From NCBI GenBank assembly GCA_963772155.1, contig CAVYVX010000016.1, positions 8,469-72,468 of the forward strand: a DNA stretch of 64,000 nt. Direction: 5' to 3'. Below, piece by piece: positions 1 through 64,000 of the stretch. The notes below the pieces were generated by a model that worked only from the letters and a program-made list of their open reading frames with translations, was not told the origin of the DNA and did not search any database. The translations under genes were made by a program, and so were the position numbers. Origin of the DNA: an uncultured Acidobacteriaceae bacterium. Its GTDB lineage: Bacteria; Acidobacteriota; Terriglobia; Terriglobales; Acidobacteriaceae. How positions within the stretch are numbered: position 1 is the first letter of the stretch; each line of letters starts with the position of its first letter.

Positions 1-150
1 GGTCTCGCCCGCGGCGGTCTTGTCGCCTTTTTCCAGGCTCTCGCGCAGGCCCCGCAGAGCCGTGCGCAGTTCGGAAGCGTTGGCCCGGTTGCGGACGGTC
101 CGCTTCTCGGTCTGTCGGGCGCGTTTCAGCGCCGAAAAATGATTTGCCAT
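1..150 (-). CDS. rpsT: 30S ribosomal protein S20, N-terminal 50 codons (gene runs off the window start)
   Basis: Own reverse-complement translation from the ATG at 148-150: [50 protein letters not shown], a typical S20 N-terminus. Absent from the ORF track because it is truncated. Confidence 0.85.
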
Positions 151-413
151 GCGGCTTGATTACCTTTTTTACCCTGGATTGCGCCAGGAGGATATTCCGG
201 TAGGAACCGAAACTGTATTCTACGGGAGCAGGTCGCATCGGGTCAAATAGATATAGATTCGCCCAGCCCGCTCGAACGCCTGAATGTACTCATCAACTCT
301 TCCACCCCAATCGTCGTGATGGAGACGGTCGAAGAAGTCCGCGGGCTTTCACTGGTACGTGCGGCTTGCCTCCAAGTGCGTAGTGATCCGGCGCCATCGC
401 CCAGCACCGGGGA

Positions 414-905
414 TTACCGGTGCGCAAGCAGAACGCGCACCAGGATCGCATTATCCACGCGCACGATCAGCCTCGAAAATTTTTCCTTGCCAACATTTTG
501 CATGGCCTCGTAGCGCGGGTTGAGCGCTTCCACGTTCACGCGCAGCGGCGTCTTGGCGTCCTTGGGCACATCGAAGCTCACGCGGATGTCGGGCTGCCCG
601 TCGCCATCCACGTCCACCACGTCAGAAACGTGGGGTGGCAGCGCGCTCACCGGTTTCCAATCAAGCTGCACGAATGGCTTTTCGAGTTGCAGCATGTGTG
701 GCGATACCGGCCGGTGAATGCCGATGGTGTAGCCGGCGGCCTGGATCGTGCGCACCGTCGGTCCGCCGGAGAACACCTCGTCCACGTGCAGTCCCAGGCT
801 GGCAAACCCTTTTGTGAACGCTCCCATCAGCAGAAAAGGTACCAGCACTGCCGCGAACACGGTCATTCCCGCTGCCGTGTAGCCCAGTTTTGCGGGTATT
901 GTCAT
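414..905 (-). CDS. hypothetical protein with one N-terminal TM anchor
   Basis: ATG at 903-905. Hydrophobic stretch AAGMTVFAAVLVPFLLMGAF. Lies 24 nt downstream of the polyferredoxin gene on the same strand. No family recognised. Confidence 0.45.
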   Translation of the reverse strand: MTIPAKLGYTAAGMTVFAAVLVPFLLMGAFTKGFASLGLHVDEVFSGGPTVRTIQAAGYTIGIHRPVSPHMLQLEKPFVQLDWKPVSALPPHVSDVVDVDGDGQPDIRVSFDVPKDAKTPLRVNVEALNPRYEAMQNVGKEKFSRLIVRVDNAILVRVLLAHR

Positions 906-929
906 TCGCCCCTCCTAGCCGCGCTCCAA

Positions 930-2102
930 TCAAATGAAGACATGCAAAATGGTCGCAAGGCCCTGCACAATGATGCTGCCGCCGAACATAATGGCCATAC
1001 CCCAGGCACCGTACAGCAGCAGCAGTCGCGCGCGTTCCGGATGGCTTGCGACTTCCGTCCCTTTGATGTGCCACACGGCAGCGTCTTTCGGACAAACATC
1101 CACGCACGCGCCGCACTTCATGCATGACATCAGGGTCTCGCCCTGCGCGATGGATTCGTCCGTCAGGGACATGGTCGGGCAAGCGGTCTTACAGAGTACG
1201 CAGGGCGAGCAGCGCGTCTTGTCGATCTTCACGTCGAACACGCTCGTCTTGTTGAAGATCGATTGGAACGCCCCGAACGGGCAAAAAAATGCGCACTGGG
1301 TTCTCTTCTTTGTGAGCAATGGCAGCACGATCACCAGTCCTGCAAACAACATGATAAAGATGCCGTTCTGAACCATCCCCAAAGTGTTGCGGGCCGCCAC
1401 GTATTCCGACACCGCCTTGAAGGGGCAGAGCCACATGCAGTAAACCGAATCGAACAGGGCCAGCGACAGCAGTGACATGGCCAGCAATACAGCCCATGGG
1501 CCGTAGCGCCAGCGCGTGTCAATCTTTTTCAGCTTCGCGCGCTTCGTGACCGATGCCATGCCTTCTTCTATTCCGCCGAAGAAGCACAAATAGCTGCACC
1601 AGCCCTTGCCGACCACAATCGTCATCGCCAGCCACAAACCCGCCATGGCCGCCATTCCCGCGCCCGACATGCCTCCACCAGGCAAGATCGAACCGGGGAA
1701 CACCACCGTCTTGGTGAGCGCCGCTGGCAGGATGAGCAGTGGAATCGGCAGGAAACAAAATGGCGTTCGGCCCGCGATCATCTCTTCGATCGGGATGCCC
1801 ATCGTTCCCCGCATCGCTATAACTTGGTGGATGAAGCCCACCGGGAACAGCAGTCCCATCGCCACGAAGAACCAGCGGCGCCAGCGATAGGTGGTCCGCG
1901 TCCGCATCATCATGAAAAACAGCGCAATCATGAAAACCGCGGTCATGACGATGGCGATCTGAGCGGCCGATCGGGTTGCCGAAAACGAATGCTTAAACAT
2001 GAGCAGCGACCAGAGTGCGATCGGCAAGGTCAGCAGAATCGAGTTGCCCGCACTTCGGGGCGCGGTTTGTCGTAGCTGGCGGATTCGAGCTTCAGTAGCC
2101 AT
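930..2102 (-). CDS. integral-membrane polyferredoxin (NapH/MauN/YccM-like 4Fe-4S protein)
   Basis: Membrane Cys motifs CSYLCFFGG and CPFGAFQS. Two ferredoxin motifs, CSPCVLCKTACP and CMKCGACVDVCP. ATG at 2100-2102 preceded by GGGAGAAAGG. The ORF-track start at 2117 is a TTG. Confidence 0.75.
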   Translation of the reverse strand: MATEARIRQLRQTAPRSAGNSILLTLPIALWSLLMFKHSFSATRSAAQIAIVMTAVFMIALFFMMMRTRTTYRWRRWFFVAMGLLFPVGFIHQVIAMRGTMGIPIEEMIAGRTPFCFLPIPLLILPAALTKTVVFPGSILPGGGMSGAGMAAMAGLWLAMTIVVGKGWCSYLCFFGGIEEGMASVTKRAKLKKIDTRWRYGPWAVLLAMSLLSLALFDSVYCMWLCPFKAVSEYVAARNTLGMVQNGIFIMLFAGLVIVLPLLTKKRTQCAFFCPFGAFQSIFNKTSVFDVKIDKTRCSPCVLCKTACPTMSLTDESIAQGETLMSCMKCGACVDVCPKDAAVWHIKGTEVASHPERARLLLLYGAWGMAIMFGGSIIVQGLATILHVFI

Positions 2103-2778
2103 GCACCTTTCTCCCAATCAGCATCGCCAATCCCAGATAGAAATAATAGAGGGCAATGAGAACCATCGCCATCCGTGCGACGGTGGTCACGGCCTCGTTG
2201 CGCCGGACGCAACCCAGGCTTAGAAATGGAAGAAACCACATGGAAGTTCCAACAAAAAATACCGCAAAAAAATAAAGGGCCGCGGCAATGCTTCCCAACT
2301 CAGCCGCCCTCACACCGGCGGCCACAAACGGAGGGCAAAGACTGAAGCCAGTCAGGAAGCCCAACGCCGCCGCACCGGATACGCCTCCTTTTCTCGCCAC
2401 GCCAATGGTCACAAGCTCTGAACCCGAGCACGACTGGGCACAAGCGTGCCCAACCGAGTACGCGTACCAGAGCAGCACACACGCGAGCAACACGTGAACC
2501 ACGCCAGCCATTGGCAGACGCAGTGCCGGAGGAAACGATATCAGGGTGCCGAGTTCCCAGGCCACGACGGCAAACAGCAGGTATCCAACAAAGCGCGCTC
2601 CCAGAAAGCTGCAGAGATAGCGGGTATTCAGCCGTATGCCCGCCCGCTCTGCCAGCAAAGAAGGAACTACTACGGGTCCACACGAAGCCATGCAAGCAGG
2701 TCCGGAGGCCAGCCCCAAGGCCAACGCCTCGCCGAATATGGAATACGCGGCCACCGCCCGGATCCTAACATTGCTCAC
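2092..2778 (-). CDS. polytopic membrane protein with Cys motifs (DsbD_2 / TauE-like; family uncertain)
   Basis: About six hydrophobic helices. Motifs GPACMASCGP and GFSLCPPF. Its stop overlaps the polyferredoxin start by 11 nt. Confidence 0.45.
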   Translation of the reverse strand: MSNVRIRAVAAYSIFGEALALGLASGPACMASCGPVVVPSLLAERAGIRLNTRYLCSFLGARFVGYLLFAVVAWELGTLISFPPALRLPMAGVVHVLLACVLLWYAYSVGHACAQSCSGSELVTIGVARKGGVSGAAALGFLTGFSLCPPFVAAGVRAAELGSIAAALYFFAVFFVGTSMWFLPFLSLGCVRRNEAVTTVARMAMVLIALYYFYLGLAMLIGRKVHGY

Positions 2779-2949
2779 TTCGCCCCGTCTGTGACGTGCG
2801 GACGGCTCTGGTCCAATTCCAAAGACGGCGTTCTTCTATCCCGCTCGCCGCCAGTCGCTCTCCCTCCCCATTGACTCGCCCGCCCGCGCTACGCTGAAAT
2901 CAAATGGTTGGTGCCCGCCCCGAAATCGCGCCCAGCTAAACCTCAGACT

Positions 2950-3513
2950 TCATTCCGCGATCCCCGCCGCACGTCGTGCTTCGCTCCACTGGTCCGTCAA
3001 ACCTAACTCGGCGATCCACTTTGCCAAATAGGAGTGGTCCAGCGCGTCCCATCGCGCTCTCAAGATGGCCGCTGCGTCTTCAATTTGCCGCCGCGACTGC
3101 GCCAGCTTTGCCCATTCGAGCTTCGAGATGATGACGTCCTCGGCGCTCGCGACGACGAGGTGGACGTCGTGCAGATTGACACGTTGGCGACGCCTGAATT
3201 CCTCCTGACTGAAGGCCCGCGATTTGCGGAGGATCAAATCGATCTTCCAGCCCGTTGCCAGGTCGATCACATTGAACATGGACTGACGCTTGTGGGCTTC
3301 CAGGGCCGATTCCAAGTCGGCGTAGTATTCGTTGCCCGATAGCGCCTCGACGAATACCCGCAACTGCGCGGGAGTGGCTTCGATCACGAGATCAATATCC
3401 TGTGTGGATCGCGGAGCGCCATAGTGGGCGCTGGCGAAAGAACCGGTAGAGCATGTAGCCAATGCCAGCTTGATCGAGCGCCGTGGTGATTCGTCGGAAT
3501 ACGTCCGGAACAC
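2950..3513 (-). CDS. nucleotidyltransferase-fold protein (MNT/AbiEii-like, putative TA-type module)
   Basis: GSFASAHYGAPRSTQDIDLVI matches the GS...DxD NTase signature. Sits directly downstream of a 59-aa partner ORF. Confidence 0.5.
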   Translation of the reverse strand: MFRTYSDESPRRSIKLALATCSTGSFASAHYGAPRSTQDIDLVIEATPAQLRVFVEALSGNEYYADLESALEAHKRQSMFNVIDLATGWKIDLILRKSRAFSQEEFRRRQRVNLHDVHLVVASAEDVIISKLEWAKLAQSRRQIEDAAAILRARWDALDHSYLAKWIAELGLTDQWSEARRAAGIAE

Positions 3514-3518
3514 TCATC

Positions 3519-3698
3519 TTAGTCCGGCCATAGCAGCCCGGCCGGCAACGGCGCCGGGAGGAATGCCAGCCTTAACAGTTCCCGCGCGGCCTGCGCCTCC
3601 GTCCACTCGGGATGGTCTCGCCGGATCCCCTCCTGCGCCAGCTCGCGGGCGAACAAGCTCATCTCGAACGCCAGCAGCAGTCGCTGCTCCCCCGACAT
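3519..3698 (-). CDS. small helical partner protein of the NTase
   Basis: Internal ATG at 3696-3698 gives MSGEQRLLLAFEMSLFARELAQEGIRRDHPEWTEAQAARELLRLAF... The upstream part of the track ORF overlaps mazF antisense and looks non-coding. Confidence 0.4.
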   Translation of the reverse strand: MSGEQRLLLAFEMSLFARELAQEGIRRDHPEWTEAQAARELLRLAFLPAPLPAGLLWPD

Positions 3699-3795
3699 GG
3701 CGCTCTGAATCTGAAGCTGGAGGCTTGCGCCGCCGGGCTTGTGTCGCTCATCGCCATGGGCAGATATTACCACGCTATCGCTGCAATTGCCAGAC

Positions 3796-4158
3796 TCATG
3801 TCCGCGCAAACATCTCAAGAAGCGTGGCGGAAACATCCTGCGCGGTCTTTGCCGAGACCTTTCCCAGCCTCCGCACCAATCGCTGCCGGTCCACGGCGCG
3901 GAGTTGGTCCAGCGCCACCTGCCCTTGTTTTCCCTGAAAACGTACTCCTATGCGCGTCGGGTACGGCCGCGTGACCGTGGTCATGGGAGCGATAATGACG
4001 GTCCGCAGATGCCGGTTCATTTCATCGGGAGAGACGACCAGACAAGGCCGCGTTTTCTGGATCTCGACTCCCTGCGCCGGATCGAGCGTCACCAGCCAGA
4101 CCTCGTCTTGTTGCGGTGGGCGATGTGTCGCACTGTGCGGCGCGCTTACCACCGCCAT
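3796..4158 (-). CDS. mazF: MazF/PemK family endoribonuclease toxin
   Basis: VWLVTLDPAQGVEIQKTRPCLVVSPDEMNRHLRTVIIAPMTT is a PemK-type core. Follows the AbrB-type antitoxin after a 15-nt gap. Confidence 0.8.
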   Translation of the reverse strand: MAVVSAPHSATHRPPQQDEVWLVTLDPAQGVEIQKTRPCLVVSPDEMNRHLRTVIIAPMTTVTRPYPTRIGVRFQGKQGQVALDQLRAVDRQRLVRRLGKVSAKTAQDVSATLLEMFART

Positions 4159-4173
4159 TCCTTGCGGTCGAAT

Positions 4174-4398
4174 TCATTCGCTGCCGCGCTCTCCAGCAAG
4201 AGTCTCGTCTTCTCCAGCATGGCCCGACGCGCGGAAGGCTTCGCCCCACCCTTGCCGTGCCCGCCGCTCCGGAGATACGATCAAGCGGTCGCGCTCGACC
4301 CGCACTTCGACGGTCTCGCCGAATCCGCATTGCTCGATGATTGGCTTTGGTATGCGGATGCCACGGGAATTGCCGATTTGAACCAGTTCCGTTCTCAT
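4174..4398 (-). CDS. mazE: AbrB/MazE/SpoVT-type antitoxin
   Basis: VQIGNSRGIRIPKPIIEQCGF is a swapped-hairpin SpoVT/AbrB motif. Confidence 0.8.
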   Translation of the reverse strand: MRTELVQIGNSRGIRIPKPIIEQCGFGETVEVRVERDRLIVSPERRARQGWGEAFRASGHAGEDETLAGERGSE

Positions 4399-4570
4399 GC
4401 CGGGAACACCTCTGTAATTACATTGTAACCACGGTATATTGATTTAGCAATGGCCGCCAGGATGGTGCGCTTTTGCCACAGGTGGCCGGCGCCGCCGGAA
4501 AACGGCTTCCTGTATCTGACGCCATGCAGGCTGGCAACCTTGAAACCTGACGGCGAACCCTCTACACTAA

Positions 4571-4748
4571 AGCGTGTTTCATAAATATCCATCCGGCCGG
4601 AAGGCGCGACCCTCAGGGGCTAAAGCCCGCATTTTCCTGGTCCTAAACGGCACCCTTCGGCTTCCCCCTCGACTTCGCTCGGGGCTTCGGCAAAACGGGC
4701 AGGCTCCTGAAGCCGTGCCCTACCCAAAACCAATTTATGAAACACGCT
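4571..4748. mobile_element. MITE-like element, family with GTTTCATAAAT termini
   Basis: Perfect 16-bp terminal inverted repeats: AGCGTGTTTCATAAAT (4571-4586) and ATTTATGAAACACGCT (4733-4748). The interior is built of small hairpins (GGGGCTAAAGCCC etc.). Reverse-complement homolog at 42640-42765. Confidence 0.7.
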
Positions 4749-4810
4749 GTTACAACTTTCCACCCCACCACATAATACTCGCGCCCAACAAACCGGCGCG
4801 AGGAGGGTCC

Positions 4811-7357
4811 ATGCATCGTTGCCGTTCCGGTTTTCTTCTTTGGTTGGCGATGGCGTTCGCCGCCGCCCTCACCGGCTGCCTGGGCAAGAGCAGCAACAAC
4901 TCCGGCAACGGGGCCGTCACATCCGTTTCCCTGAGCCCCACCCTTAACGCATCCATGGACGTTGGCGGCACTCTGGTTTTTACCGCCGCCGGCAAGAATG
5001 CCGCCGGCAAAGCCGTCTTCGGCGTCAACATTCAATTTGTCGTCAAGAGCGGCAGCATGGGCGCTCCGGCGCCAATATCGATCGTCAACAACGGGTCCGG
5101 CAGTGGCAGCGCCTGTGCCGGCGCCTGGGACACCGCCGGCGCCATTTGCAGTCCGGGCACTCCCGGAATCGCCATCGTGACCGCTGTCATCGACGGCGTC
5201 AGCAGCGCACCGACCACCGTCTATGTCCACCAGCACATTGACCACATTGAGATCAGCCCCATCACCCCGCAGGGTCCGCCGCAGCAGCAGTACGCCTGCT
5301 TCTCGCAAGGTAAATACTGGGACTACCAAGCCATCTCCTACAGCGAAATTGCAGGCAAAAAAGTGGACATCTCCAGCAGCGTCGGCCCCGTGAGTTGGTC
5401 GTCGACCAACGCCGGAGTGGTCACGACGACTGCCCTGTACAACTCAGACCAGCCCACCGTGCTGAACCAGGTCCAGGCCACCGCCAACACGCCCGGCATC
5501 ACCCAGCTTTACGCCAGCGTCTCCGGAGTCACCAGCAACCTCTATACGTTCACGACCTGCCCGATCCAAGCCATCTACCTCCAAATCGGGGGCCAGGACC
5601 AGGCCGGGAACTCGATCGTCGTCGACACCGGAGGCAGCGTGGACGTAACGGCCATTGCCGTCGATACGCTGTGCGGCATAGCCAATAGCACCGCCTTGAC
5701 CACAGTGCCCCTCACCTGGAGCACGACCAATCCTGAGGTGATCGCCTTCGGCAGCAGCAAAGGCACCTCGACAAGCAACTCTGCTGCCGCTGGCAGCAAT
5801 GCCGGCGGCGCCACCCTCACCGCTTCTTGTACTCCTCCAACCTGCAATATCGGGCTGCCCGGACCGACGCCATCCGGACAACTTGTACCCAGTCTCCCCA
5901 TCTACGCCAGCAACTACCAGGCCATCTCCAATCCTCCCGCCGGGACCTGCCAGTTGCCCAACATGACGCACGGCTATGGCGCGATCTCGGTTGATGTAGT
6001 ATTAGCCGCGGACGCCAAGACACCGGTCTACACCGCCTGGGCCGCGACCACCGGCTGCGCGAACGCCCCTGGCTGCGCCAGCGCGCTCTTCTCCGTGACC
6101 CCTGGTACCACTCCCATCGGCTCCACCATTCTGACCCTGCCGCGCACTCCCAATTCCATGATGTTCAACCATGGGTCGTCGCCGCGCCTTTACATCGGCA
6201 GCGATCAGGGTCTGATGTATGCGGATGTCGGCAAGCTCTCGGTCAACCTCATCTTCAACGACGCAACCTCCTGCAACGTTGTCTTGTGCGGCCAAGTGCT
6301 CACCATCTCGAACGATGGCAACCTGGTCGTCGTTTCCGACACCGTTTCCACCCCCAGCCAGGTCTACATCTACAACGGAGGCAGCACCACTGCCGCTCCC
6401 GTCGACCTCATCCTGTCGAACTCCGGCGAAACCGCCACCGCCGCCGCCTTCTCGCCCGACCAGTTGAAACTCTTCATCCTCACCAACCAGGGCAATATGT
6501 ACGTCTACTCGACGGTCGACGCGCTGGCCCCAGTTAAGCTCGCGGCGTCGGCGGCCGATGTCGAATTCTCGGCGGATGGCAGCTTCGCCTATGTCGCGGG
6601 CTCGCCCGCCGGTTCGGTGTCTGCCTATTCGACTTGCTCGACACCCAGCGAGGCAAGTGTGAACATCGCAAGTGTCGCAACCTCAAGCACGCTGCTGAAG
6701 ATTTTTCCGTCGCCTGTCATCCCGCCACCTTCAACTGCCGGTCAGGGGGGCTACTCAGGGACAACGCAGAACATCGTCGCTCTCGAACAACCGAATGCGG
6801 GCGCCAAGCAGGGCACTTCCGTCGGGATCTTGACTGCGGAGTTTACGCAGGACCCGATATCTTACAGCGATCCGCTCCAGCTCACTTGCAATACTCCGTC
6901 GGTCAGCCTCACTGCGGCCCAGTCCGTCTATCTCGGCCAGGGCACTTTTACTCCGATCTATTCGCAGCTCGTCGCCGATGGCAGCGAACTCCTCATCGTC
7001 GCCAGGAATGTCCCGACCGTGCTTCTGTTCAATGTGAACAGCGGAGCCACGACCTCCGTCCCGCTCTTGCGGCAAAACTTCGGCAGCAGCTACCCCTTCG
7101 CCGCTTCCGCCTCCACCGACGGCAGCCAGGTCTTCGTCGCCGCTTGCGATCGGTTTGAGAACAACGATCCCAACCAAGCCTGCGTCGCAGCCTCGGTGCA
7201 CATCGTCAGCACCGGCCTGGGCAGCACCGATCCAGTCGATTACCAGCAAGTCCCCTATGTCAACGTCAGCGACGCCAACGACACCAATATGTGCAACAAC
7301 GGCGGCATCTCCGCAACCCAGTGCCTCCCCAATCTAATCGCCATTGAGCCGCAGTGA
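4811..7357 (+). CDS. secreted lipoprotein with Ig-like (Big_2-type) domains and YVTN-type beta-propeller repeats
   Basis: ATG at 4811 preceded by AGGAGG. Signal peptide plus lipobox (AAALTGC). The ORF-track start at 4574 lies inside the MITE terminus. Confidence 0.7.
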   Translation: MHRCRSGFLLWLAMAFAAALTGCLGKSSNNSGNGAVTSVSLSPTLNASMDVGGTLVFTAAGKNAAGKAVFGVNIQFVVKSGSMGAPAPISIVNNGSGSGSACAGAWDTAGAICSPGTPGIAIVTAVIDGVSSAPTTVYVHQHIDHIEISPITPQGPPQQQYACFSQGKYWDYQAISYSEIAGKKVDISSSVGPVSWSSTNAGVVTTTALYNSDQPTVLNQVQATANTPGITQLYASVSGVTSNLYTFTTCPIQAIYLQIGGQDQAGNSIVVDTGGSVDVTAIAVDTLCGIANSTALTTVPLTWSTTNPEVIAFGSSKGTSTSNSAAAGSNAGGATLTASCTPPTCNIGLPGPTPSGQLVPSLPIYASNYQAISNPPAGTCQLPNMTHGYGAISVDVVLAADAKTPVYTAWAATTGCANAPGCASALFSVTPGTTPIGSTILTLPRTPNSMMFNHGSSPRLYIGSDQGLMYADVGKLSVNLIFNDATSCNVVLCGQVLTISNDGNLVVVSDTVSTPSQVYIYNGGSTTAAPVDLILSNSGETATAAAFSPDQLKLFILTNQGNMYVYSTVDALAPVKLAASAADVEFSADGSFAYVAGSPAGSVSAYSTCSTPSEASVNIASVATSSTLLKIFPSPVIPPPSTAGQGGYSGTTQNIVALEQPNAGAKQGTSVGILTAEFTQDPISYSDPLQLTCNTPSVSLTAAQSVYLGQGTFTPIYSQLVADGSELLIVARNVPTVLLFNVNSGATTSVPLLRQNFGSSYPFAASASTDGSQVFVAACDRFENNDPNQACVAASVHIVSTGLGSTDPVDYQQVPYVNVSDANDTNMCNNGGISATQCLPNLIAIEPQ

Positions 7358-7388
7358 TTAGAGTGGGACCAAAGTCGCTGTATCCCGC

Positions 7389-7417
7389 TTTGAAGGGGCG
7401 CGGCTTCAGCCGCGCCG
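7389..7417. repeat. REP-like hairpin unit TTTGAAGGGGCGCGGCTTCAGCCGCGCCG
   Basis: 7-bp stem GCGCGGC/GCCGCGC with loop TTCA. Related copies at 48041-48069 and 37081-37108. Confidence 0.7.
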
Positions 7418-7437
7418 TAAGGAGCCTATTAAGTTTT

Positions 7438-7535
7438 GTCATCCCGAGCGACCGGGGTGGGGGAGCGAGGGATCTGCAATTCGCCCGCAGCAAAATTGCA
7501 GATTCCTCGCGCCAAAACCGGGCGCTCGGAATGAC
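7438..7535. mobile_element. MITE-like element with GTCATCCCGAGCG termini
   Basis: Termini GTCATCCCGAGCG (7438-7450) and CGCTCGGAATGAC (7523-7535), 1 mismatch. Nested inner palindrome GGATCTGCAATT...AATTGCAGATTCC. A solo half-site is at 49631-49643. Confidence 0.6.
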
Positions 7536-7694
7536 AATTTTTCTCTTAATGCGTGCATCCTTCCCACTGAAGTGTCACTATAATGCGCGATCCTCAATAA
7601 GCTCCCCCTTTTTCGTTTTGGATTTTGGCTGATCGCGGCGCGTGCGAGCGGCACACCCGAAGCCGCGGCAGCGGAAGAGGGCCGCGAGCTGTCT

Positions 7695-8105
7695 CTACTC
7701 CCCGACTTGTTTCCCCACGCTGTCCAGCACGCCGTTGATAAACTGCACCGACTCGGGCGTGGAAAACTTGCGCGCAATCTCCAGCGCCTCGTTGATCACG
7801 ATCGCGTGCGGCGTCGCCGGATACCCCAGGAACTCGGCCACCGCTCCGCGCAGCACATTGCGGTCCACCGCCGCCATCCGGTCCATGCGCCAGTGTTGCG
7901 CGTGCTTCTCGATCAGCCCGTCGATCTCCGCCAGCCGGCCGCTGGCCACGCGGAACAGATCGTCGGCAAACCCGCGCGCTTCTTCCTCCACATTGCCCCG
8001 CTCGGCCCAGAACGTCTGCCGCACAAGCTCCGGCGCCTGCTTGCCCATGTCCGCCTGAAACAGCATCTGCAGGACCAGTTCGCGGGATTTGCGCCGAGTG
8101 CCCAA
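7695..8105 (-). CDS. nusB: transcription antitermination factor NusB
   Basis: SRELVLQMLFQ...LGYPATPHAIVINEALEIARKF. Classical ribH-nusB order. Confidence 0.9.
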   Translation of the reverse strand: MGTRRKSRELVLQMLFQADMGKQAPELVRQTFWAERGNVEEEARGFADDLFRVASGRLAEIDGLIEKHAQHWRMDRMAAVDRNVLRGAVAEFLGYPATPHAIVINEALEIARKFSTPESVQFINGVLDSVGKQVGE

Positions 8106-8108
8106 GAT

Positions 8109-8140
8109 CAGTTGTCAGTGGCCAGTGGCCAGTTGTCAGT
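8109..8140. repeat. heptamer tandem array (CAGTKGY x4.5)
   Basis: CAGTTGTCAGTGGCCAGTGGCCAGTTGTCAGT. An inverted partner lies at 8298-8328. Confidence 0.7.
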
Positions 8141-8213
8141 AAAACCTAGAATTCCTTTTGGCTAACACCAGTCTACAGGACAGTTGGATTGCGGACGGAC
8201 AGCGGATTGCCTG

Positions 8214-8918
8214 TCACGAGCGTGATTTCCGTTTCTTGGAAGCAGGAGTTGTCCTTCCCTTCCTAACGCCTGGGACCTGAGACCTGGAGCCGGTTTTACT
8301 GGCAACTGGCCACTGGCCACTGGCAACTTCCTGTAGATTCGCCATCTCGATGGCCGCCAGCGCCGCTTCGGCGCCCTTGTTGCCCATCTTCAATCCGGCG
8401 CGATCAATGGCCTGCTCCAGCGTGTCGCAAGTCAACACGCCAAACGCATGAGGTACGCCCGTCTCCTGCGCCGACTGCCCAATGCCGCGCGTAACTTCGT
8501 TGACGATCACGTCGTAGTGCGCCGTGTCGCCGCGCAGCAGACAGCCGATGCAAACGATGGCGTCGTATTTCTTCGTTTCGGCCAGCGTGCGGGCCGCCAA
8601 GGGAATCTCGAACGCTCCGGGAACCCGCGCCAGCGCAATGTCTTTCTTCTTCGCGCCCGAGCGCAGCAATCCGTCGTAAGCGCTCTGGAAGAGCCGTTCG
8701 GTGATGAAAGAGTTAAAGCGAGAGACGACGATAGCAAACCGCTTGCCCGTAGCGCCGAGACCACCCTCGATGGCCCGGACCTCCGGCTCGGGAATCGTTT
8801 CGAGTTTTATTTTTTCTTTCGTGGCTTTTCTCCTTGGCCTGCTTGGAAACGATATATGAATCTTCCGTAGAGACGCGGCTTGCCGCGTCTCCGTCGGCGT
8901 GCAAAGAAGACGGGGCAA
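8214..8918 (-). CDS. ribH: 6,7-dimethyl-8-ribityllumazine synthase with atypical N- and C-terminal extensions
   Basis: Core KRFAIVVSRFNSFITERL...VPGAFEIPLAA...GTVIRG-like...NKGAEAALAAIEMANL. The only start codon upstream of the core is a TTG at 8916-8918, inside a palindromic element. The C-terminal 40 aa read through a heptamer array. Confidence 0.8.
   Translation of the reverse strand: MPRLLCTPTETRQAASLRKIHISFPSRPRRKATKEKIKLETIPEPEVRAIEGGLGATGKRFAIVVSRFNSFITERLFQSAYDGLLRSGAKKKDIALARVPGAFEIPLAARTLAETKKYDAIVCIGCLLRGDTAHYDVIVNEVTRGIGQSAQETGVPHAFGVLTCDTLEQAIDRAGLKMGNKGAEAALAAIEMANLQEVASGQWPVASKTGSRSQVPGVRKGRTTPASKKRKSRS
8298..8328. repeat. heptamer tandem array, inverted copy of 8109-8140
   Basis: ACTGGCAACTGGCCACTGGCCACTGGCAACT. 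Lies inside the ribH 3-prime coding extension (VASGQWPVAS). Confidence 0.7.
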
Positions 8919-8931
8919 GCCCCGTCTCTAC
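8867..8931. repeat. composite palindromic element (two AGACG..CGTCT hairpins in inverted orientation)
   Basis: GTAGAGACGCGGCTTGCCGCGTCTC ... AGACGGGGCAAGCCCCGTCTCTAC. A single unit also occurs at 15059-15078. Confidence 0.7.
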
Positions 8932-8933
8932 AC

Positions 8934-9716
8934 TCACCTGCCCTTAAACGTCGCCGCCCGCTTCTCCAGAAACGCCGCCGTGCCTTCTTTCTTATCTTCG
9001 GTGGCGCAGCAGACGCCAAACAAAGTCGCCTCCAGATACAATCCTTCGGCCAGCGTCATCTCCATCCCTTTGTTGACCGCCTCCATAGCATACTGCACCG
9101 CCAGCGGCGCATTGGCGACGATCTTCGCCGCAATCGCCTCGGCGCGCGGAATCAGATCCGCCAACGCCGTCACTTCATTCACCAAGCCAATGCGATGCGC
9201 TTCCTGCGCCGTGATCGGTTCCCCGCAGAGCGCCATCTGCATGGCCAGCCCCTTGCCCACCAGCCGCGGCAGCCGCTGCGATCCGCCATATCCCGGAATA
9301 AGTCCCAGCTTCGCCTCGGGCAGCCCGAACTTCGCGTTGTCGCTGGCGAGGCGCATCGTGCAAGCCAGCGCCAGCTCGCATCCGCCGCCCAGCGCAAAGC
9401 CGTTAATGCAAGCAATCACCGGCTTGCCCAGATTTTCGATCAGGTCGAGCACGGCCTGCCCCCGGTGCGCAAACTCCTTGCCAGAGACCGCGTCCAGCTT
9501 CGCCAGCGCGCCAATGTCGGCGCCCGCAACAAAAGCCTTCTCGCCCGCGCCAGTCAAAATCGCCACGCGGATCGCGGCATCGTTCCTGATGTCAAGAAAC
9601 GCCGCCCCCAACTCTTCCATGGTGGCCAGGTTGAGCGCATTGAGCACCTTCGGCCGGGTGACGGTGACGTAAGCGATGGAGTTTTTCTTTTCGAGAAGAA
9701 TGTTTTCGTAGGTCAT
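8934..9716 (-). CDS. enoyl-CoA hydratase/isomerase (crotonase) family protein
   Basis: MTYENILLEKKNSIAYVTVTRPKVLNAL...GAGEKAFVAGADI...CINGFALGGGCELA. ATG at 9714-9716. Confidence 0.85.
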   Translation of the reverse strand: MTYENILLEKKNSIAYVTVTRPKVLNALNLATMEELGAAFLDIRNDAAIRVAILTGAGEKAFVAGADIGALAKLDAVSGKEFAHRGQAVLDLIENLGKPVIACINGFALGGGCELALACTMRLASDNAKFGLPEAKLGLIPGYGGSQRLPRLVGKGLAMQMALCGEPITAQEAHRIGLVNEVTALADLIPRAEAIAAKIVANAPLAVQYAMEAVNKGMEMTLAEGLYLEATLFGVCCATEDKKEGTAAFLEKRAATFKGR

Positions 9717-9727
9717 AGAAGTTAAGA

Positions 9728-9991
9728 TCACTTGATCAGTTTGAGACGGCGCATCTCGGCTTCATTCCATCCGATATCCGCGAGCAAGGCTTTCAGCAAT
9801 TTTGGGCCGTATGTCTTGCGGGGATGGTAGTGAATAACGATGCGTCTGGTTGGATTGCCCGTTTTGATGTAAGCGATAGTTGCGCCGGCACTCGCGTGGT
9901 CTTGTTGATAGCCGTCTCTTATTAGAGCGGCGATCAGCTCGTCCGCAGTGCGGGATTTTAGCTGATTCCAGACGTGCTGTGGGAAGGCCAT
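9728..9991 (-). CDS. hicA: HicA-family mRNA interferase toxin
   Basis: ADELIAALIRDGYQQ...VIHYHPRKTYGPKLLKALLADIGWNEAEMRRLKLI. Confidence 0.7.
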   Translation of the reverse strand: MAFPQHVWNQLKSRTADELIAALIRDGYQQDHASAGATIAYIKTGNPTRRIVIHYHPRKTYGPKLLKALLADIGWNEAEMRRLKLIK

Positions 9992-10392
9992 TGCAGTTCA
10001 AGATGACGCAAAAAGGCCCCCGGAGGAACCGTTGGGATTTGCTCCTCGCGGTCTAGCGTGCAATCCGGCCCAATCGGCAAAGGCTCTCCATGCGCCGCGA
10101 GAGAGTCCACATACACGCGCGCCGCTTTCGTGGCGTTGCGGAGAGCTTCATTCTCCGTTTTTCCATCCACGTGCAGACCTTTGAAAGCAGGGCAGAAGGC
10201 ATGGAACGAGCCGCCGTCCGGCTCTACTATAACGGTGAACTTCAGCCGCAGGCGCACAGCCGTGGCTGGTTTCCGAAGAGCGCGTTTCGCTGCTGTGGTT
10301 CTCACGCCGGATGCCCCTTTCCCCAAACTTTTATGATACTCCGCCTTCTTGTTCGTGAACCAATCGCCGCGGACATAAGCCGACTGCCCCAT
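9958..10392 (-). CDS. hicB: HicB-family antitoxin (start uncertain)
   Basis: LKFTVIVEPDGGSFHAFCPAFKGLHVDGKTENEALRNATKAARVYVDSLAAHGEPLP is a UPF0150/HicB core. Possible starts are the ATG at 10390-10392 or an internal GTG just before RLRLKFTV. Overlaps hicA by 34 nt. Confidence 0.65.
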   Translation of the reverse strand: MGQSAYVRGDWFTNKKAEYHKSLGKGASGVRTTAAKRALRKPATAVRLRLKFTVIVEPDGGSFHAFCPAFKGLHVDGKTENEALRNATKAARVYVDSLAAHGEPLPIGPDCTLDREEQIPTVPPGAFLRHLELQWPSHSTSGIS

Positions 10393-10609
10393 CTTTGCGC
10401 GTTCTGTGCGCAAGGGTGGGTGAACCGAAATCGGGACACGGGCCGCTTCAGAAGTCAGCGAAGAGGCTCAAGCAGGAGACGACCCTGAAATCCCACCCTT
10501 CAAAAAACGAAGGGTGTGGCACCCGGCCCGGCTTGCCCCGACCCTCACTTGAAACACGGTCCCACGTGTCCAGTTATAAGGGGTGCACTACACCTCAGTC
10601 CTGGCGCCA

Positions 10610-11167
10610 TCAGTCGAAGATGAAGATGGCCGCCGCGATCACGGTCGTCCACAGGCCGCGTTTATCGCCTACCGCCGATTGCGTCACGTTGGCGGTGCGC
10701 ACGATCTTGTTCGAGATGCGATAGATTTCTTTTTTCTCGTCCCAGGAGCGATCGGAATCGAACTCCACGTTCAGCGTGGTGGCCAGCATTTCGGCGGCAA
10801 GTTCTTCGGCGTAATCCCCGGCGGAGTCTTCGGTCTCGCCGAAAGAATGGTGCTCGCTCAGATATCCGTAGGTGGTGCGATCGGCGGGGATGGCGACGCC
10901 AATCGAAGAGGCGAGCAGGCGGTGCGGTTCGTGGGTGGAGTTTTCGGCGACCACGGCGAAGACGACTTCTCCGGGGTACAGATACCTGAGTCCCTGCGAG
11001 CGCGGGATCAGCTTGCAGTTGGGCGGAAAGATGGAAGAGACACGAACCAGGTTTTGCGCGGCGATGCCGGCGTCGCGCAAGGCGAGTTCGAAAGAGGTGA
11101 GGCGCTCGCGATGTTTCCCCACGCCTTTAGTGAAGAAAATCTTCTTGGGAACCATGTCCTTGCCCAA
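10610..11167 (-). CDS. pdaD: pyruvoyl-dependent arginine decarboxylase
   Basis: [11 protein letters not shown] contains the Ser-Ser self-cleavage site. Overall PvlArgDC-like. TTG start at 11165-11167 lies 8 nt after GGAGG. Confidence 0.75.
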
Positions 11168-11327
11168 TTCATTTGCCTCCAGGAACGTTCCAATTACCCG
11201 AGAAGAAAAAATCTAACACAGCGCTTTGAATAGAGTGTGAAGAAAAACGGACAAAGGCCAAATTTTTCCTACCACCGCCCGCTTGGCGGTCACGGCGCCG
11301 GCGAAAATGAGGGCGCTTCCGTAAAGT

Positions 11328-11813
11328 TCAGGCCGCGGACACGCGGATTTTGCCCGCCGCCAGCGGGATGAGCGCCGGTTTCACCAATTCGCGGAAATCG
11401 GCAAACTTCATGCGCACCAGTTCACGATGAGAACCCGCGTTGAAGGCGATTTCCTTGTCCTCGGCCAGAGACTGGTCGGCGAAAACGTCCATGCCGTAAA
11501 GATTGCCGAAAGGCGGCATGGACCCGGTTTCGCAGTCGGGAAAACGGTCGCGAAATTCCTCCTCGCCGGCCAGTTCCACCGACTCCGCCGCCAGATATTT
11601 CTTCAGCCGGCATAAATCCACGCGGAGCGAAGCCGGCACCACCGCCATGGCCAGACGGCCATCTACCATGACCATGACAGTTTTCGCCAGTTCCTTACCC
11701 GGCGTGTGGGTGAGGGCGGCAATTCCCTGGGCCGTGTAGGCCACCGAATGCGAAATTACGAGGTATTGAATGCGGTTACGATCCAGGAACTCCCGCAGCT
11801 TGGAAAGAGGCAC
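11328..11813 (-). CDS. YbaK/EbsC-type aminoacyl-tRNA deacylase-domain protein
   Basis: GKELAKTVMVMVDGRLAMAVVPASLRVDL...GSMPPFGNLYGMDVFAD...AFNAGSH. GTG at 11811-11813 lies 5 nt after GGGAGG. The longer track ORF looks like an over-extension. Confidence 0.65.
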   Translation of the reverse strand: MPLSKLREFLDRNRIQYLVISHSVAYTAQGIAALTHTPGKELAKTVMVMVDGRLAMAVVPASLRVDLCRLKKYLAAESVELAGEEEFRDRFPDCETGSMPPFGNLYGMDVFADQSLAEDKEIAFNAGSHRELVRMKFADFRELVKPALIPLAAGKIRVSAA

Positions 11814-12067
11814 AGACACCTCCCGTCCGGCCCGCAAGCAGGATGGACTCCGAAGGACTGGCGAAGCCCGCTCCGCGGCCGGCGCCGCATCCATTATGCG
11901 CTCTTCGCAGGTCGAAGAACCAGCGAAATTTCATCGGGGGCCAGCGATACGGCCAAAAGGGGGAATAAAGCGCGGGGCAAGAACTGGCACAGGCGAGCCA
12001 GGAATGTTCACTTTTGGCCGCGCAAAACTCGCTGTTCCGGGAAACGGCGAGCTTCAATTTGTCACCC

Positions 12068-12298
12068 TTACGCGGCTTCTTTCGTGACCAAGGCGGGCGC
12101 GGCTTCTCTCGCCGGCGGCCCCACGATCTTCATCTCGCGCCAGTCGTAGCTGAACTCCCTGCCGCAGTCCAGGCATGCGACGTAGGTGCCCGTGCGCTGG
12201 GCCGCCGGAGTGCGGCGCGTACCGGCGCGCACCGTGAGCGGAAAACTGTAGCGTGCGTGCCGGCAACCGAACATAGCGTCGATCAATTTTGCAAACAT
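12068..12298 (-). CDS. small zinc-ribbon-like hypothetical protein
   Basis: CRH...CLDC spacing (GCRHARYSF...YVACLDCGREF). Confidence 0.4.
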   Translation of the reverse strand: MFAKLIDAMFGCRHARYSFPLTVRAGTRRTPAAQRTGTYVACLDCGREFSYDWREMKIVGPPAREAAPALVTKEAA

Positions 12299-12533
12299 TG
12301 TGTACCCCCCACGGAACAGAAGCGATGTAACTTGTTCGTCCCCTTCGCCTGTATGTTTAGGCGAATCCCTACTTATTTAGATTCGAGTCGTGCGGGAAAG
12401 ATTCGCGGCCCCGGCGGCATATCGGCTGTGCCTCCTGGACGTTCCAAAGTGAAGCGATTGCCAGCATTCACCGGAACGGAGCGGCAGAAAAAGCTGGGAG
12501 AATCAAGAGGAGCGCAAGCGGCGAGCCTGGAGT

Positions 12534-12791
12534 TTAGCTGCTTCCATGCTCCGGCTTCTTGTGCCCAGAACACTTCTTCATGATGGCCGCCTGCAGCCGC
12601 GTTCGCAGATCGTCGGGCAATTCGTACAACTCCGAGTTGCGGTAGATTTCGATGGTTTTGCGAGTGGTATCGCAGACCACGTAGCAGTTGTGGCACCAGG
12701 CCAGGTGGCCGTCGAGTTCGGCCTTGGTTTGGGCGTCCAGCGCGCCGTCGAGATAATTGGTCAGTTCGTTGAGGAAATCAGAGCACTTCAC
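12534..12791 (-). CDS. zf-HC2 anti-sigma factor
   Basis: HLAWCHNC (H-x3-C-x2-C). The GTG start overlaps the sigma-factor stop as GTGA (12788-12791). Confidence 0.7.
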   Translation of the reverse strand: MKCSDFLNELTNYLDGALDAQTKAELDGHLAWCHNCYVVCDTTRKTIEIYRNSELYELPDDLRTRLQAAIMKKCSGHKKPEHGSS

Positions 12792-13417
12792 TGGTCGCCA
12801 TCTCCACTCGCCCGTTTCTGAAAGTACTGGCTGAGCCGCTCGCGCAATTGCAGGCGCGCGCGCAGCAAACGCGATTTCACCGCCGGGACGCTCAACTCCA
12901 GCGCCTGCGCCGTCTCTTCGGTCGAGAGGGCCTCCACGTCGCGGAGCACGAACACCGTCCGGAATCCCGCCGGCAACCCTTGAATCGTACGCGTCAGAAT
13001 GTCCCGCAACTCCGCCTGGTTGTACATCTGCTCCGGATTGGGGCTCCAATCCGCAACCTCGCGGGGAAGTGAGTCATCCTCGGTTCTTATTTCTTCATCC
13101 AGAGAGACCGTACGTTCCGGCTTTCTCCGGCGCAACTTCATCAGCGCTTCGTTGACCGCAATGCGCACCAGCCAGGTATAAAACTTGGACTGTTCCTGGA
13201 ATTTCGCCAGGTTCCGATATGCCTTGAGGAACGCCTCCTGCACAACGTCTTCGGCGTCCTCGCGGTTCTGCGTAATGTGCTGGGCGATGCGGAAAACGTT
13301 GCGATCGTAGCGCCGCACCAGTTCTTCAAACGCTTGATCGTCGCCGCGCTTGGCCCGCCGCACCAGCGCCATTTCTTCGCTGACCGGTGGCTCTACGTTT
13401 TGTTGGATGGTCCCCAT
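12788..13417 (-). CDS. ECF-type RNA polymerase sigma-70 family factor
   Basis: Region 2 DVVQEAFLKAYRNLAKF..FYTWLVRIAVNEAL. Region 4 VFVLRDVEALSTEETAQALELSVPAVKSRLLRAR. Confidence 0.85.
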   Translation of the reverse strand: MGTIQQNVEPPVSEEMALVRRAKRGDDQAFEELVRRYDRNVFRIAQHITQNREDAEDVVQEAFLKAYRNLAKFQEQSKFYTWLVRIAVNEALMKLRRRKPERTVSLDEEIRTEDDSLPREVADWSPNPEQMYNQAELRDILTRTIQGLPAGFRTVFVLRDVEALSTEETAQALELSVPAVKSRLLRARLQLRERLSQYFQKRASGDGDQ

Positions 13418-13508
13418 GGGTGATTTGGTGCAGATTATTCCGGCCCGCCGGCAATATGCCGTTGCTATTGTACTTGGTGGGCACCGTTTTCTGCGCGTTG
13501 TTTTAGAA

Positions 13509-13644
13509 AGTTCTCAGTTCCCAGTTCTCAGTTCTCAGCAACCACATTCGGAACATCCGTGTCTGGGTACTGGGTACTGGGCACTGGGTACTGAGAACTG
13601 GGTTCTGAGAACTAAGAACTGAGAACTGAGAACTGGGTACTGAG
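13509..13644. repeat. inverted heptamer tandem arrays (AGTTCTC x4 facing NACTGRG x11)
   Basis: Left arm AGTTCTCAGTTCCCAGTTCTCAGTTCTCAG (13509-13538). Right arm GGGTACTGGGTACTGGGCACTGGGTACTGAGAACTGGGTTCTGAGAACTAAGAACTGAGAACTGAGAACTGGGTACTGAG (13565-13644). Confidence 0.75.
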
Positions 13645-13750
13645 GGGCTCGTACCAAGGTGTACCGGAGCCGCCCGCAAACGCCCATATAATTACAGCTT
13701 GGAAGAGTTACTCTCTTCGTCCCCCAAGAAAATCGGATCGCGGAGCTTTA

Positions 13751-14950
13751 ATGAAGGAGCGGGGTTGGATTGAACCCATTGTGGAACGTGTGGTGGCCCA
13801 GGTTTGGGACAGCCATGCCGCCCCACTGCGCACTGAGATTGTCCGCCGGGTGATGGAGGAGATCGCGGCCCAATCCGCGATTGCCCAGGCAAACATCGCC
13901 GAACCAGGCACCGGCGCGGCTGCTGCGGACCGTCCGGCAGAGTTAGCGCGGGCGGTGGCAGAAATCCAAATGGGCGGGTCGCAACGGGAAATCCTGTGCG
14001 CCTTGCTCGATACCTGCGCCCGCTATGCGGCCCGCGTTGCCCTCTTTATCGTCAAGGGCAGCCATGCCACGGGATGGCAAGCGCGCGGCTTCGCCAATAA
14101 CCAGGCGGTGAAAGATTTCGTTCTCGATGAAGGCGCTCCGGCGATTGCCCACGCCATCGCCGGGTGCGTGCCGGCGAGCGCGCCGGCCGCCGATCTCGAC
14201 GCCCATTTCCTTAACCAACTGGGAACGCCAGCCAGCGGCGAGGGCCATATTCTCCCCTTGATTTTGAAGGGCAGAGTCGCCGCCCTGCTCTACGCCGACA
14301 GCGGAACCGAAGCGCACGGCCCGCTCGATGGCGGATCGCTCGAACTGCTGGTGCTGGCGACGAGCGCCTGGCTCGAAGTGATCGCGCTCCGCAAGAACGC
14401 GCACCAGCATTCGCCGGCCGCAAGTCTCCCGTCGGACAGTCATCGCTCGGACAGTCAGGATGTTCCAGCGCTGCCCACGGAGCCGGCCTCTGAAGATTCC
14501 TCCGCCGCTCGGCATGTCCCTGGCCAGGCGATGGTCGCAGCGGCCTCAGCATCGGCGCCAGCGGTTGAGGCTGCGGCGATGGCCGTCGAATCCCAGAACG
14601 CGCCCGCCGAGCCGCTGCCCCTCGCTCCTGCGGAGACCGAGGCCGCACCTGGGACGCCGTCCGTTTCCTCCATTTCGCCCGAGCATCGGGAGGTCCACCG
14701 CAAGGCCCAGCGCTTTGCCCGCCTGCTGGTCGATGAAATCGAACTTTATAATCGGGCACAGGTCGCGGAAGGCCGGAAAAACAGGGACCTCTACGACCGC
14801 CTGCAAGACGCCATCGAAAAAAGCCGCGTGACGTACCACGAACGTTACGGCAACACGGTGGCGGGTCCCGGCAATTACTTCCAGCGTGAAATAATAAGAA
14901 GTTTGGCGGAAGACGATCCGTCCATCATGGGTGCCAACTTTCGGCAGTAA
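13751..14950 (+). CDS. hypothetical protein, GAF-like middle region and conserved basic C-terminal domain
   Basis: Long clean ORF. C-terminus RFARLLVDEIELYNRAQVAEGRKNRDLYDRLQDAIEKSR looks conserved, but I cannot name the family. Confidence 0.5.
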   Translation: MKERGWIEPIVERVVAQVWDSHAAPLRTEIVRRVMEEIAAQSAIAQANIAEPGTGAAAADRPAELARAVAEIQMGGSQREILCALLDTCARYAARVALFIVKGSHATGWQARGFANNQAVKDFVLDEGAPAIAHAIAGCVPASAPAADLDAHFLNQLGTPASGEGHILPLILKGRVAALLYADSGTEAHGPLDGGSLELLVLATSAWLEVIALRKNAHQHSPAASLPSDSHRSDSQDVPALPTEPASEDSSAARHVPGQAMVAAASASAPAVEAAAMAVESQNAPAEPLPLAPAETEAAPGTPSVSSISPEHREVHRKAQRFARLLVDEIELYNRAQVAEGRKNRDLYDRLQDAIEKSRVTYHERYGNTVAGPGNYFQREIIRSLAEDDPSIMGANFRQ

Positions 14951-14961
14951 GCAGGATTTGC

Positions 14962-17398
14962 GTGCGCCGTTTTGCAGGTGTAGTTTTCGCTGGAATTTTC
15001 TTTCTGCTCCGGCCCGGTTTTTTGCCGCCCGCAGTCGCCCAATCCCAACCGTCCGTAAAGACGGGGCTTGCCCCGTCTCCGGCGGCGAGCGCGCCCGCCA
15101 AGAGCGCGCCGGCTAAGACTAAATCGGCCAAGACTAAGTCGGCAACGGCCGCGCCGGCTAAGACCGCGTCGTCCGCGCGCGCGCCAGTGAAACGGACAGC
15201 TTCACAAAAGACCGCCACTCCCGTCGCCAAAGCTAGGAAAAAGCGCAAGCCCGTGTCTCCGCGCGTGCGCCGCGTGCGGCGCGCCTTTGTTGCCTCCGCC
15301 AATCTTCGTTCCATGGCGCAGCAGTTGTTGCAGGACCGCACTCCCATCGCTTATGCCGGAGTAGAATCCTACGCGCGCCGCCACCCCAAGGAAGACGCCG
15401 GCGCCCTGGCCTGGCTCGCCATCGGTTACGCGCGCACGCTCGATCGCGACTATGCCAAGGCGATTGATCCTCTCAACCGCGCCAAAGCCGGCGCCAGCGA
15501 ACTCGGAGACTACGTTGCCTACTACCTCGGCGACGCCTACCTGAAAACGGCGCACAATGCCGAGGCGCTCGCCACGCTGGCCGATTTCGGCAAGAATTTT
15601 CCCGACTCGCTTCTGGTCCGCGATGCCCACCTCGTCTATGCGAATGCGCTGATCGAGGAAGGGCGCGCGCCCGAAGCTGCCGCCCTGCTTGAAAAAGACC
15701 GCGCTCCCGTGCGCAGCGATCTGGAATTTGTCATCGGTCGCGCCTACGCCGCCGCGGGCAACACTCAGCGGGCCGCGAGCGCTTTCCGCAACGTTTACTT
15801 CAACCTTCCCAACAGCGTCGAGGCCGATGGGGCGGGCGCGGAGTTGCGCAAGCTCGCGATTTCCGGCTCGGTCGCCGAGCGCCGCACGCGCGCCGATTTA
15901 CTGTTCAAAGCCAAGCACTATGCGGAAGCGGCCCACGATTACCGCGATCTTGTCGAAGAGGCCGGTTCGGCGAACCGTCCGGAAGTGCAGTTGGCGCTGG
16001 CGCGAGCTCTCGAAAAAAACGGCGGCAGCAACAGTAAAGAAGCCCGCCAGCTTCTGACCGCCATGGGAGCGCAGACCGGCGATGCCGAAGCCGAGCGCCT
16101 CTACCTGCTGAGCGAGACCCAGCGTTCCACCAGCGATGAAGAGGCCGTGCAACGCACGCTGAACGAGCTGCGTCAATTTGGCCCGGCGAGCCCGTGGCTG
16201 GAACAGGCCCTGCTTTTCGCCGGAAACATGTGCCTGCTGAAGCGCGACTACGATTGCGCCATCGCCTACTTCCGCGAATTGCAGCAGCGTTTTCCGAACG
16301 GCGCGCACGCCTCCTACGCGCACTGGAAGGCCGCGTGGCTGAGCTTCCGCCAGGGCCGGACCGATGAAGCCCGGCAAGCATTCGAACGGCAAATTGAACT
16401 TTATCCCGATTCCGCGGAAGTTCCCGCCGCCCTCTACTGGCGCGCGCGTCTCGCCGAAGAAGAAGGCGACCCGGCCATGGCGCGGGCGTTTTACGGGAAA
16501 CTCTCCGGCCGCTTTCGCAACTACTATTACGCGGAGTTCGGACGGCAGCGACTTGCAACGCTTGCCGGGCGCGGGCGCCGGCTCGTCAAGTAACGGCTCA
16601 TCGGACGAAGCCACGCCGCGCTACCCGCTGCTCGACCGCATTTCTCCGCTTGCAACCGAGGAAAAAATTACCGCAACCAATCCTCCCGACGACAACCTGC
16701 GCGTGGAGCGGGCCCGTCTGCTCTCCAACGGAGGCCTTGCCGATCTGGCCGTGCGCGAGTTGCAGGCCGCCGCCAGCGAAGAAGACGGGACCTGGGCGCC
16801 GCCGGAAATGGCCCGCGTTTATCAGGACCTCGGCCGCTATGATCGCGGCATCGAAATCATGAAGCGGGCAGCGCCCAACTATTTCGCCGTAGATATTCCC
16901 GACCTGCCGCGTCCCTACTGGGAAGCGCTTTTTCCCCGCGCCTACTGGGCCGATCTGCGCAAGTATTCCGAACTCAACGGCCTCGATCCATATCTCGTCG
17001 CATCGCTCATCCGGCAGGAGTCGGAGTTCAACGCGCTGGCTCTCTCCCACGCCAACGCCGTGGGCCTGATGCAGCTTTTGCCCAAGACGGGCAAGACCGT
17101 CGCCAAGCAAGTCAAGCTCAAGGGATACAGCGCGCCGCAACTCTATACTCCGGCCGTGAACCTCCAGCTCGGCACGCGCTATTTCAAAACCATGGCCGAC
17201 AAGTACAACGGACAGTATGAGTACGCACTGGCCGCCTACAACGCCGGTTCCGACCGCGTGGACGACTGGCTGGGCGAGGGCCATTACCGCGACGCGCAGG
17301 AGTTCGTCGAGTCCATTCCCTTCACTGAGACCCGCGAATACGTCCAAGCCATCCTGCGGAACGCCAATGTGTATCGCCAACTTTACGGGACGCCGTAG
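14962..17398 (+). pseudogene. slt: Slt70-type soluble lytic murein transglycosylase, reading frame broken (+1) near 16540-16600
   Basis: ORF 14962-16593 carries a signal peptide plus TPR-like superhelical repeats. ORF 16364-17398 carries the SLT catalytic domain (LIRQESEFN..GLMQL..AYNAG). The two overlap in different frames. Confidence 0.7.
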
Positions 17399-17602
17399 CG
17401 GATCGGGCGATCGGGTCGTTGAGCGAGCTTCGGCTTCTACTGCGTCCTTCCCGCCGTAATAGAGATGGGGCGCAATCTCGTATGTGCGGCAGACCTAGGG
17501 CGGTTTCGCCATTGCTGTACCCTGCTCGCGTAGGGACAGCCGCCCTCGGCTGTCCCAGTTGAGCGCAGTTCGGCCACAAATCCATTGGCTCCACAATGCG
17601 CT

Positions 17603-17769
17603 ATAGAAACTGTGTGAGAACTACGATTTCAGAGTCGCGGGAGAATGGACCTAACGCTTTTCAGGCGCGAAGCGCCATAAGAATGCAGCCCACGGCGTCA
17701 GCCGTGGGTTCAAGTGGAAAAGCAACAAGCCCCAGCGGGGCGAAAGATGAGTTCTCACACAGTCTCTAT
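17603..17769. mobile_element. MITE-like element with 20-bp terminal inverted repeats
   Basis: ATAGAAACTGTGTGAGAACT (17603-17622) against AGTTCTCACACAGTCTCTAT (17750-17769), 1 mismatch. Internal hairpin CCCACGGCGTCAGCCGTGGG. Confidence 0.65.
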
Positions 17770-18128
17770 ATCACCACGAGTGACCAGCAAGCCTCAAGCG
17801 CCACCGCTGGCGCGCTGATGGAGATTTATTGAGAGTTGCCCACTTTTACGGCTGACTTGTGAAAATGTTTACATAAAGGACGCCTGTTCGCGTCTAAAAT
17901 CAGCCCGGCTCAGTGGTAGCAAGGCTCCAAGTGTGACCACAATCACAGCTTTTGCCTGCTGTTCGCGATCATCACGACTAGGCCCAAACGTGCCATTGCA
18001 CGGGTCCTTGCAAGGCAGGGTAGTGGGTCAGTTTCCTTTTCCACAGGGGGTGGGCTATGATTAGGCCGCCCCGGAAGCCGCGCTTTCCTTCGTTGGCCAA
18101 ATCTAAGCGGCTTCCATCTCGGAGAGCC

Positions 18129-19025
18129 ATGACAATCTGCATAGCAGCCGCTTGCCAAAAAAGCACGAAAAATGACGAGCCGTGCATAGTATTTTGCTGT
18201 GACTGGAAAGCCGAAGTTCCCGAAGTTGGAAGCGCAGAAACGGCGATGAAATTTCGGCACCTATCTGACCAATGGAAGGCATTGATAGCAGGAGACATGT
18301 CGCGGGCAGATGAACTCTGCATTCGGTATGAATCTCGTCTGAAGGAAAACAATTTTAGCGAGGCAAATATGGCAGATGAAGTGCGCTCCGTCTTCCATGC
18401 CTATAAAAAGACACTTGCCGATAGTTATTTGAAATCCACGTTTGGGTTTTCTTTTGATGAACTAATAGCAAAAGGCAAGGATACCTTTGGAGATCATTTC
18501 TTCAGTACGTGCCTTGAACAGATTTCCAGACTCAGAGTGAATGCTGAGTTGATTATCGCTGGCATCACTACAGTTTATGATTACGCAGAAAAACGATTCC
18601 GATCCAGTCCTTTAATTTGTTCGGTGAGTGAAAGCCAAGACGACCCTGTCGCTATAGAAACTGAATTTGCCGTTGTGGGGTCAGGCGGCAATGCTGCTAA
18701 GACTATGTTGTTTTACAGGTCGCAGGAATCCATAGATTCTCTAATGGAAACCGTGTACGCAGTTTATGAAGCAAAGACAATCAGCGAAACAGTACCTGGC
18801 GTTTGTGAGGCTTTATTTTTAGCAGTTCTTTACCCGGATAATACTCTGCTCCAACTATCTGATACAGGATACAAAAGATGCCAAGAACTGTTCACTCGGT
18901 TTGGGCCAAAAAGCAGAGAGATCAAAAAAAGAGACGATTGGTTTAGATTCAAGCCGAACTATTTTGAATCTATCGCTCCCCCAAAGCCCTCGCCACCATC
19001 TCCCGATCCGCCAGAGAAGCCTTGA
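18129..19025 (+). CDS. HslV/proteasome-beta-like Ntn-hydrolase-fold protein (tentative)
   Basis: MTICIAA places Thr right after Met. CCDWKAE, TAMKFRHL..ALIAGD..RADE and AVVGSGGNAA line up with HslV T1, D17, K33 and the GSGG motif. AT-rich codon usage. An alternative ATG at 18057 would add a 24-aa propeptide. Confidence 0.45.
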   Translation: MTICIAAACQKSTKNDEPCIVFCCDWKAEVPEVGSAETAMKFRHLSDQWKALIAGDMSRADELCIRYESRLKENNFSEANMADEVRSVFHAYKKTLADSYLKSTFGFSFDELIAKGKDTFGDHFFSTCLEQISRLRVNAELIIAGITTVYDYAEKRFRSSPLICSVSESQDDPVAIETEFAVVGSGGNAAKTMLFYRSQESIDSLMETVYAVYEAKTISETVPGVCEALFLAVLYPDNTLLQLSDTGYKRCQELFTRFGPKSREIKKRDDWFRFKPNYFESIAPPKPSPPSPDPPEKP

Positions 19026-19872
19026 CCACTGGTTTTGGCAGTAACGCGCACAGTTCCTCAATACTCCAAATGTGATCCGTCAATCCCGCCTGCATCGCTG
19101 GCGTGACGCGCAAGGTCTGGTGAATTCGGCAGAAATTGTAGTGCATGTAGTGCAGTGCAACCGAGTAACGGTGATTGTCTATTTTCTTGCTAAATCCATT
19201 CGTTAGTCGCGTGAATCGCCGCATCTGCATCCGCATCGTGAGGTTCTGGCGCTCAACAAAACTGGTGCTGACGTGCTTTGGATCGGGATTCCCGCTCACA
19301 ACCTTCATGTCGCAACCGATGCACTTCGCTGGCGAATACTGGCGTTCGCCGTCCATCGCAGCACCGTAGATTTTCTGCAACTGCGCGTAGTCAATGTCAG
19401 CGCCGAAGGCATTCTCTACAGCTTCCAAGTATGCTTTGTGGCCGTCCGTGGTGATCTGTACGCGGTTCCTGATTCGGCTGGCGCAATCTTCCATGAAGTC
19501 TCTAGCCCATCCGCCGTCACGTCCGCCCACGAGGTACGCGACAACCAGCTTCGTGTCCGCATCAATTCCTACCCACGTCCAAACGTCGCCCCAGCCCTCC
19601 TGTTTTTTCTCTGCGCTGACGTTCTTCGCCTTCGCTCCGACGAAGCACCAGATTTCATCCGCCTGTAAACGGCGTACTTTGAGATTGGTGACGTAGCGAT
19701 TATGATAGGCAGCGCACGCACAGCCAATATCGGCTAGGAGTTTCGCAACGGTGTTCTTCGCCACTCCGGTCATGCGAACTGTGGCGCGAATCGAACAGCC
19801 CTCAATCAAGCAATTGACCACTCTGGCGCGGGTTTCAGTGTTCAAGCAATTCATAATGACCCTTTGTACCAT
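18970..19872 (-). CDS. DDE transposase, IS1-family-like (single ORF)
   Basis: DEIWCFVGAK..WTWVGIDADTKLVV..ITTDGHKAY..SFVERQNLTMRMQMRRFTRLTNGFSKK..YNFCRIHQTLRVTPAM. A second ATG at 19854 (MNCLNTE) is the likelier start. I found no clear terminal IRs. Confidence 0.65.
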   Translation of the reverse strand: MVQRVIMNCLNTETRARVVNCLIEGCSIRATVRMTGVAKNTVAKLLADIGCACAAYHNRYVTNLKVRRLQADEIWCFVGAKAKNVSAEKKQEGWGDVWTWVGIDADTKLVVAYLVGGRDGGWARDFMEDCASRIRNRVQITTDGHKAYLEAVENAFGADIDYAQLQKIYGAAMDGERQYSPAKCIGCDMKVVSGNPDPKHVSTSFVERQNLTMRMQMRRFTRLTNGFSKKIDNHRYSVALHYMHYNFCRIHQTLRVTPAMQAGLTDHIWSIEELCALLPKPVVKASLADREMVARALGER

Positions 19873-20009
19873 AGCCGCTTAAGCATGTCAAGAGAAAAAT
19901 GCTATAATTATCACAAGAAGTTCGCCTTCCCCGTGCGGCCCGGAATTTTGCTCTTGTTCTATACTGCTTTTAGAGAGATAATTCGCGCCGAACGCATTGG
20001 GAGGAGTTT

Positions 20010-20252
20010 ATGGCCTTGGAAAAAGAACTCGCGACGTACAAGAGCAAACTCCCCGAATTGAAGGGCAGTGAGGGCAAATTCGTCCTCATTCATGGTGATG
20101 ACGTAGTTGATACATTTACCAGCTACGAGGACGCCATCAAAGAAGGGTACGCTCGTTTCAAACTGGAACCGTTTCTTGTTAAGCAGATACAGGCGATTGA
20201 ACAGGTACAGTTTGTCACTCGCCTCATAGCGCCGAGCTGCGCTACAACTTAA
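20010..20252 (+). CDS. small conserved hypothetical protein, upstream partner of the retropepsin-like gene
   Basis: GGGAGGAG RBS. MALEKELATYKSKLPELKGSEGKFVLIHGDDVVDTFTSYEDAIKEGY.. The stop overlaps the next start as TAATG. Confidence 0.55.
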   Translation: MALEKELATYKSKLPELKGSEGKFVLIHGDDVVDTFTSYEDAIKEGYARFKLEPFLVKQIQAIEQVQFVTRLIAPSCATT

Positions 20253-20695
20253 TGCCACATTTTACCCGGCAGTTGACAAACAACGCGCCTATCATCACCG
20301 CCGTGTTGCGCGTGACACAAGCCCGTGCCGACGCTTTGGCGGCTGTTCAGCAACAAGTACCTCAGCCGCAACGAATGAATGCGATGGTTGATACCGGCGC
20401 GAGTTGCACTTGCGTAGACCCCGCAATTATTCAATCACTGGGTCTGTCTCCTACTGGCAGCACTCTAATGTTCACTCCTTCAACGGGAGCGCAAGGGCAC
20501 ATCACCGATCAATTCGATGCGAGTCTCCAGATTTACCGTACCACTGAGGAACCGCCTTTAGAAATCCCTGTCATAGCGGTAGTGGCTTCTGATTTACGTG
20601 CCCAAGGAATTGACGCATTGATTGGGCGGGATGTATTGCAGCATTGCTTGCTTTCATACAATGGTCAGGAAGGTTTTTTCACGCTAGCTTTTTGA
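20252..20695 (+). CDS. retropepsin-like (clan AA) aspartic protease
   Basis: MVDTGAS (the D-T/S-G catalytic motif) and ALIGRDVL (retropepsin flap/dimer motif). Confidence 0.65.
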   Translation: MPHFTRQLTNNAPIITAVLRVTQARADALAAVQQQVPQPQRMNAMVDTGASCTCVDPAIIQSLGLSPTGSTLMFTPSTGAQGHITDQFDASLQIYRTTEEPPLEIPVIAVVASDLRAQGIDALIGRDVLQHCLLSYNGQEGFFTLAF

Positions 20696-21007
20696 TTTCT
20701 TCCACCGCGCCCTAGCAGCCTTCGTCGCTACTTTGCTGCGCTCTGCCCTTGTCATGGTCTTCATTCGCCGTTTCCCGCCGATCTGACCGCCCTTGCGCCC
20801 GATTGCAGCCATGTACGCGGAGAGATCAGGAGGTGCGGCTATTGGCGGTTCTGGTGGGCCTTGCGGCGGCTCTGGTGTCTCGCTTGTCGAGTGGTCTACA
20901 ATCCACTTCGCAAGCTGGTTTGGGTCACGCGGACGTTTGCCCTTGCCGATGGTCACGAAACCATCATGCCACAATCGGGATGCTAAAGCGAGGCTGTGAA
21001 TATCCAA
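20684..21007 (-). CDS. small basic hypothetical protein (KRPRDPNQLAK... GRKGG...ARW tail)
   Basis: Likely GTG start at 20954-20956 (VTIGKGKRPRDPNQLAKWIVD). No function recognised. Confidence 0.45.
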   Translation of the reverse strand: MDIHSLALASRLWHDGFVTIGKGKRPRDPNQLAKWIVDHSTSETPEPPQGPPEPPIAAPPDLSAYMAAIGRKGGQIGGKRRMKTMTRAERSKVATKAARARWKKSKS

Positions 21008-21060
21008 ACTGACCCACTACCCAAGGCAGGCATAATTGGCGACAAGATGATTGAGGATCT

Positions 21061-21582
21061 ATGATGAAAATTTCTGTTCTTCTTGTACTCTGTCTGATGT
21101 TGAGTGCCTTCAGCGTTGCTCAAGAATTCCCACAGGTAGAGGTATTTGGCGGCTACTCATACATGCGTTTCGCAAACGCACTTAACCTCAACGGCTGGAA
21201 TGGTGCAATGCAGTATAACGTCAACCGCACGGTTGGGATCAAAGCAGATGTCAGTGGTCATTACGACACTCCTTATGGTGCTCTCAATTCCTACAGTTTT
21301 CTCTTTGGGCCTGTGTTTTCCACTCGAGTTGAAGGGTTCACCCCCTTTCTCCATGCGCTTGCTGGTGCGAACCGGATTAGCACAAGCATTGACGGGCTAA
21401 GTGCCTCTGACACCGCTTTTGCGATGGCGTTTGGCGGCGGTGTGGACATAAAAGTGGCTCACCGTTTTTCCGTCAGGCCGGTACAGGTAGATTACCTTTT
21501 CACGAAGCACTTTACCGCCATGCATCAAAACAACGTCCGCGTGTCCGCTGGCTTAGTATTCGAGCTTGGCGGGTACAAGTAA
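21061..21582 (+). CDS. small outer-membrane beta-barrel protein (OMP_b-brl type)
   Basis: Signal peptide MMKISVLLVLCLMLSAFSVAQ. Alternating aromatic/Gly strands (VEVFGGYSYMRF ... VSAGLVFELGGYK). Confidence 0.65.
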   Translation: MMKISVLLVLCLMLSAFSVAQEFPQVEVFGGYSYMRFANALNLNGWNGAMQYNVNRTVGIKADVSGHYDTPYGALNSYSFLFGPVFSTRVEGFTPFLHALAGANRISTSIDGLSASDTAFAMAFGGGVDIKVAHRFSVRPVQVDYLFTKHFTAMHQNNVRVSAGLVFELGGYK

Positions 21583-22130
21583 TGAGAAGCGTGGGATCGG
21601 CAGTATCGATCAGCCGAGTTTATCTATAACCACATCGCGTGTCCGCCTCTTCGCAGTCCTGCGGTTTTCACCGGGCTGGTATTCACAGCGGGAAACGATG
21701 TTTTCACCGGGTTGTTCTCTGCGGAATCGGCCCGTGCGTCCGCTGCGAAATAAGCGTGAGCGTCGCGTCAGAAAAAAATTCAATCTGAATTCCACAATCC
21801 CCCGTGAATGTGGCAAGGCCCTACGTCGGCCAAAAAACTGAGCGCAGCCCACCTAAAGCATTTTCACCAATAGTGTAAGACAAGGCATCTTCACGGTTGC
21901 TGTTGGCCTTGCCGTCGACAATCCCTCAGGGGCTAAAGCCCGCATTTCTGGCGGCCGTTAGCGGCACGCTAAAGCCGTGCCCTTCCCGATTCCGGCTATG
22001 GCTTACAGCAACTCTGAAAATGCTCTAGTGCCGGAGTCCGTAGAATACGGACACCATACGGACACATGGATTCAAGCAAAAAGCTCCGGAAAGAGGGGAA
22101 CGCATAAAACCATCATGGATACTGGATGAA

Positions 22131-22155
22131 GATGGTGAGCGCGGAAGGAATCGAA
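22131..22155. repeat. attL-like direct repeat, a copy of the 3-prime end of tRNA-Lys
   Basis: GATGGTGAGCGCGGAAGGAATCGAA is identical to 28366-28390. The copy does not continue into a foldable tRNA. Confidence 0.75.
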
Positions 22156-22817
22156 TCCGCGCACAAGAGTAGTTTCATACACTTAGACCGCGGCAGATGG
22201 CATCTTTCGCGGCTAATGCCACGCAATTCCGTGTGAACGGCACGGAAACGGCACGGGTACGAACACGCTAATATAAAGCAGCATAGAGCGCAACGGCTCG
22301 CGGAATTGACCGCAAGGCGCGGATGGTATAGGCGCTTATTCCAGGCGGACCTCGCGACCGCACAAGCGGAGCGGTTCATGGCACGGCCTATGGAAATCAG
22401 CCGCGACACGGGAGGCACAAGCGGCGAGCGTGGGCAGGCGAGAGGGAGAACGGGATATTTTTGCGCTAATTTGTGGGGCTAGAGCGGGATTTGTGGTCTG
22501 CCAGTCAAATCGGCTCCCGGCCACTAAACTTGACGGGATTCTGCCAATTGCCAGTTACTCAACCGAGCCTTATTCCCATCCGGCTTTTCCCGCGCTCGTG
22601 ACCTCACATCCTATTATGATATTTCTCCTTGACGATAGTGATTCTTTGGCCTAGCGTGGCCGTGTCGACAGGAAACGAGTTTCCACCTTGGTTTCGCCGA
22701 GCACGCCGGAGCACCCTTTTGCACTGGGCCTCAACCGTCGCGCCCCCTCCCAGGCACCGTTTCCCAGTTCAAAAGGGCGATGTCGAATTCAATTCCATAT
22801 TGGTTAAGGGAAGAGTT

Positions 22818-25800
22818 ATGAATAACTCAGCGCCACATCGCAGATGGATTTCAGGAATACGCGCGGGTGCCCCACAGTCTGCCCTGAGCTTGTCGAAAGG
22901 TCTCGCGCTCTTCGAGAAGTGGGATCGAGTGTGCGCTATCCGCGCGGCGCTGGCGTTGGCGATCTTGCCGTTTACCATTCCAGGACAAGCACAACCATCG
23001 CCACAGGTATTGCACAATCACGTCCGCCCGGTAGTTGCCCGCGGGCAGGCCGTGCCGGTGGGTCATCTTCCCCTCACCCAGCATCTGCAACTCGCCATCA
23101 TGCTGCCGCTCCGCAACCAAGCTGAACTAACCAGCTTGTTGGATCGGCTTTATGACCCCACCAGCCCCGACTACCGTCAATTTCTCAGCGTGGCCCAGTT
23201 CACCAAACGGTTTGGGCCCACGGAGCAGGATTATCAAGCGGTGGTTGATTTCGCCAAGGCCAACGGTTTCAAGGTGACCAACAGGCCACCGAATCGCCTG
23301 CTGGTGGATGTCAACGGCTCGGTCGAGCAAATCAACAAGGCTTTCCATGTGACGATGATGGTCTATCGGCATCCCACGGAGGGCCGTACTTTCTATTCGC
23401 CGAACCGCGAACCCTCGCTCAATCTGAGCGTGCCCGTGTCGCACATCGCCGGGCTGGATAATTTCTCCATACCGCGTCCCATGCTGATGAGAGCACCAGC
23501 AGGGAAGGCGATTCGCAGCAACCTCACCGGCTCGGGTCCGGGCGGTTCCTATCTTGGCAGCGATATGCGGGCGGCCTACTACGGCGGCGCCGCGTTCACC
23601 GGCAATGGTCAGGCGGTCGGACTCTTGGAATTTGGAGGCTACAACCTCAGCGATGTGGATTTGACCTTTACCACTGCCGGACAAGCCGTTCCCAGCGTCC
23701 CCATCAACAACGTGCTACTGGACGGCGCAAGCGGAGGCGCGAACGGCAACGATACCGAAGAGGTGCTGGACATTGTGCAGGCGATTTCCATGGCCCCCGG
23801 CTTGAGCCAGCTCCGCGTCTATATCGGTTCGAGTGACGTGGACATATTTAACCAAATGGCCACGGAGAATCTTTGCCAACAACTGAGCGTTTCGTGGGCC
23901 TGGTATCCGGATGACCCTTCGTCGGACGATCCCATCTTTCAGGAGTTTGCGGCGCAGGGTCAGAGTATTTTCGTCGCTTCCGGGGATTGGGGTTCATACC
24001 CCAGTTCGACCAAACCCTATTATTTCCCTGCGGAAGACGCTTACGTGACGGCCGTCGGCGGGACCGATTTGACCACTACAGGCCCTGGTGGTCCGTGGCT
24101 TTCGGAGACAGCGTGGACACCTGACAGCGGCGGCGGCATCAGCCCCGACGGCATTTTGATTCCGAGCTGGCAGGCAGGGATGGCCAATACCTCGAACGAC
24201 GGTTCCACAACTTATCGCAATGTGCCGGACGTGGCCGCGGAAGCCAATTTCGACAACTACGCCTGCAACATGGGCGTATGCGAAGGAGGTTGGGGAGGCA
24301 CCAGTTTCGCGGCGCCACGCTGGGCTGGCTTTATGACGTTGGTCAATCAGCAGGCGGTGGAGGCAAACAATCCAACCGTGGGTTTCATTAACCCGGCAAT
24401 CTATACGATCGGCGAGGGTTCCAGTTACAACAGCGACCTACACGACATCGTGAACGGGAATAACTGCGATGGTGGCACTCCGTGTTACTACGCCGTTACA
24501 GGCTATGATCTGGTGACAGGATGGGGAAGCCCGAACGGGCAGAATCTGATCAACGCTCTAGCGGGGTTCGCGGCGCCAGGCTTCACGCTTGTGGCTTCGC
24601 CGAGCGGCTTATCCATTGAACAGGGCGCTCTCAGTACAACCACCATCACGGTGCATGACTTAGGAGGATTCACCGACAGCGTTGATATGGCCATCTCTAA
24701 CCTGCCCAGCGGCGTGACCGCACAGTGGGGCACAAATCCAACCACCGAAACCAGTGTGCTTACGCTGACGGCCAGCGGCACGGCCACCCTCGGAACGGCC
24801 TATGTGACTATCACCGGAACCTCTGGAACCTTGGTCACGACCACAACCATTGCTCTAACCGTTATCCCAAACTTTGCACTTTCGGCTAACCCGAGTATTT
24901 TGACTATCCAACAAGGCGTATCCGACACAACCACCATTACGGTAACCGACGTGAGCGGATTCAGCGGCAGTGTAACTCTGGCTGTGTCCGGCCTACCCAA
25001 CGGCGTGACTGCACAGTGGAGCACAAATCCAACCACCGGAACCAGTGTACTTACACTGACGGCCAGCGCCACGGCCGCTCTTGGGACGACAACGGTGACC
25101 ATCACCGGAAGCTCTCCTGGTGTCCAGTCCGCAACCACCACGCTTACTCTCACGGTCATTCCGTTTACGTCCGCCGCCCAAGAGAATATCCTTCTTTCGT
25201 TTAACGGTCTGGACGGCATGACCTCCCTGTCCGGACTCGTGGCTGGACCGTCGGGAAACTTCTATGGAGTCACTTCGATTGGAGGCCATGGAAACTGTGC
25301 CGACTGGGGCGGCGGAGCCGGCTGCGGCACAGTCTATGAACTTACCTCGCCGGCCGAGAGCGGCGGAGCGTGGACCGAAACTGTTCTTTATAACTTTCAG
25401 GGGGGCGCAGATGGCGACGAGGTTGTGGCGAGCTTGATCCTCGACGCGCAAGGCAACCTTTACGGAGTGACTGAACTAGGGGGCGGCGGTAGCTGTACCT
25501 ATGGTTGCGGAACGATATTTGAACTTAGTCCCCCTGCCACGCAAGGGGGCAGTTGGACTAAAACGACTCTATATACATTTCAAGGAGGGATGACAGACGG
25601 TTCTTATCCTGAGGGAACGCTGGTTTTCGACGCAAAGGGAAATCTTTACGGTACTAGCTTTTTTGGCGGCGGCCCGAACTGCGGGGGTTACGGGTGTGGA
25701 ACGGTATTTGAATTGAGTCCCTCGAAAACAGGTGGTGGTTGGAGCGAAACTGCGCTCCATGTTTTTGTCGGACCGGACAACGGCGACGGGTACCTTCCGA

Positions 25801-28046
25801 ATAATAATCTTGTTTTCGATGCCGAGGGCAATCTGTATGGCACTGCCGATTCTGGCGGGGCCTACAACAATGGGGCCGTATTTGAGCTGAGTCCCCCGAC
25901 CGGACAGGGAGGAAAGTGGACGGAACAGGTGATTTACTCATTCATCGGCGCACCTGATGGAGCAAATCCGGAAAGTGGTCTCACGCCCGGCGCGAATGGC
26001 GTCTTTTACGGTGTAGCTTCAGGCTCCGGGCCGGCTGAATATGGAACGGTTTATCAGTTAACGCCCCCTGCCCCGGGCAGCAGCCAGTGGACGCTCGCAG
26101 TGTTGTTCGGCTTCAACCTGAAAGCGGCAGGCGGCAATCCGGGGGGACCGCTCGTTCTCGATGCGAGCGGGAATCTTTATGGAACGACTGCGGTGGGTGG
26201 GGATTACTCCTGTCCTTCCCCGTACAACGACGGATGCGGGGTTGTGTTCGAGTTGGTCAACTCCTCGGGCAGGTACAGCGAAAACGTGCTGCACAGCTTC
26301 ACCGGCACTGGTGGAGACGGAATCCAGCCCGAGTCCGGCTTAATCATGGACGCACTCGGCAACCTTTATGGCACCACCGAACTTGGCGGCACCCAAGGTT
26401 ATGGGACCGTGTTCGAGATTGCCAGCCCAACTACCGCAACGCCGGGCTTTACGCTTTCGGATTTGCCTGGCAGTCTGTCCATTGTTCAGGGCGCGTCCGG
26501 TACCAGCACCGTCACGGTGACCGACGTGAACGGATTCACCGGCAGCGTAACTCTGGCCGCATCGGGCTTGCCCAGCGGTGTCACCGCAGCGTTCGGCACG
26601 AACCCCACCACCGGAAGCAGCGTGCTCACGCTGACCGCGAGCAGCACGGCCACTATCGGGACGGCGACGGTGACCATTACCGGCACCTCTGGCAGCCTGA
26701 CCGCAACCACCACGCTTGCGCTCACAGTCAAAACCTTTACGGCCACTTCATTGACTTCATCGTTGAATCCGTCGAACTATGGGCAGGCGGTGACGTTTAC
26801 GGCAGCGGTTGCGCCCGCGCCGCCGAATGGAGAAACGATCACGTTTATGAACGGCATCACGGCACTGGGAACAGGGACGTTGAGTGGAGGGTCGGCTAGC
26901 TTCGCAACTTCGGCGCTGGCAGGGGGTACTTACTCGATCACGGCGGTGTACGCCGGGGACTCCAACTTCTTCGGCAGCACGTCGAACACAGTGAGCCAGA
27001 CAGTCAATCCGGTTAGTCAGAGCATCACGTTCACCACAAATGCACCGGCGAGTGCGGCGTACAACAGCAACTTCACGGTGGCGGCCAGCGCCAGCTCGGG
27101 CTTGGCGGTGACATACACATCTTCCGGGTCGTGCAGCAACTCAGGCGCGACGTACACCATGACCGGCAGCACGGGAACGTGCTCGGTGATTGCCAACCAG
27201 GCGGGCAACAGCAACTATTTGGCGGCGCCGCAGGCGACAGCGTCCGTGACTGCGACTCGGGCAAAGCAGAGCATCGTGTTCACGTATGTGCCGAGCAGCG
27301 CAGCCTATAACAGCAACTTCACGGTGGCGGCCACGGGCGGCGCCAGCGGGATCCCCGTGACCTTTACGAGTGGCGGGTCATGCAGCACTGTGGGCGCGAC
27401 GTACACCATGACGAGCGGCACGGGAACCTGCACGGTGATTGCAAACCAGGCGGGCAACAGTAACTACTCGGCGGCGCCGATGACGACAGCGTCCGTGACT
27501 GCGACTAAGGCGACGCAGAGCATCGCGTTTACCATAAACGCACCGGCGACGGCGGCCTACAACAGCAACTTCACCGTGGCGGTCAGCGCCAGCTCGGGCT
27601 TGGCGGTGGGTTACACGTCTTTCGGGTCGTGCGGCAATGCGGGCGCGACGTACACCATGACCAGCGGCAGCGGAACGTGCTCGGTGATCGCCAACCAGGC
27701 GGGTAACAACAACTACTTGGCGGCAACGCCGGTCACGCAGAACGTGACTGCGACTCCGGCGACGCAGAGCATCACGTTCACCCGGAACGCACCGGCGAGT
27801 GCGGCGTACAACAGCAGCTTCACCGTAGCGGCCAGCGCCAGCTCGGGTCTGGCGGTGACTTACACGTCTTCCGGGGTGTGCAGCAATGTGGGTGCGACTT
27901 ACACCATGACGAGCGGCATGGGAACGTGCTCGGTGATTGCCAACCAGGCGGGCAACGGCAACTACTCGGCGGCGACGCCGGTTACGCAGAGCGTGATTGC
28001 GGACAAAGGCACGCATAGGCCGCGAAAGCTGGTGGACCCACGGTGA
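22818..28046 (+). CDS. giant secreted S53 (sedolisin) peptidase with Ig-like modules, GloVer-type repeats and 83-aa tandem repeats
   Basis: Pro-kumamolisin-like propeptide (LDRLYDPTSPDYRQFLS). Ser motif GGTSFAAP. Three about 95-aa Ig-like modules. Seven G-x-[LF]-Y-G...G-T-[VI]-[FY]-[EQ]-L repeats. A Big_3-like domain. Four 83-aa repeats. ATG at 22818. An alternative GTG at 22929 gives a cleaner signal peptide. Confidence 0.8.
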   Translation: MNNSAPHRRWISGIRAGAPQSALSLSKGLALFEKWDRVCAIRAALALAILPFTIPGQAQPSPQVLHNHVRPVVARGQAVPVGHLPLTQHLQLAIMLPLRNQAELTSLLDRLYDPTSPDYRQFLSVAQFTKRFGPTEQDYQAVVDFAKANGFKVTNRPPNRLLVDVNGSVEQINKAFHVTMMVYRHPTEGRTFYSPNREPSLNLSVPVSHIAGLDNFSIPRPMLMRAPAGKAIRSNLTGSGPGGSYLGSDMRAAYYGGAAFTGNGQAVGLLEFGGYNLSDVDLTFTTAGQAVPSVPINNVLLDGASGGANGNDTEEVLDIVQAISMAPGLSQLRVYIGSSDVDIFNQMATENLCQQLSVSWAWYPDDPSSDDPIFQEFAAQGQSIFVASGDWGSYPSSTKPYYFPAEDAYVTAVGGTDLTTTGPGGPWLSETAWTPDSGGGISPDGILIPSWQAGMANTSNDGSTTYRNVPDVAAEANFDNYACNMGVCEGGWGGTSFAAPRWAGFMTLVNQQAVEANNPTVGFINPAIYTIGEGSSYNSDLHDIVNGNNCDGGTPCYYAVTGYDLVTGWGSPNGQNLINALAGFAAPGFTLVASPSGLSIEQGALSTTTITVHDLGGFTDSVDMAISNLPSGVTAQWGTNPTTETSVLTLTASGTATLGTAYVTITGTSGTLVTTTTIALTVIPNFALSANPSILTIQQGVSDTTTITVTDVSGFSGSVTLAVSGLPNGVTAQWSTNPTTGTSVLTLTASATAALGTTTVTITGSSPGVQSATTTLTLTVIPFTSAAQENILLSFNGLDGMTSLSGLVAGPSGNFYGVTSIGGHGNCADWGGGAGCGTVYELTSPAESGGAWTETVLYNFQGGADGDEVVASLILDAQGNLYGVTELGGGGSCTYGCGTIFELSPPATQGGSWTKTTLYTFQGGMTDGSYPEGTLVFDAKGNLYGTSFFGGGPNCGGYGCGTVFELSPSKTGGGWSETALHVFVGPDNGDGYLPNNNLVFDAEGNLYGTADSGGAYNNGAVFELSPPTGQGGKWTEQVIYSFIGAPDGANPESGLTPGANGVFYGVASGSGPAEYGTVYQLTPPAPGSSQWTLAVLFGFNLKAAGGNPGGPLVLDASGNLYGTTAVGGDYSCPSPYNDGCGVVFELVNSSGRYSENVLHSFTGTGGDGIQPESGLIMDALGNLYGTTELGGTQGYGTVFEIASPTTATPGFTLSDLPGSLSIVQGASGTSTVTVTDVNGFTGSVTLAASGLPSGVTAAFGTNPTTGSSVLTLTASSTATIGTATVTITGTSGSLTATTTLALTVKTFTATSLTSSLNPSNYGQAVTFTAAVAPAPPNGETITFMNGITALGTGTLSGGSASFATSALAGGTYSITAVYAGDSNFFGSTSNTVSQTVNPVSQSITFTTNAPASAAYNSNFTVAASASSGLAVTYTSSGSCSNSGATYTMTGSTGTCSVIANQAGNSNYLAAPQATASVTATRAKQSIVFTYVPSSAAYNSNFTVAATGGASGIPVTFTSGGSCSTVGATYTMTSGTGTCTVIANQAGNSNYSAAPMTTASVTATKATQSIAFTINAPATAAYNSNFTVAVSASSGLAVGYTSFGSCGNAGATYTMTSGSGTCSVIANQAGNNNYLAATPVTQNVTATPATQSITFTRNAPASAAYNSSFTVAASASSGLAVTYTSSGVCSNVGATYTMTSGMGTCSVIANQAGNGNYSAATPVTQSVIADKGTHRPRKLVDPR
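27018..28015 (+). repeat. four tandem 249-bp coding repeats
   Basis: Units start at 27018, 27267, 27516 and 27765 (QSI[TVA]FT...SV[TI]A[TD][RKP][AG][KT]). Similarity to the repeat consensus stops after ACGCA at 28011-28015. Confidence 0.8.
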
Positions 28047-28362
28047 GCTTCCCCGGCCCAGGCTCGGCCGGTTGCCCTGGTCCTACGATCAAGTGTGGCG
28101 CGTGTACCAGAAAGCCGGTGCTAAAGCTGGCATCGGCGGGCTCGGTACGCACTCGCTGCGTCACACGTATAGAAGTTGGCTGGACAGTGTAGGGACCCCG
28201 ATAGCCGTACAGCAAAAACTCATGCGTCACGCGGACATCCGTACCACAATGAATATTTACGGGGACATCGTGACGGATGAAATGGCCGTAGCGAGCGGGA
28301 AAGTTGCTCGGTTAGCGCTGAACGGCACGGGAAGCGGCACGGGAACCACCGCAACTGATTGA
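28016..28362 (+). pseudogene. tyrosine recombinase (phage integrase) C-terminal remnant
   Basis: GTHSLRHTYRSWL...LMRHADIRTTMNIYG holds the HxxR box and catalytic Tyr region. The N-terminal two thirds or more are missing. Lies 5 nt from the tRNA-Lys 3-prime end. Confidence 0.75.
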
Positions 28363-28367
28363 AAAGA

Positions 28368-28443
<76 letters not shown>

Positions 28444-28496
28444 ACTGCCTGCGGCAAGCTGGCGGGAAATTTAGATTGTATCATCCGTTGTGCGCC

Positions 28497-28695
28497 GTCA
28501 TTGTGCGCGATGGGAATCGGGTACCAGGACCGGCGCATTAAATTCCTTTTCCAACTGCGCGGGATTAAGCGCGGCCAAGACCAGGTTGAACGTGTCGCGC
28601 GAGGGAATGCCCGAAGGCAAGGGCAAAAACGTCTTCAGCCACTCGATCTTGGCCTTGGCCGCTCGAAGAACACGCCGAACGGCGCCCTCCGCCGA
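28497..28695 (-). pseudogene. ISAs1-family transposase N-terminal fragment
   Basis: Own translation: SAEGAVRRVLRAAKAKIEWLKTFLPLPSGIPSRDTFNLVLAALNPAQLEKEF. It matches the ISAs1/H-repeat motif FL.LP.GIPSHDTF. Bounded by in-frame stops, with no DDE domain. Confidence 0.5.
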
Positions 28696-28842
28696 TCACC
28701 ACCGCGCAGCAACGAAAAACCCCGATGCCCCGCATCCATAACCTCTCCGGCCGCCCCGCTTTGGCGGCCGTTAATTAAACGATAAGGGGTGACAAAGTCT
28801 GGTTGCAGTTAATACGACATTTTCTCGTTGCAGCAACACAAC

Positions 28843-29241
28843 TCACGGCCCACCTTGCAAGAGAACAACCGGCTGACTGGATTTCGAATAGAAATGGCAA
28901 TCGAAACAATCAGGATGCAGGTTCACGGCGTTGTGGCACTTGTCGCAGAACCGGGTCTTGTCCTTGTGGCACTGGCTGCAACTATTCAAGGTGACCTCGT
29001 TTCGGATCCCATCCCGCACCGCCTTGTCCCTGAGTTCGTAGAGAAGGACCTTGTGGTTCTGTCGCATCCAGCCGATGTCTCGGACACAGCGCTCGGAGGG
29101 GGAAGACGAAACCTCCAGGAACGGTTTTTGGGGAAATATGGAGAGCCATGCGAAACGCCCCGCGCTGTACGCGAATGGGGACAGAATGATGACACCTGCG
29201 AGGGCTGGAAAAAGCCATGCCGGAGGTCTATTCGGCTTCAT
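28843..29241 (-). CDS. membrane-anchored triheme cytochrome c, DsrJ-like
   Basis: ATG at 29239-29241 lies 5 nt after GGAGG. N-terminal anchor AWLFPALAGVIILSPF. Three CxxCH motifs (CSQCH, CDKCH, CFDCH) in the last 45 aa. Extra Cys in SERCVRD. Overlaps the qmoC stop by 14 nt. Confidence 0.6.
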   Translation of the reverse strand: MKPNRPPAWLFPALAGVIILSPFAYSAGRFAWLSIFPQKPFLEVSSSPSERCVRDIGWMRQNHKVLLYELRDKAVRDGIRNEVTLNSCSQCHKDKTRFCDKCHNAVNLHPDCFDCHFYSKSSQPVVLLQGGP

Positions 29242-30430
29242 GAAGACCTCCCAGCGGCTGCCGGCCAGTATGCTCTGCATACACCATCGCAGTGGCGCGG
29301 TAGATCATGTGGGCGAACTTGGAGTAGGGCAGCAGCACCAGCAGCGCGAACACAGTTGCGAGGTGGATGACGTACATCGCATAGCGGAGCGGGTCCACGC
29401 GCGCGTAGTGGAGAACCTCGCATCCGAATCCCGTAAGCACCGCAGCCGCCGCTAAGCCAAGAAACGTCCAATCGAACCAGGTTCCCTTACGGCCCGTGCC
29501 AGGCATTCGGTCGCGAACCATTCTGTCGCGGATCATGAGGGCGCACCCGATCAGGAGGGCGACACCCGCCAAATTGGCGAGGATCTTCCAGGGGCTCCAA
29601 AAGTTGAAGGGGTAAGCGAAACCATTCCCGAGCAGCGGGTTGAATCGAGCGGTCAGTACCCAGAGGTCCACGACGAGCAAGCCCAGAAAGCCAAAAAGAA
29701 CGAGCCGGTGGGAATTCATCCGCGACCGTTCAGCCGTGCACAGATCAAAGTCCTCATGCAGGATGATCCTGCGCAACGCCGATCGAACGCTCGCCATAAG
29801 CGATTGCGTTCGGCCCGTGCGTCCGGCCGCGCGGTCGCACGCCTTCAGGTCGCGCCAGAAGCGCATCACGCCCCAAGCCATTGCCACCGCATCCAGGAGC
29901 GCGAATGGCGCGAAAAATCCGATCAGGAGCCACTGCGGCAGTTGGCTCCAGTACGAAATGACGATGTGATTCGGGGTGGACGAAGCGGCGAAATACTTTT
30001 CCAATGGCGCGCGTATCCACACCATCAAACCCAGCAGTATGCACGGAATAAGCAGCAGGAGCGGCAGAGAACCAGGCCGGTTCACCCAATTGCCCAGCCA
30101 GCGCGGCACGCTGTAATGGACAATGGCTTCCCTCCGAATCGCCGCCATTACATCCCCTGGCCGCGCACCACGCGGGCAACGCAAGGAGCAGTCGTTGCAC
30201 TGATAGCAAAGCCAGACGTCTGGATCCGCGAGCAGCCGGTCTTTCAGGCCCCACTGCGCCCAAATCATTTCTTTTCGCGGAAAAGGCTTCTGGGCGCCGG
30301 AGAGTTCGCAAACCACCGAGCACATGGCGCATTGGAAACACTTCTTGAGGTCTTCGCCTCCGCTCGCCATGAGGCGATTGCGGAACTCTCTATCCGGCAG
30401 TATGCAAGCGGGAGTGGGCGTCGTCGTCAT
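29228..30430 (-). CDS. qmoC: quinone-interacting membrane-bound oxidoreductase subunit C
   Basis: HdrC-like CFQCAMCSVVCE and CYQCNDCSLRCP, followed by a multi-helix NarI/HdrE-like membrane domain. Position after qmoB. Confidence 0.85.
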   Translation of the reverse strand: MTTTPTPACILPDREFRNRLMASGGEDLKKCFQCAMCSVVCELSGAQKPFPRKEMIWAQWGLKDRLLADPDVWLCYQCNDCSLRCPRGARPGDVMAAIRREAIVHYSVPRWLGNWVNRPGSLPLLLLIPCILLGLMVWIRAPLEKYFAASSTPNHIVISYWSQLPQWLLIGFFAPFALLDAVAMAWGVMRFWRDLKACDRAAGRTGRTQSLMASVRSALRRIILHEDFDLCTAERSRMNSHRLVLFGFLGLLVVDLWVLTARFNPLLGNGFAYPFNFWSPWKILANLAGVALLIGCALMIRDRMVRDRMPGTGRKGTWFDWTFLGLAAAAVLTGFGCEVLHYARVDPLRYAMYVIHLATVFALLVLLPYSKFAHMIYRATAMVYAEHTGRQPLGGLHEAE

Positions 30431-30436
30431 CTTTTG

Positions 30437-32716
30437 TCAGCCCTTGAATGGGTTGAGACCCACGGCATCGATCTGCGCGGCAAACTCGTCGATGAGCGCC
30501 GGCAGCCGGTGGTAATCGGAAAGGGCGATTTCCTCGATGCGTACCCGCTGCTCCTCCAGAGCGAGTTGAAGAAGTTTCTGGCGTATGTTCTCACTGCGCG
30601 TACCCATCAACTCGCTGCCTCGTATGAAGTGGCACTGGTAGTCGTCGCCCGACTTGCATCCCAGCAGCAGGATGCCGTCGAATCCGTGCGCCAGCGCGTC
30701 GGCAATCCAGATCACATTGACCGCTCCCAAACACCGCACTGGAATCACGCGCACAAAAGGACTATAGCGAAGACGAGCGATGCCGGCGGCCTCCAGTGCG
30801 GGCAATGCGTCGTTTTCGCACGCCAGAATTAAGAGCCGCGGCTTCTCCTCGAATGCGTCGGGAATGTTCACCGCTTTGATCATCGAGGAGACGATGTCGA
30901 TCGAATAATCGCCAAATGAAATGATGCGCTCCGGGCAAGCGCCGAGACAGATGCCGCAGCGGCGGCAGCGCCCCGGATTCGGAAGCGGAGTGCCTTTGTC
31001 GTCCTCGTCGAGGCTGCCAAAGGGACACTCCTCAGTGCAGCGTTGGCACTGCGTGCAGCGCTGCATGTAAAAATCCGGGAAGGACAGATCGCCCCATCGC
31101 GGATGCAGGGTGACTCCCCGCGCGGTCAGCTCCACACATTGGATCGCCTTGAGCACCGCTCCCTCGGCGTCCGCGAGGCAGCCCTCTATATCGTTGGGCG
31201 CGCGCATACAGCCCGCCGCATAGATACCCGTCCGCCGCGTCTCGTAAGGGAAACAGATGAAGTGCGAATCGGGAAATCCGCCAGGCAACATCGGAAGGTC
31301 GGGACCCTGCCGATAGGTCAAGCGGAGCAGGTCCGTGCCCTCGTGCTGCCCCTGGTCCGCCACAAGCTGGCGTGCCCCGTCCAGTTGGGGCCCTGGTTGC
31401 CCCTTGTCAATGATGGCCCTGGCAATGATGGCCTTGGCATCGCGGACCTTCCGAATCGCTTCGCCATCGGCGGCAACCGGCACCATTCCCGTCGCCAGCA
31501 CCACGAGATCGGCCTCAACCTGGATTGAGGGTCCAAGCAGAGTGTTCTCGACGTTCACTTGCAGCCCCCGCGCGCTGCCGGCCTCAGCCGTAGTAACCGA
31601 GATCACATCCCCTTTCATCATGGATATTCCGGGGTCTTCTTGAGCGCGGCGATAGAAATCCTCGGACTGCCCCGGCGTGCGGATGTCTTTGTAGAAAATG
31701 TAGGCTTCAGCTTCCGGATCCAGCTCACGGGCCCACAGCGCCTGTTTCAGAGATACCCGACAACATACCGCGGAGCAGTAGGGAAGATGGGCTGCATCGC
31801 GCGATCCGGCACACTGCACGAATGCAATTCGCCGGGCTGGCCTGCCGTCGGATGGACGGCAAATCTGGCCCGTGGCCGCCAGACGTTCCATCTCGACATT
31901 GGTGATCACGTCGGGACTCCGGCCATAGCCAAGATGACCCAAGCGCGAGGCGTCATACGGCTTCCACCCGGTGGCCTGAACGATAGCTCCGGCTTGGGTA
32001 TGGACCGTCGAACCGTTGATAACCAACTCGACATCGAACTGACCGGGCTGGCCGCTGATGCTCTTGATCGCGGCAGATCGGTGAATCTGGATGCGGGGGT
32101 CTTTCTCCAACTGGAGAATCCAGTCGTTGAGATCGATGGCCTCCAGATCCCGGTACGGCGCGCTCTTGGGGAACTGTCGTTTGAAGGAGCGCAGCCATCC
32201 CCCGAGTTCGACCTCTTTCTCAACCAGCACGACCCGATAGCCTGCGCGGCTGGCCTCTCTGGCGGCGACCATCCCGCTGGGCCCACCGCCAACAACAAGG
32301 ATGGTACGGTCGGCGGCGATTTTGGCCGGTTCCCGAATCTCGGCCTTGAGCGCGCGCGCGATTCCCATGCGCAGGTTGTCCTCGGCAAGCATCTGCGTGT
32401 CTTCGTTGTGGGGTTCGTGGCTCCAAACCACCAACTCGCGCAAGTTCACCCTTTCCACGAAGCAAGAATCGAAGGAAAAAGTCTGGGAGTGAAAACGCCC
32501 TGAACAACCCGCAATGACCACCGATGCAAAACCGGACTGGATTCGCTCTTTGATCTGCGCCACTCCCTCATCGCCACAAAGAAACGAATGAGAGCGGCAA
32601 AGGCCCACGCAGCGCTCTTCAGCGGCAACTTTCTCGATGGCCGCCATGTCGAGCGAAGATCCGATGTCGCATCCGCCACAGATGAAGACCGCGACGTTTT
32701 TTTTCTCGTCAGCCAC
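30437..32716 (-). CDS. qmoB: quinone-interacting membrane-bound oxidoreductase subunit B (HdrA-like)
   Basis: MADEKKNVAVFICGGCDIG. FAD motif ILVVGGGPSGM. Ferredoxin motifs CTQCQRCTEECP and CRRCGICLGACP. MvhD-like C-terminus. Confidence 0.85.
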   Translation of the reverse strand: MADEKKNVAVFICGGCDIGSSLDMAAIEKVAAEERCVGLCRSHSFLCGDEGVAQIKERIQSGFASVVIAGCSGRFHSQTFSFDSCFVERVNLRELVVWSHEPHNEDTQMLAEDNLRMGIARALKAEIREPAKIAADRTILVVGGGPSGMVAAREASRAGYRVVLVEKEVELGGWLRSFKRQFPKSAPYRDLEAIDLNDWILQLEKDPRIQIHRSAAIKSISGQPGQFDVELVINGSTVHTQAGAIVQATGWKPYDASRLGHLGYGRSPDVITNVEMERLAATGQICRPSDGRPARRIAFVQCAGSRDAAHLPYCSAVCCRVSLKQALWARELDPEAEAYIFYKDIRTPGQSEDFYRRAQEDPGISMMKGDVISVTTAEAGSARGLQVNVENTLLGPSIQVEADLVVLATGMVPVAADGEAIRKVRDAKAIIARAIIDKGQPGPQLDGARQLVADQGQHEGTDLLRLTYRQGPDLPMLPGGFPDSHFICFPYETRRTGIYAAGCMRAPNDIEGCLADAEGAVLKAIQCVELTARGVTLHPRWGDLSFPDFYMQRCTQCQRCTEECPFGSLDEDDKGTPLPNPGRCRRCGICLGACPERIISFGDYSIDIVSSMIKAVNIPDAFEEKPRLLILACENDALPALEAAGIARLRYSPFVRVIPVRCLGAVNVIWIADALAHGFDGILLLGCKSGDDYQCHFIRGSELMGTRSENIRQKLLQLALEEQRVRIEEIALSDYHRLPALIDEFAAQIDAVGLNPFKG

Positions 32717-33995
32717 GATGAGGACTCACGCAATACTGGAGAGCTTTGAGCGCGGCGCTCGACGCATCGCGCACACAGGATGCGACGTCCATCGGACGCC
32801 GGGCACATCCCGCCGCAAAATGACCGGGCAGCGGCTGCGTACCCGACAAAAAACCATGGGGATCGCGGCTCAGCGCGCCCGACGGCAAAGCCGGATCTTT
32901 CCCAAGCGCCGGGACCATGCCCGCCGCCAGCACCACCAGACTTACTTTTTGGCGAATGCGGCTTTCGGCCAGCACGTCCTCAGCCTCGACCACCAAGTCG
33001 CCCGACGCTCCTTCCTCGGTTACCTTGGCCACTTTGCCTTTGATGAGATGAAGCTTGTCGTCCTTTTGGGATTCGGCAAGAAACAGCTCTTGCCTGCCCG
33101 GGGAGCGGAGGTCGATGTAGTAGACATAAATGTGGGCGTCCGGATATTGCGCCCGCACATACCTGGCTTGCTTGAGCGACGCCATGCAACAGACGCTGGA
33201 GCAGTGTTTGAGGTGGTTGTCGTCGCGCGACCCGGCGCACTGCACGAAGGCCACGCTTTCGATCTCCTTGCCATCGGAAGGACGGACGATCCGGCCTTTT
33301 GTAGGTCCAGATGGCGCCGCGAGTCGTTCCATCTGTACGTTGGAGACCATGTTGGCGTGGGCACCCAACCCCTCGACCACGCTCGCATCGAAGGGGTTCC
33401 ATCCCGTGGCCCATATTAGAGCCTGGACCTCAAACTCAAGGCGGAGCGCGGCCATCCGCAGGTTGATAGCATCGTAGGGGCAAGCCGCCACGCACTTGCC
33501 GCACTGCTCACCGACGCAGGTGGCGGGATCGATCGTGTATCGAAAGGGCCAGGCTAGGTCGCTGGGAAGGTATATGGCGCGGGTCGCTCCCATGCCGTAG
33601 TTGAATGCGTCGGAGCGCGATTCCGGACAGACCGCGACGCAGTCTCCGCAGGCCGTGCACCGTTCATTCACGAATCGTGGCTGCTGCTCGACCGTCACCC
33701 GATGGCAGCCGTCTTCGGTCCGCACCTCGGTCCGCACCTCTGCCACTTCCGACAAGGTAAGGCATCGGATGCGCGCGCTGCTGCGAATTCGCCGGAGGTT
33801 GATTTCGAGGCCGCACAACGGTGGGCAGAGTTTGGGAAAGTACTGATGCATCTGCGCCACGCGCCCGCCGAGATAAGCGCTGCGCTCGACGAGGATGACG
33901 TCGCACCCGGCCTCCGATGCCTCGATGGCGGCGGTGATGCCCGTGATCCCGCCGCCCACGACCATCACTGTGCCACGGCTGTCGCATCCTCTCAT
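32709..33995 (-). CDS. qmoA: quinone-interacting membrane-bound oxidoreductase subunit A (HdrA-like)
   Basis: VMVVGGGITGITAAIE. CTACGDCVAVCP and CGKCVAACP. An 8-nt overlap with qmoB. Confidence 0.85.
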   Translation of the reverse strand: MRGCDSRGTVMVVGGGITGITAAIEASEAGCDVILVERSAYLGGRVAQMHQYFPKLCPPLCGLEINLRRIRSSARIRCLTLSEVAEVRTEVRTEDGCHRVTVEQQPRFVNERCTACGDCVAVCPESRSDAFNYGMGATRAIYLPSDLAWPFRYTIDPATCVGEQCGKCVAACPYDAINLRMAALRLEFEVQALIWATGWNPFDASVVEGLGAHANMVSNVQMERLAAPSGPTKGRIVRPSDGKEIESVAFVQCAGSRDDNHLKHCSSVCCMASLKQARYVRAQYPDAHIYVYYIDLRSPGRQELFLAESQKDDKLHLIKGKVAKVTEEGASGDLVVEAEDVLAESRIRQKVSLVVLAAGMVPALGKDPALPSGALSRDPHGFLSGTQPLPGHFAAGCARRPMDVASCVRDASSAALKALQYCVSPHRG

Positions 33996-34090
33996 GGATT
34001 ACGTTCCCTTCATGGGGAGGGATCGAGCGCGTTGCGCTGGCTGCCCACTGCACGGACGATTGGATGAATCCGAAGCCGAAGCCGAATCCT

Positions 34091-36007
34091 TCATGGCGCG
34101 CTTTTCTCAGGCCGCTTGCCGACAATGTACTTCACCGGCCGCTTCATCATCTTCCACTGGCCCGTCGTTCGATCGAAGATGCAATTGCAGAAAGCCAGCC
34201 AGTCCTGGTTGTCGAGGGACGGCTTATCGGTGCGGAAATAGTATCCAGGCCACCGTGTCTCCTCGCGGAAGTACATGGACTGCACGTGGGCTTCGGCCTG
34301 GTGCAGGCGATGAACGCTCTCCCAGCAACGCATCAACTCGTGCGAGTTTTCGGCGGCCAGAAGCGCGGAGTCCGTCCTCAGAAATGCCAGAAGCTCCATG
34401 CCCTTTTCCAGGAGCTTGCCGCTGGTCTTGAACTGGCTCGACACGCCACCCGCATACTCGTCCATGATCTTCTGCAGGCGGTACATGAACTGTTTGGGAC
34501 GAAGATAGGCGGGGTTGACATCGGGGTCCGTGGTATTGGCTTGATTGGCCTGAAACACATCGAGGGGCTTGAGTATCTCGGACTTTAGAGTCTCGATCAA
34601 TGCGAGGTCAACCTGCGGGGCTGTGTTGTGGTCAGCGATGTAGGAAATGGCTCCTTTGGCCGCAATGCGCCCCTCGGTGAACGATCCCGAGGAGAACTTG
34701 TGACTCGATGCCCCGGACGCGTCGCCGGCGGCGAAGAGGCCAGCGACAGTGGTCATGTTGGGGTAACCCCAGCAGTACTCCGGCCTGGTCGCATCGTTCT
34801 GTAGGTCCGCGGGGCCGGAAACCCAGGCGCCGGAAGCGCCGGAGTGCGAACCGATGAAATAGGGCTCGCACGCCATGATCTCGGATGGTTTGACCTCGGG
34901 TTCGACATTGGTGGCGGCCCAGAGGATCGCTTGTGAGATGGTCATGTCGAGGAAGTCTTCCCACGCCTCCGACTCGAGTTCCTTGAGCTTCTTCTTGGCC
35001 GTTTTCTCGTCCGGCGACTCCTTTGCTATGCGCTGGATCGCGTCCGCCGTCTGCATGTAGATCGGCCCCTTGCCCTCCATCACGTCGAGCATCATGAGCC
35101 AGTTGCGCAGGTTCGCGGGCACGGGTTTGACGTGGCCGTAGGGTGCCCATTTGTCCAACTCGGCGGCGTTTTCGACCATGTAATCCTTGCCCGCGGCGTT
35201 GGTGGCGATGGCTTTGAAGAGCAGGAACCACGCACCCACCGGGCCGTAAGCGTCCTTGAAGCGCACCGGTATGAACCGGACTTCCTGGCAGGTCATCTCG
35301 GCCCCGGCGTAGATGGTGAAGAACGCGCTCGCTCCCGAGTTGAACGGCGGATACCAGGAGCGGCCGAACCCCTCTCCCGTGGAACGGGGCTTGAAGATAT
35401 GCACGGCGCCACCCATGGCCACCAGTGTGGCCTTGGCCTCGAACACGTACACGGTGTTCTCACGAGTGCTGAATCCGATTGCGCCCACGCACCGGTCGCC
35501 ATCCATCAACGGATGGGTCAGGAATACCCTCTCGAAGTACTGCCCTCCCGCTTCGGCCAGCGCGTTCTTGGCCGCTTCCGCCACGATGACCTTGTAGGAC
35601 TCGCCGTTGATCATCAACTGCCAGCGCCCCTCGTGCACGTACTTGCCATCCTTGTCCTTCCATATGGGAAGGCCCCACTTTTCAAAGAGGTGGACAGTGG
35701 AATCGACGTGGCGTGCGACGTTGGCGACGAGGTCCTCGCGTGTGATCCCCATCAAGTCGTTGCGGACGTAGTCGACATAGTCTTTCACGCTGTTGTTGCC
35801 GCTATTGAGGTCAACGTACATGTTGATGGCCGACAGCCCCATGGCGACGGCGCCGGACCGCTCCATCGCCGCCTTGTCCACCAACGTGACCTTCAGGCCG
35901 TGCTGGCGGGCCCAATAACTGGCTTCGACGGCCGCGCCGCAGGCAGCCATGCCCCCTCCGCAGATGAGTAGGTCCGTTTGCACGACTACGGTCTTGAAAT
36001 CAGCCAT
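34091..36007 (-). CDS. aprA: adenylylsulfate (APS) reductase alpha subunit
   Basis: FAD motif DLLICGGGMAACGAAVEA. Size and position directly after aprB. The ATG at 36005-36007 (MADFKT) lies 9 nt after AGGAG. Confidence 0.9.
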   Translation of the reverse strand: MADFKTVVVQTDLLICGGGMAACGAAVEASYWARQHGLKVTLVDKAAMERSGAVAMGLSAINMYVDLNSGNNSVKDYVDYVRNDLMGITREDLVANVARHVDSTVHLFEKWGLPIWKDKDGKYVHEGRWQLMINGESYKVIVAEAAKNALAEAGGQYFERVFLTHPLMDGDRCVGAIGFSTRENTVYVFEAKATLVAMGGAVHIFKPRSTGEGFGRSWYPPFNSGASAFFTIYAGAEMTCQEVRFIPVRFKDAYGPVGAWFLLFKAIATNAAGKDYMVENAAELDKWAPYGHVKPVPANLRNWLMMLDVMEGKGPIYMQTADAIQRIAKESPDEKTAKKKLKELESEAWEDFLDMTISQAILWAATNVEPEVKPSEIMACEPYFIGSHSGASGAWVSGPADLQNDATRPEYCWGYPNMTTVAGLFAAGDASGASSHKFSSGSFTEGRIAAKGAISYIADHNTAPQVDLALIETLKSEILKPLDVFQANQANTTDPDVNPAYLRPKQFMYRLQKIMDEYAGGVSSQFKTSGKLLEKGMELLAFLRTDSALLAAENSHELMRCWESVHRLHQAEAHVQSMYFREETRWPGYYFRTDKPSLDNQDWLAFCNCIFDRTTGQWKMMKRPVKYIVGKRPEKSAP

Positions 36008-36046
36008 GTTCATGTTCTCCTTAGGACTTTCCGAATCCTGAAACAC

Positions 36047-36514
36047 CTACAGTGTGGGAACCTTGTCTAGTTTGACCCGTCCAACTTCCGTGTTCAAACC
36101 CGCGGGCTCACACATCAATGTTGGACTCTTGAGATCGGCGTCGGCGGTCGGGTATTGATCGAAGGGCTTGGCTTTGCCCTCCGCAACGCCTCGTCGAATG
36201 GGGAAATTGAAACGCTTGGGCCGGATGTCCTGGTTGCGGAATTGCACGGTCCACAGGATGTCCTCGCTGCTTCGCATCGCGGTCACGTTCGCGCCCAGGG
36301 GAATGAAATCGGCATACCCGCGGACCTCGATGGCCTGCGTGGGACAGATCTTTACGCAGTTGTAACATTCCCAGCACATCGAGGGATCGCGGTTGTAGGC
36401 CTTCATGATCTGCGAGTTCAGCACCATGAGGTCGTTGGGGCAGATATACTGGCAGGCGGTCTTGTCGAGCGCCTTGCATCCGTCACATTTGTTCGCGATA
36501 ACAAAACTGGGCAT
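36047..36514 (-). CDS. aprB: adenylylsulfate (APS) reductase beta subunit
   Basis: MPSFVIANKCDGCKALDKTACQYICPNDLM...CWECYNCVKICP plus the characteristic C-terminal tail. Confidence 0.9.
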   Translation of the reverse strand: MPSFVIANKCDGCKALDKTACQYICPNDLMVLNSQIMKAYNRDPSMCWECYNCVKICPTQAIEVRGYADFIPLGANVTAMRSSEDILWTVQFRNQDIRPKRFNFPIRRGVAEGKAKPFDQYPTADADLKSPTLMCEPAGLNTEVGRVKLDKVPTL

Positions 36515-37080
36515 TTTGCCTCCGGGGTTCAGAAGGGTCGCTAGGGTAATGTGTGATCTCCAAATCGTAGAGCATCCGTGCGGAAGCTCAATGGGAGAAT
36601 TGCAACGCCGAGGGATATCCAGGATCTCCCAATGCCCACCAAGTCACGGACCAACTTGCCGCTAAGGCCGGAACCCAAATTCGAGATATGTTCTTTTCCT
36701 CGACGGAATCCGCTGAGCTTCATTTCTTTCATGGCGGTGATCATAATATATGAAGAAGCTAAACGGGGGTCTGTGAGCCACGTCACGTACCATGTTGCGG
36801 GCAGGCACCGGTGAGCTTCTCTTTGAAATATCCTTTGCCGCCGGGAACTTCGGACTGACCGCAGGTCTGTGCGCGGCATCACTGACAGCCGGCCTTCCCA
36901 AATTGCAGACTCAGGGAGTGTTCATCCGGGCAGGTGTGTGCAAGGGCCGGACTTCCAGTGTGCGGAGCCAGAAGAGGAAGGCCAATCTCTGCGCCGTTTT
37001 TGGGGCCGAGGGCCGCGCAAGGAGTCCATTGCCTTCCCTCTCTGGCGTCGGCCTAAGAACCTGTCCAGAAACTGTTGGGT

Positions 37081-37240
37081 TTTGAAGGGTACGGGCTTCA
37101 GCCCGTACGTACAAGCGCAAAATGACAGCGGGCTTTAGCCCCCGAGGGGCGGCATGGCTCGCGAACCCATTCCCTCAGCGGCTGAAAGCCGCGTCGTTTT
37201 GTAGCCTCAACGGACGGGCTGAAGCCCGTCCCCTTCAAAA
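37081..37240. repeat. composite palindromic element (hairpin-containing inverted arms)
   Basis: Left arm TTTGAAGGGTACGGGCTTCAGCCCGTAC (37081-37108). Right arm GACGGGCTGAAGCCCGTCCCCTTCAAA (37213-37239), 26 of 27 complementary. Two further hairpins lie between them. Confidence 0.65.
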
Positions 37241-37318
37241 CGTAAGTTTTTGGACAGGTTCTAATAACGTGAATGCAGGCTGGAAGATATCCGTATGCTC
37301 GGCTAGGATGACCCCGCT

Positions 37319-39991
37319 ATGGAAACCGTCATAGGGACGGAAATTCGCGATTTCAGGCTGCGCGGCAACTACGTTAATCAGCGCAGCCTCCTGTCCGGGA
37401 TAGACCCGCATTCTCGCAGGATGGAAGACATAGTTCCGGACAGCCCGGAATACTCCCCGGCCGTGGTCGAGTTCGAACTTCACGATGGTCAAACCGGCAG
37501 CATCGTGGTCAGTGAAGTCGATATTCCTCTACTATGCGACGATGATTTTGAAAAAGCGAAAGCGCACCTTGGGCTGCTTCTGAATGCCCGTCAAGGTGAC
37601 GCTGAGGCTGCGAAGAAGCTTGCTTCGCAGGCGCAAGAACAACGCTTGGCAGCGGAGCGAATTCAACCATCCGAAAGCGGTTTTGTCGTTCCCTCAACGA
37701 GCTGTGAGACCCACTCGGAGCAGGACATAAGTCAAAAGGCATTCGTCCTCCTGAAACTAAGCCAACTTGGCTATCCTGTGCCGGACTTCGTCGTACTTAC
37801 GTCCCAGACTTATGCCGAGCGTGCCCAGCGCTTCGAGGAGCACATCGCGGACGCCATCAAGCAACTCGAAATCCTCACCATGCGGAGACTGGGAGACTGC
37901 GAGAGGCCGCTCGTCTTCGCGATTCGCTGCGCCACGCCCCACTATATTCCCGGAATCCTGGACACTTATCTCAACGTCGGCGTGACCGAAAGTACGTTGC
38001 CCAGTTTGGAGAAGATGTACGGCCCGGTGGCCGCGCGCAAGATGTTTCTGAATAACCTCAGAAACCTGTGCCAGGCCCTCTACCATGACAAGCATGTTGC
38101 GATTATCAAGGCCGTCAAGTCCGACCTGCGTCCCGATAAGGTTGAGCGTCTCGTGGAACGGCTGTCGGAGGTCGTCAGGAAAACCGACCGGAGATTAATT
38201 GAGGATGCCTTTTTTCAGGCCACCTTTTTTGCCAGGCAGGCCTACGAGCATTTTGAAAAGAACCTGGAACTCGTGCTCACACTGTGCCGAGGCGCGGAAC
38301 ATTATCCCAGTCTCATTTTGCAGAAAATGATTTGCACGGTCCGGCACGAAAATGCCTATGCCGGAGTCGTCTCCAGCCGCAATACGCAAACGGGTTTGGG
38401 CATAGAACTGCAAACCACCCGCAATATTTTCGGCGAAGAGATGATGACGGGAACAGCCGAGATCCAAACGACCTCTTTCGAGGACCGCGAGGCAATCAAG
38501 GACGCCTTTCCCGCCGTCTATCATTTTGTCCCACGCCTCAGGGACCTGGAGCGGGAGTTTGAGTCCCCTGTAACCATCGAGTTCGCGGTCGAAGCCACGG
38601 AAAGACAGCAATTGTTCGCGCTCCTGCAACTGAATCAGACGGGAATGGCGGGGCGAGCGGCAATTACTTCGGTGGTGGACATGCACAAGTCGGGGACAAT
38701 ATCGCGGCAACGCGTGACCGAGCTCATCCGGCCCTACCACCTCAGGCAGCTAACCAGCGACACCATCGACCAGGACGCTTTCCTTGTGCTTAAGAGCTTC
38801 TGCTCGGGATTCGCGGTTTTGCCCAGATCGGCAGTCTCGGCGCGCGTTTACTTCACGGGTGACCGCGCTTTGAAAGCCAAGATCCGGGGCGAGACGGTAT
38901 GTCTTTGCAAGAAGACGTTTTCGCCCACCGACACTGTGGTGATGCGCGAGATGGATGCAATCATAAGCCTGACCTCGGCCGCGGTGCACGTAGTCACTAT
39001 CTGCCAGAGCTTGGGCGTCCCGGCCCTGCTCAGCCTTGAGAAAAACGGCGCAACCTTGCTGCCTGACGGGCGCCTGGTTAATTCCTTCGGGATGGAAATC
39101 AGGGAGGGGGATTGGATCACGGTTTCCTCCAGGCGAAGAACTCTTTACGAAGGGAAGGCGAAGTTCAAGCCCGCCAGACTCTTGCGCTACATGAGGGGAG
39201 AGCCGGTCGAGCTGGATGAGGAAGAGCGGAAAGTCTTTGCCGCTATGGCCTATTCATACCGCTACTACAAGCAGTTGACCCGGGGCCTCGAGGTCGATCA
39301 GATCTCCACCCTCAGCGAAGTCGTCAGGCTGGTTGACTTCGAGCTGCGCGGCGAATCGGAAGAAGCCAGGCAACTGGTCAACGGCTGGTTCGACGAACGC
39401 GAAGCGTTGTACATGGAAGAGGTCCTGAAGAGCGACATCGGCGACCACCTCGGGCAAAGCAACGTTTTCGAGATGCTCACCTTGGACCGGAAGATCAGGT
39501 TCTTCAAGCAGGCCCTGGCCAAGTGCTCTGGTCAACGCATCTCCGGCTACGAGGCGGGCGCTTTCATGCTGGGCCGCTTCTTGTGCTTGCGCTATCCCGC
39601 CGCTTTCTGGAAGTGCTTTACCCCATCCGAGATCGGGCTGCTCGTGAATGAGTGGGTCCTCTTCGAGAAATACATGCAGGTCTTGCAGAACGTAGGCGAG
39701 AGAAAAATTCTACTGGCGCGAAAGCAGATCCTCAAGCGTGGGCTCGAACAGCTTTCGCTTAACCCCGGCAACTTGCAACCACTCATCACGCTTAAACTGA
39801 GCGGCGTCAAGCTGGAGGAAGCGAAAGAGTCTTTGCCCGAATGGAGCGATCCCCAGTCCAAGCGGGTGCTCGAACTTCTGCAACAGCCGTACCGCGTTTT
39901 TTACGATTTCAACGCGGCATGGTCCGTCAGCCAACTGGAGAAGATCTGCCGCGAAGAAGGCCTCCCCTTACCGGGCCCCGATGCCTGCTAG
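37319..39991 (+). CDS. PPDK-like dikinase: ATP-grasp (PPDK_N) plus phosphohistidine swivel domain, no PEP/pyruvate TIM barrel, novel N- and C-terminal regions
   Basis: [32 protein letters not shown] aligns with PPDK [48 protein letters not shown] aligns with SHAAVVARGMG (His at 38987-38989). No RTEHMF, GSNDLTQ or CGE motifs after residue 618. Confidence 0.7.
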   Translation: [890 protein letters not shown]

Positions 39992-42523
39992 AGTGGCCGG
40001 CCCCGGCGCCGTGGGCCGCGACTTCAAGCCGTATAGATAATCGCGGTCAATGATCGATTCCATCTCCCGCAGCACTTCGGGAAGTTCCTTTCCGTCCCTG
40101 GCGGCAATCAGGCGGCCCAGCGCGAGCGACAGGGAAAGCACCGCATTCATGCCGAGATTCGCCTTTCTCTGCATGATCTGGATCTTCTCCTCCACGCTCG
40201 CGTTGGGAGCGATCTTGCCGCGTTTCATGGCGAGATCCAGTTCCAGCAGCAAAAGCTCGCGGTCGATGTCGACGAGCGTGCCGAGCGCCGAGATCTTCTG
40301 TCCCAGAAAACGGGGGGCGAGCACTTCGGTCACGTTGGCCACCGCGTTGAGGCACCCTTTCCCGTTGTAACGCTTTGCCCTCATCCAGAGGTCGCCCAGT
40401 TCGCGATTTTTCCTGGTGACGTTCTCGGCCTTCACGTTGGCGGCAAAGCGGTAGGTCTTTTCTTTCTCCTTGAAGACGAAATAGTCCGGGAATTTCCGCG
40501 TGAGCGGATTGGCCTCGATAATGCTGTCGACCAAGTGGATGGCCTCATCCGTCCCCGCCGAGGTGCCCAGGGGCGTGGCCGCGGAGAACTTCATCCCGTT
40601 GTCGAGCGTCACGACCACTCCCACGGTTGGGATGCCCGCGTTCGTTGGCTCCTCGTGAGCGGAAATGTCGGCGATCATGAGATCGGGATCGAGCTTCCGC
40701 GTGATCTTGATCCCCTTCTTCGCCATTTCCATCAATTCGACTATTCTTCCGTACTTGACCAGCCTTTCCGTGTTGGCCCCGCCTCCACATTTCAGGCCGA
40801 GCGCGCCCACCGCGAAACTGATGTCGGCTTCCATTACTTCGTTGGGAGATTTGGAGCGGTGGGATACCACCAAAGCCAGCCCCAACTGCTTCGCCATGCG
40901 AGTGGCCAGCAGGGTCTCACTCAGCGTGCCGATCTGATTGGCTTTAATCAGGGCAGTATTGATGAGCCCTTGCTCGGCGCACCTTTGGATCGTGGTGTCC
41001 TTCGTCGTCACCAAATCGTCCCCGATGATGAGGATCTCCTGGTCGAGGGCCTTCATCAGCTTCTTCCATCCTTCGTAGTCGTCCTCGGCGAAGGGGTCTT
41101 CCAACGAGACGATGGGATATTTCTTTACCCAACTAATGTATAGGTCGACCATTTCGTCCGTGCTCAGGACCTTGGGGTCCTCAGCTCGCCAGAAGAGGTA
41201 CTGGCCGATCGACTCCTTCTCGCCGGTCTTCTCCCGGTAAGCACTGCTGAGTTCACTGGCGGCCGGATCAAGCGCGATGCAAACATCCTGATCGGGGACA
41301 AAGCCACATTCCTCGATGGCCTGCACGGCCACCCTTAATGACCTCTCTTCGGGGAGTAAATCGCCCTTCTCCTTGGCATAGGAGGCGACGATTCCTCCTT
41401 CCAGGCCTACGCCCACAAAATTGAGCCCTTCCGTATCCTGAATTATCTGGATTGCCCGGCTTTGCAGAAGATTGGTGACTCGCTGCGCCTCAATGTAGTC
41501 TTTGGCGGTGAGGGGAAGGAACATCAACTCCTGGAAGCTCAGGTTGCCGCCCATCTCCTCGGTGTGACGCCCGCCCATGATGCAGTTTCTGAACTCCCAT
41601 GGGGCAAACACAATCTTTCCGTCCGCCAGTTCCAGCTCCTGGAGCCGGTGCAGCCTGAGCTTGCGCCGCAGCTCGGCTGGCTTGACCGAGCGCGCCTCTT
41701 GCGTCTCGCCGACTGGCTCCGTGGCCCGCACTTCCGCCACCCTGGCTGCCGCCTCTCTTTGCCTCTCCTGGAACGCCTTGTATTTCCCTGCGTCCGAGAG
41801 CAGGAAGTCGAAGAGGGCAACCACCCCAATGGTGAACAGGGCCCTTCCCACGTACACCGCTGCCGGCAACGCCGTGTACAGGCCCAGCATGATCAGAACG
41901 ATTCCCGGCAAGAATGTGAACTGACTAAGTATCTTGCTCGCTCTTGGCCCCGCCGCCGACACAGCCAAATTCTGCGTCTTCACCGCCGGGTGGAAGCTCC
42001 CCGCCTCCTTATGTACTCCCGGGAAAGTTCCGTACGGGATTTTCACGAACATCTCGAGATACCAGAGCCACCTGCCAAGCGGCCCTTGCTTCAGTTTTTC
42101 CTCCGCCGGCGCCGCCAGCTCCGGTCTCAGATTGTTGGTCTTGACCGCCGTCAGATAGTGCCCCATCTCGTGGATGGCAATATTGCAATGCCATGCCATA
42201 TACCACATCGCAGAGGAGATCACGACTTCAATGCTGAGAAACATCTGCCGCATGACGTCGAATTTCGATGCCACGTGGAGAGAAATGCTTAGTAAGGAGG
42301 TCAGGAAGGCGGCGTGGAAGGAAACCAGCTTGTGGTTGGCGATGATCCAGCCACGATCCAGGCGCGCAGTGTCGCTCGCCTCACGGGTCCACGCGAAAAT
42401 ACGCTCGGGGAGTCCGCGCAACGCCCGAACAATCCCAGCCGGGAGCTGTCTCCGGCGGCTGTTCTGATGTGGATGAGCGGATTGAACGACGGGGTCTTTC
42501 GACGGCCCGGAGTAATTCGGCAT
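39968..42523 (-). CDS. membrane HExxH (M50-like) domain fused to a circularly permuted enolase (C-terminal barrel first, N-terminal domain last)
   Basis: ATG at 42521-42523 lies 5 nt after GGAGA. The track start at 42649 is inside a MITE terminus. HEMGH at 42158-42172. Barrel motifs FQELMF, GLEGG, ALDPAASE, YPIVSLEDP, IIGDDL, LIKANQIGT, SHRS and LKCGG come before the N-domain motifs GIPTVGVVV, PLGTSAGTDEA, RYNGKGCLNAV and ANLGMNAVLSLSLA. Confidence 0.75.
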   Translation of the reverse strand: MPNYSGPSKDPVVQSAHPHQNSRRRQLPAGIVRALRGLPERIFAWTREASDTARLDRGWIIANHKLVSFHAAFLTSLLSISLHVASKFDVMRQMFLSIEVVISSAMWYMAWHCNIAIHEMGHYLTAVKTNNLRPELAAPAEEKLKQGPLGRWLWYLEMFVKIPYGTFPGVHKEAGSFHPAVKTQNLAVSAAGPRASKILSQFTFLPGIVLIMLGLYTALPAAVYVGRALFTIGVVALFDFLLSDAGKYKAFQERQREAAARVAEVRATEPVGETQEARSVKPAELRRKLRLHRLQELELADGKIVFAPWEFRNCIMGGRHTEEMGGNLSFQELMFLPLTAKDYIEAQRVTNLLQSRAIQIIQDTEGLNFVGVGLEGGIVASYAKEKGDLLPEERSLRVAVQAIEECGFVPDQDVCIALDPAASELSSAYREKTGEKESIGQYLFWRAEDPKVLSTDEMVDLYISWVKKYPIVSLEDPFAEDDYEGWKKLMKALDQEILIIGDDLVTTKDTTIQRCAEQGLINTALIKANQIGTLSETLLATRMAKQLGLALVVSHRSKSPNEVMEADISFAVGALGLKCGGGANTERLVKYGRIVELMEMAKKGIKITRKLDPDLMIADISAHEEPTNAGIPTVGVVVTLDNGMKFSAATPLGTSAGTDEAIHLVDSIIEANPLTRKFPDYFVFKEKEKTYRFAANVKAENVTRKNRELGDLWMRAKRYNGKGCLNAVANVTEVLAPRFLGQKISALGTLVDIDRELLLLELDLAMKRGKIAPNASVEEKIQIMQRKANLGMNAVLSLSLALGRLIAARDGKELPEVLREMESIIDRDYLYGLKSRPTAPGPATLAGIGAR

Positions 42524-42639
42524 GGCGTTCTCCAGTGACTGGGCGACAGCGCTGCGATTCGCCTGCAGTCCGCAAACTCGCTGCTCTGATTCGAGGACCA
42601 TTCCCAAATCGGCTTGGGATCGGTGTGCATCCCCTAGAA

Positions 42640-42765
42640 CTGGTTTCATAAATTAGGTTTTGGGCAGGGCACGACTTCAGCCGTGCCGCTCAGGGCCGCA
42701 ATTGATGTGGGCTTTAGCCCCTGAGGGCCTGGCTCCCCGTTCCGAAAAAACGTTTATGAAACCAG
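42640..42765. mobile_element. MITE-like element, same family as 4571-4748 (opposite orientation)
   Basis: 13-bp perfect termini CTGGTTTCATAAA (42640-42652) and TTTATGAAACCAG (42753-42765). The interior is homologous to the reverse complement of 4571-4748. Confidence 0.7.
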
Positions 42766-43005
42766 TCTAGTGCATTCTCTACCGCTGGCGGCTGTCGGTC
42801 TGTGACCCCTATCACACCAGGGTATGCGCCATGTACAGGACGATATGTTCTCAGCTTGCTGCTTTGCGGAAAGGCCTTGTGTCGCTTCAGCGGTAGAATG
42901 ATTCGCTCGTCCAGATAGGTGTGCCCGGTGGCCATGCGCGGCATTTTACCGCCGCCGGGCGCGCGGCCTCAGCAGCTTTAGCGGATCTCACCCGTTTGTA
43001 ATCGC

Positions 43006-45522
43006 CTACTCCATTTTCGCGTACTTCTCTCGCGCTTCCTGCAGCATCGAGAGCACCGACTGTTTCTCCGTTTCGGTGTTCCACGAAGTATTACTCCGCA
43101 CTCCGGAAATCAGCCGGTCAATCCACGCGATGAAGTAAGCTGCGTCTGCCGCGCCGCGCACGGGAGCGCCAGCCACGTTTACATACACCGGACTGGTCGT
43201 CGCATAAGGGTATATGTCGAGAATCGGATACTCCGCTTTGTCGCTGAAAGCGCGCAGAACGCACCACCCGCTCGCCTCAAGCGGGATCGAGCCCTCAACG
43301 TGCGCCGAGCTGCGGCCGCTGTCCATCGCCAACTCCCGCGCCACCTTTCCGTTACAGACGACTTGGAGATGGTCCACCGGAACCATCGAAACCAGGTCCG
43401 CCGAAAACCGCACTTCTTGTCCCTTTTCCAGCCGCACTTCCCCGCCAATCGCCTGCCCTCCCAGCGAGAACCTCAGCAACGGCCCATTCGTCGCAAACGT
43501 CCGGCCCGCCTTGATCGCCCCGAGCCAAGGCCCGATCCTTAGCTGCCCGGAAGGCACTTCGGCATAGACGCGGTTCAATCCCACCGGCCCGCGCACCGAC
43601 GCGTAGTTGCCCATGAAATCCGTACCCGCGGCCGCGGGCAGCCGGAAACCGCAATTCAGCAGCTTATACCAGACCTCGGCCGTCGACTTATGATCGGAAA
43701 AACCGACTATCTCCATGTAATCAACCTTACCCAGCGCCACATCCGCGGGTAACTCGTCGGTAAGTGAAGCGTCCTTCACCGGATCGGGGAAACTGTCAAA
43801 AGGATGCACGTATCCCACCAGCGCGCCCTGTTCATGCGCCATATCCGCGACATTCGCATTTGCCGGATAAAGGCTGGCCGCCGCCGTATTGGGATAGGAC
43901 GCATAGCCGGGAATAATGAAGTTACGCGTCAGATTAAGTAACCCCAGATGTCCCCAATAACTCGTGTGAAACTCCTGTCCGTACAGCAGCAGATGGTCCG
44001 CGGTCGAGGCCGGGTCGAGTTGTGGCGAGAAGTACGTCATGTCGGGAACGCGCTGTTCCTTATTCACCACCAAATCTTCCACAATCGCCACATTTTCAGC
44101 CGCTGCCTGCTCCACCAGGTGCGCCGGAATATTCCGATATGTTCCCGCGTAGTTCATGTGCGTATGAATATCGCCGCCCACCCAAGCCGAGGCTGCGTCC
44201 ACGGCGATAGACAGCCCCACCATCCGCACCGTAAGCCGCGTGGTGTTATTGGCCTTCACCTCCACCTTGCGCCGTTCAAAATGATTTTCGAATCCGCGCA
44301 TCACTTCCACTTCGACATTGCCAACCGGCGCCGCGATCTCCGACGCACCCGAGGTGTCGAAGTAGTGCGCTTCAAACGGCCGCTCCGCGCGGTCAAAGCT
44401 GTCGTCGGCGTGCATCCATGCGTTGCCGGGAGCATAGGCCAGTCCGTCCGCGGCGGTCACGAAAACCCTCGCCGCTGCTGGGTTTCCAATAGCATCCACG
44501 ACACGCAGTGAAATTCGCCCCATCGGTTTCAGATATTTTCGTTCGCCCGCGACCACCTCCGTTTGCTCTCCGCCCGGTATCTTCTGTATCCACAGGGCGG
44601 TATTTCCATCGCGGTTGGAGATGAACGCGATCTTCGATCCATCCGGCGACCACCGGGGATTAGTGTTGTCAAAAGCGCCATAAGAAATGGGGAACGCATC
44701 TCCTCCCGCCGCCGGCATCAGCCATAGTTGGTGCCAGCTCTGGCCCAGATATGATGCATACACCATGCGCTTGCCGTCGGGCGAAAAGTCGGGACGAGCC
44801 TTCCAGTTCGTCTCCTCATCGTGGATCTCATGCGCCTCGGCGCCCGGTTCCACCTTGATCTTCCAGAAGCCGCCGGTGCCGTGAATGTGCCCCCGGTTCG
44901 ATATGAAGAGAATTGCCGAGCCATCTCGCGTCCACACCGGACTGATCTCGTGGTCCACCTTGCTGTAGTAATAGCGAGGCAGCGAGCTGACATTTTCAGG
45001 AGTAAGTTGCCACACGCCGCTGAGTAACCCGTCTGCGAATTGGCCGACAAAGATATGAAAGTGTCCCTTATAGGACGTCGACACGAACGCCAGGCGTTTT
45101 CCATCCGGCGAGAATCGCGGCTCCACATTCACCGCGCCTCCGGATGTCATCTGCCGCGTCCGCCCATCTCGCAAATCCAGCGACCACAATTCGATGGCGT
45201 CGCGATCGTAGCGCGCAAAAACCACCCATCGTCCATCGGGCGACCAGTCCGGCTGATAGTCATAGCCCGGTCCGGCGGTAAGCTGCTCCGCATTCGCGCT
45301 GCGCAGTTCCTGCCGCCACAGCGAGCCCGCCATCGAATACACCAGGCTGTGCGAATCGGGAGACCAGGCTGCCGCGCTCGGCCCCGTCGTCAACTGCGGC
45401 AAATACATTTCCCTGTAGTAATACGGGTGCGGAAGATCGATCTGCTTAAGCACCGGTTCGCGCTGCGCGAAACAAGAAACACAAGTAAGAAGAAATAGAC
45501 AAGCCAGACGGAACTTTAACAA
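43006..45522 (-). CDS. secreted TolB-like PD40 beta-propeller fused to a CehA/McbA (PHP-type) metallohydrolase domain
   Basis: Repeated WSPDG/FSPDGK PD40 motifs. GGDIHTHMNYAG metal motif. TTG start at 45520-45522 lies 4 nt after GGAGG and gives the signal peptide LLKFRLACLFLLTCVSCFAQ. Confidence 0.65.
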   Translation of the reverse strand: MLKFRLACLFLLTCVSCFAQREPVLKQIDLPHPYYYREMYLPQLTTGPSAAAWSPDSHSLVYSMAGSLWRQELRSANAEQLTAGPGYDYQPDWSPDGRWVVFARYDRDAIELWSLDLRDGRTRQMTSGGAVNVEPRFSPDGKRLAFVSTSYKGHFHIFVGQFADGLLSGVWQLTPENVSSLPRYYYSKVDHEISPVWTRDGSAILFISNRGHIHGTGGFWKIKVEPGAEAHEIHDEETNWKARPDFSPDGKRMVYASYLGQSWHQLWLMPAAGGDAFPISYGAFDNTNPRWSPDGSKIAFISNRDGNTALWIQKIPGGEQTEVVAGERKYLKPMGRISLRVVDAIGNPAAARVFVTAADGLAYAPGNAWMHADDSFDRAERPFEAHYFDTSGASEIAAPVGNVEVEVMRGFENHFERRKVEVKANNTTRLTVRMVGLSIAVDAASAWVGGDIHTHMNYAGTYRNIPAHLVEQAAAENVAIVEDLVVNKEQRVPDMTYFSPQLDPASTADHLLLYGQEFHTSYWGHLGLLNLTRNFIIPGYASYPNTAAASLYPANANVADMAHEQGALVGYVHPFDSFPDPVKDASLTDELPADVALGKVDYMEIVGFSDHKSTAEVWYKLLNCGFRLPAAAGTDFMGNYASVRGPVGLNRVYAEVPSGQLRIGPWLGAIKAGRTFATNGPLLRFSLGGQAIGGEVRLEKGQEVRFSADLVSMVPVDHLQVVCNGKVARELAMDSGRSSAHVEGSIPLEASGWCVLRAFSDKAEYPILDIYPYATTSPVYVNVAGAPVRGAADAAYFIAWIDRLISGVRSNTSWNTETEKQSVLSMLQEAREKYAKME

Positions 45523-45908
45523 GAGCCCTCCACCATGGGTGTGGCGCAATCGCCGCCCGCGTCCCTTAGTCGTATGTATCACGAATCTCCTGCTTGACTT
45601 CAAAAGCGGCAACCAGTGTACACCCATCTCGCCTGCTCGCGTCACCGTGAAACCAATTTTCATACGGATCGCCCCCGTCGGTACGAGGTCCCGTACCAGC
45701 GCAGCCTGGATTACGCCATTTGTGGCCTACTTTTGCAACACCTGTCCTTACCCCACAATCCGCTGTTGACGATTTCACCGCCGGCCTGACCACCATCCAT
45801 CTATCCCGCCGGTACCGGCAGCAACGCGATCCACCCAGCTCGACTCCCGCTCGCTTCTCGCGCCACTTCCGCTGGCCTCACGATTTGAGTTAAGGTTGTA
45901 GACCGGAC

Positions 45909-47273
45909 ATGAAAAACAAGTTCTTGTTATTGGCTGCCGGCGCCTTCACCTTGGCCGCGATTCTCAGCGTGGTGAACAATTTCTTTACGCCGCTATCCGC
46001 AACTTTGCTCTTCGCCGTGCGCTGGATCGCCATCGCCACCCTGATCGTTTACGGCTTCTACAAGCGCACGCTCTCCACTTGGATTTTTGTGGCGATGGTC
46101 GCCGGCGCGGCCGTTGGATACGACTGGCCGCACACTGCGGTCAACCTGCGGCTGATCGCCATGATCTTCCTGCGGCTGATCAAGACCATCATCGCGCCCC
46201 TGCTCTTCGCCACGCTGGTCAGCGGCATCGCGGCCCACTCCAACCTGAAAAAAGTTGGGCGCATGGGCATCAAGGCGATCGTCTTCTTCGAGATCGTCAC
46301 CACGCTGGCGCTGTTTATCGGCCTGGCCGCCATCAATATCAGCAAAGCCGGCGTCGGAGTGCATGTGCCCGCGCCCAGCGGCGAAACCGTCGAGGTGCAG
46401 AAGCTGACTGCCTCTGAGACCATCCTCCACATCTTCCCAGAGAATATCGCCAAGTCCATCGCCGAAGGCCAGGTGCTGCAAGTGGTCGTTTTCAGCATCT
46501 TGTTCGGCATGGCCCTGGCGATGGTGCGCGAGGATCGTCGCCAGTCCATGCTGAAGTTTACCGAGAGCTTGGCGGAGGTCATGTTCAAGTTCACGAATCT
46601 CGTGATGTACTTTGCTCCCTTCGGCGTGGGCGCAGCCATTGCCTACACCGTCGGCAGCACGGGCATGGGCATCCTGCTCAATCTTGGCAAACTGTTGCTT
46701 ACGCTCTATGTCGCTCTGCTCATCTGCATAGTTGTGGTGCTGCTGCCGGTGGCAATGCTGGCGCGCGTGCCCCTGAAGAAGTTCATCGCCGCCGTCGCCG
46801 AGCCGGTCTCGATTGCCTTCGGGACGGCGAGTTCCGAGGCGGCTTTGCCCCGCGCCATGGAAGCCATGGAAGCCATCGGCGTGCCCCGCCAGGTGGTGGC
46901 CTTTGTCATGCCCATGGGCTACAGCTTTAACTTGGTGGGAAGCACTTTGTATCTATCGCTGGCGGCGATCTTTGTCGCGCAGGCCGCCGGCGTGCACCTC
47001 AGCCTGGGACAGCAACTTCTGCTCATGCTCACCCTCATGCTGACCAGCAAGGGCGTGGCCGGAGTCTCCCGCGCCGCCATCGTCATCCTCCTGGGAACGG
47101 TCGGATCGTTCGGCTTGCCAACCGAGCCGGTCTTCATCCTGCTCGGTATAGATCAGTTGATGGACATGGGCCGGACTTCCATCAACGTGCTGGGGAACTG
47201 CCTGGCAACCGTGGTGGTGGCGCGGTGGGAAGGCGACTTCGAAAAAGAAAAACCCGCGCCGGCGGCGTTGTAA
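45909..47273 (+). CDS. dicarboxylate/amino acid:cation symporter (DAACS family)
   Basis: About 8 TM helices plus re-entrant loops. AFGTASSEAALP and MPMGYSFNLVGS motifs typical of the GltP/DctA family. Confidence 0.8.
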   Translation: MKNKFLLLAAGAFTLAAILSVVNNFFTPLSATLLFAVRWIAIATLIVYGFYKRTLSTWIFVAMVAGAAVGYDWPHTAVNLRLIAMIFLRLIKTIIAPLLFATLVSGIAAHSNLKKVGRMGIKAIVFFEIVTTLALFIGLAAINISKAGVGVHVPAPSGETVEVQKLTASETILHIFPENIAKSIAEGQVLQVVVFSILFGMALAMVREDRRQSMLKFTESLAEVMFKFTNLVMYFAPFGVGAAIAYTVGSTGMGILLNLGKLLLTLYVALLICIVVVLLPVAMLARVPLKKFIAAVAEPVSIAFGTASSEAALPRAMEAMEAIGVPRQVVAFVMPMGYSFNLVGSTLYLSLAAIFVAQAAGVHLSLGQQLLLMLTLMLTSKGVAGVSRAAIVILLGTVGSFGLPTEPVFILLGIDQLMDMGRTSINVLGNCLATVVVARWEGDFEKEKPAPAAL

Positions 47274-47282
47274 ACTCGATCT

Positions 47283-47748
47283 ATGGCTTTGCCTTCGCGC
47301 TCCCGCGATTCCAGCAATCTTTTCTCCGCGGCGAAACCCGCGCCCGCCGCCCACACTGCGCACGTCGATGGCGGAGCACGCGGCAATCCAGGGCCCTCCG
47401 GCTACGGCGTCGCCATCGCCGACGCCTCCGGCCACACCGTCGCCGAGCTTAGCGAATACCTGGGCCACCACACCAACAACTACGCCGAGTATCAAGGACT
47501 GCTCGCCGCGCTGCGCTATGCCGCCGAAAACCAAATCAAGGCGCTCAAGGTGGTCAGCGATTCCGAGCTGATGGTGCGGCAGATGAAAGGCATCTATAAG
47601 GTGCGTCATCCCGAGCTGCGCAAACTGTACGATCAGGCGCAGCAACTGGTTCGCCAGCCTCGAGCGCTTCGAAATCCGCCACGCCCTCCGCGAACACAAC
47701 CAGGTTGCGGACCGCCTGGCCAATCAGGCAATGGATAGAGGGCGATAG
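47283..47748 (+). pseudogene. rnhA: RNase H (type 1 fold), +1 frame break at about 47658
   Basis: Frame 0: AHVDGGARGNPGPSGYGV..NNYAEYQGLLAAL..VSDSELMVRQM...QQLVRQ. The conserved end [29 protein letters not shown] is in the +1 frame, with its stop at 47746-47748. Confidence 0.7.
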
Positions 47749-47807
47749 AAGGCAAGTTTCAAGGTTTCACGAGCCACCGGCCACTGGCCGCCGGCAACTG
47801 TTTTCCA

Positions 47808-49337
47808 ATGGACCTCGACGACACCATCGTCGCCATCGCCACCCCGCCCGGTCGCGGCGGCATCGGCGTTGTCCGCTTGGCCGGCCCCCATGCCAAAGCC
47901 ATCGCCGAGCCCATGCTCCGCCTCACCCGCGCCCTCGAACCCAATCATGCCCAACTCTGCGACCTCGTCGAACCGTGTGGCGCGGGCGCCCTCGCCCGCG
48001 AATCTGCTGACACCGCCGCCCCCACCGCCCCCGACCCTGCTTTGAAGGGGCGTGGCTTCAGCCACGCCGTTCCCACCACAAATGATGATGGGGCTTCAGC
48101 CCCCGTCCCCATCGACCAAGTCGTCGTCACCTATTTCGCCCGCCCCCACTCCTACACCACCGACGACATCGTCGAAATCTCAGCCCACGGCTCACCCGTT
48201 GTTCTCCGCCACATCGTCGAACTCTCCCTCGCCCACGGCGCCCGTCTCGCCGAGCCCGGAGAATTCACCCTCCGCGCCTTTCTCAACGGACGCCTCGACC
48301 TCACCCAAGCCGAAGCCGTCCGCGATCTCATCGACTCCCAAACTCTCTTCCAGGCCAAAGTCGCCGCCCAGCAGCTCGAAGGCGCGCTTTCCCATCGCAT
48401 CAAGCCCATCAAGCGCAACCTCATCGACCTTATCGCCCTCCTCGAAGCCGGCATCGACTTCGCCGAAGACGACGTCTCCATCGCTCCCGACTCGACCATC
48501 CAAACTCGCATCGCCGAAGTCCAAGCCCCGCTGGCCCAACTCGCCGCCACCTTCACTTACGGCAAGATCGTTCATCAAGGACTAACTCTGGCCATCGTAG
48601 GCCGTCCCAACGTCGGCAAATCCAGCCTTTTCAATTGCCTCGTCGAGCGCGAGCGCGCCATTGTCACCGCCCAGCCCGGCACCACCCGCGACCTGGTCGC
48701 TGAAACCGTCGCCATCGGTGGCATCCCCGTCGAGCTTGTGGACACCGCCGGCATCCGTCCCGCCCACGCCCAAGCCAAGGACGAAGCCGAATCCATCGGC
48801 ATCCGCAAATCTCTCGAAGCTCAAGCCGACGCCGACTTAGTCCTATTAGTAAGAGATATTACTCAGCCCATAACTCAGGAAGACGAAGACTTACTGACCA
48901 AAATTGCCCCCCGCCCCGCCATCATAGTGGAAAACAAATCCGATCTGCTGCGCTCGTGTGGGGACGGCAAGTGTGGGGACGGGCGACTCGCCCGTCCAGC
49001 CGAGCCAAGCTCGCCGACTCCCCCCATAATTCAAACCTCCGCCCTCACCGGCGACGGCATCCCCGCCCTCCGCACCGCCATCCTCCGCCACCTCGCCGGA
49101 GACTCCACTCCCCACCCCGAATCCGGCTTCCTCACCGCCGTCCGCCATCACAAACTAATTGCCGACGCGCTCACCGCCCTCGACGCCGCCACCGCCGCCC
49201 TATCCGCCCGCGTTCCCCACGAGATGCTCCTACTCGATCTCTACTCCGCCCTCCACTCCCTCGACGAACTCACCGGCTCGACCACCACCGACGACATCCT
49301 TTCCCGCATCTTCTCCACCTTTTGCATTGGAAAATAG
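47808..49337 (+). CDS. mnmE: tRNA modification GTPase MnmE with two in-frame insertions
   Basis: [20 protein letters not shown]1 motif GRPNVGKSS, also DTAGIR and NKSD. C-terminal FCIGK. Confidence 0.9.
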
Positions 49338-49338
49338 A

Positions 49339-49576
49339 ATTGCTTCCATTCACGATTTGCGGCGTACCGGCGCGACGCTGCTGACTGAGAAGGGTTTCAA
49401 CCGGGATGTGATCGAAAAGGCCCTGAGTCATGAGAAGCAAGGCATCCGCGCCGTTTACATTCTGGCTGAATACGCCGCAGAACGAAATAAAGATGCTGCA
49501 ATGGTGGGCAGACTACGTGGACGCCATTGTGAATGAGTCCAAGGTGATTGTAGGTAATTTCGGGGGCGTCGCTTAG
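49339..49576 (+). pseudogene. P4-type tyrosine integrase C-terminal remnant with a +1 frame break
   Basis: IASIHDLRRTGATLLTEKGFNRDVIEKALSHE..GIRAVY.LAEYAAER, then KMLQWWADYVDAIVNESKVIVGNFGGVA in the +1 frame. Begins 2 nt after the mnmE stop. Confidence 0.6.
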
Positions 49577-49729
49577 CAGCCCGTGGTGAAAGTGAGAACC
49601 CGAAGTTTCACCCTCAATTCACCTGATTTTGTCATCCCGAGCGCAGCGATAATCATTCGCGCGATAATGCACCAGCGGTAGCGAACTGAATCGCGCCACT
49701 CGCTTCTCTCAGGCTTCATACTCGCTGAA

Positions 49730-50290
49730 TCAGGGTCGTCGATTGCGATACAAGGAAGGATCTACCTGCAGGGCCATCGCTTCAGTATCCAAATCAAGTT
49801 GCAGGAAATCACGGACCGTCTTTGCACAGGCAGCGGGATCGAGCAGCGCTTTTCGATACCCCATACGGCAGACCGGGATGTCCTCTCTCTCTTCCAGCCA
49901 GGCGACGACCTCCCGCATGTGATCGCGAAACGCTGAAGTTAGTAGCGCCGGATCCATCGCTTGGATGACGCTGCGTCGCTGCAACATTTCGTCCTGCGAA
50001 GCAAGAACCTCGGGCAGCGGCCGCTCCATAAAGATCAGCCGGTAATTTCTGCCCCTCGGAACCGACAAAAGAAGCTGGGAGATGATTTTCACCGCCTTGC
50101 CTTCGGCCTCGTCGATGAGATCGGGTTCCTTAGGCAAGAGCTTGATCGGCCCCCACTCGCAATAGCCGCGGGGATTGTCGATGTCCGGCTTGCGTTCGAG
50201 GTCGGCAAGCAGGGGCATGCCGCCGGCTGCCAGCATCTGCATCATCAGCAACGTCCCCGAGCGAGGCAGGCCCGAAACGATGGTAATCAC
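49730..50290 (-). CDS. P-loop sulfotransferase-like protein
   Basis: SGLPRSGTLLM resembles the PAPS 5-prime-phosphosulfate-binding loop. GTG start at 50288-50290. The longer track ORF overlaps the upstream gene by 68 nt. Confidence 0.5.
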   Translation of the reverse strand: MITIVSGLPRSGTLLMMQMLAAGGMPLLADLERKPDIDNPRGYCEWGPIKLLPKEPDLIDEAEGKAVKIISQLLLSVPRGRNYRLIFMERPLPEVLASQDEMLQRRSVIQAMDPALLTSAFRDHMREVVAWLEEREDIPVCRMGYRKALLDPAACAKTVRDFLQLDLDTEAMALQVDPSLYRNRRP

Positions 50291-50324
50291 GATTCGCCTT
50301 CGTACGTTTGCGCTGCCCGGCAGC

Positions 50325-52466
50325 TTAAGAGGCGTTAGGTGGCGCGACGCTCCAAGCTCTTCCGTCCAGATGGCCGGGCAGTGGCAAGCCAAATAATTTC
50401 AAGACCGTGGGAGCAACGTCGACGATGGCGGGCTTCTCTTCCGCGATCTTGCGATTGCAGAAAAGAACACCCGGAACCAACCGCGGATCGATGCAATGAT
50501 CGCCACTCCATGCTTTCAGATTGTCCTCGAAGACCACGCTCGTGACCTTGCCCATCACCGAATCCCACGACGCGCGGAACCCGTCGCCATATCCGACGAT
50601 CAGGTCGGGAGCGTTGTCCACATAAGGTCCGGCATAGACCGAGTCACGATTAAAGACACCCGTGATTCCCACGCGGCCCGAGGCAGGGTCCACCAATCCG
50701 TCGAGTTTGCGTAGCAATTCCTCTTTCAACGCTTCCGCTTCGACGCCAGAGTCGACAATGCCCTGACGCTCACGTCCTTTGAGATTCAAGTAGAGGCCGT
50801 TCAAACCCATGGTATACGCACGCGTCCGTGACCAGTCCACATCTTCAAACCAATCGCCACTCTCACTCTTTCCGGATTTCAGTGCGAGATATCCATTCTG
50901 ATGCAGCCAGGCATTCAGATTCACGCAGCGTGCGAACGACTTGAAACCGTGGTCGGAGACGACCATCAACAAGGTCTTGTCATCCATCCGCTGCATGACG
51001 CGGCCGACCAGTTCGTCCATGCGCGTGTACAAATCCTCAATCACGCTTGGCCGCTGGCTGAGCGGTACTTCGCGGGCCGCAGGATGGTCCTCCTCCAGGT
51101 AGCGCCAGAACATGTGCTGCACGCGATCCGTGGTATCGAAAACGCAGACGCACAGGCCCTGTGGCGTTTTCTCTAAAGCGTCGAACAACATGCGCTCTCG
51201 ATCCTCATGATTGGCGTAACACTGGGCCAGGAAGGCATCGTCATCCAGCACTTTCTCATTTAGAGCCCACGTGTCTTCAGCCAACCCCAACGTGGCATAC
51301 GGCCCCAATAGTTTGGCGAGATAGACCGAGTAAGTCAGCGGGTGCGAAATCGGAAGATCGGGCTTGCCAGGATCGATATTCACCGGCGTGACATAGACTT
51401 CGACCTCAGGCGATATTTCCTTTAGATAAAAGCGGCAAATTCCATGCGCGCTGAAACCAATGCCGGCTTTGAACTTGACCGGAATCCAGTCCGAGTAGTC
51501 CCCTACCTTCAACGTGAATTTGTGTGAATCTACGATGAAGCGCGCCAGGTTCCCGCTGTCGTCGGGATGTATCTCGAAATGCACTCGCAATTCGCCGCCC
51601 GAGCCGGGCAGCAGCGGATCTTCCGGGCCGGGCACGAAGGACCGGCACATGCCGTCCCCGCGCTCGACGGGAACTCGAACTCCGCCCTCGCGAAACTTGT
51701 CGCCACTTGGACGGGTTGTGCACAGGCAGAAAGTCCCCTGGCTTCCTTTCAGGTCAGGCACACACATGCCCGAAAGCAGCACGCCAGAGAACTTCTCTGG
51801 CGGGAAGGTCACGGGAACGCGAATCACGGAACAGAAAATCCCCGCCTCGCCCAGCCAGTGCCAGAACGGCGTGCCGTAGCGCATGCGTTTGATCCTGGCT
51901 CCGCCCAGCGGAATGGTGTATTTGCCGATCTTCAAGCTACGCTTGGGGCCTTTAATTTCTGACGAAGAGAGGTAAGGAAGGTAGTTGCTGAGGTCCCGCG
52001 CAAGGAAATCGTAGATGTTGTGCTTGCCGGGATTTACCCCGGTCATGAACGTCGACCACGCCACCGGAGAAATGGGTGGGAATGTGGTTCGCAATTTCCG
52101 GAATGTTGCCTGCTCGCGCAACTTCGCCAGATTCGGGAGCCTGCCTGCGGCGATGAAGCGCTCGGTAAGTTCCGGGTCCATCCCGTCAAAGCCGAGAATG
52201 ACGGCGCGCTTGATCTCGGCTTTGCCGTAAGCCTTGCGTTTTCGCAATAGCCGGAACAGTTGCCGGAACGGCCACACTAAGAAGGCGTAGATCGAATAGA
52301 GGAATGCAACAAAAAGCGTCCAGAATGAAGAAAGTACTGCGAACCCGGCACCCGGCCCCGCATACGCGTGACAGCAAGGCGGAAACAACAGAATAATGCC
52401 AAAAACCACGCAACCGGCGAGGACCCGCCGGCGTTCGCTAAACAGACTGGCCCCGCTCCAACTCAT
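50325..52466 (-). CDS. alkaline-phosphatase-superfamily enzyme, type I phosphodiesterase/nucleotide pyrophosphatase (NPP) type, N-terminal TM helices
   Basis: VILGFDGMDPEL..FPPISPVAWSTFMTGVNPGKHNIYDF..VVSDHGF..WSGDHC. Paralog of 53517-55511. Confidence 0.65.
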   Translation of the reverse strand: MSWSGASLFSERRRVLAGCVVFGIILLFPPCCHAYAGPGAGFAVLSSFWTLFVAFLYSIYAFLVWPFRQLFRLLRKRKAYGKAEIKRAVILGFDGMDPELTERFIAAGRLPNLAKLREQATFRKLRTTFPPISPVAWSTFMTGVNPGKHNIYDFLARDLSNYLPYLSSSEIKGPKRSLKIGKYTIPLGGARIKRMRYGTPFWHWLGEAGIFCSVIRVPVTFPPEKFSGVLLSGMCVPDLKGSQGTFCLCTTRPSGDKFREGGVRVPVERGDGMCRSFVPGPEDPLLPGSGGELRVHFEIHPDDSGNLARFIVDSHKFTLKVGDYSDWIPVKFKAGIGFSAHGICRFYLKEISPEVEVYVTPVNIDPGKPDLPISHPLTYSVYLAKLLGPYATLGLAEDTWALNEKVLDDDAFLAQCYANHEDRERMLFDALEKTPQGLCVCVFDTTDRVQHMFWRYLEEDHPAAREVPLSQRPSVIEDLYTRMDELVGRVMQRMDDKTLLMVVSDHGFKSFARCVNLNAWLHQNGYLALKSGKSESGDWFEDVDWSRTRAYTMGLNGLYLNLKGRERQGIVDSGVEAEALKEELLRKLDGLVDPASGRVGITGVFNRDSVYAGPYVDNAPDLIVGYGDGFRASWDSVMGKVTSVVFEDNLKAWSGDHCIDPRLVPGVLFCNRKIAEEKPAIVDVAPTVLKLFGLPLPGHLDGRAWSVAPPNAS

Positions 52467-53251
52467 ATCTCAATTCCGAGAATACTCTTGAAAACGAAGC
52501 CTGTCAGCAAAGACAACACGAAGAACAACCAGATCCAGTTCCATGCAAAGCCGGCGAAAGCGATGTCGCGTGGGGGATACTGCACCTCGATTGCGTCGAT
52601 CATGCCATTCTCCGGCAGTGCGGGCTCCGCAGAGAGGAACATGCGCTTCCAAAACTGCTTTCGCAACCGAACGGGAGATAAGCGTGGCATGCCCAAGCCA
52701 ACCACTACATTTTTTGAGAAAATCTGACCGGAGGCTTCAATGGCGACCGGGTATTTTCCATTCCTGGAAGCCACAACTCTCCAGACCAGTTCGTTTTCTG
52801 AAGGCACGTGGACTGCCGGTGCAGTGGCCGCCAATCCCTCCGGCAACCGGAGCGTAATATCATTTAGCGTCTGCGGATCGGCCACACGCGCTTTCACCAG
52901 GAACGACTGCCCGGTTCGGATCGGCAACGATCCCAAGTAGCGATCGATCTGCACAATCAGAAACACCAGTGGAATAATCACACACAATAAAGGCTTGAAC
53001 GCCAAGCGCAGATAATCGCCGGTCGCCAGCAGGATGCGCCCGTACGAACGCAGCACAACGGGGATTTGGTCCTGAAAGAGTCGAAGCGCCAGCAGGTGTG
53101 CTTTCAGGCGGTCCTTCGCCAAGTGAATCGCGCGCTGGTCGGAAGTGTAGCGAAACACGACCACCATCGCCAGCCCGATCGCCAGGGAAATCAGGCACAC
53201 GACTACAGCCGGTAAGTTGATTGTCAGAAAGCTCATACGAGAATGCAGCAA
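52463..53251 (-). CDS. membrane protein of unknown function
   Basis: Hydrophobic helices at both ends. The stop overlaps the next start as ATGA (52463-52466). Confidence 0.5.
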   Translation of the reverse strand: MLHSRMSFLTINLPAVVVCLISLAIGLAMVVVFRYTSDQRAIHLAKDRLKAHLLALRLFQDQIPVVLRSYGRILLATGDYLRLAFKPLLCVIIPLVFLIVQIDRYLGSLPIRTGQSFLVKARVADPQTLNDITLRLPEGLAATAPAVHVPSENELVWRVVASRNGKYPVAIEASGQIFSKNVVVGLGMPRLSPVRLRKQFWKRMFLSAEPALPENGMIDAIEVQYPPRDIAFAGFAWNWIWLFFVLSLLTGFVFKSILGIEI

Positions 53252-53279
53252 AGCGAACCTGCGTTCGTACCCCGGTCAG

Positions 53280-53492
53280 CTACTCAATATACCCAAGTCC
53301 CTGGAGCCGCTTCTTAATGATTTCCTTCGAGGTTTTGCCACCTTCGCCAGGAGGCAGCACCTTGTCGACTTCCTTTTCGAGAGCATGCAGCACAAATTCG
53401 TCCACTGACGCGTAACCGCACGCTTCCGAACATTGCTTCACTTTGTCGAGCAATTCGCCTTCGATCTTTACCTTGTGAGAGCCGAACATCAA
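53280..53492 (-). CDS. small ribbon-helix-helix-like protein
   Basis: KVKIEGELLDKVKQCSEACGYASVDEFVLHALEKEV fits a strand-helix-helix pattern. Confidence 0.4.
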   Translation of the reverse strand: MMFGSHKVKIEGELLDKVKQCSEACGYASVDEFVLHALEKEVDKVLPPGEGGKTSKEIIKKRLQGLGYIE

Positions 53493-53516
53493 TCACCTCA
53501 ATCGCGGGCCAAACGA

Positions 53517-55511
53517 TCAGTGCGTCGTCCCGCTCGACTGAAACACTGAACGTCCAATCATACCCTCCGCTTTGCCGATTCCAAATTCCCCCAGAATCGT
53601 TGGCGCGATATCCGTTAGCGCCGGGGATTCGCTCGCAATCTTCCGGTTGCTCAGCAACACTCCAGGTACGAGGGTGTAGTCGATGCAATGATCGCCGCTC
53701 CACGGATTGGTGTTGTCTTCAATTTCATCGGCGGGAAAAGCGCCTAGGATCGTCTTCCACCCCGCGCGGTAACCGCGGTTGTACCCCACGAGCATGTCCG
53801 GACCGGATTGCGCGAACGGGCCTTGATAAGCGTCGCGGGCAAAATCCACGCGGGTGATTACCGGCAGATTTGTCTTTCCATCTCTTACTGCGAGCAACTT
53901 CCCTCGGATTTCCGCCATCAACCGATCGGCAATAGCTCCATGTTCGACAATTCCATTCCGCTCTCGCCCCCTTAGATTCAGATAAAGGCCATTGAGTCCA
54001 ATACCATAAGCACGCGTCTGGGTCCAATCGACGCCCGCAAAGGGCTCATTCGAATTCAAATTGGCATCAGCTTTCAATTTGATGTAGCCATTGTTCAGAA
54101 GCCACGTATTCAGATTGAACGAACGGTAGTAAGGTGCAAATCCGTGGTCGGACAAAACGAGCAAAGTTGTGTGGCTGTCCAGTTTAGGCAGCACTTCCCC
54201 GAGTACCTGATCCATCTGCTGGTAAAAATCCGAAATGGCCGATCCATTTTGGGCAGCAAGCGCAGGATCATATTCCGGATGCTTCGAGTCCATTAGCCGC
54301 CAGAACATGTGCGAGTTGAGATCGAGGCTCGAGAAATAGAAGAAGAAAACACCCTGTTTGAATTTGGGAAACTCAGCGTCAAAAATCCGGCGATGATCGG
54401 CCAGCACGGTCCGTGCCTGCTCCAGGTATTCGCCATCGTCGAGCACACCATCCATAAGAGCTTTCGTGTCTTCGGAGATCCCCAAAGTATGAAACTCCCC
54501 GGCTTCGTCCGACAGGAGGCCGGAGTAGTCCGCCGGAGTCGAAATCGGCAGCGCAGGATCGGCAGGATCAATGTTGATCGGCGAGACGTAGAGTTGGAAT
54601 CGGGGATGCGCTTGCTTGAGATAAAAGCGGCACATTCCTTTTACATGGCTGAAGAGAGGAATCAGTTGGAAGTCGACGCGGATCCAGTCGCTCCACTCCC
54701 CCTCCCGCAACACGAATTCCTGACCCTGCACTGCGATCTTAGCCACGGCCTCCAGAGGATCCACGGCGACCAGGAATGGCTCCGTCGCGGCAGAAGACCC
54801 TTTTCGAAGAGCATTGTCGGGACCGATAAGATTGGCCACCACGTGTGAGTTTTCAACCTGGACCGGGATGACCTGCCCGCCTTCCACTGCGCCAGCCGCG
54901 GCCGCTGGATCATCCGTATAAAAGGAAAATGTTCCGTAGGTTCCGCGCAAGTCCGGAGTGCCCATGCCCGACAGAGTTTTTCCTTTCGTCGGGACCGGAG
55001 GAAAATTCGAGGGGATCCGGAAAATCGTGTTCGGTACGCCGTGCTCATCCAAAATCTGCCAGAACGCGCGACCTTGCCGCAGTTGCTGGGCGCTGCCACC
55101 ACCCAGAGGGATCCGCCAGTTGCCGAGGTGGATCGCGTGCTTCGCGCCTTCGACCCGCGAGGCGGAAAAATATAGATTCAAGGTTTTCGGATCGCGATGA
55201 ATGAAATCAAAGATCCCGTGACCACCCGCATTCATACCAGTAATGAAATTCGACCATGCCACCGGACTCTGGGGCGGGATGCTGGTAGTAAGTTGGCGAA
55301 AATCTCCCTGCGCGGCCAGTTTGGCGAAATTGGGCATCTTGCCCTCGCCCATGAACTGCCGCAGCAGTTCCGGATCCATGCCGTCAATTCCCAGAATGAT
55401 GAGACGGTGATCGCTGCGCCATTCAACATGCGAGGATCGGCAAGACAGCAGCGTCACGGCCGTGACTGCCAAAAGCAACGAAGTCAAAAATACCCAAACG
55501 GTTTTTTTCAC
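53517..55511 (-). CDS. alkaline-phosphatase-superfamily enzyme, NPP type, secreted/lipoprotein
   Basis: Signal peptide with LLSC. LIILGIDGMDPEL..IPPQSPVAWSNFITGMNAGGHGIFDF..VLSDHGF..WSGDHC. Confidence 0.65.
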   Translation of the reverse strand: MKKTVWVFLTSLLLAVTAVTLLSCRSSHVEWRSDHRLIILGIDGMDPELLRQFMGEGKMPNFAKLAAQGDFRQLTTSIPPQSPVAWSNFITGMNAGGHGIFDFIHRDPKTLNLYFSASRVEGAKHAIHLGNWRIPLGGGSAQQLRQGRAFWQILDEHGVPNTIFRIPSNFPPVPTKGKTLSGMGTPDLRGTYGTFSFYTDDPAAAAGAVEGGQVIPVQVENSHVVANLIGPDNALRKGSSAATEPFLVAVDPLEAVAKIAVQGQEFVLREGEWSDWIRVDFQLIPLFSHVKGMCRFYLKQAHPRFQLYVSPINIDPADPALPISTPADYSGLLSDEAGEFHTLGISEDTKALMDGVLDDGEYLEQARTVLADHRRIFDAEFPKFKQGVFFFYFSSLDLNSHMFWRLMDSKHPEYDPALAAQNGSAISDFYQQMDQVLGEVLPKLDSHTTLLVLSDHGFAPYYRSFNLNTWLLNNGYIKLKADANLNSNEPFAGVDWTQTRAYGIGLNGLYLNLRGRERNGIVEHGAIADRLMAEIRGKLLAVRDGKTNLPVITRVDFARDAYQGPFAQSGPDMLVGYNRGYRAGWKTILGAFPADEIEDNTNPWSGDHCIDYTLVPGVLLSNRKIASESPALTDIAPTILGEFGIGKAEGMIGRSVFQSSGTTH

Positions 55512-55534
55512 GGACTCAATCTTCTGCAGCGCTC

Positions 55535-57313
55535 TTGCAGCGCTCGCTGCTTATGACATTTTCTTCGAACGTTGTTAGACTTCTATCCATGTTGCGGCAT
55601 CTATGCGCGTGGTCTTTTGTTGGAATTATAGCCCTGGTTATTTTTCCGGTCGACTCCTGGCCTGCGAGCAAACCAAACATTATTCTCATTACGGTTGACT
55701 CGATGCGGGCAGACCGAATGGGCTTTCTTGGCGCCCGTGAAAAATTGACTCCCAGATTGGATGAACTTGCACACGACGGGCTCGTTTTCGAGCGTGCCTA
55801 CGCGCAAGCACCCGACACAGTCGCTTCTTCCGCCACAATTCTCACCGGCGCTTATCCTCAGACGCATCGTGCCAGTCAATTCGGCGTTCCTCTCGCTCCC
55901 ACCCTGCCCTATCTCCCGGACTTGCTTCATGGCGCCGGATACCGCACCGCAGCATTCGTGGGATCGGTCCTGCTCGATCCCCGCGACGGACCGTTCCAGA
56001 GCTATGACCGCGGGTTCGATGAATATGAGGCCAACTTCCATCTGCCGCAGCGCGGCGAGAGCCGCTTCCACTCGGTTGCACTGCGCGACGCCCAGGTTAT
56101 CGAGCTTGCCACCAGGTGGTTGGCCGTCACCAAACAACGGCCATTTTTCCTTTGGGTGAATCTTCATCCTTCCGGTGAAATTTCCTACGATCGCGTCCTC
56201 TCCTCGGTCGATCTGGCCGTCGGGCGCCTGCTCGACTTTCTACGCACGCAGTCGCTGTACAACGACGCTCTGATCGTAGTCGCATCCAGCCATGGCCAGA
56301 GCCTCGGAGCACATGGCGAAGACACCCATGACATTTTCCTCTATGACGAAACAATCCACGTGCCGCTTATCTTAAAGCTGCCCGGAAACCAGATGGCCAG
56401 ACGGAAGGTCACAAACCGCGCTCGTCTGCTGGACGTTGCTCCCACCGTCCTCGAACTGGCAGGCGTTCCCGTTTCTTCCCAGATGCAGGGGCAATCGCTG
56501 CAGCGAATCGCTCAAACCAGTTCGCAAACGGATCAACCGGCTTACGCGCGCAGCGATCTGGCTCAGCAAGGCTTCGGAAGCAGCCAGCTCGAATCATGGC
56601 GGGCGGGAAAATATCTCTACATTCGTGCGCCCCAACCGGAACTGTACGATTTGTCATCCGATCCGAGTGCGAGCCACAATCTGGCGCAGAGTTCCAAGGC
56701 AACGCTCGAAACCATGGCCGCACAACTGCAAGCACTCGATGCCCGTCTCGCGAAGGAGCCTGGCAACTCGACTGCTTCCGCTCTCACTTCCAGCGAAATG
56801 CAGAAATTGGCTTCTCTGGGATACGTCGGATTGCAGAGTACCAATGGCGCTGTGAATGCCGCAACCGCGGGCACCGACCCCAAGAAGCTCATCGCCATGA
56901 TCGACAAAACGCTGCAAGCGCTGTCCGATGTGGACGACGGCAAGCCGGGAAACGCTATCGCCATCCTCCGACAGGTGCTCGCCTCACAACCGAACTCCTA
57001 TCTTGCGCAGTACGCCATGGGCGCGGCACTCGCCCAACAGCAGCAGTACACCGAAGCCATTGAACATCTGCACAAAGCCATCGTACTACAGCCAGACTCC
57101 GCATGGGCTAACCTTGCCATGGGTCTTGCTCTCATAAAGACTGGCGATTTCAAAACCGCTGCCGTGCATCTGGAAGTCGCATCGTCACATTTGCCGAGGC
57201 TTGCCATGCTGCACTCGAGGCTAGCCGACACCTACGAACATCTAGGACGTAACCAGGACGCGGCACGCGAACGCGTCCGGGCATCACAGACAGATAACAA
57301 GGCAAACCACTGA
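55535..57313 (+). CDS. sulfatase-fold (AP superfamily) domain plus C-terminal TPR repeats, no formylglycine motif
   Basis: IILITVDSMRADRMGF. APDTVASSATILTG stands where sulfatases have C/S-x-P-x-R. TPR-like C-terminus. The start may be the ATG at 55589. Confidence 0.65.
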   Translation: MQRSLLMTFSSNVVRLLSMLRHLCAWSFVGIIALVIFPVDSWPASKPNIILITVDSMRADRMGFLGAREKLTPRLDELAHDGLVFERAYAQAPDTVASSATILTGAYPQTHRASQFGVPLAPTLPYLPDLLHGAGYRTAAFVGSVLLDPRDGPFQSYDRGFDEYEANFHLPQRGESRFHSVALRDAQVIELATRWLAVTKQRPFFLWVNLHPSGEISYDRVLSSVDLAVGRLLDFLRTQSLYNDALIVVASSHGQSLGAHGEDTHDIFLYDETIHVPLILKLPGNQMARRKVTNRARLLDVAPTVLELAGVPVSSQMQGQSLQRIAQTSSQTDQPAYARSDLAQQGFGSSQLESWRAGKYLYIRAPQPELYDLSSDPSASHNLAQSSKATLETMAAQLQALDARLAKEPGNSTASALTSSEMQKLASLGYVGLQSTNGAVNAATAGTDPKKLIAMIDKTLQALSDVDDGKPGNAIAILRQVLASQPNSYLAQYAMGAALAQQQQYTEAIEHLHKAIVLQPDSAWANLAMGLALIKTGDFKTAAVHLEVASSHLPRLAMLHSRLADTYEHLGRNQDAARERVRASQTDNKANH

Positions 57314-57409
57314 CAAAAGTCTTCGGCTCCATAGTCAAACGGCGGAATCTGTCTCATCGAGCCGCCGCCGTTTGTGAGTTGATGCCATCCGTTGTGCTAG
57401 TCTGAGCAC

Positions 57410-59369
57410 GTGAAGCTTTGCCTCATTTTGATCCGCTTCGGTGTGCTGGGGATTCTGTGCGCCGCAAACCTGTTTGCCTCTGCCAAAACATCGCCGCCGG
57501 ACGTCTTCCTGATCACGATCGACACTCTCCGCGCCGACCATGTTCATTGCTATGGGTACGCCAACGTGCAAACACCCGCCTTGGACGGCCTCGCGAAAGA
57601 CGGCATCCGCTTCGCCGAGGCTTTCACACCCAGTCCCATCACCAACACATCGCACGCCAGCATTCTCACCGGCCTTCTGCCCGGCTCGCATGGCGTGACT
57701 GACTTCGCCGTGCCACTCGCTGCAACTCACGCCACGATTGCGGGGTTGCTCCAGGCACAGGGTTACCACACTGCGGCCTTCATTGGAGCGGTGATCCTCG
57801 ACAGCAAAGCCTTGGCGCCGGGGTTCGATCGAGGATTTGATTTCTACGATAACTTTCCGGAACATCCGCAGACGACCTCCCGCTGGGGACGGCTCGAACG
57901 CCGTGGCATGGATGTGGTGCAGCGCGCAGAACAGTGGTTGAACGGCCATCCTGCCGGCCCACATTTTGTCTGGGTTCATCTCTACGATCCGCATGATCCG
58001 TACGAACCGCCCGCGCCTTATTCCGAACTGTACAAGAATCGCCTCTACGACGGCGAAATCGCCTACGCCGATTCTGCTCTTGCGCACTTTATCGCTTATC
58101 TCAAGGAAACTGACCGATACAGCAGTTCGATTATCGTCACGGTTGGTGACCACGGCGAAGGTTTGGGAGAGCACCATGAAGATACTCATGGAATCTTCCT
58201 GTATGACTCGACCACCCACGTGCCACTGATCGTAAAGCTGCCCGGCGGACTCGAAGCCGGCACTACAGTTACGGCTCAGGTGCGTACCATCGACATTGTG
58301 CCGACGCTGTTGGATTTGGTGGGTATTACTGCTACTCAGACGGAGGATGGGGAGTCGTTGAGGACTTATTTTGCAGGTAAGGATGGGACCGGACGTTCCT
58401 GCCTTTGGGGAAACCGATTACCCGCTGCGCTTCGGATGGGCTCCGCTGCGCTCTGTGCGGAATGAAGGATTCAAGTTCATCGAAGCGCCACGCCCCGAAC
58501 TTTATGACTTGCAGTTCGATCCTGCAGAATCGAACGATAAGTACGACTCTCGCGACGCGCGCGTGAAGAAATCCCGTGCCATGTTGGCCGACCTGCGTGC
58601 AAGAGAGGCAATGGCGCAAAGTTCGAAGGCAGCGACTGCGGAAAGTGCCAGCACGGAACTGAATGCGTTGGGGTATCCGGATTCCACCGGCACGGAAAGC
58701 ACAGCAAAGACTCTTGATCCTTTGTCGCTGCCTGATCCCAAAGACAAGATTGAACAACAGAATCTTTTGCACGCGGCGATGATTGCCTCGGAAGACAATC
58801 GTCCCGAGGACGCGCGCAAGTCCCTGGAGAAAGTGCTCGCCCTCGATCCCAAGTCGCCGACTGCGCTCCGTCAAATCGGTGAAGTGGAATTCGCGACAGG
58901 AGACTACGCTCAGGCTGCACAACACTTGAAGAGAGCGGTGGAAGTCCGTCCGGGCGACGCGACTGCCTCGTTCTACGAGGGACAGGCGATGGAGAAGATG
59001 CACAATCTGGCGGGCGCTCGGGATGCGCTCGAAACCAGCCTGAAACTTATGCCGGAGCAGATTCCGGCACGTCTTCTGTTGGGTCAAGTGTGCCTGGGCT
59101 TGAAAGACCCGAAAGCCGCGGAAGATCAGTTCGAAGCGGCGTTGCTGCTCCAGTCGGACAATGTGGAAGCGCAACTCGGTTTGGCAAACGCGCAACTAGC
59201 CGAAGGCGGGTTCGCGGAAGCGGCTCAACTGCTGGAGGCCCTGTCGAAAGTGGAGGCACAAAACGCGGATGTCTTCGATCTGTTGGCGAAGGCTTATTCC
59301 GGCTTGGGCAAAACAGCGGAAGCTCAACGGGCAGCGGCAAAATTCCGGCAACTCCGCCCCAATAAATAG
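57410..59369 (+). pseudogene. sulfatase-fold plus TPR paralog, +1 frame break near 58386-58392
   Basis: ORF 57410-58465 ends in out-of-family sequence after YFAGK. ORF 58371-59369 resumes with PDVPAFGETDYPLRFGW..APRPELYDL and the TPR repeats. Confidence 0.65.
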
Positions 59370-59522
59370 TCACCGCCCAGAAACAATCCCAACAAGTGCT
59401 CGGATCAAATGATTTCCGCGATAGTACGCCCACAAATATATGGTTCTGCTGATCGTCCGCTCCTCGCATGCTTCTTCGTAACATACACGGCTGTGGATTG
59501 GCAGTACTTTTTCAGCAGCCTG

Positions 59523-61487
59523 CTAGCGGTTTGCGCCCTTTGTCAACTGCTCAACAATGGCTCGTTCTTGCGCCGCCAAGGTTTCGTCCCCGAGCTTTGC
59601 ATAGGCGCGAGCCAGGTATTCGTGCGGTTCCGGGGAGTCCGGTTTGGTCGCGCTTGCCGTCTTCAGGTACGGAATCGCGTTTGCAGCGTCGTTTTCGCCG
59701 AGGCTGATCTCGCCCAGCAGGAGATTTGCTTCGTAATGCTGCGGTTGGAGTTCGCGGGTATGCAATGCCATTTTCTTTGCGTCGGCAATTCGTCCGAAGT
59801 TTAAATAGAGATCGGCCAACGCATAGTTGACTTGTGCCGATTGTGGCAGTATCTCCGCGGCGCGCTCCATTTCCGGTACCGCCGCTTTGAGATCGCGCTT
59901 TAGAATGAGTGTCATGGCCAGTCGGAAGTGCCCTAGCCCTTGATCCGGGAACATCTCCACTTCTTTTCGCAAAGTCGCCAATGCGTTGTCGACATTGCCC
60001 GTGGCCAACCACGCTTGGGCTAAATCGTTGTAAGCGGCCCATAGTTTTGGATCCCGCGCGAGCACGGCTTGTATTTTTCGGAACGCTTCCGTGGGCCGTC
60101 CATCCCCCAAATCGACTCCCGCCTCGGCCAACTCATTGGCTACGGCCACCTTGTCTTTGGGATCGATATCCCCGATTGGCGAGATCGTGCTGTTGGTGGA
60201 TGCGACGTAGCCGAGAGCGTTGACTTGCTCCACTTGCTCGGGATCGAGATTCACGGAGCTTGTGCCGTGAGGGCTGCGCGTTTTCTCACGGAATGCCCTA
60301 ACCTGCGCCGCGAGCGTGCGAGCGACCGCCGGGGATGAAGGTGCGAGATCGTGCTGTTCCGCCGGGTCTTTGGATGTTTCGTACAATTCCGGCCGTGGCG
60401 CTTGCACGAACAAATACTTCCCCGTCCGCAGCGCACGCAACGCGCTCCAGCCATACGCTTCGCGGGGATAGTCGGTTTCGGCGTAAGCCGGCCGGTCGTC
60501 CCAGCCGCTTGCCTTCCCCGCCGTCTGCTTCATTAGCGGCAGCAGCGACCGCCCCTGAATACTACTTGGCCTGGCAACGCCAACAATCTCAAGGATGGTT
60601 GGCAGGACATCAACCAATTGGGCCTGCGCATCTACAATTGCGCCCGCCGATTGTTGGCGAGGCAATTTGAACAGCAATGGCACCCGGATCGTTGAGTCGT
60701 ACAAGAACAGCCCGTGGTAGAGCTCGCCGTGTTCGCCGAAGGCCTCACCATGGTCCGCCATGACCGCGATCAAGGTGTCGTCGAACAGTTTCGCCGCACG
60801 TAAGCGGTCGAAGAACCCGCCCAGGACCGAATCGACGTAGGCAATTTCGCCGTCGTATGGGTTCAGCCGGAAGCGCTCGGCAAAAGGCTGGGGCGGATCA
60901 TAGGGAGCGTGCGGATCGTAGAGATGAATCCATAGGAAGAACGGTTCATTGCCATTCTTCTCCACCCATTTTTCCGCACGGGCGACAACCTCGGCGGCCC
61001 GCCGCCGGTTGCTGGAATAGCGGTCTTCGCCCGGGCGAGTACTGTGGAAGCCGGCATTGTATTCGTCAAATCCGCGATCGAAGCCGAGCGCTATGCCGTT
61101 CCGGGCCTGCAGGATAATCGACCCGACAAAGGCGGCGGTGCGATATCCCGCGCCGCGCAGGATTGCAGGCGCGAAAGGCAGATTCTCAGGCACGGGGTGG
61201 GAAGGCATATTCACGTTGTGGAATTGCGGATAAGTGCCCGACAGGATAGTGGCATGGGACGGCGTAGTAAGCGGGGCCTGCGCGTAAGCGCGCGTGAAAA
61301 CGATTCCGTCGCGGGCCAGGGCGTCGAGATTGGGTGTGAGTTTTCGCTTCGATCCGAGAAACCCCATGCGGTCGGCGCGAGTCGTATCCAGCGTAATCAG
61401 GATGACATTGCTGTGCTCGGCTCCCGCCGAGGGCAGAGCCGTAGCCAGCAAAACTACAATTGCAAATAAACAACGATGGGCAAACAT
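59523..61487 (-). CDS. sulfatase-fold plus TPR protein (intact copy of the tandem duplication)
   Basis: Signal peptide. VILITLDTTRADRMGF. APLTTPSHATILSG. TPR C-terminus. Confidence 0.7.
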   Translation of the reverse strand: MFAHRCLFAIVVLLATALPSAGAEHSNVILITLDTTRADRMGFLGSKRKLTPNLDALARDGIVFTRAYAQAPLTTPSHATILSGTYPQFHNVNMPSHPVPENLPFAPAILRGAGYRTAAFVGSIILQARNGIALGFDRGFDEYNAGFHSTRPGEDRYSSNRRRAAEVVARAEKWVEKNGNEPFFLWIHLYDPHAPYDPPQPFAERFRLNPYDGEIAYVDSVLGGFFDRLRAAKLFDDTLIAVMADHGEAFGEHGELYHGLFLYDSTIRVPLLFKLPRQQSAGAIVDAQAQLVDVLPTILEIVGVARPSSIQGRSLLPLMKQTAGKASGWDDRPAYAETDYPREAYGWSALRALRTGKYLFVQAPRPELYETSKDPAEQHDLAPSSPAVARTLAAQVRAFREKTRSPHGTSSVNLDPEQVEQVNALGYVASTNSTISPIGDIDPKDKVAVANELAEAGVDLGDGRPTEAFRKIQAVLARDPKLWAAYNDLAQAWLATGNVDNALATLRKEVEMFPDQGLGHFRLAMTLILKRDLKAAVPEMERAAEILPQSAQVNYALADLYLNFGRIADAKKMALHTRELQPQHYEANLLLGEISLGENDAANAIPYLKTASATKPDSPEPHEYLARAYAKLGDETLAAQERAIVEQLTKGANR

Positions 61488-62101
61488 TAGCCGGAGTTTA
61501 GCATATAAACACGTATTCCCAGGTTTCGCGTTCGGCGTTTTCCGCCCAGAACTCTACCGCGAGTGGGCGACAGTGGACTTTATCATTGATCTGGAATTTC
61601 CTTTTTGGATTCCCAAACGGTGAGGGTTATACGCCCCGTTGCCTCCTTTCGCGTCAATCTGGCGCGGTTTCCCATCCCAGTCGGACCCCGTGGTCTCCGC
61701 AAGGCCCCCCGCCCCCGCTCCCCTCTCGCCCTCTCGCGCACACACTCTCGCTCCCGCCCCCACGTGGCCTGACCGCTTTTTTGTACCAAGCAGAAAGTTA
61801 GTGTAGCGCCGTTTTGACTTGGCAGAATCCGCAGCAGGGAAGCCTTGCGGAACACGACCTCGAGACCGGAAATAACCTGTCTCGCTAGAGGTGTGTCCAA
61901 GAAATCACTTTTCGACCTGCATGCCTTGCATGTTGGAGTCGGACTAAGACACAACCCCAATAGGTAGGGACCGAAACGGGTGAATTCCGAATACTCGGAC
62001 ACACTCCTGGAATATGCGGCAAACTCCATCATCAAGATATTAGTAGAGTAGGGGGGGCACCAAGCAACTCAACTCCAGGGTCACACCAACTGCAAAACGC
62101 T

Positions 62102-64000
62102 CTAGCGGTTTGCGCCCTTTGTCAACTGCTTAACAAGGGTTCGTTCGTGCGCCGCCAAGGTTTCGTCCCCGAGCTTTGCATAGGCGCGAGCCAGGTATTC
62201 GTGCGGTTCCGGGGAGTCCGGTTTGGTCGCGCTTGCCGTCTTCAGGTACGGAATCGCGTTTGCAGCGTCGTTTTCGCCGAGGCTGATCGCGCCCAGCAGG
62301 AGATTTGTTTCGTAATGCTGCGGTTTGAGTTCGCGGGTATACAATGCCGTTTTCTTTGCGTCGGCAATTCGTCCGAGGTTGAAATAGAGCTTGGCCAACT
62401 CATAGTGGACTTGTGCCGAATGTGGCACTGTCTCCGCGGCGCGCTCCATTTCCGGTACCGCCGCTTTGAGGTCGCGCTTTTGAATGAGTGTCATGGCCAG
62501 TTGGAAGTGCCCTAGCCCTTGATCCGGGAACATCTTCACTTCTTTTCGCCAAGTCGCCAATGCGTTGTCGACATTGCCCGTGACCAACCACGCTTTGGCT
62601 AAATCGTTGTAAACGGTCAGTAGTTGTGGGTCCCGCGCGAGCACGGCTTGCATTTTTCGGATCGCTTCCTTGGGCCGTCCATCCCACAAAGCGAATTGCG
62701 CCTCGGACATCTCATTGGCTACGGCCACCTCGTCTTTGGGATCGATACCCCCGATTGGCGAGATCGTGCTGTTGGTGGATGCGATGTAGCCGAGAGCGTT
62801 GACTTGCTCCACTTGCTTGGGATCGAGATTCACGGAGCTTGTGCCGTCAGGGCTGCGCGTTTTCTCACGGAATGCCCTAACCTGCGCCGCGAGCGTGCCA
62901 GCGACCGCCGGGGATGAAGGTGCGAGATCGTGCTGTTCCGCCGGGTCTTTGGATGTTTCGTACAATTCCGGCCGTGGCGCTTGCACGAACAAATACTCCC
63001 CCGTCCGCAGCGCGCGCAACGCGCTCCAGCCAAACGCTTGGCGGGGATAGTCGGTTTCGGCGTAAGCCGCCCGGTCGTCCAAGCCGCTTGCCTTCCCCGC
63101 CGTCTGGTTCATTAGCGGCAGCAGCGACCGCCCCTGAATACTACTTGGCCCGGCAACGCCAACAATCTCAAGGATGGTTGGCAGGACATCAACCAATTGG
63201 GCCCGCGCATCTACAATTGCGCCCGCCGATTGTTGGCGAGGCAATTTGAATAGCAATGGCACCCGGATCGTTGAGTCGTACAAGAACAGCCCGTGGTAGA
63301 GTTCGCCGTGTTCGCCGAGGCCCTCACCATGGTCCGCCATGACCGCGATCAAGGTGTCGTCGAACAGTTTCGCCGCACGTAAGCGGTCGAAGAACCCGCC
63401 CAGGACCGAATCGACGTAGGCAATTTCGCCGTCGTATGGGTTCAGCCGGAAGCGCTCGGCAAAAGGCTGGGGCGGATCATAGGGAGCGTGCGGATCGTAG
63501 AGATGAATCCATAGGAAGAATGGTTCATTGTCATTCTTCTCCACCCATTTTTCCGCACGGGCGACAACCTCGGCGGCCCGCCGCCGGCTGCTGGAATAGC
63601 GGTCTTCGCCCGGGCGAGTACTGTGGAAGCCGGCATTGTATTCGTCAAATCCGCGATCGAAGCCGGGTGCTACGGCCATTCCGGGCCTGCAGGATAATCG
63701 ACCCGACAAAGGCGGCGGTGCGATATCCCGCGCCGCGCAGGATTGCAGGCGCGAAAGGCAGACTCTCAGGCATGGGGCGGTAAGGCATACTCACGTTGTG
63801 GAATTGCGGATAAGTGCCCGTCAGGATAGTGGCATGGGACGGCGTAGTGAGCGGGGCCTGCGCGTAAGCGCGCGTGAAAACGATCCCGTCGCGGGCCAGG
63901 GCGTCGAGATTGGGCGTAAGTTTTCGCTTCGATCCGAGAAACCCCATGCGGTCGGCGCGAGTCGTATCCAGCGTAATCAGGATGACATTGCTGTGCTCGG
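62102..64000 (-). pseudogene. near-identical second copy of 59523-61487, +1 frame break near 63670-63690, runs off the window end
   Basis: Colinear with copy 1 at offset 2579-2580 nt. ORFs 63645-63947 and 62102-63709 are in different frames. Confidence 0.7.

Follow-up and report, generated by a model that had tools for sequence, protein, structure and literature searches.

Can a protein that carries the ATP-grasp and phosphohistidine domains of pyruvate phosphate dikinase (PPDK), and has an unrelated domain in place of the PEP/pyruvate barrel, still act as a dikinase, and if so, on what acceptor? This question is raised by a gene that we call PPDKL (PPDK-like dikinase), found in the window, that is, the whole 64,000-nucleotide stretch of DNA that was analysed. 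It lies next to a convergent gene, EnoP, whose product combines a membrane region with a permuted enolase. The features of both genes are collected in Table 1.

Table 1. Features of PPDKL and EnoP, in positions of the window.
Feature	Positions	Strand	Description or basis
PPDKL gene	37319..39991	+	ATG start, 890 aa plus stop
Family-specific N-terminal region, residues 1-136	37319..37726	+	small beta-sheet and helices (AF2 secondary structure)
ATP-grasp nucleotide-binding domain, residues about 137-470	37727..38728	+	carries K140, R203, G212, E421, Q437, N439
Linker helix, invariant P-Y-H-L-R-Q (H474, Q477)	38732..38755	+	AF2 model and conservation
Swivel phosphohistidine (PEP-utilizers-type) domain, residues about 490-615	38786..39163	+	Pfam and Foldseek
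His557 codon CAC, predicted phosphocarrier His	38987..38989	+	aligns to C. symbiosum PPDK His455
Novel all-alpha C-terminal domain, residues 619-890, predicted acceptor-binding module	39173..39988	+	AF2 and conservation
His710 codon, invariant G-x-H motif of the C-terminal domain	39446..39448	+	conservation
3'-end overlap of convergent PPDKL and EnoP	39968..39991	.	24 nt
EnoP, 893 aa (longest ORF), M50-like membrane domain fused to circularly permuted enolase	39968..42649	-	Pfam, NCBIfam, PDB
EnoP membrane region, residues about 97-300, hydrophobic segments	41750..42361	-	weak Peptidase_M50 match
EnoP enolase TIM barrel, residues about 340-645 (Enolase_C 350-641)	40715..41632	-	Pfam, PDB, motifs
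EnoP enolase N-terminal capping domain, residues about 659-860 (Enolase_N 659-709)	40070..40675	-	placed after the barrel

The PPDK-related half of the protein

The domain order of PPDKL is a family-specific N-terminal region, an ATP-grasp domain, a linker, a swivel His domain and a novel all-alpha C-terminal domain. A sequence-only reading had aligned residues of about 140-615 with PPDK, and this homology was recovered by every comparison of sequence, profile and fold. NCBIfam TIGR01828 matched residues 137-623 to model positions 18-514 of 865 (E 1.5e-33), phmmer against the PDB aligned residues 142-618 with residues 24-514 of 1dik (E 1.4e-21), hhalign of the PPDKL family profile with the canonical PPDK profile covered residues 138-628 (Prob 99.9, E 6.9e-38), and Foldseek matched the AF2 model of PPDKL to 1kbl (E 4.4e-30). 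The TIGR01828 score of 115.9 bits did not reach the equivalog cutoff of 843.45, and Pfam PF01326 (PPDK_N) scored 22.5 bits, under its gathering threshold of 27. The N-terminal region, which the same reading had left unassigned together with the C-terminal one, had no match to the PPDK profile and none in Pfam even at E<=10 over residues 1-136; R15, N20 and D68 are conserved in it.

Equivalents of PPDK Lys22, Arg92, Gly101, Glu323, Gln335 and His455 are invariant in the PPDKL family, a statement that covers 26 representatives at 26-64% identity and 101 homologs. Lys22, which is required for catalysis in both PPDK and rifampicin phosphotransferase, RPH (PMC4844700), corresponds to K140 by ungapped extension of the phmmer alignment to 1dik. 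The nucleotide loop GGKG had been described as replaced, and it is indeed modified, the motif of the family being S-x-K-G with the last Gly changed to Ala in the window protein, but it is not lost, given that K140 is invariant in the homologs. Two further positions differ from PPDK: Asp321 is replaced by Thr, and Arg337 by Asn at position 439, where the family has Asn or Asp. Because of these two changes the ATP partial reaction of PPDKL may differ or be impaired. The E-x-N motif provides the Mg ligands of classical ATP-grasp enzymes, and the Q-x-N found at 437-439 of PPDKL resembles it in sequence and may serve likewise.

The His proposed as the phosphocarrier kept its place: H557 is invariant in 101/101 homologs, and the 9-residue spacing from His to Gly is preserved as had been noted, since G566 aligns to Gly464 of PPDK. 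By Foldseek this domain superimposes on the NMR structure of the PPDK His domain (2fm4) with a TMt of 0.86 and an rmsd of 2.1 A, and the score on Pfam PF00391 (PEP-utilizers) was sub-threshold at 16.5 bits. The phospho-His signature of PPDK, G-G-x-T-S-H, is absent from PPDKL and the family motif is P/S-A-A-[IV]-H, with Ala in place of Thr453 in 100/101 homologs and Ile or Val in place of Ser454. The P-Y-H-L-R-Q motif of the linker is absent from PPDK.

A C-terminal domain in the place of the PEP/pyruvate barrel

The sequence-only reading had found no trace of the PEP-utilizer TIM barrel after the His domain, and the barrel is absent by each measure that we applied. PF02896 (PEP-utilizers_C) matched 0/26 representatives of the family, hhalign of residues 619-890 with PPDK gave a Prob of 0.2, and the AF2 model of residues 615-890 is all-helical (pLDDT 89.7, pTM 0.83). 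No barrel of PPDK or Enzyme I was among the fold matches listed for the C-terminal model, and on these four grounds we rejected the possibility that the domain is a degenerate TIM barrel. The listed matches included no RPH chain either, and homology with the RIF-binding domain of RPH was rejected on that ground. The model matched no fold in the PDB (best E 0.33, TM below 0.3), residues 615-890 had no Pfam match even at E<=10, and the domain had no homolog in the plasmid collection.

Conservation within this domain is high. W690, G708, H710 and Y785 do not vary even in homologs with as little as 26% identity, and N688, Q713, G747, G752, R753, E778, K784 and E794 are each kept in at least 90% of the homologs. 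Because these His, Tyr, Trp, Arg, Lys and Glu residues are invariant or nearly so in all clades, we read the C-terminal domain as a probable active site and not as a mere spacer.

Extent of the family and gene neighbourhood

At E<=1e-3 we found 653 homologs of PPDKL, many of full length, and at 90% identity the family falls into more than 1,400 clusters. It occurs in Acidobacteriota, Bacteroidota, Cloacimonadota, Clostridia, Desulfurellales and one Hodarchaeota MAG. All the labels seen in the source records were "hypothetical protein" or a generic name of the PPDK/PEP-synthase type, and full-text literature searches turned up neither the family nor any pairing of a dikinase with a permuted or membrane-bound enolase. 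Scans of the surroundings of the gene against Rfam and for promoters and terminators gave nothing relevant.

EnoP adjoins PPDKL in 45/46 species-level loci of the acidobacterial type (the window clade) that had enough downstream flank, and it is the only conserved neighbour in this clade, the remaining synteny being lost. The 3' ends of the pair overlap by 4 or 24 nt in 16/37 related loci; as the two genes are convergent in the window clade, they are not co-transcribed. In the most distant clade, at 26-30% identity, PPDKL is followed by a co-directional M50-like gene and a permuted enolase gene, which are split in three loci (L058, L053, L059) and fused in one (L060). This fusion of the M50-like unit with the enolase is the sole one seen among the linked genes. 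A 1550-aa relative (P0143) was considered as a Rosetta-stone fusion of PPDKL with enolase and rejected, as it proved to be a tandem duplication of PPDKL.

The clade of Bacteroidota and Cloacimonadota, at about 40% identity, had an enolase adjacent in 1/80 metagenome loci, and that single locus looks like one of the window clade; no conserved neighbour of PPDKL was found in these 80 loci. No enolase adjoins PPDKL in the Clostridia locus (L046), where a 609-aa membrane ORF downstream was rejected as a relative of EnoP for having no similarity to it and no Pfam match. Glycolytic genes (enolase, PGI, GAPDH) adjoin PPDKL in three other loci. All-against-all clustering of the ORFs in 51 acidobacterial-type and 80 mid-clade loci otherwise returned shadow ORFs and lineage-local synteny only. 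A survey of co-occurrence with the permuted enolase and with aprBA had been suggested from the sequence, and only the former association survived it, in the window clade and in the most distant one. AprB, AprA, QmoA and QmoB were near a PPDKL homolog in 0/50 genome loci, and among the same loci a QmoC-like ORF gave one weak match about 9 kb away (L005). The link to aprBA/qmo was accordingly rejected as a coincidental adjacency.

EnoP, a permuted enolase with a membrane region

EnoP matched enolases of the PDB with E 6.5e-50. Its order is permuted, Enolase_C preceding Enolase_N in place of the canonical capping domain followed by the barrel, and its score on the NCBIfam enolase model TIGR01060 was 243.9 bits, under the equivalog cutoff of 300. 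The barrel has the full catalytic set of motifs (GGRH, QE, EGG, LDPAA, EDP, GDDL, KANQIG, SHRS), and the capping domain contains the Mg/phosphate loop GTSAG together with about 115 inserted aa.

In the N-terminal membrane region a HEMGH motif (42158-42172) lies within a hydrophobic segment. The match to Pfam PF02163 is weak (17.5 bits against a cutoff of 27.2, E 0.003), and a candidate for the second metal-ligand Asp motif, LLSDAG, was picked by eye only. In the distant-clade locus L058 its homolog is a protein of its own, the 'HESGH' protein of 260 aa. Conservation was scored in 47 EnoP-type sequences, namely 41 ORFs of the EnoP cluster and six from L058, L059 and L060. HExxH and most of the enolase catalytic motifs were each kept in 43-46/47; the LDxAA pattern as written matched 35/47, and GTS[AT]G 29/47.

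Proposed function and alternatives

Beyond these observations, we can only infer that PPDKL is a catalyst, in which direction it transfers the phosphoryl group and what accepts it. Our preferred reading, to which we give an even chance, is that PPDKL descends from PPDK and is a swivelling phosphohistidine dikinase with three stations and a novel acceptor domain, working at the 2-phosphoglycerate (2-PG)/PEP node. The ATP-grasp domain would bind ATP-Mg through K140, R203, G212, E421, Q437 and N439, and would then pyrophosphorylate or phosphorylate His557 of the swivel domain with release of AMP. The swivel domain would ferry the phosphoryl group to the all-alpha C-terminal domain, which is placed as the PEP/pyruvate TIM barrel is in PPDK, and there the acceptor would be bound and activated by H710, Y785, W690, R753, K784, E778, E794, N688 and Q713. 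PPDKL would work together with the adjacent, membrane-anchored EnoP, a permuted enolase that is catalytically intact to judge by its motifs, and for this reason the acceptor or donor would most likely be a metabolite of the 2-PG/PEP/pyruvate node. As a more specific guess we favour pyruvate/PEP, handled by a non-homologous replacement domain, in which case PPDKL and EnoP would be consecutive steps. We counted against this reading the loss of the T-S-H signature, the changes at Asp321 and Arg337, and the sub-threshold Pfam scores for PPDK_N and PEP-utilizers, and likewise the near-absence of an adjacent enolase from the large Bacteroidota/Cloacimonadota clade, its absence from the Clostridia locus and the convergent arrangement in the window clade.

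A bolder proposal, which we consider unlikely, is that PPDKL, the M50-like protein and the permuted enolase together make up a phosphotransfer system of three components, ancient, membrane-associated and previously unknown, which operates at the PEP node in both Bacteria and Asgard archaea. Either the enolase barrel would stand in for the PEP-utilizers barrel, with direct coupling from 2-PG/PEP through His~P to ATP, or glycolytic flux and adenylate status would control an intramembrane protease. If this were so, the all-alpha C-terminal domain of PPDKL would be a new fold dedicated to coupling.

Perhaps PPDKL is one part of a split PPDK, in which the permuted barrel of EnoP replaces the PEP-utilizers barrel in trans, PEP that is made from 2-PG, or bound, in the enolase active site phosphorylates His557, and the ATP-grasp domain makes ATP from AMP and PPi or Pi, or runs in reverse; the C-terminal domain would then be a module for docking EnoP and not a catalytic site. 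The gene linkage is ancient and has split and fused variants, every PEP/2-PG- and Mg-binding motif is kept in EnoP, the insertion in its capping domain could remodel access to the active site, and PPDKL is without a recognisable PEP site of its own, all of which is consistent with such an arrangement. However, we know of no enolase that transfers the phosphoryl group of PEP to a protein His, and loops normally close over the enolase active site. The Bacteroidota clade without an adjacent EnoP nevertheless retains all the invariant C-terminal residues, and the invariant His, Tyr, Arg, Lys and Glu point to chemistry and not to docking alone. We regard a split PPDK as improbable.

We rank below it the explanation that the enolase adjacency is functionally meaningless and that PPDKL is a stand-alone dikinase for a small molecule (xenobiotic, antibiotic or phenolic), by analogy with RPH or phenylphosphate synthase. 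An exchange of the acceptor module is what is seen in RPH (PMC4844700), RPH and HpeI were also among the Foldseek matches (E 1e-6 to 1e-5), and the Bacteroidota clade without conserved neighbours is as expected of a stand-alone enzyme. Against this, the sequence and fold of PPDKL are much nearer to PPDK than to RPH or PEPS, no match links its C-terminal domain to the RIF-binding domain, and the domain order is unlike that of RPH; the enolase link, moreover, holds in two clades at 26-30% identity with differing gene arrangements, and no resistance or aromatic-catabolic genes were seen near PPDKL. We give this explanation little weight.

Lower still we place a regulatory or signalling phosphotransfer with a protein as the target of PPDKL, namely EnoP itself or a substrate of the M50/S2P-like domain of EnoP, by which regulated intramembrane proteolysis would respond to ATP/AMP or glycolytic status. 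The analogy here is with Enzyme I of the PTS, which hands phosphate to a protein, and there is precedent in S2P proteases that carry a fused ligand-binding domain, for example CBS or PDZ. EnoP has a weak match to Peptidase_M50 and a conserved HExxH placed in a hydrophobic segment, the M50-like unit accompanies both the enolase and PPDKL in split as in fused form, and sensor kinases neighbour PPDKL in the Cloacimonadota locus. The M50 match is nonetheless under the gathering threshold, no conserved anti-sigma or sigma factor was found near PPDKL, and a full enolase catalytic set would be needless in a pure sensor domain. Least probable of all is a pseudoenzyme, in which the ATP-grasp and His domains would form a nucleotide-sensing scaffold without phosphoryl transfer: the lost T-S-H signature, the Thr and Asn at the Asp321 and Arg337 positions and the sub-threshold Pfam scores would agree with it, but His557, K140, R203, E421 and Q437 are strictly invariant across very large divergence, Q-x-N would be a competent ATP-grasp Mg-binding motif, and the invariance of the carrier His is hard to explain without chemistry.

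Dikinases of the PPDK/PEPS/RPH class are defined by their acceptor module, and the earlier modules (for glucan, rifampicin and phenol) each revealed new biochemistry. The linkage of PPDKL with a permuted enolase is suggestive of a phosphotransfer enzyme, as yet uncharacterised, that acts at the PEP step of central metabolism, and with it of a reaction or control point not yet recognised at the 2-PG/PEP/pyruvate node, with which glycolysis ends and conserves energy in anaerobes of soil, peat, sediment and gut. The family has so far been annotated only as hypothetical or misnamed as PPDK, and metabolic reconstructions of MAGs should leave its genes out of their PPDK counts; this caution covers the sulfur-cycling peatland Acidobacteria, apparently including the source of the window.

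Comparison with known systems

PPDK (TIGR01828; 1dik/1kbl) shares with PPDKL the ATP-grasp domain, including the PPDK-type helical subdomain, and after it a linker and a swivel His domain, which are likewise homologous and follow one another as in PPDKL. It differs in having the PEP/pyruvate TIM barrel (PF02896) where PPDKL has a 270-aa all-alpha domain, and PPDKL differs from it in turn by the 136-aa extra region at the N-terminus, by A-[IV]-H for TSH, and at the Arg337 (Asn) and Asp321 (Thr) positions. Homologs of PPDK without the barrel already exist in the short PPDK-like proteins (NF004531 / PRK05878, a 534-position model), which consist of the ATP-grasp and His-domain half of PPDK only and whose function is, to our knowledge, not well established. 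Representatives of about 520-550 aa were among the weaker matches of PPDKL. The 890-aa PPDKL matched NF004531 over residues 123-581 (E 1.6e-31) and is not a member, since it scored 109.5 bits against a cutoff of 456; the short proteins, unlike PPDKL, are without the N- and C-terminal family-specific domains.

The architecture had been thought nearer to RPH than to PPDK, and this was overturned by the Foldseek comparison (E 4e-30 for PPDK, 6e-7 for RPH) and by the domain order. RPH (5hv1, 5fbs) also has an ATP-grasp domain and a swivel His that serve a family-specific acceptor domain other than a barrel, a role that in PPDKL is predicted. Its order is ATP-grasp, RIF-binding domain and His (PMC4844700), whereas in PPDKL the His domain is central and the novel domain C-terminal. 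RPH's ATP-grasp domain is PEPS-like, unlike that of PPDKL, and the Foldseek match reached a TM of only about 0.18; the analogy would hold only in concept, as a swap of the acceptor module. PEP synthase (PpsA; 2ols) has the same three-station logic with homologous ATP-grasp and His domains (Foldseek E 8e-7), but it has the PEP-utilizers_C barrel and is farther from PPDKL than PPDK is.

In Enzyme I of the PTS the phosphoryl group passes from a swivel phospho-His domain to a partner by way of an all-helical sub-domain. Unlike PPDKL, that enzyme lacks an ATP-grasp domain and is charged through a barrel by PEP, and it was found neither among the sequence matches listed nor among the best 50 of each PPDKL fold search. 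EnoP shares with canonical enolase (TIGR01060) the barrel and the capping domain with all catalytic and Mg/phosphate motifs, and differs from it by the permutation, by the insertion of about 115 aa and by the N-terminal M50-like HExxH membrane fusion. Judged by its ATP-grasp Lys and predicted Mg ligands, its His domain and its separate conserved C-terminal domain, PPDKL fits the class of swivelling phosphohistidine dikinases to which PPDK, PEPS, RPH and GWD belong.

A PPDK homologue without the PEP/pyruvate barrel

PPDKL, the PPDK-like dikinase under study, is encoded by an intact gene, and the homology of its residues from about 137 to 625 with the N-terminal two thirds of pyruvate phosphate dikinase (PPDK) is beyond doubt. 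In Pfam searches PPDK_N (residues 170-359, 22.5 bits) and PEP-utilizers (residues 528-604, 16.5 bits) were both sub-threshold, and PEP-utilizers_C gave no match. The NCBIfam model TIGR01828 aligned with residues 137-623 at E 1.5e-33 through positions 18-514 of its 865, and phmmer against the PDB aligned residues 142-618 with 24-514 of C. symbiosum PPDK (1dik, E 1.4e-21). When the family profile was compared with canonical PPDKs, residues 138-628 matched with Prob 99.9 and E 6.9e-38. The top Foldseek matches of the AlphaFold2 model (pLDDT 85.1, pTM 0.77) were PPDK structures (1kbl, E 4.4e-30, TM 0.53), with rifampicin phosphotransferase (RPH) and PEP synthase far behind at E about 1e-6; the isolated PPDK His domain 2fm4 matched with a TMt of 0.86 and an rmsd of 2.1 A. 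These searches bear out a sequence-only reading of the gene as a PPDK-like dikinase that lacks the PEP/pyruvate barrel and has extra N- and C-terminal regions. The same reading placed the architecture nearer to small-molecule dikinases such as RPH than to PPDK, which the structural ranking contradicts.

Pfam matched nothing in residues 619-890, even at E<=10, and the region did not resemble the canonical PPDK profile (Prob 0.2). Modelled alone from a 101-sequence alignment, this region, described earlier as unrecognised helical sequence, gave a confident model (pLDDT 89.7, pTM 0.83) of about 15 helices and zero strands, and Foldseek found no fold match among 350,542 PDB chains (best E 0.33, TM <0.3). 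Because Pfam, profile and fold matches are all absent, we ruled out both a degenerate TIM barrel and the RIF-binding domain of RPH. The domain is conserved in all clades up to residue about 800; W690, G708, H710 and Y785 are invariant, and conservation is 90% or higher at N688, Q713, G747, G752, R753, E778, K784 and E794. Such a set is as expected for a putative site binding an anionic ligand and a metal. Residues 1-136, predicted as a small sheet with helices and containing conserved R15, N20 and D68, are likewise family-specific, without Pfam or PPDK-profile match.

Catalytic residues were mapped by HMMER alignment to C. symbiosum PPDK numbering, and their states were counted in two family alignments, A1 (26 representatives, 26-64% identity) and A2 (101 homologs). 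Invariant in the family are the equivalents of Lys22 (K140, by ungapped extension), Arg92 (R203), Gly101 (G212), Glu323 (E421), Gln335 (Q437) and the phosphocarrier His455 (H557), the last at the codon where the sequence-only reading had located it. Lys22 is essential in both PPDK and RPH (PMC4844700). The GGKG loop, thought at first to be replaced, is actually S-x-K-G, with the lysine retained. Asp321 corresponds to Thr at position 419, Thr453-Ser454-His455 to Ala-[Ile/Val]-His at 555-557, and Arg337 to Asn (97 of 101) or Asp at position 439. Asn at this position creates a Q-x-N motif, similar to the E-x-N Mg ligands of classical ATP-grasp enzymes such as D-Ala-D-Ala ligase and biotin carboxylase. 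A linker motif, P-Y-H-L-R-Q, in which H474 and Q477 are invariant, has no counterpart in PPDK.

Size and distribution of the family

With PPDKL as query we found 653 clusters of relatives at 90% identity, and a 40%-identical member used as query found 786; at 50% clustering, 97 representatives score <=1e-30, and full-length members reach 26-30% identity. The family falls into three clades. The window clade (51-100% identity to the query) comprises Terriglobia/Terriglobales, including Ca. Sulfotelmatobacter, and a Desulfurellales MAG. The mid clade (about 40%) is found in Bacteroidales/Bacteroidota, Cloacimonadota, Chlorobi, Syntrophothermus, a Clostridia MAG, and gut and rumen metagenomes, and the distant clade (26-30%) takes in a Ca. 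Hodarchaeota MAG. No cultured isolate is a source among the named matches, and most matches carry no source name. All source annotations seen were "hypothetical protein" or a generic label ("pyruvate,orthophosphate dikinase", "phosphohistidine swiveling domain-containing protein", "phosphoenolpyruvate synthase/pyruvate phosphate dikinase"), and full-text literature searches found nothing on the family. One 1550-aa relative, P0143, has two matched stretches, the second PPDK_N match lying at residues 1001-1061, and looks like two tandem copies of the entire dikinase-like unit.

Linkage to a circularly permuted enolase

A survey of co-occurrence with the permuted enolase, proposed in the sequence-only reading, proved the key lead. 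EnoP, the convergent partner ORF, lies beside the PPDKL homolog in 45 of the 46 loci with enough flank and is the sole conserved neighbour; no other ORF family is common to more than 6 of 51 loci. In 16 of 37 loci the two genes share 4 or 24 nt at their 3' ends. The N-terminal region of EnoP is hydrophobic, with an HEMGH motif and a weak Peptidase_M50 match. It is followed by an enolase TIM barrel (Enolase_C, E 2.4e-57; PDB enolases, E 6.5e-50) and, after the barrel, by the enolase N-terminal capping domain, which constitutes a circular permutation; there is also an insertion of about 115 aa. EnoP contains all enolase catalytic and Mg/phosphate motifs in addition to HExxH, and by motif it is a bona fide enolase; HExxH and most enolase motifs are each present in 43-46 of 47 sequences checked. 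Alignments with homologs begin only at residue about 93-97, and the protein collection does not contain the exact 893-aa sequence; translation therefore probably starts downstream of the ATG that opens the longest ORF.

In the distant clade, locus L058 and the Hodarchaeota contig L053 have, co-directionally, PPDKL, a 260-aa 'HESGH' membrane protein (28% identical to EnoP residues 160-288) and a 510-aa permuted enolase. At L060 a fused EnoP of 1197 aa (43% identity) comes after PPDKL, and PGI is close by. At L059 (5532-15487) PPDKL lies in a cluster with four genes of the enolase type: upstream of it a canonical 444-aa enolase and after it, in order, an enolase-like gene (551 aa), an M50-like gene and a permuted enolase (714 aa). 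Directly ahead of this cluster, at 4012-5466, is a Metallophos phosphoesterase gene. That split as well as fused layouts occur in clades at 26-30% identity speaks for a functional link of great age between PPDKL and the enolase.

Across 80 mid-clade metagenome loci and five inspected individually, no enolase adjoined and no neighbour was conserved, except at L138, which resembles the window clade. Among the genes next to PPDKL in the mid clade are NhaA, GAPDH, CTP synthase, Zip and sensor kinases. At two loci of a Bacteroidales-type genome (L051, 6830-10670; L052, 3320-7160) the dikinase-like gene begins 4 nt after an NhaA Na+/H+ antiporter gene, a spacing that makes co-transcription probable, and an 805-aa ORF with no Pfam match lies divergently upstream. 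In the Clostridia MAG (L046, 12655-14484) the dikinase-like gene is followed by a co-directional 609-aa ORF with hydrophobic stretches in the alignment, without Pfam match or similarity to EnoP.

Genomic surroundings

In the window, PPDKL sits between EnoP and aprBA-qmoABC (29228-36514, minus strand), which is a complete dissimilatory APS reductase module. Co-occurrence with aprBA had also been proposed; Apr/Qmo genes adjoin the homolog in none of 50 species-level genome loci. The Acido-Lenti-1 RNA supports an acidobacterial origin of the window, and together with the module it fits a sulfur-cycling acidobacterium (compare PMC6018796). The propeller/metallohydrolase gene is not conserved beside the dikinase in genome loci. 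In the second sulfatase-TPR fusion the match is restricted to profile positions 142-301, and this sulfatase may be N-terminally truncated or its start miscalled.

Features of the window
Feature	Position	Strand	Description
PPDKL	37319-39991	+	ATG start, 890 aa
H557 codon	38987-38989	+	CAC
EnoP	39968-42649	-	893-aa longest ORF
AprB	36047-36514	-	
AprA	34091-36046	-	
QmoA-like	32709-33995	-	
QmoB-like	30437-32716	-	HdrA+FlpD
Fe-S ORF	29228-30430	-	400 aa; may be QmoC
Acido-Lenti-1 small RNA and one tRNA	17663-17708 and 28371-28443	-	Rfam RF01687, 50 bits (small RNA)
Propeller/metallohydrolase	43006-45663	-	885 aa; PD40/TolB-type beta-propeller repeats, CehA/McbA-family (PHP-type) metallohydrolase domain
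1805-aa ORF	22629-28046	+	pro-kumamolisin activation domain, Big_3_5 Ig-like domain; probably giant secreted sedolisin-type protease
Two paralogous type I phosphodiesterase/nucleotide pyrophosphatase proteins and two sulfatase-TPR fusions	50325-52466, 53517-55511, 59523-61487, 62102-63709	all -	

Possible function and comparison with known dikinases

In the mechanism that we propose, the ATP-grasp domain would charge His557 from ATP, the swivel domain would carry the phosphoryl group over to an acceptor held by the helical domain at the C-terminus, and the enolase partner would have a substrate or product in common with the PPDKL reaction. PPDKL has its closest relatives among enzymes that act on PEP, and EnoP has the motifs of an enolase; we therefore infer a reaction at the 2-PG/PEP/pyruvate node. 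Our favoured guess is a non-homologous pyruvate/PEP site in PPDKL, and if this is true PPDKL and EnoP would perform consecutive steps. This reading is weakest in three respects: PPDKL has lost the T-S-H signature along with Arg337 and Asp321, the two genes converge in the window clade, and the mid clade lacks the linkage.

Alternatively, the two proteins might form a split PPDK in which the enolase barrel serves, in trans, as the PEP site; such a barrel accompanies PPDKL in the window and distant clades, and the mid-clade loci are generally without it. Protein-directed phosphotransfer might instead be regulatory and control the S2P-like domain of EnoP, where HExxH is conserved; most of the enolase motifs are conserved to a similar extent. 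We see a modest chance that PPDKL and EnoP together make up a membrane-associated system of a new type, serving phosphotransfer or regulation. PPDKL might also be an RPH-like small-molecule kinase unrelated to the enolase; the fold search speaks against particular closeness to RPH. Finally, a pseudoenzyme might be suspected from the lost residues, but the conservation pattern agrees better with an ATP-grasp/phospho-His machine that has diverged and is active than with an inactive one.

The mode of working would be like that of the swivelling dikinases of the PPDK, PEP synthase and RPH class. PPDKL nevertheless falls outside PPDK on three of the features tested (barrel, phospho-His signature and equivalog score) and outside RPH on domain order and the fold of the acceptor domain. 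The barrel is also absent from the short PPDK-like proteins of NF004531, a model that PPDKL matches at E 1.6e-31 with 109.5 bits against a cutoff of 456 bits; PPDKL differs from these short proteins in carrying both extra domains.
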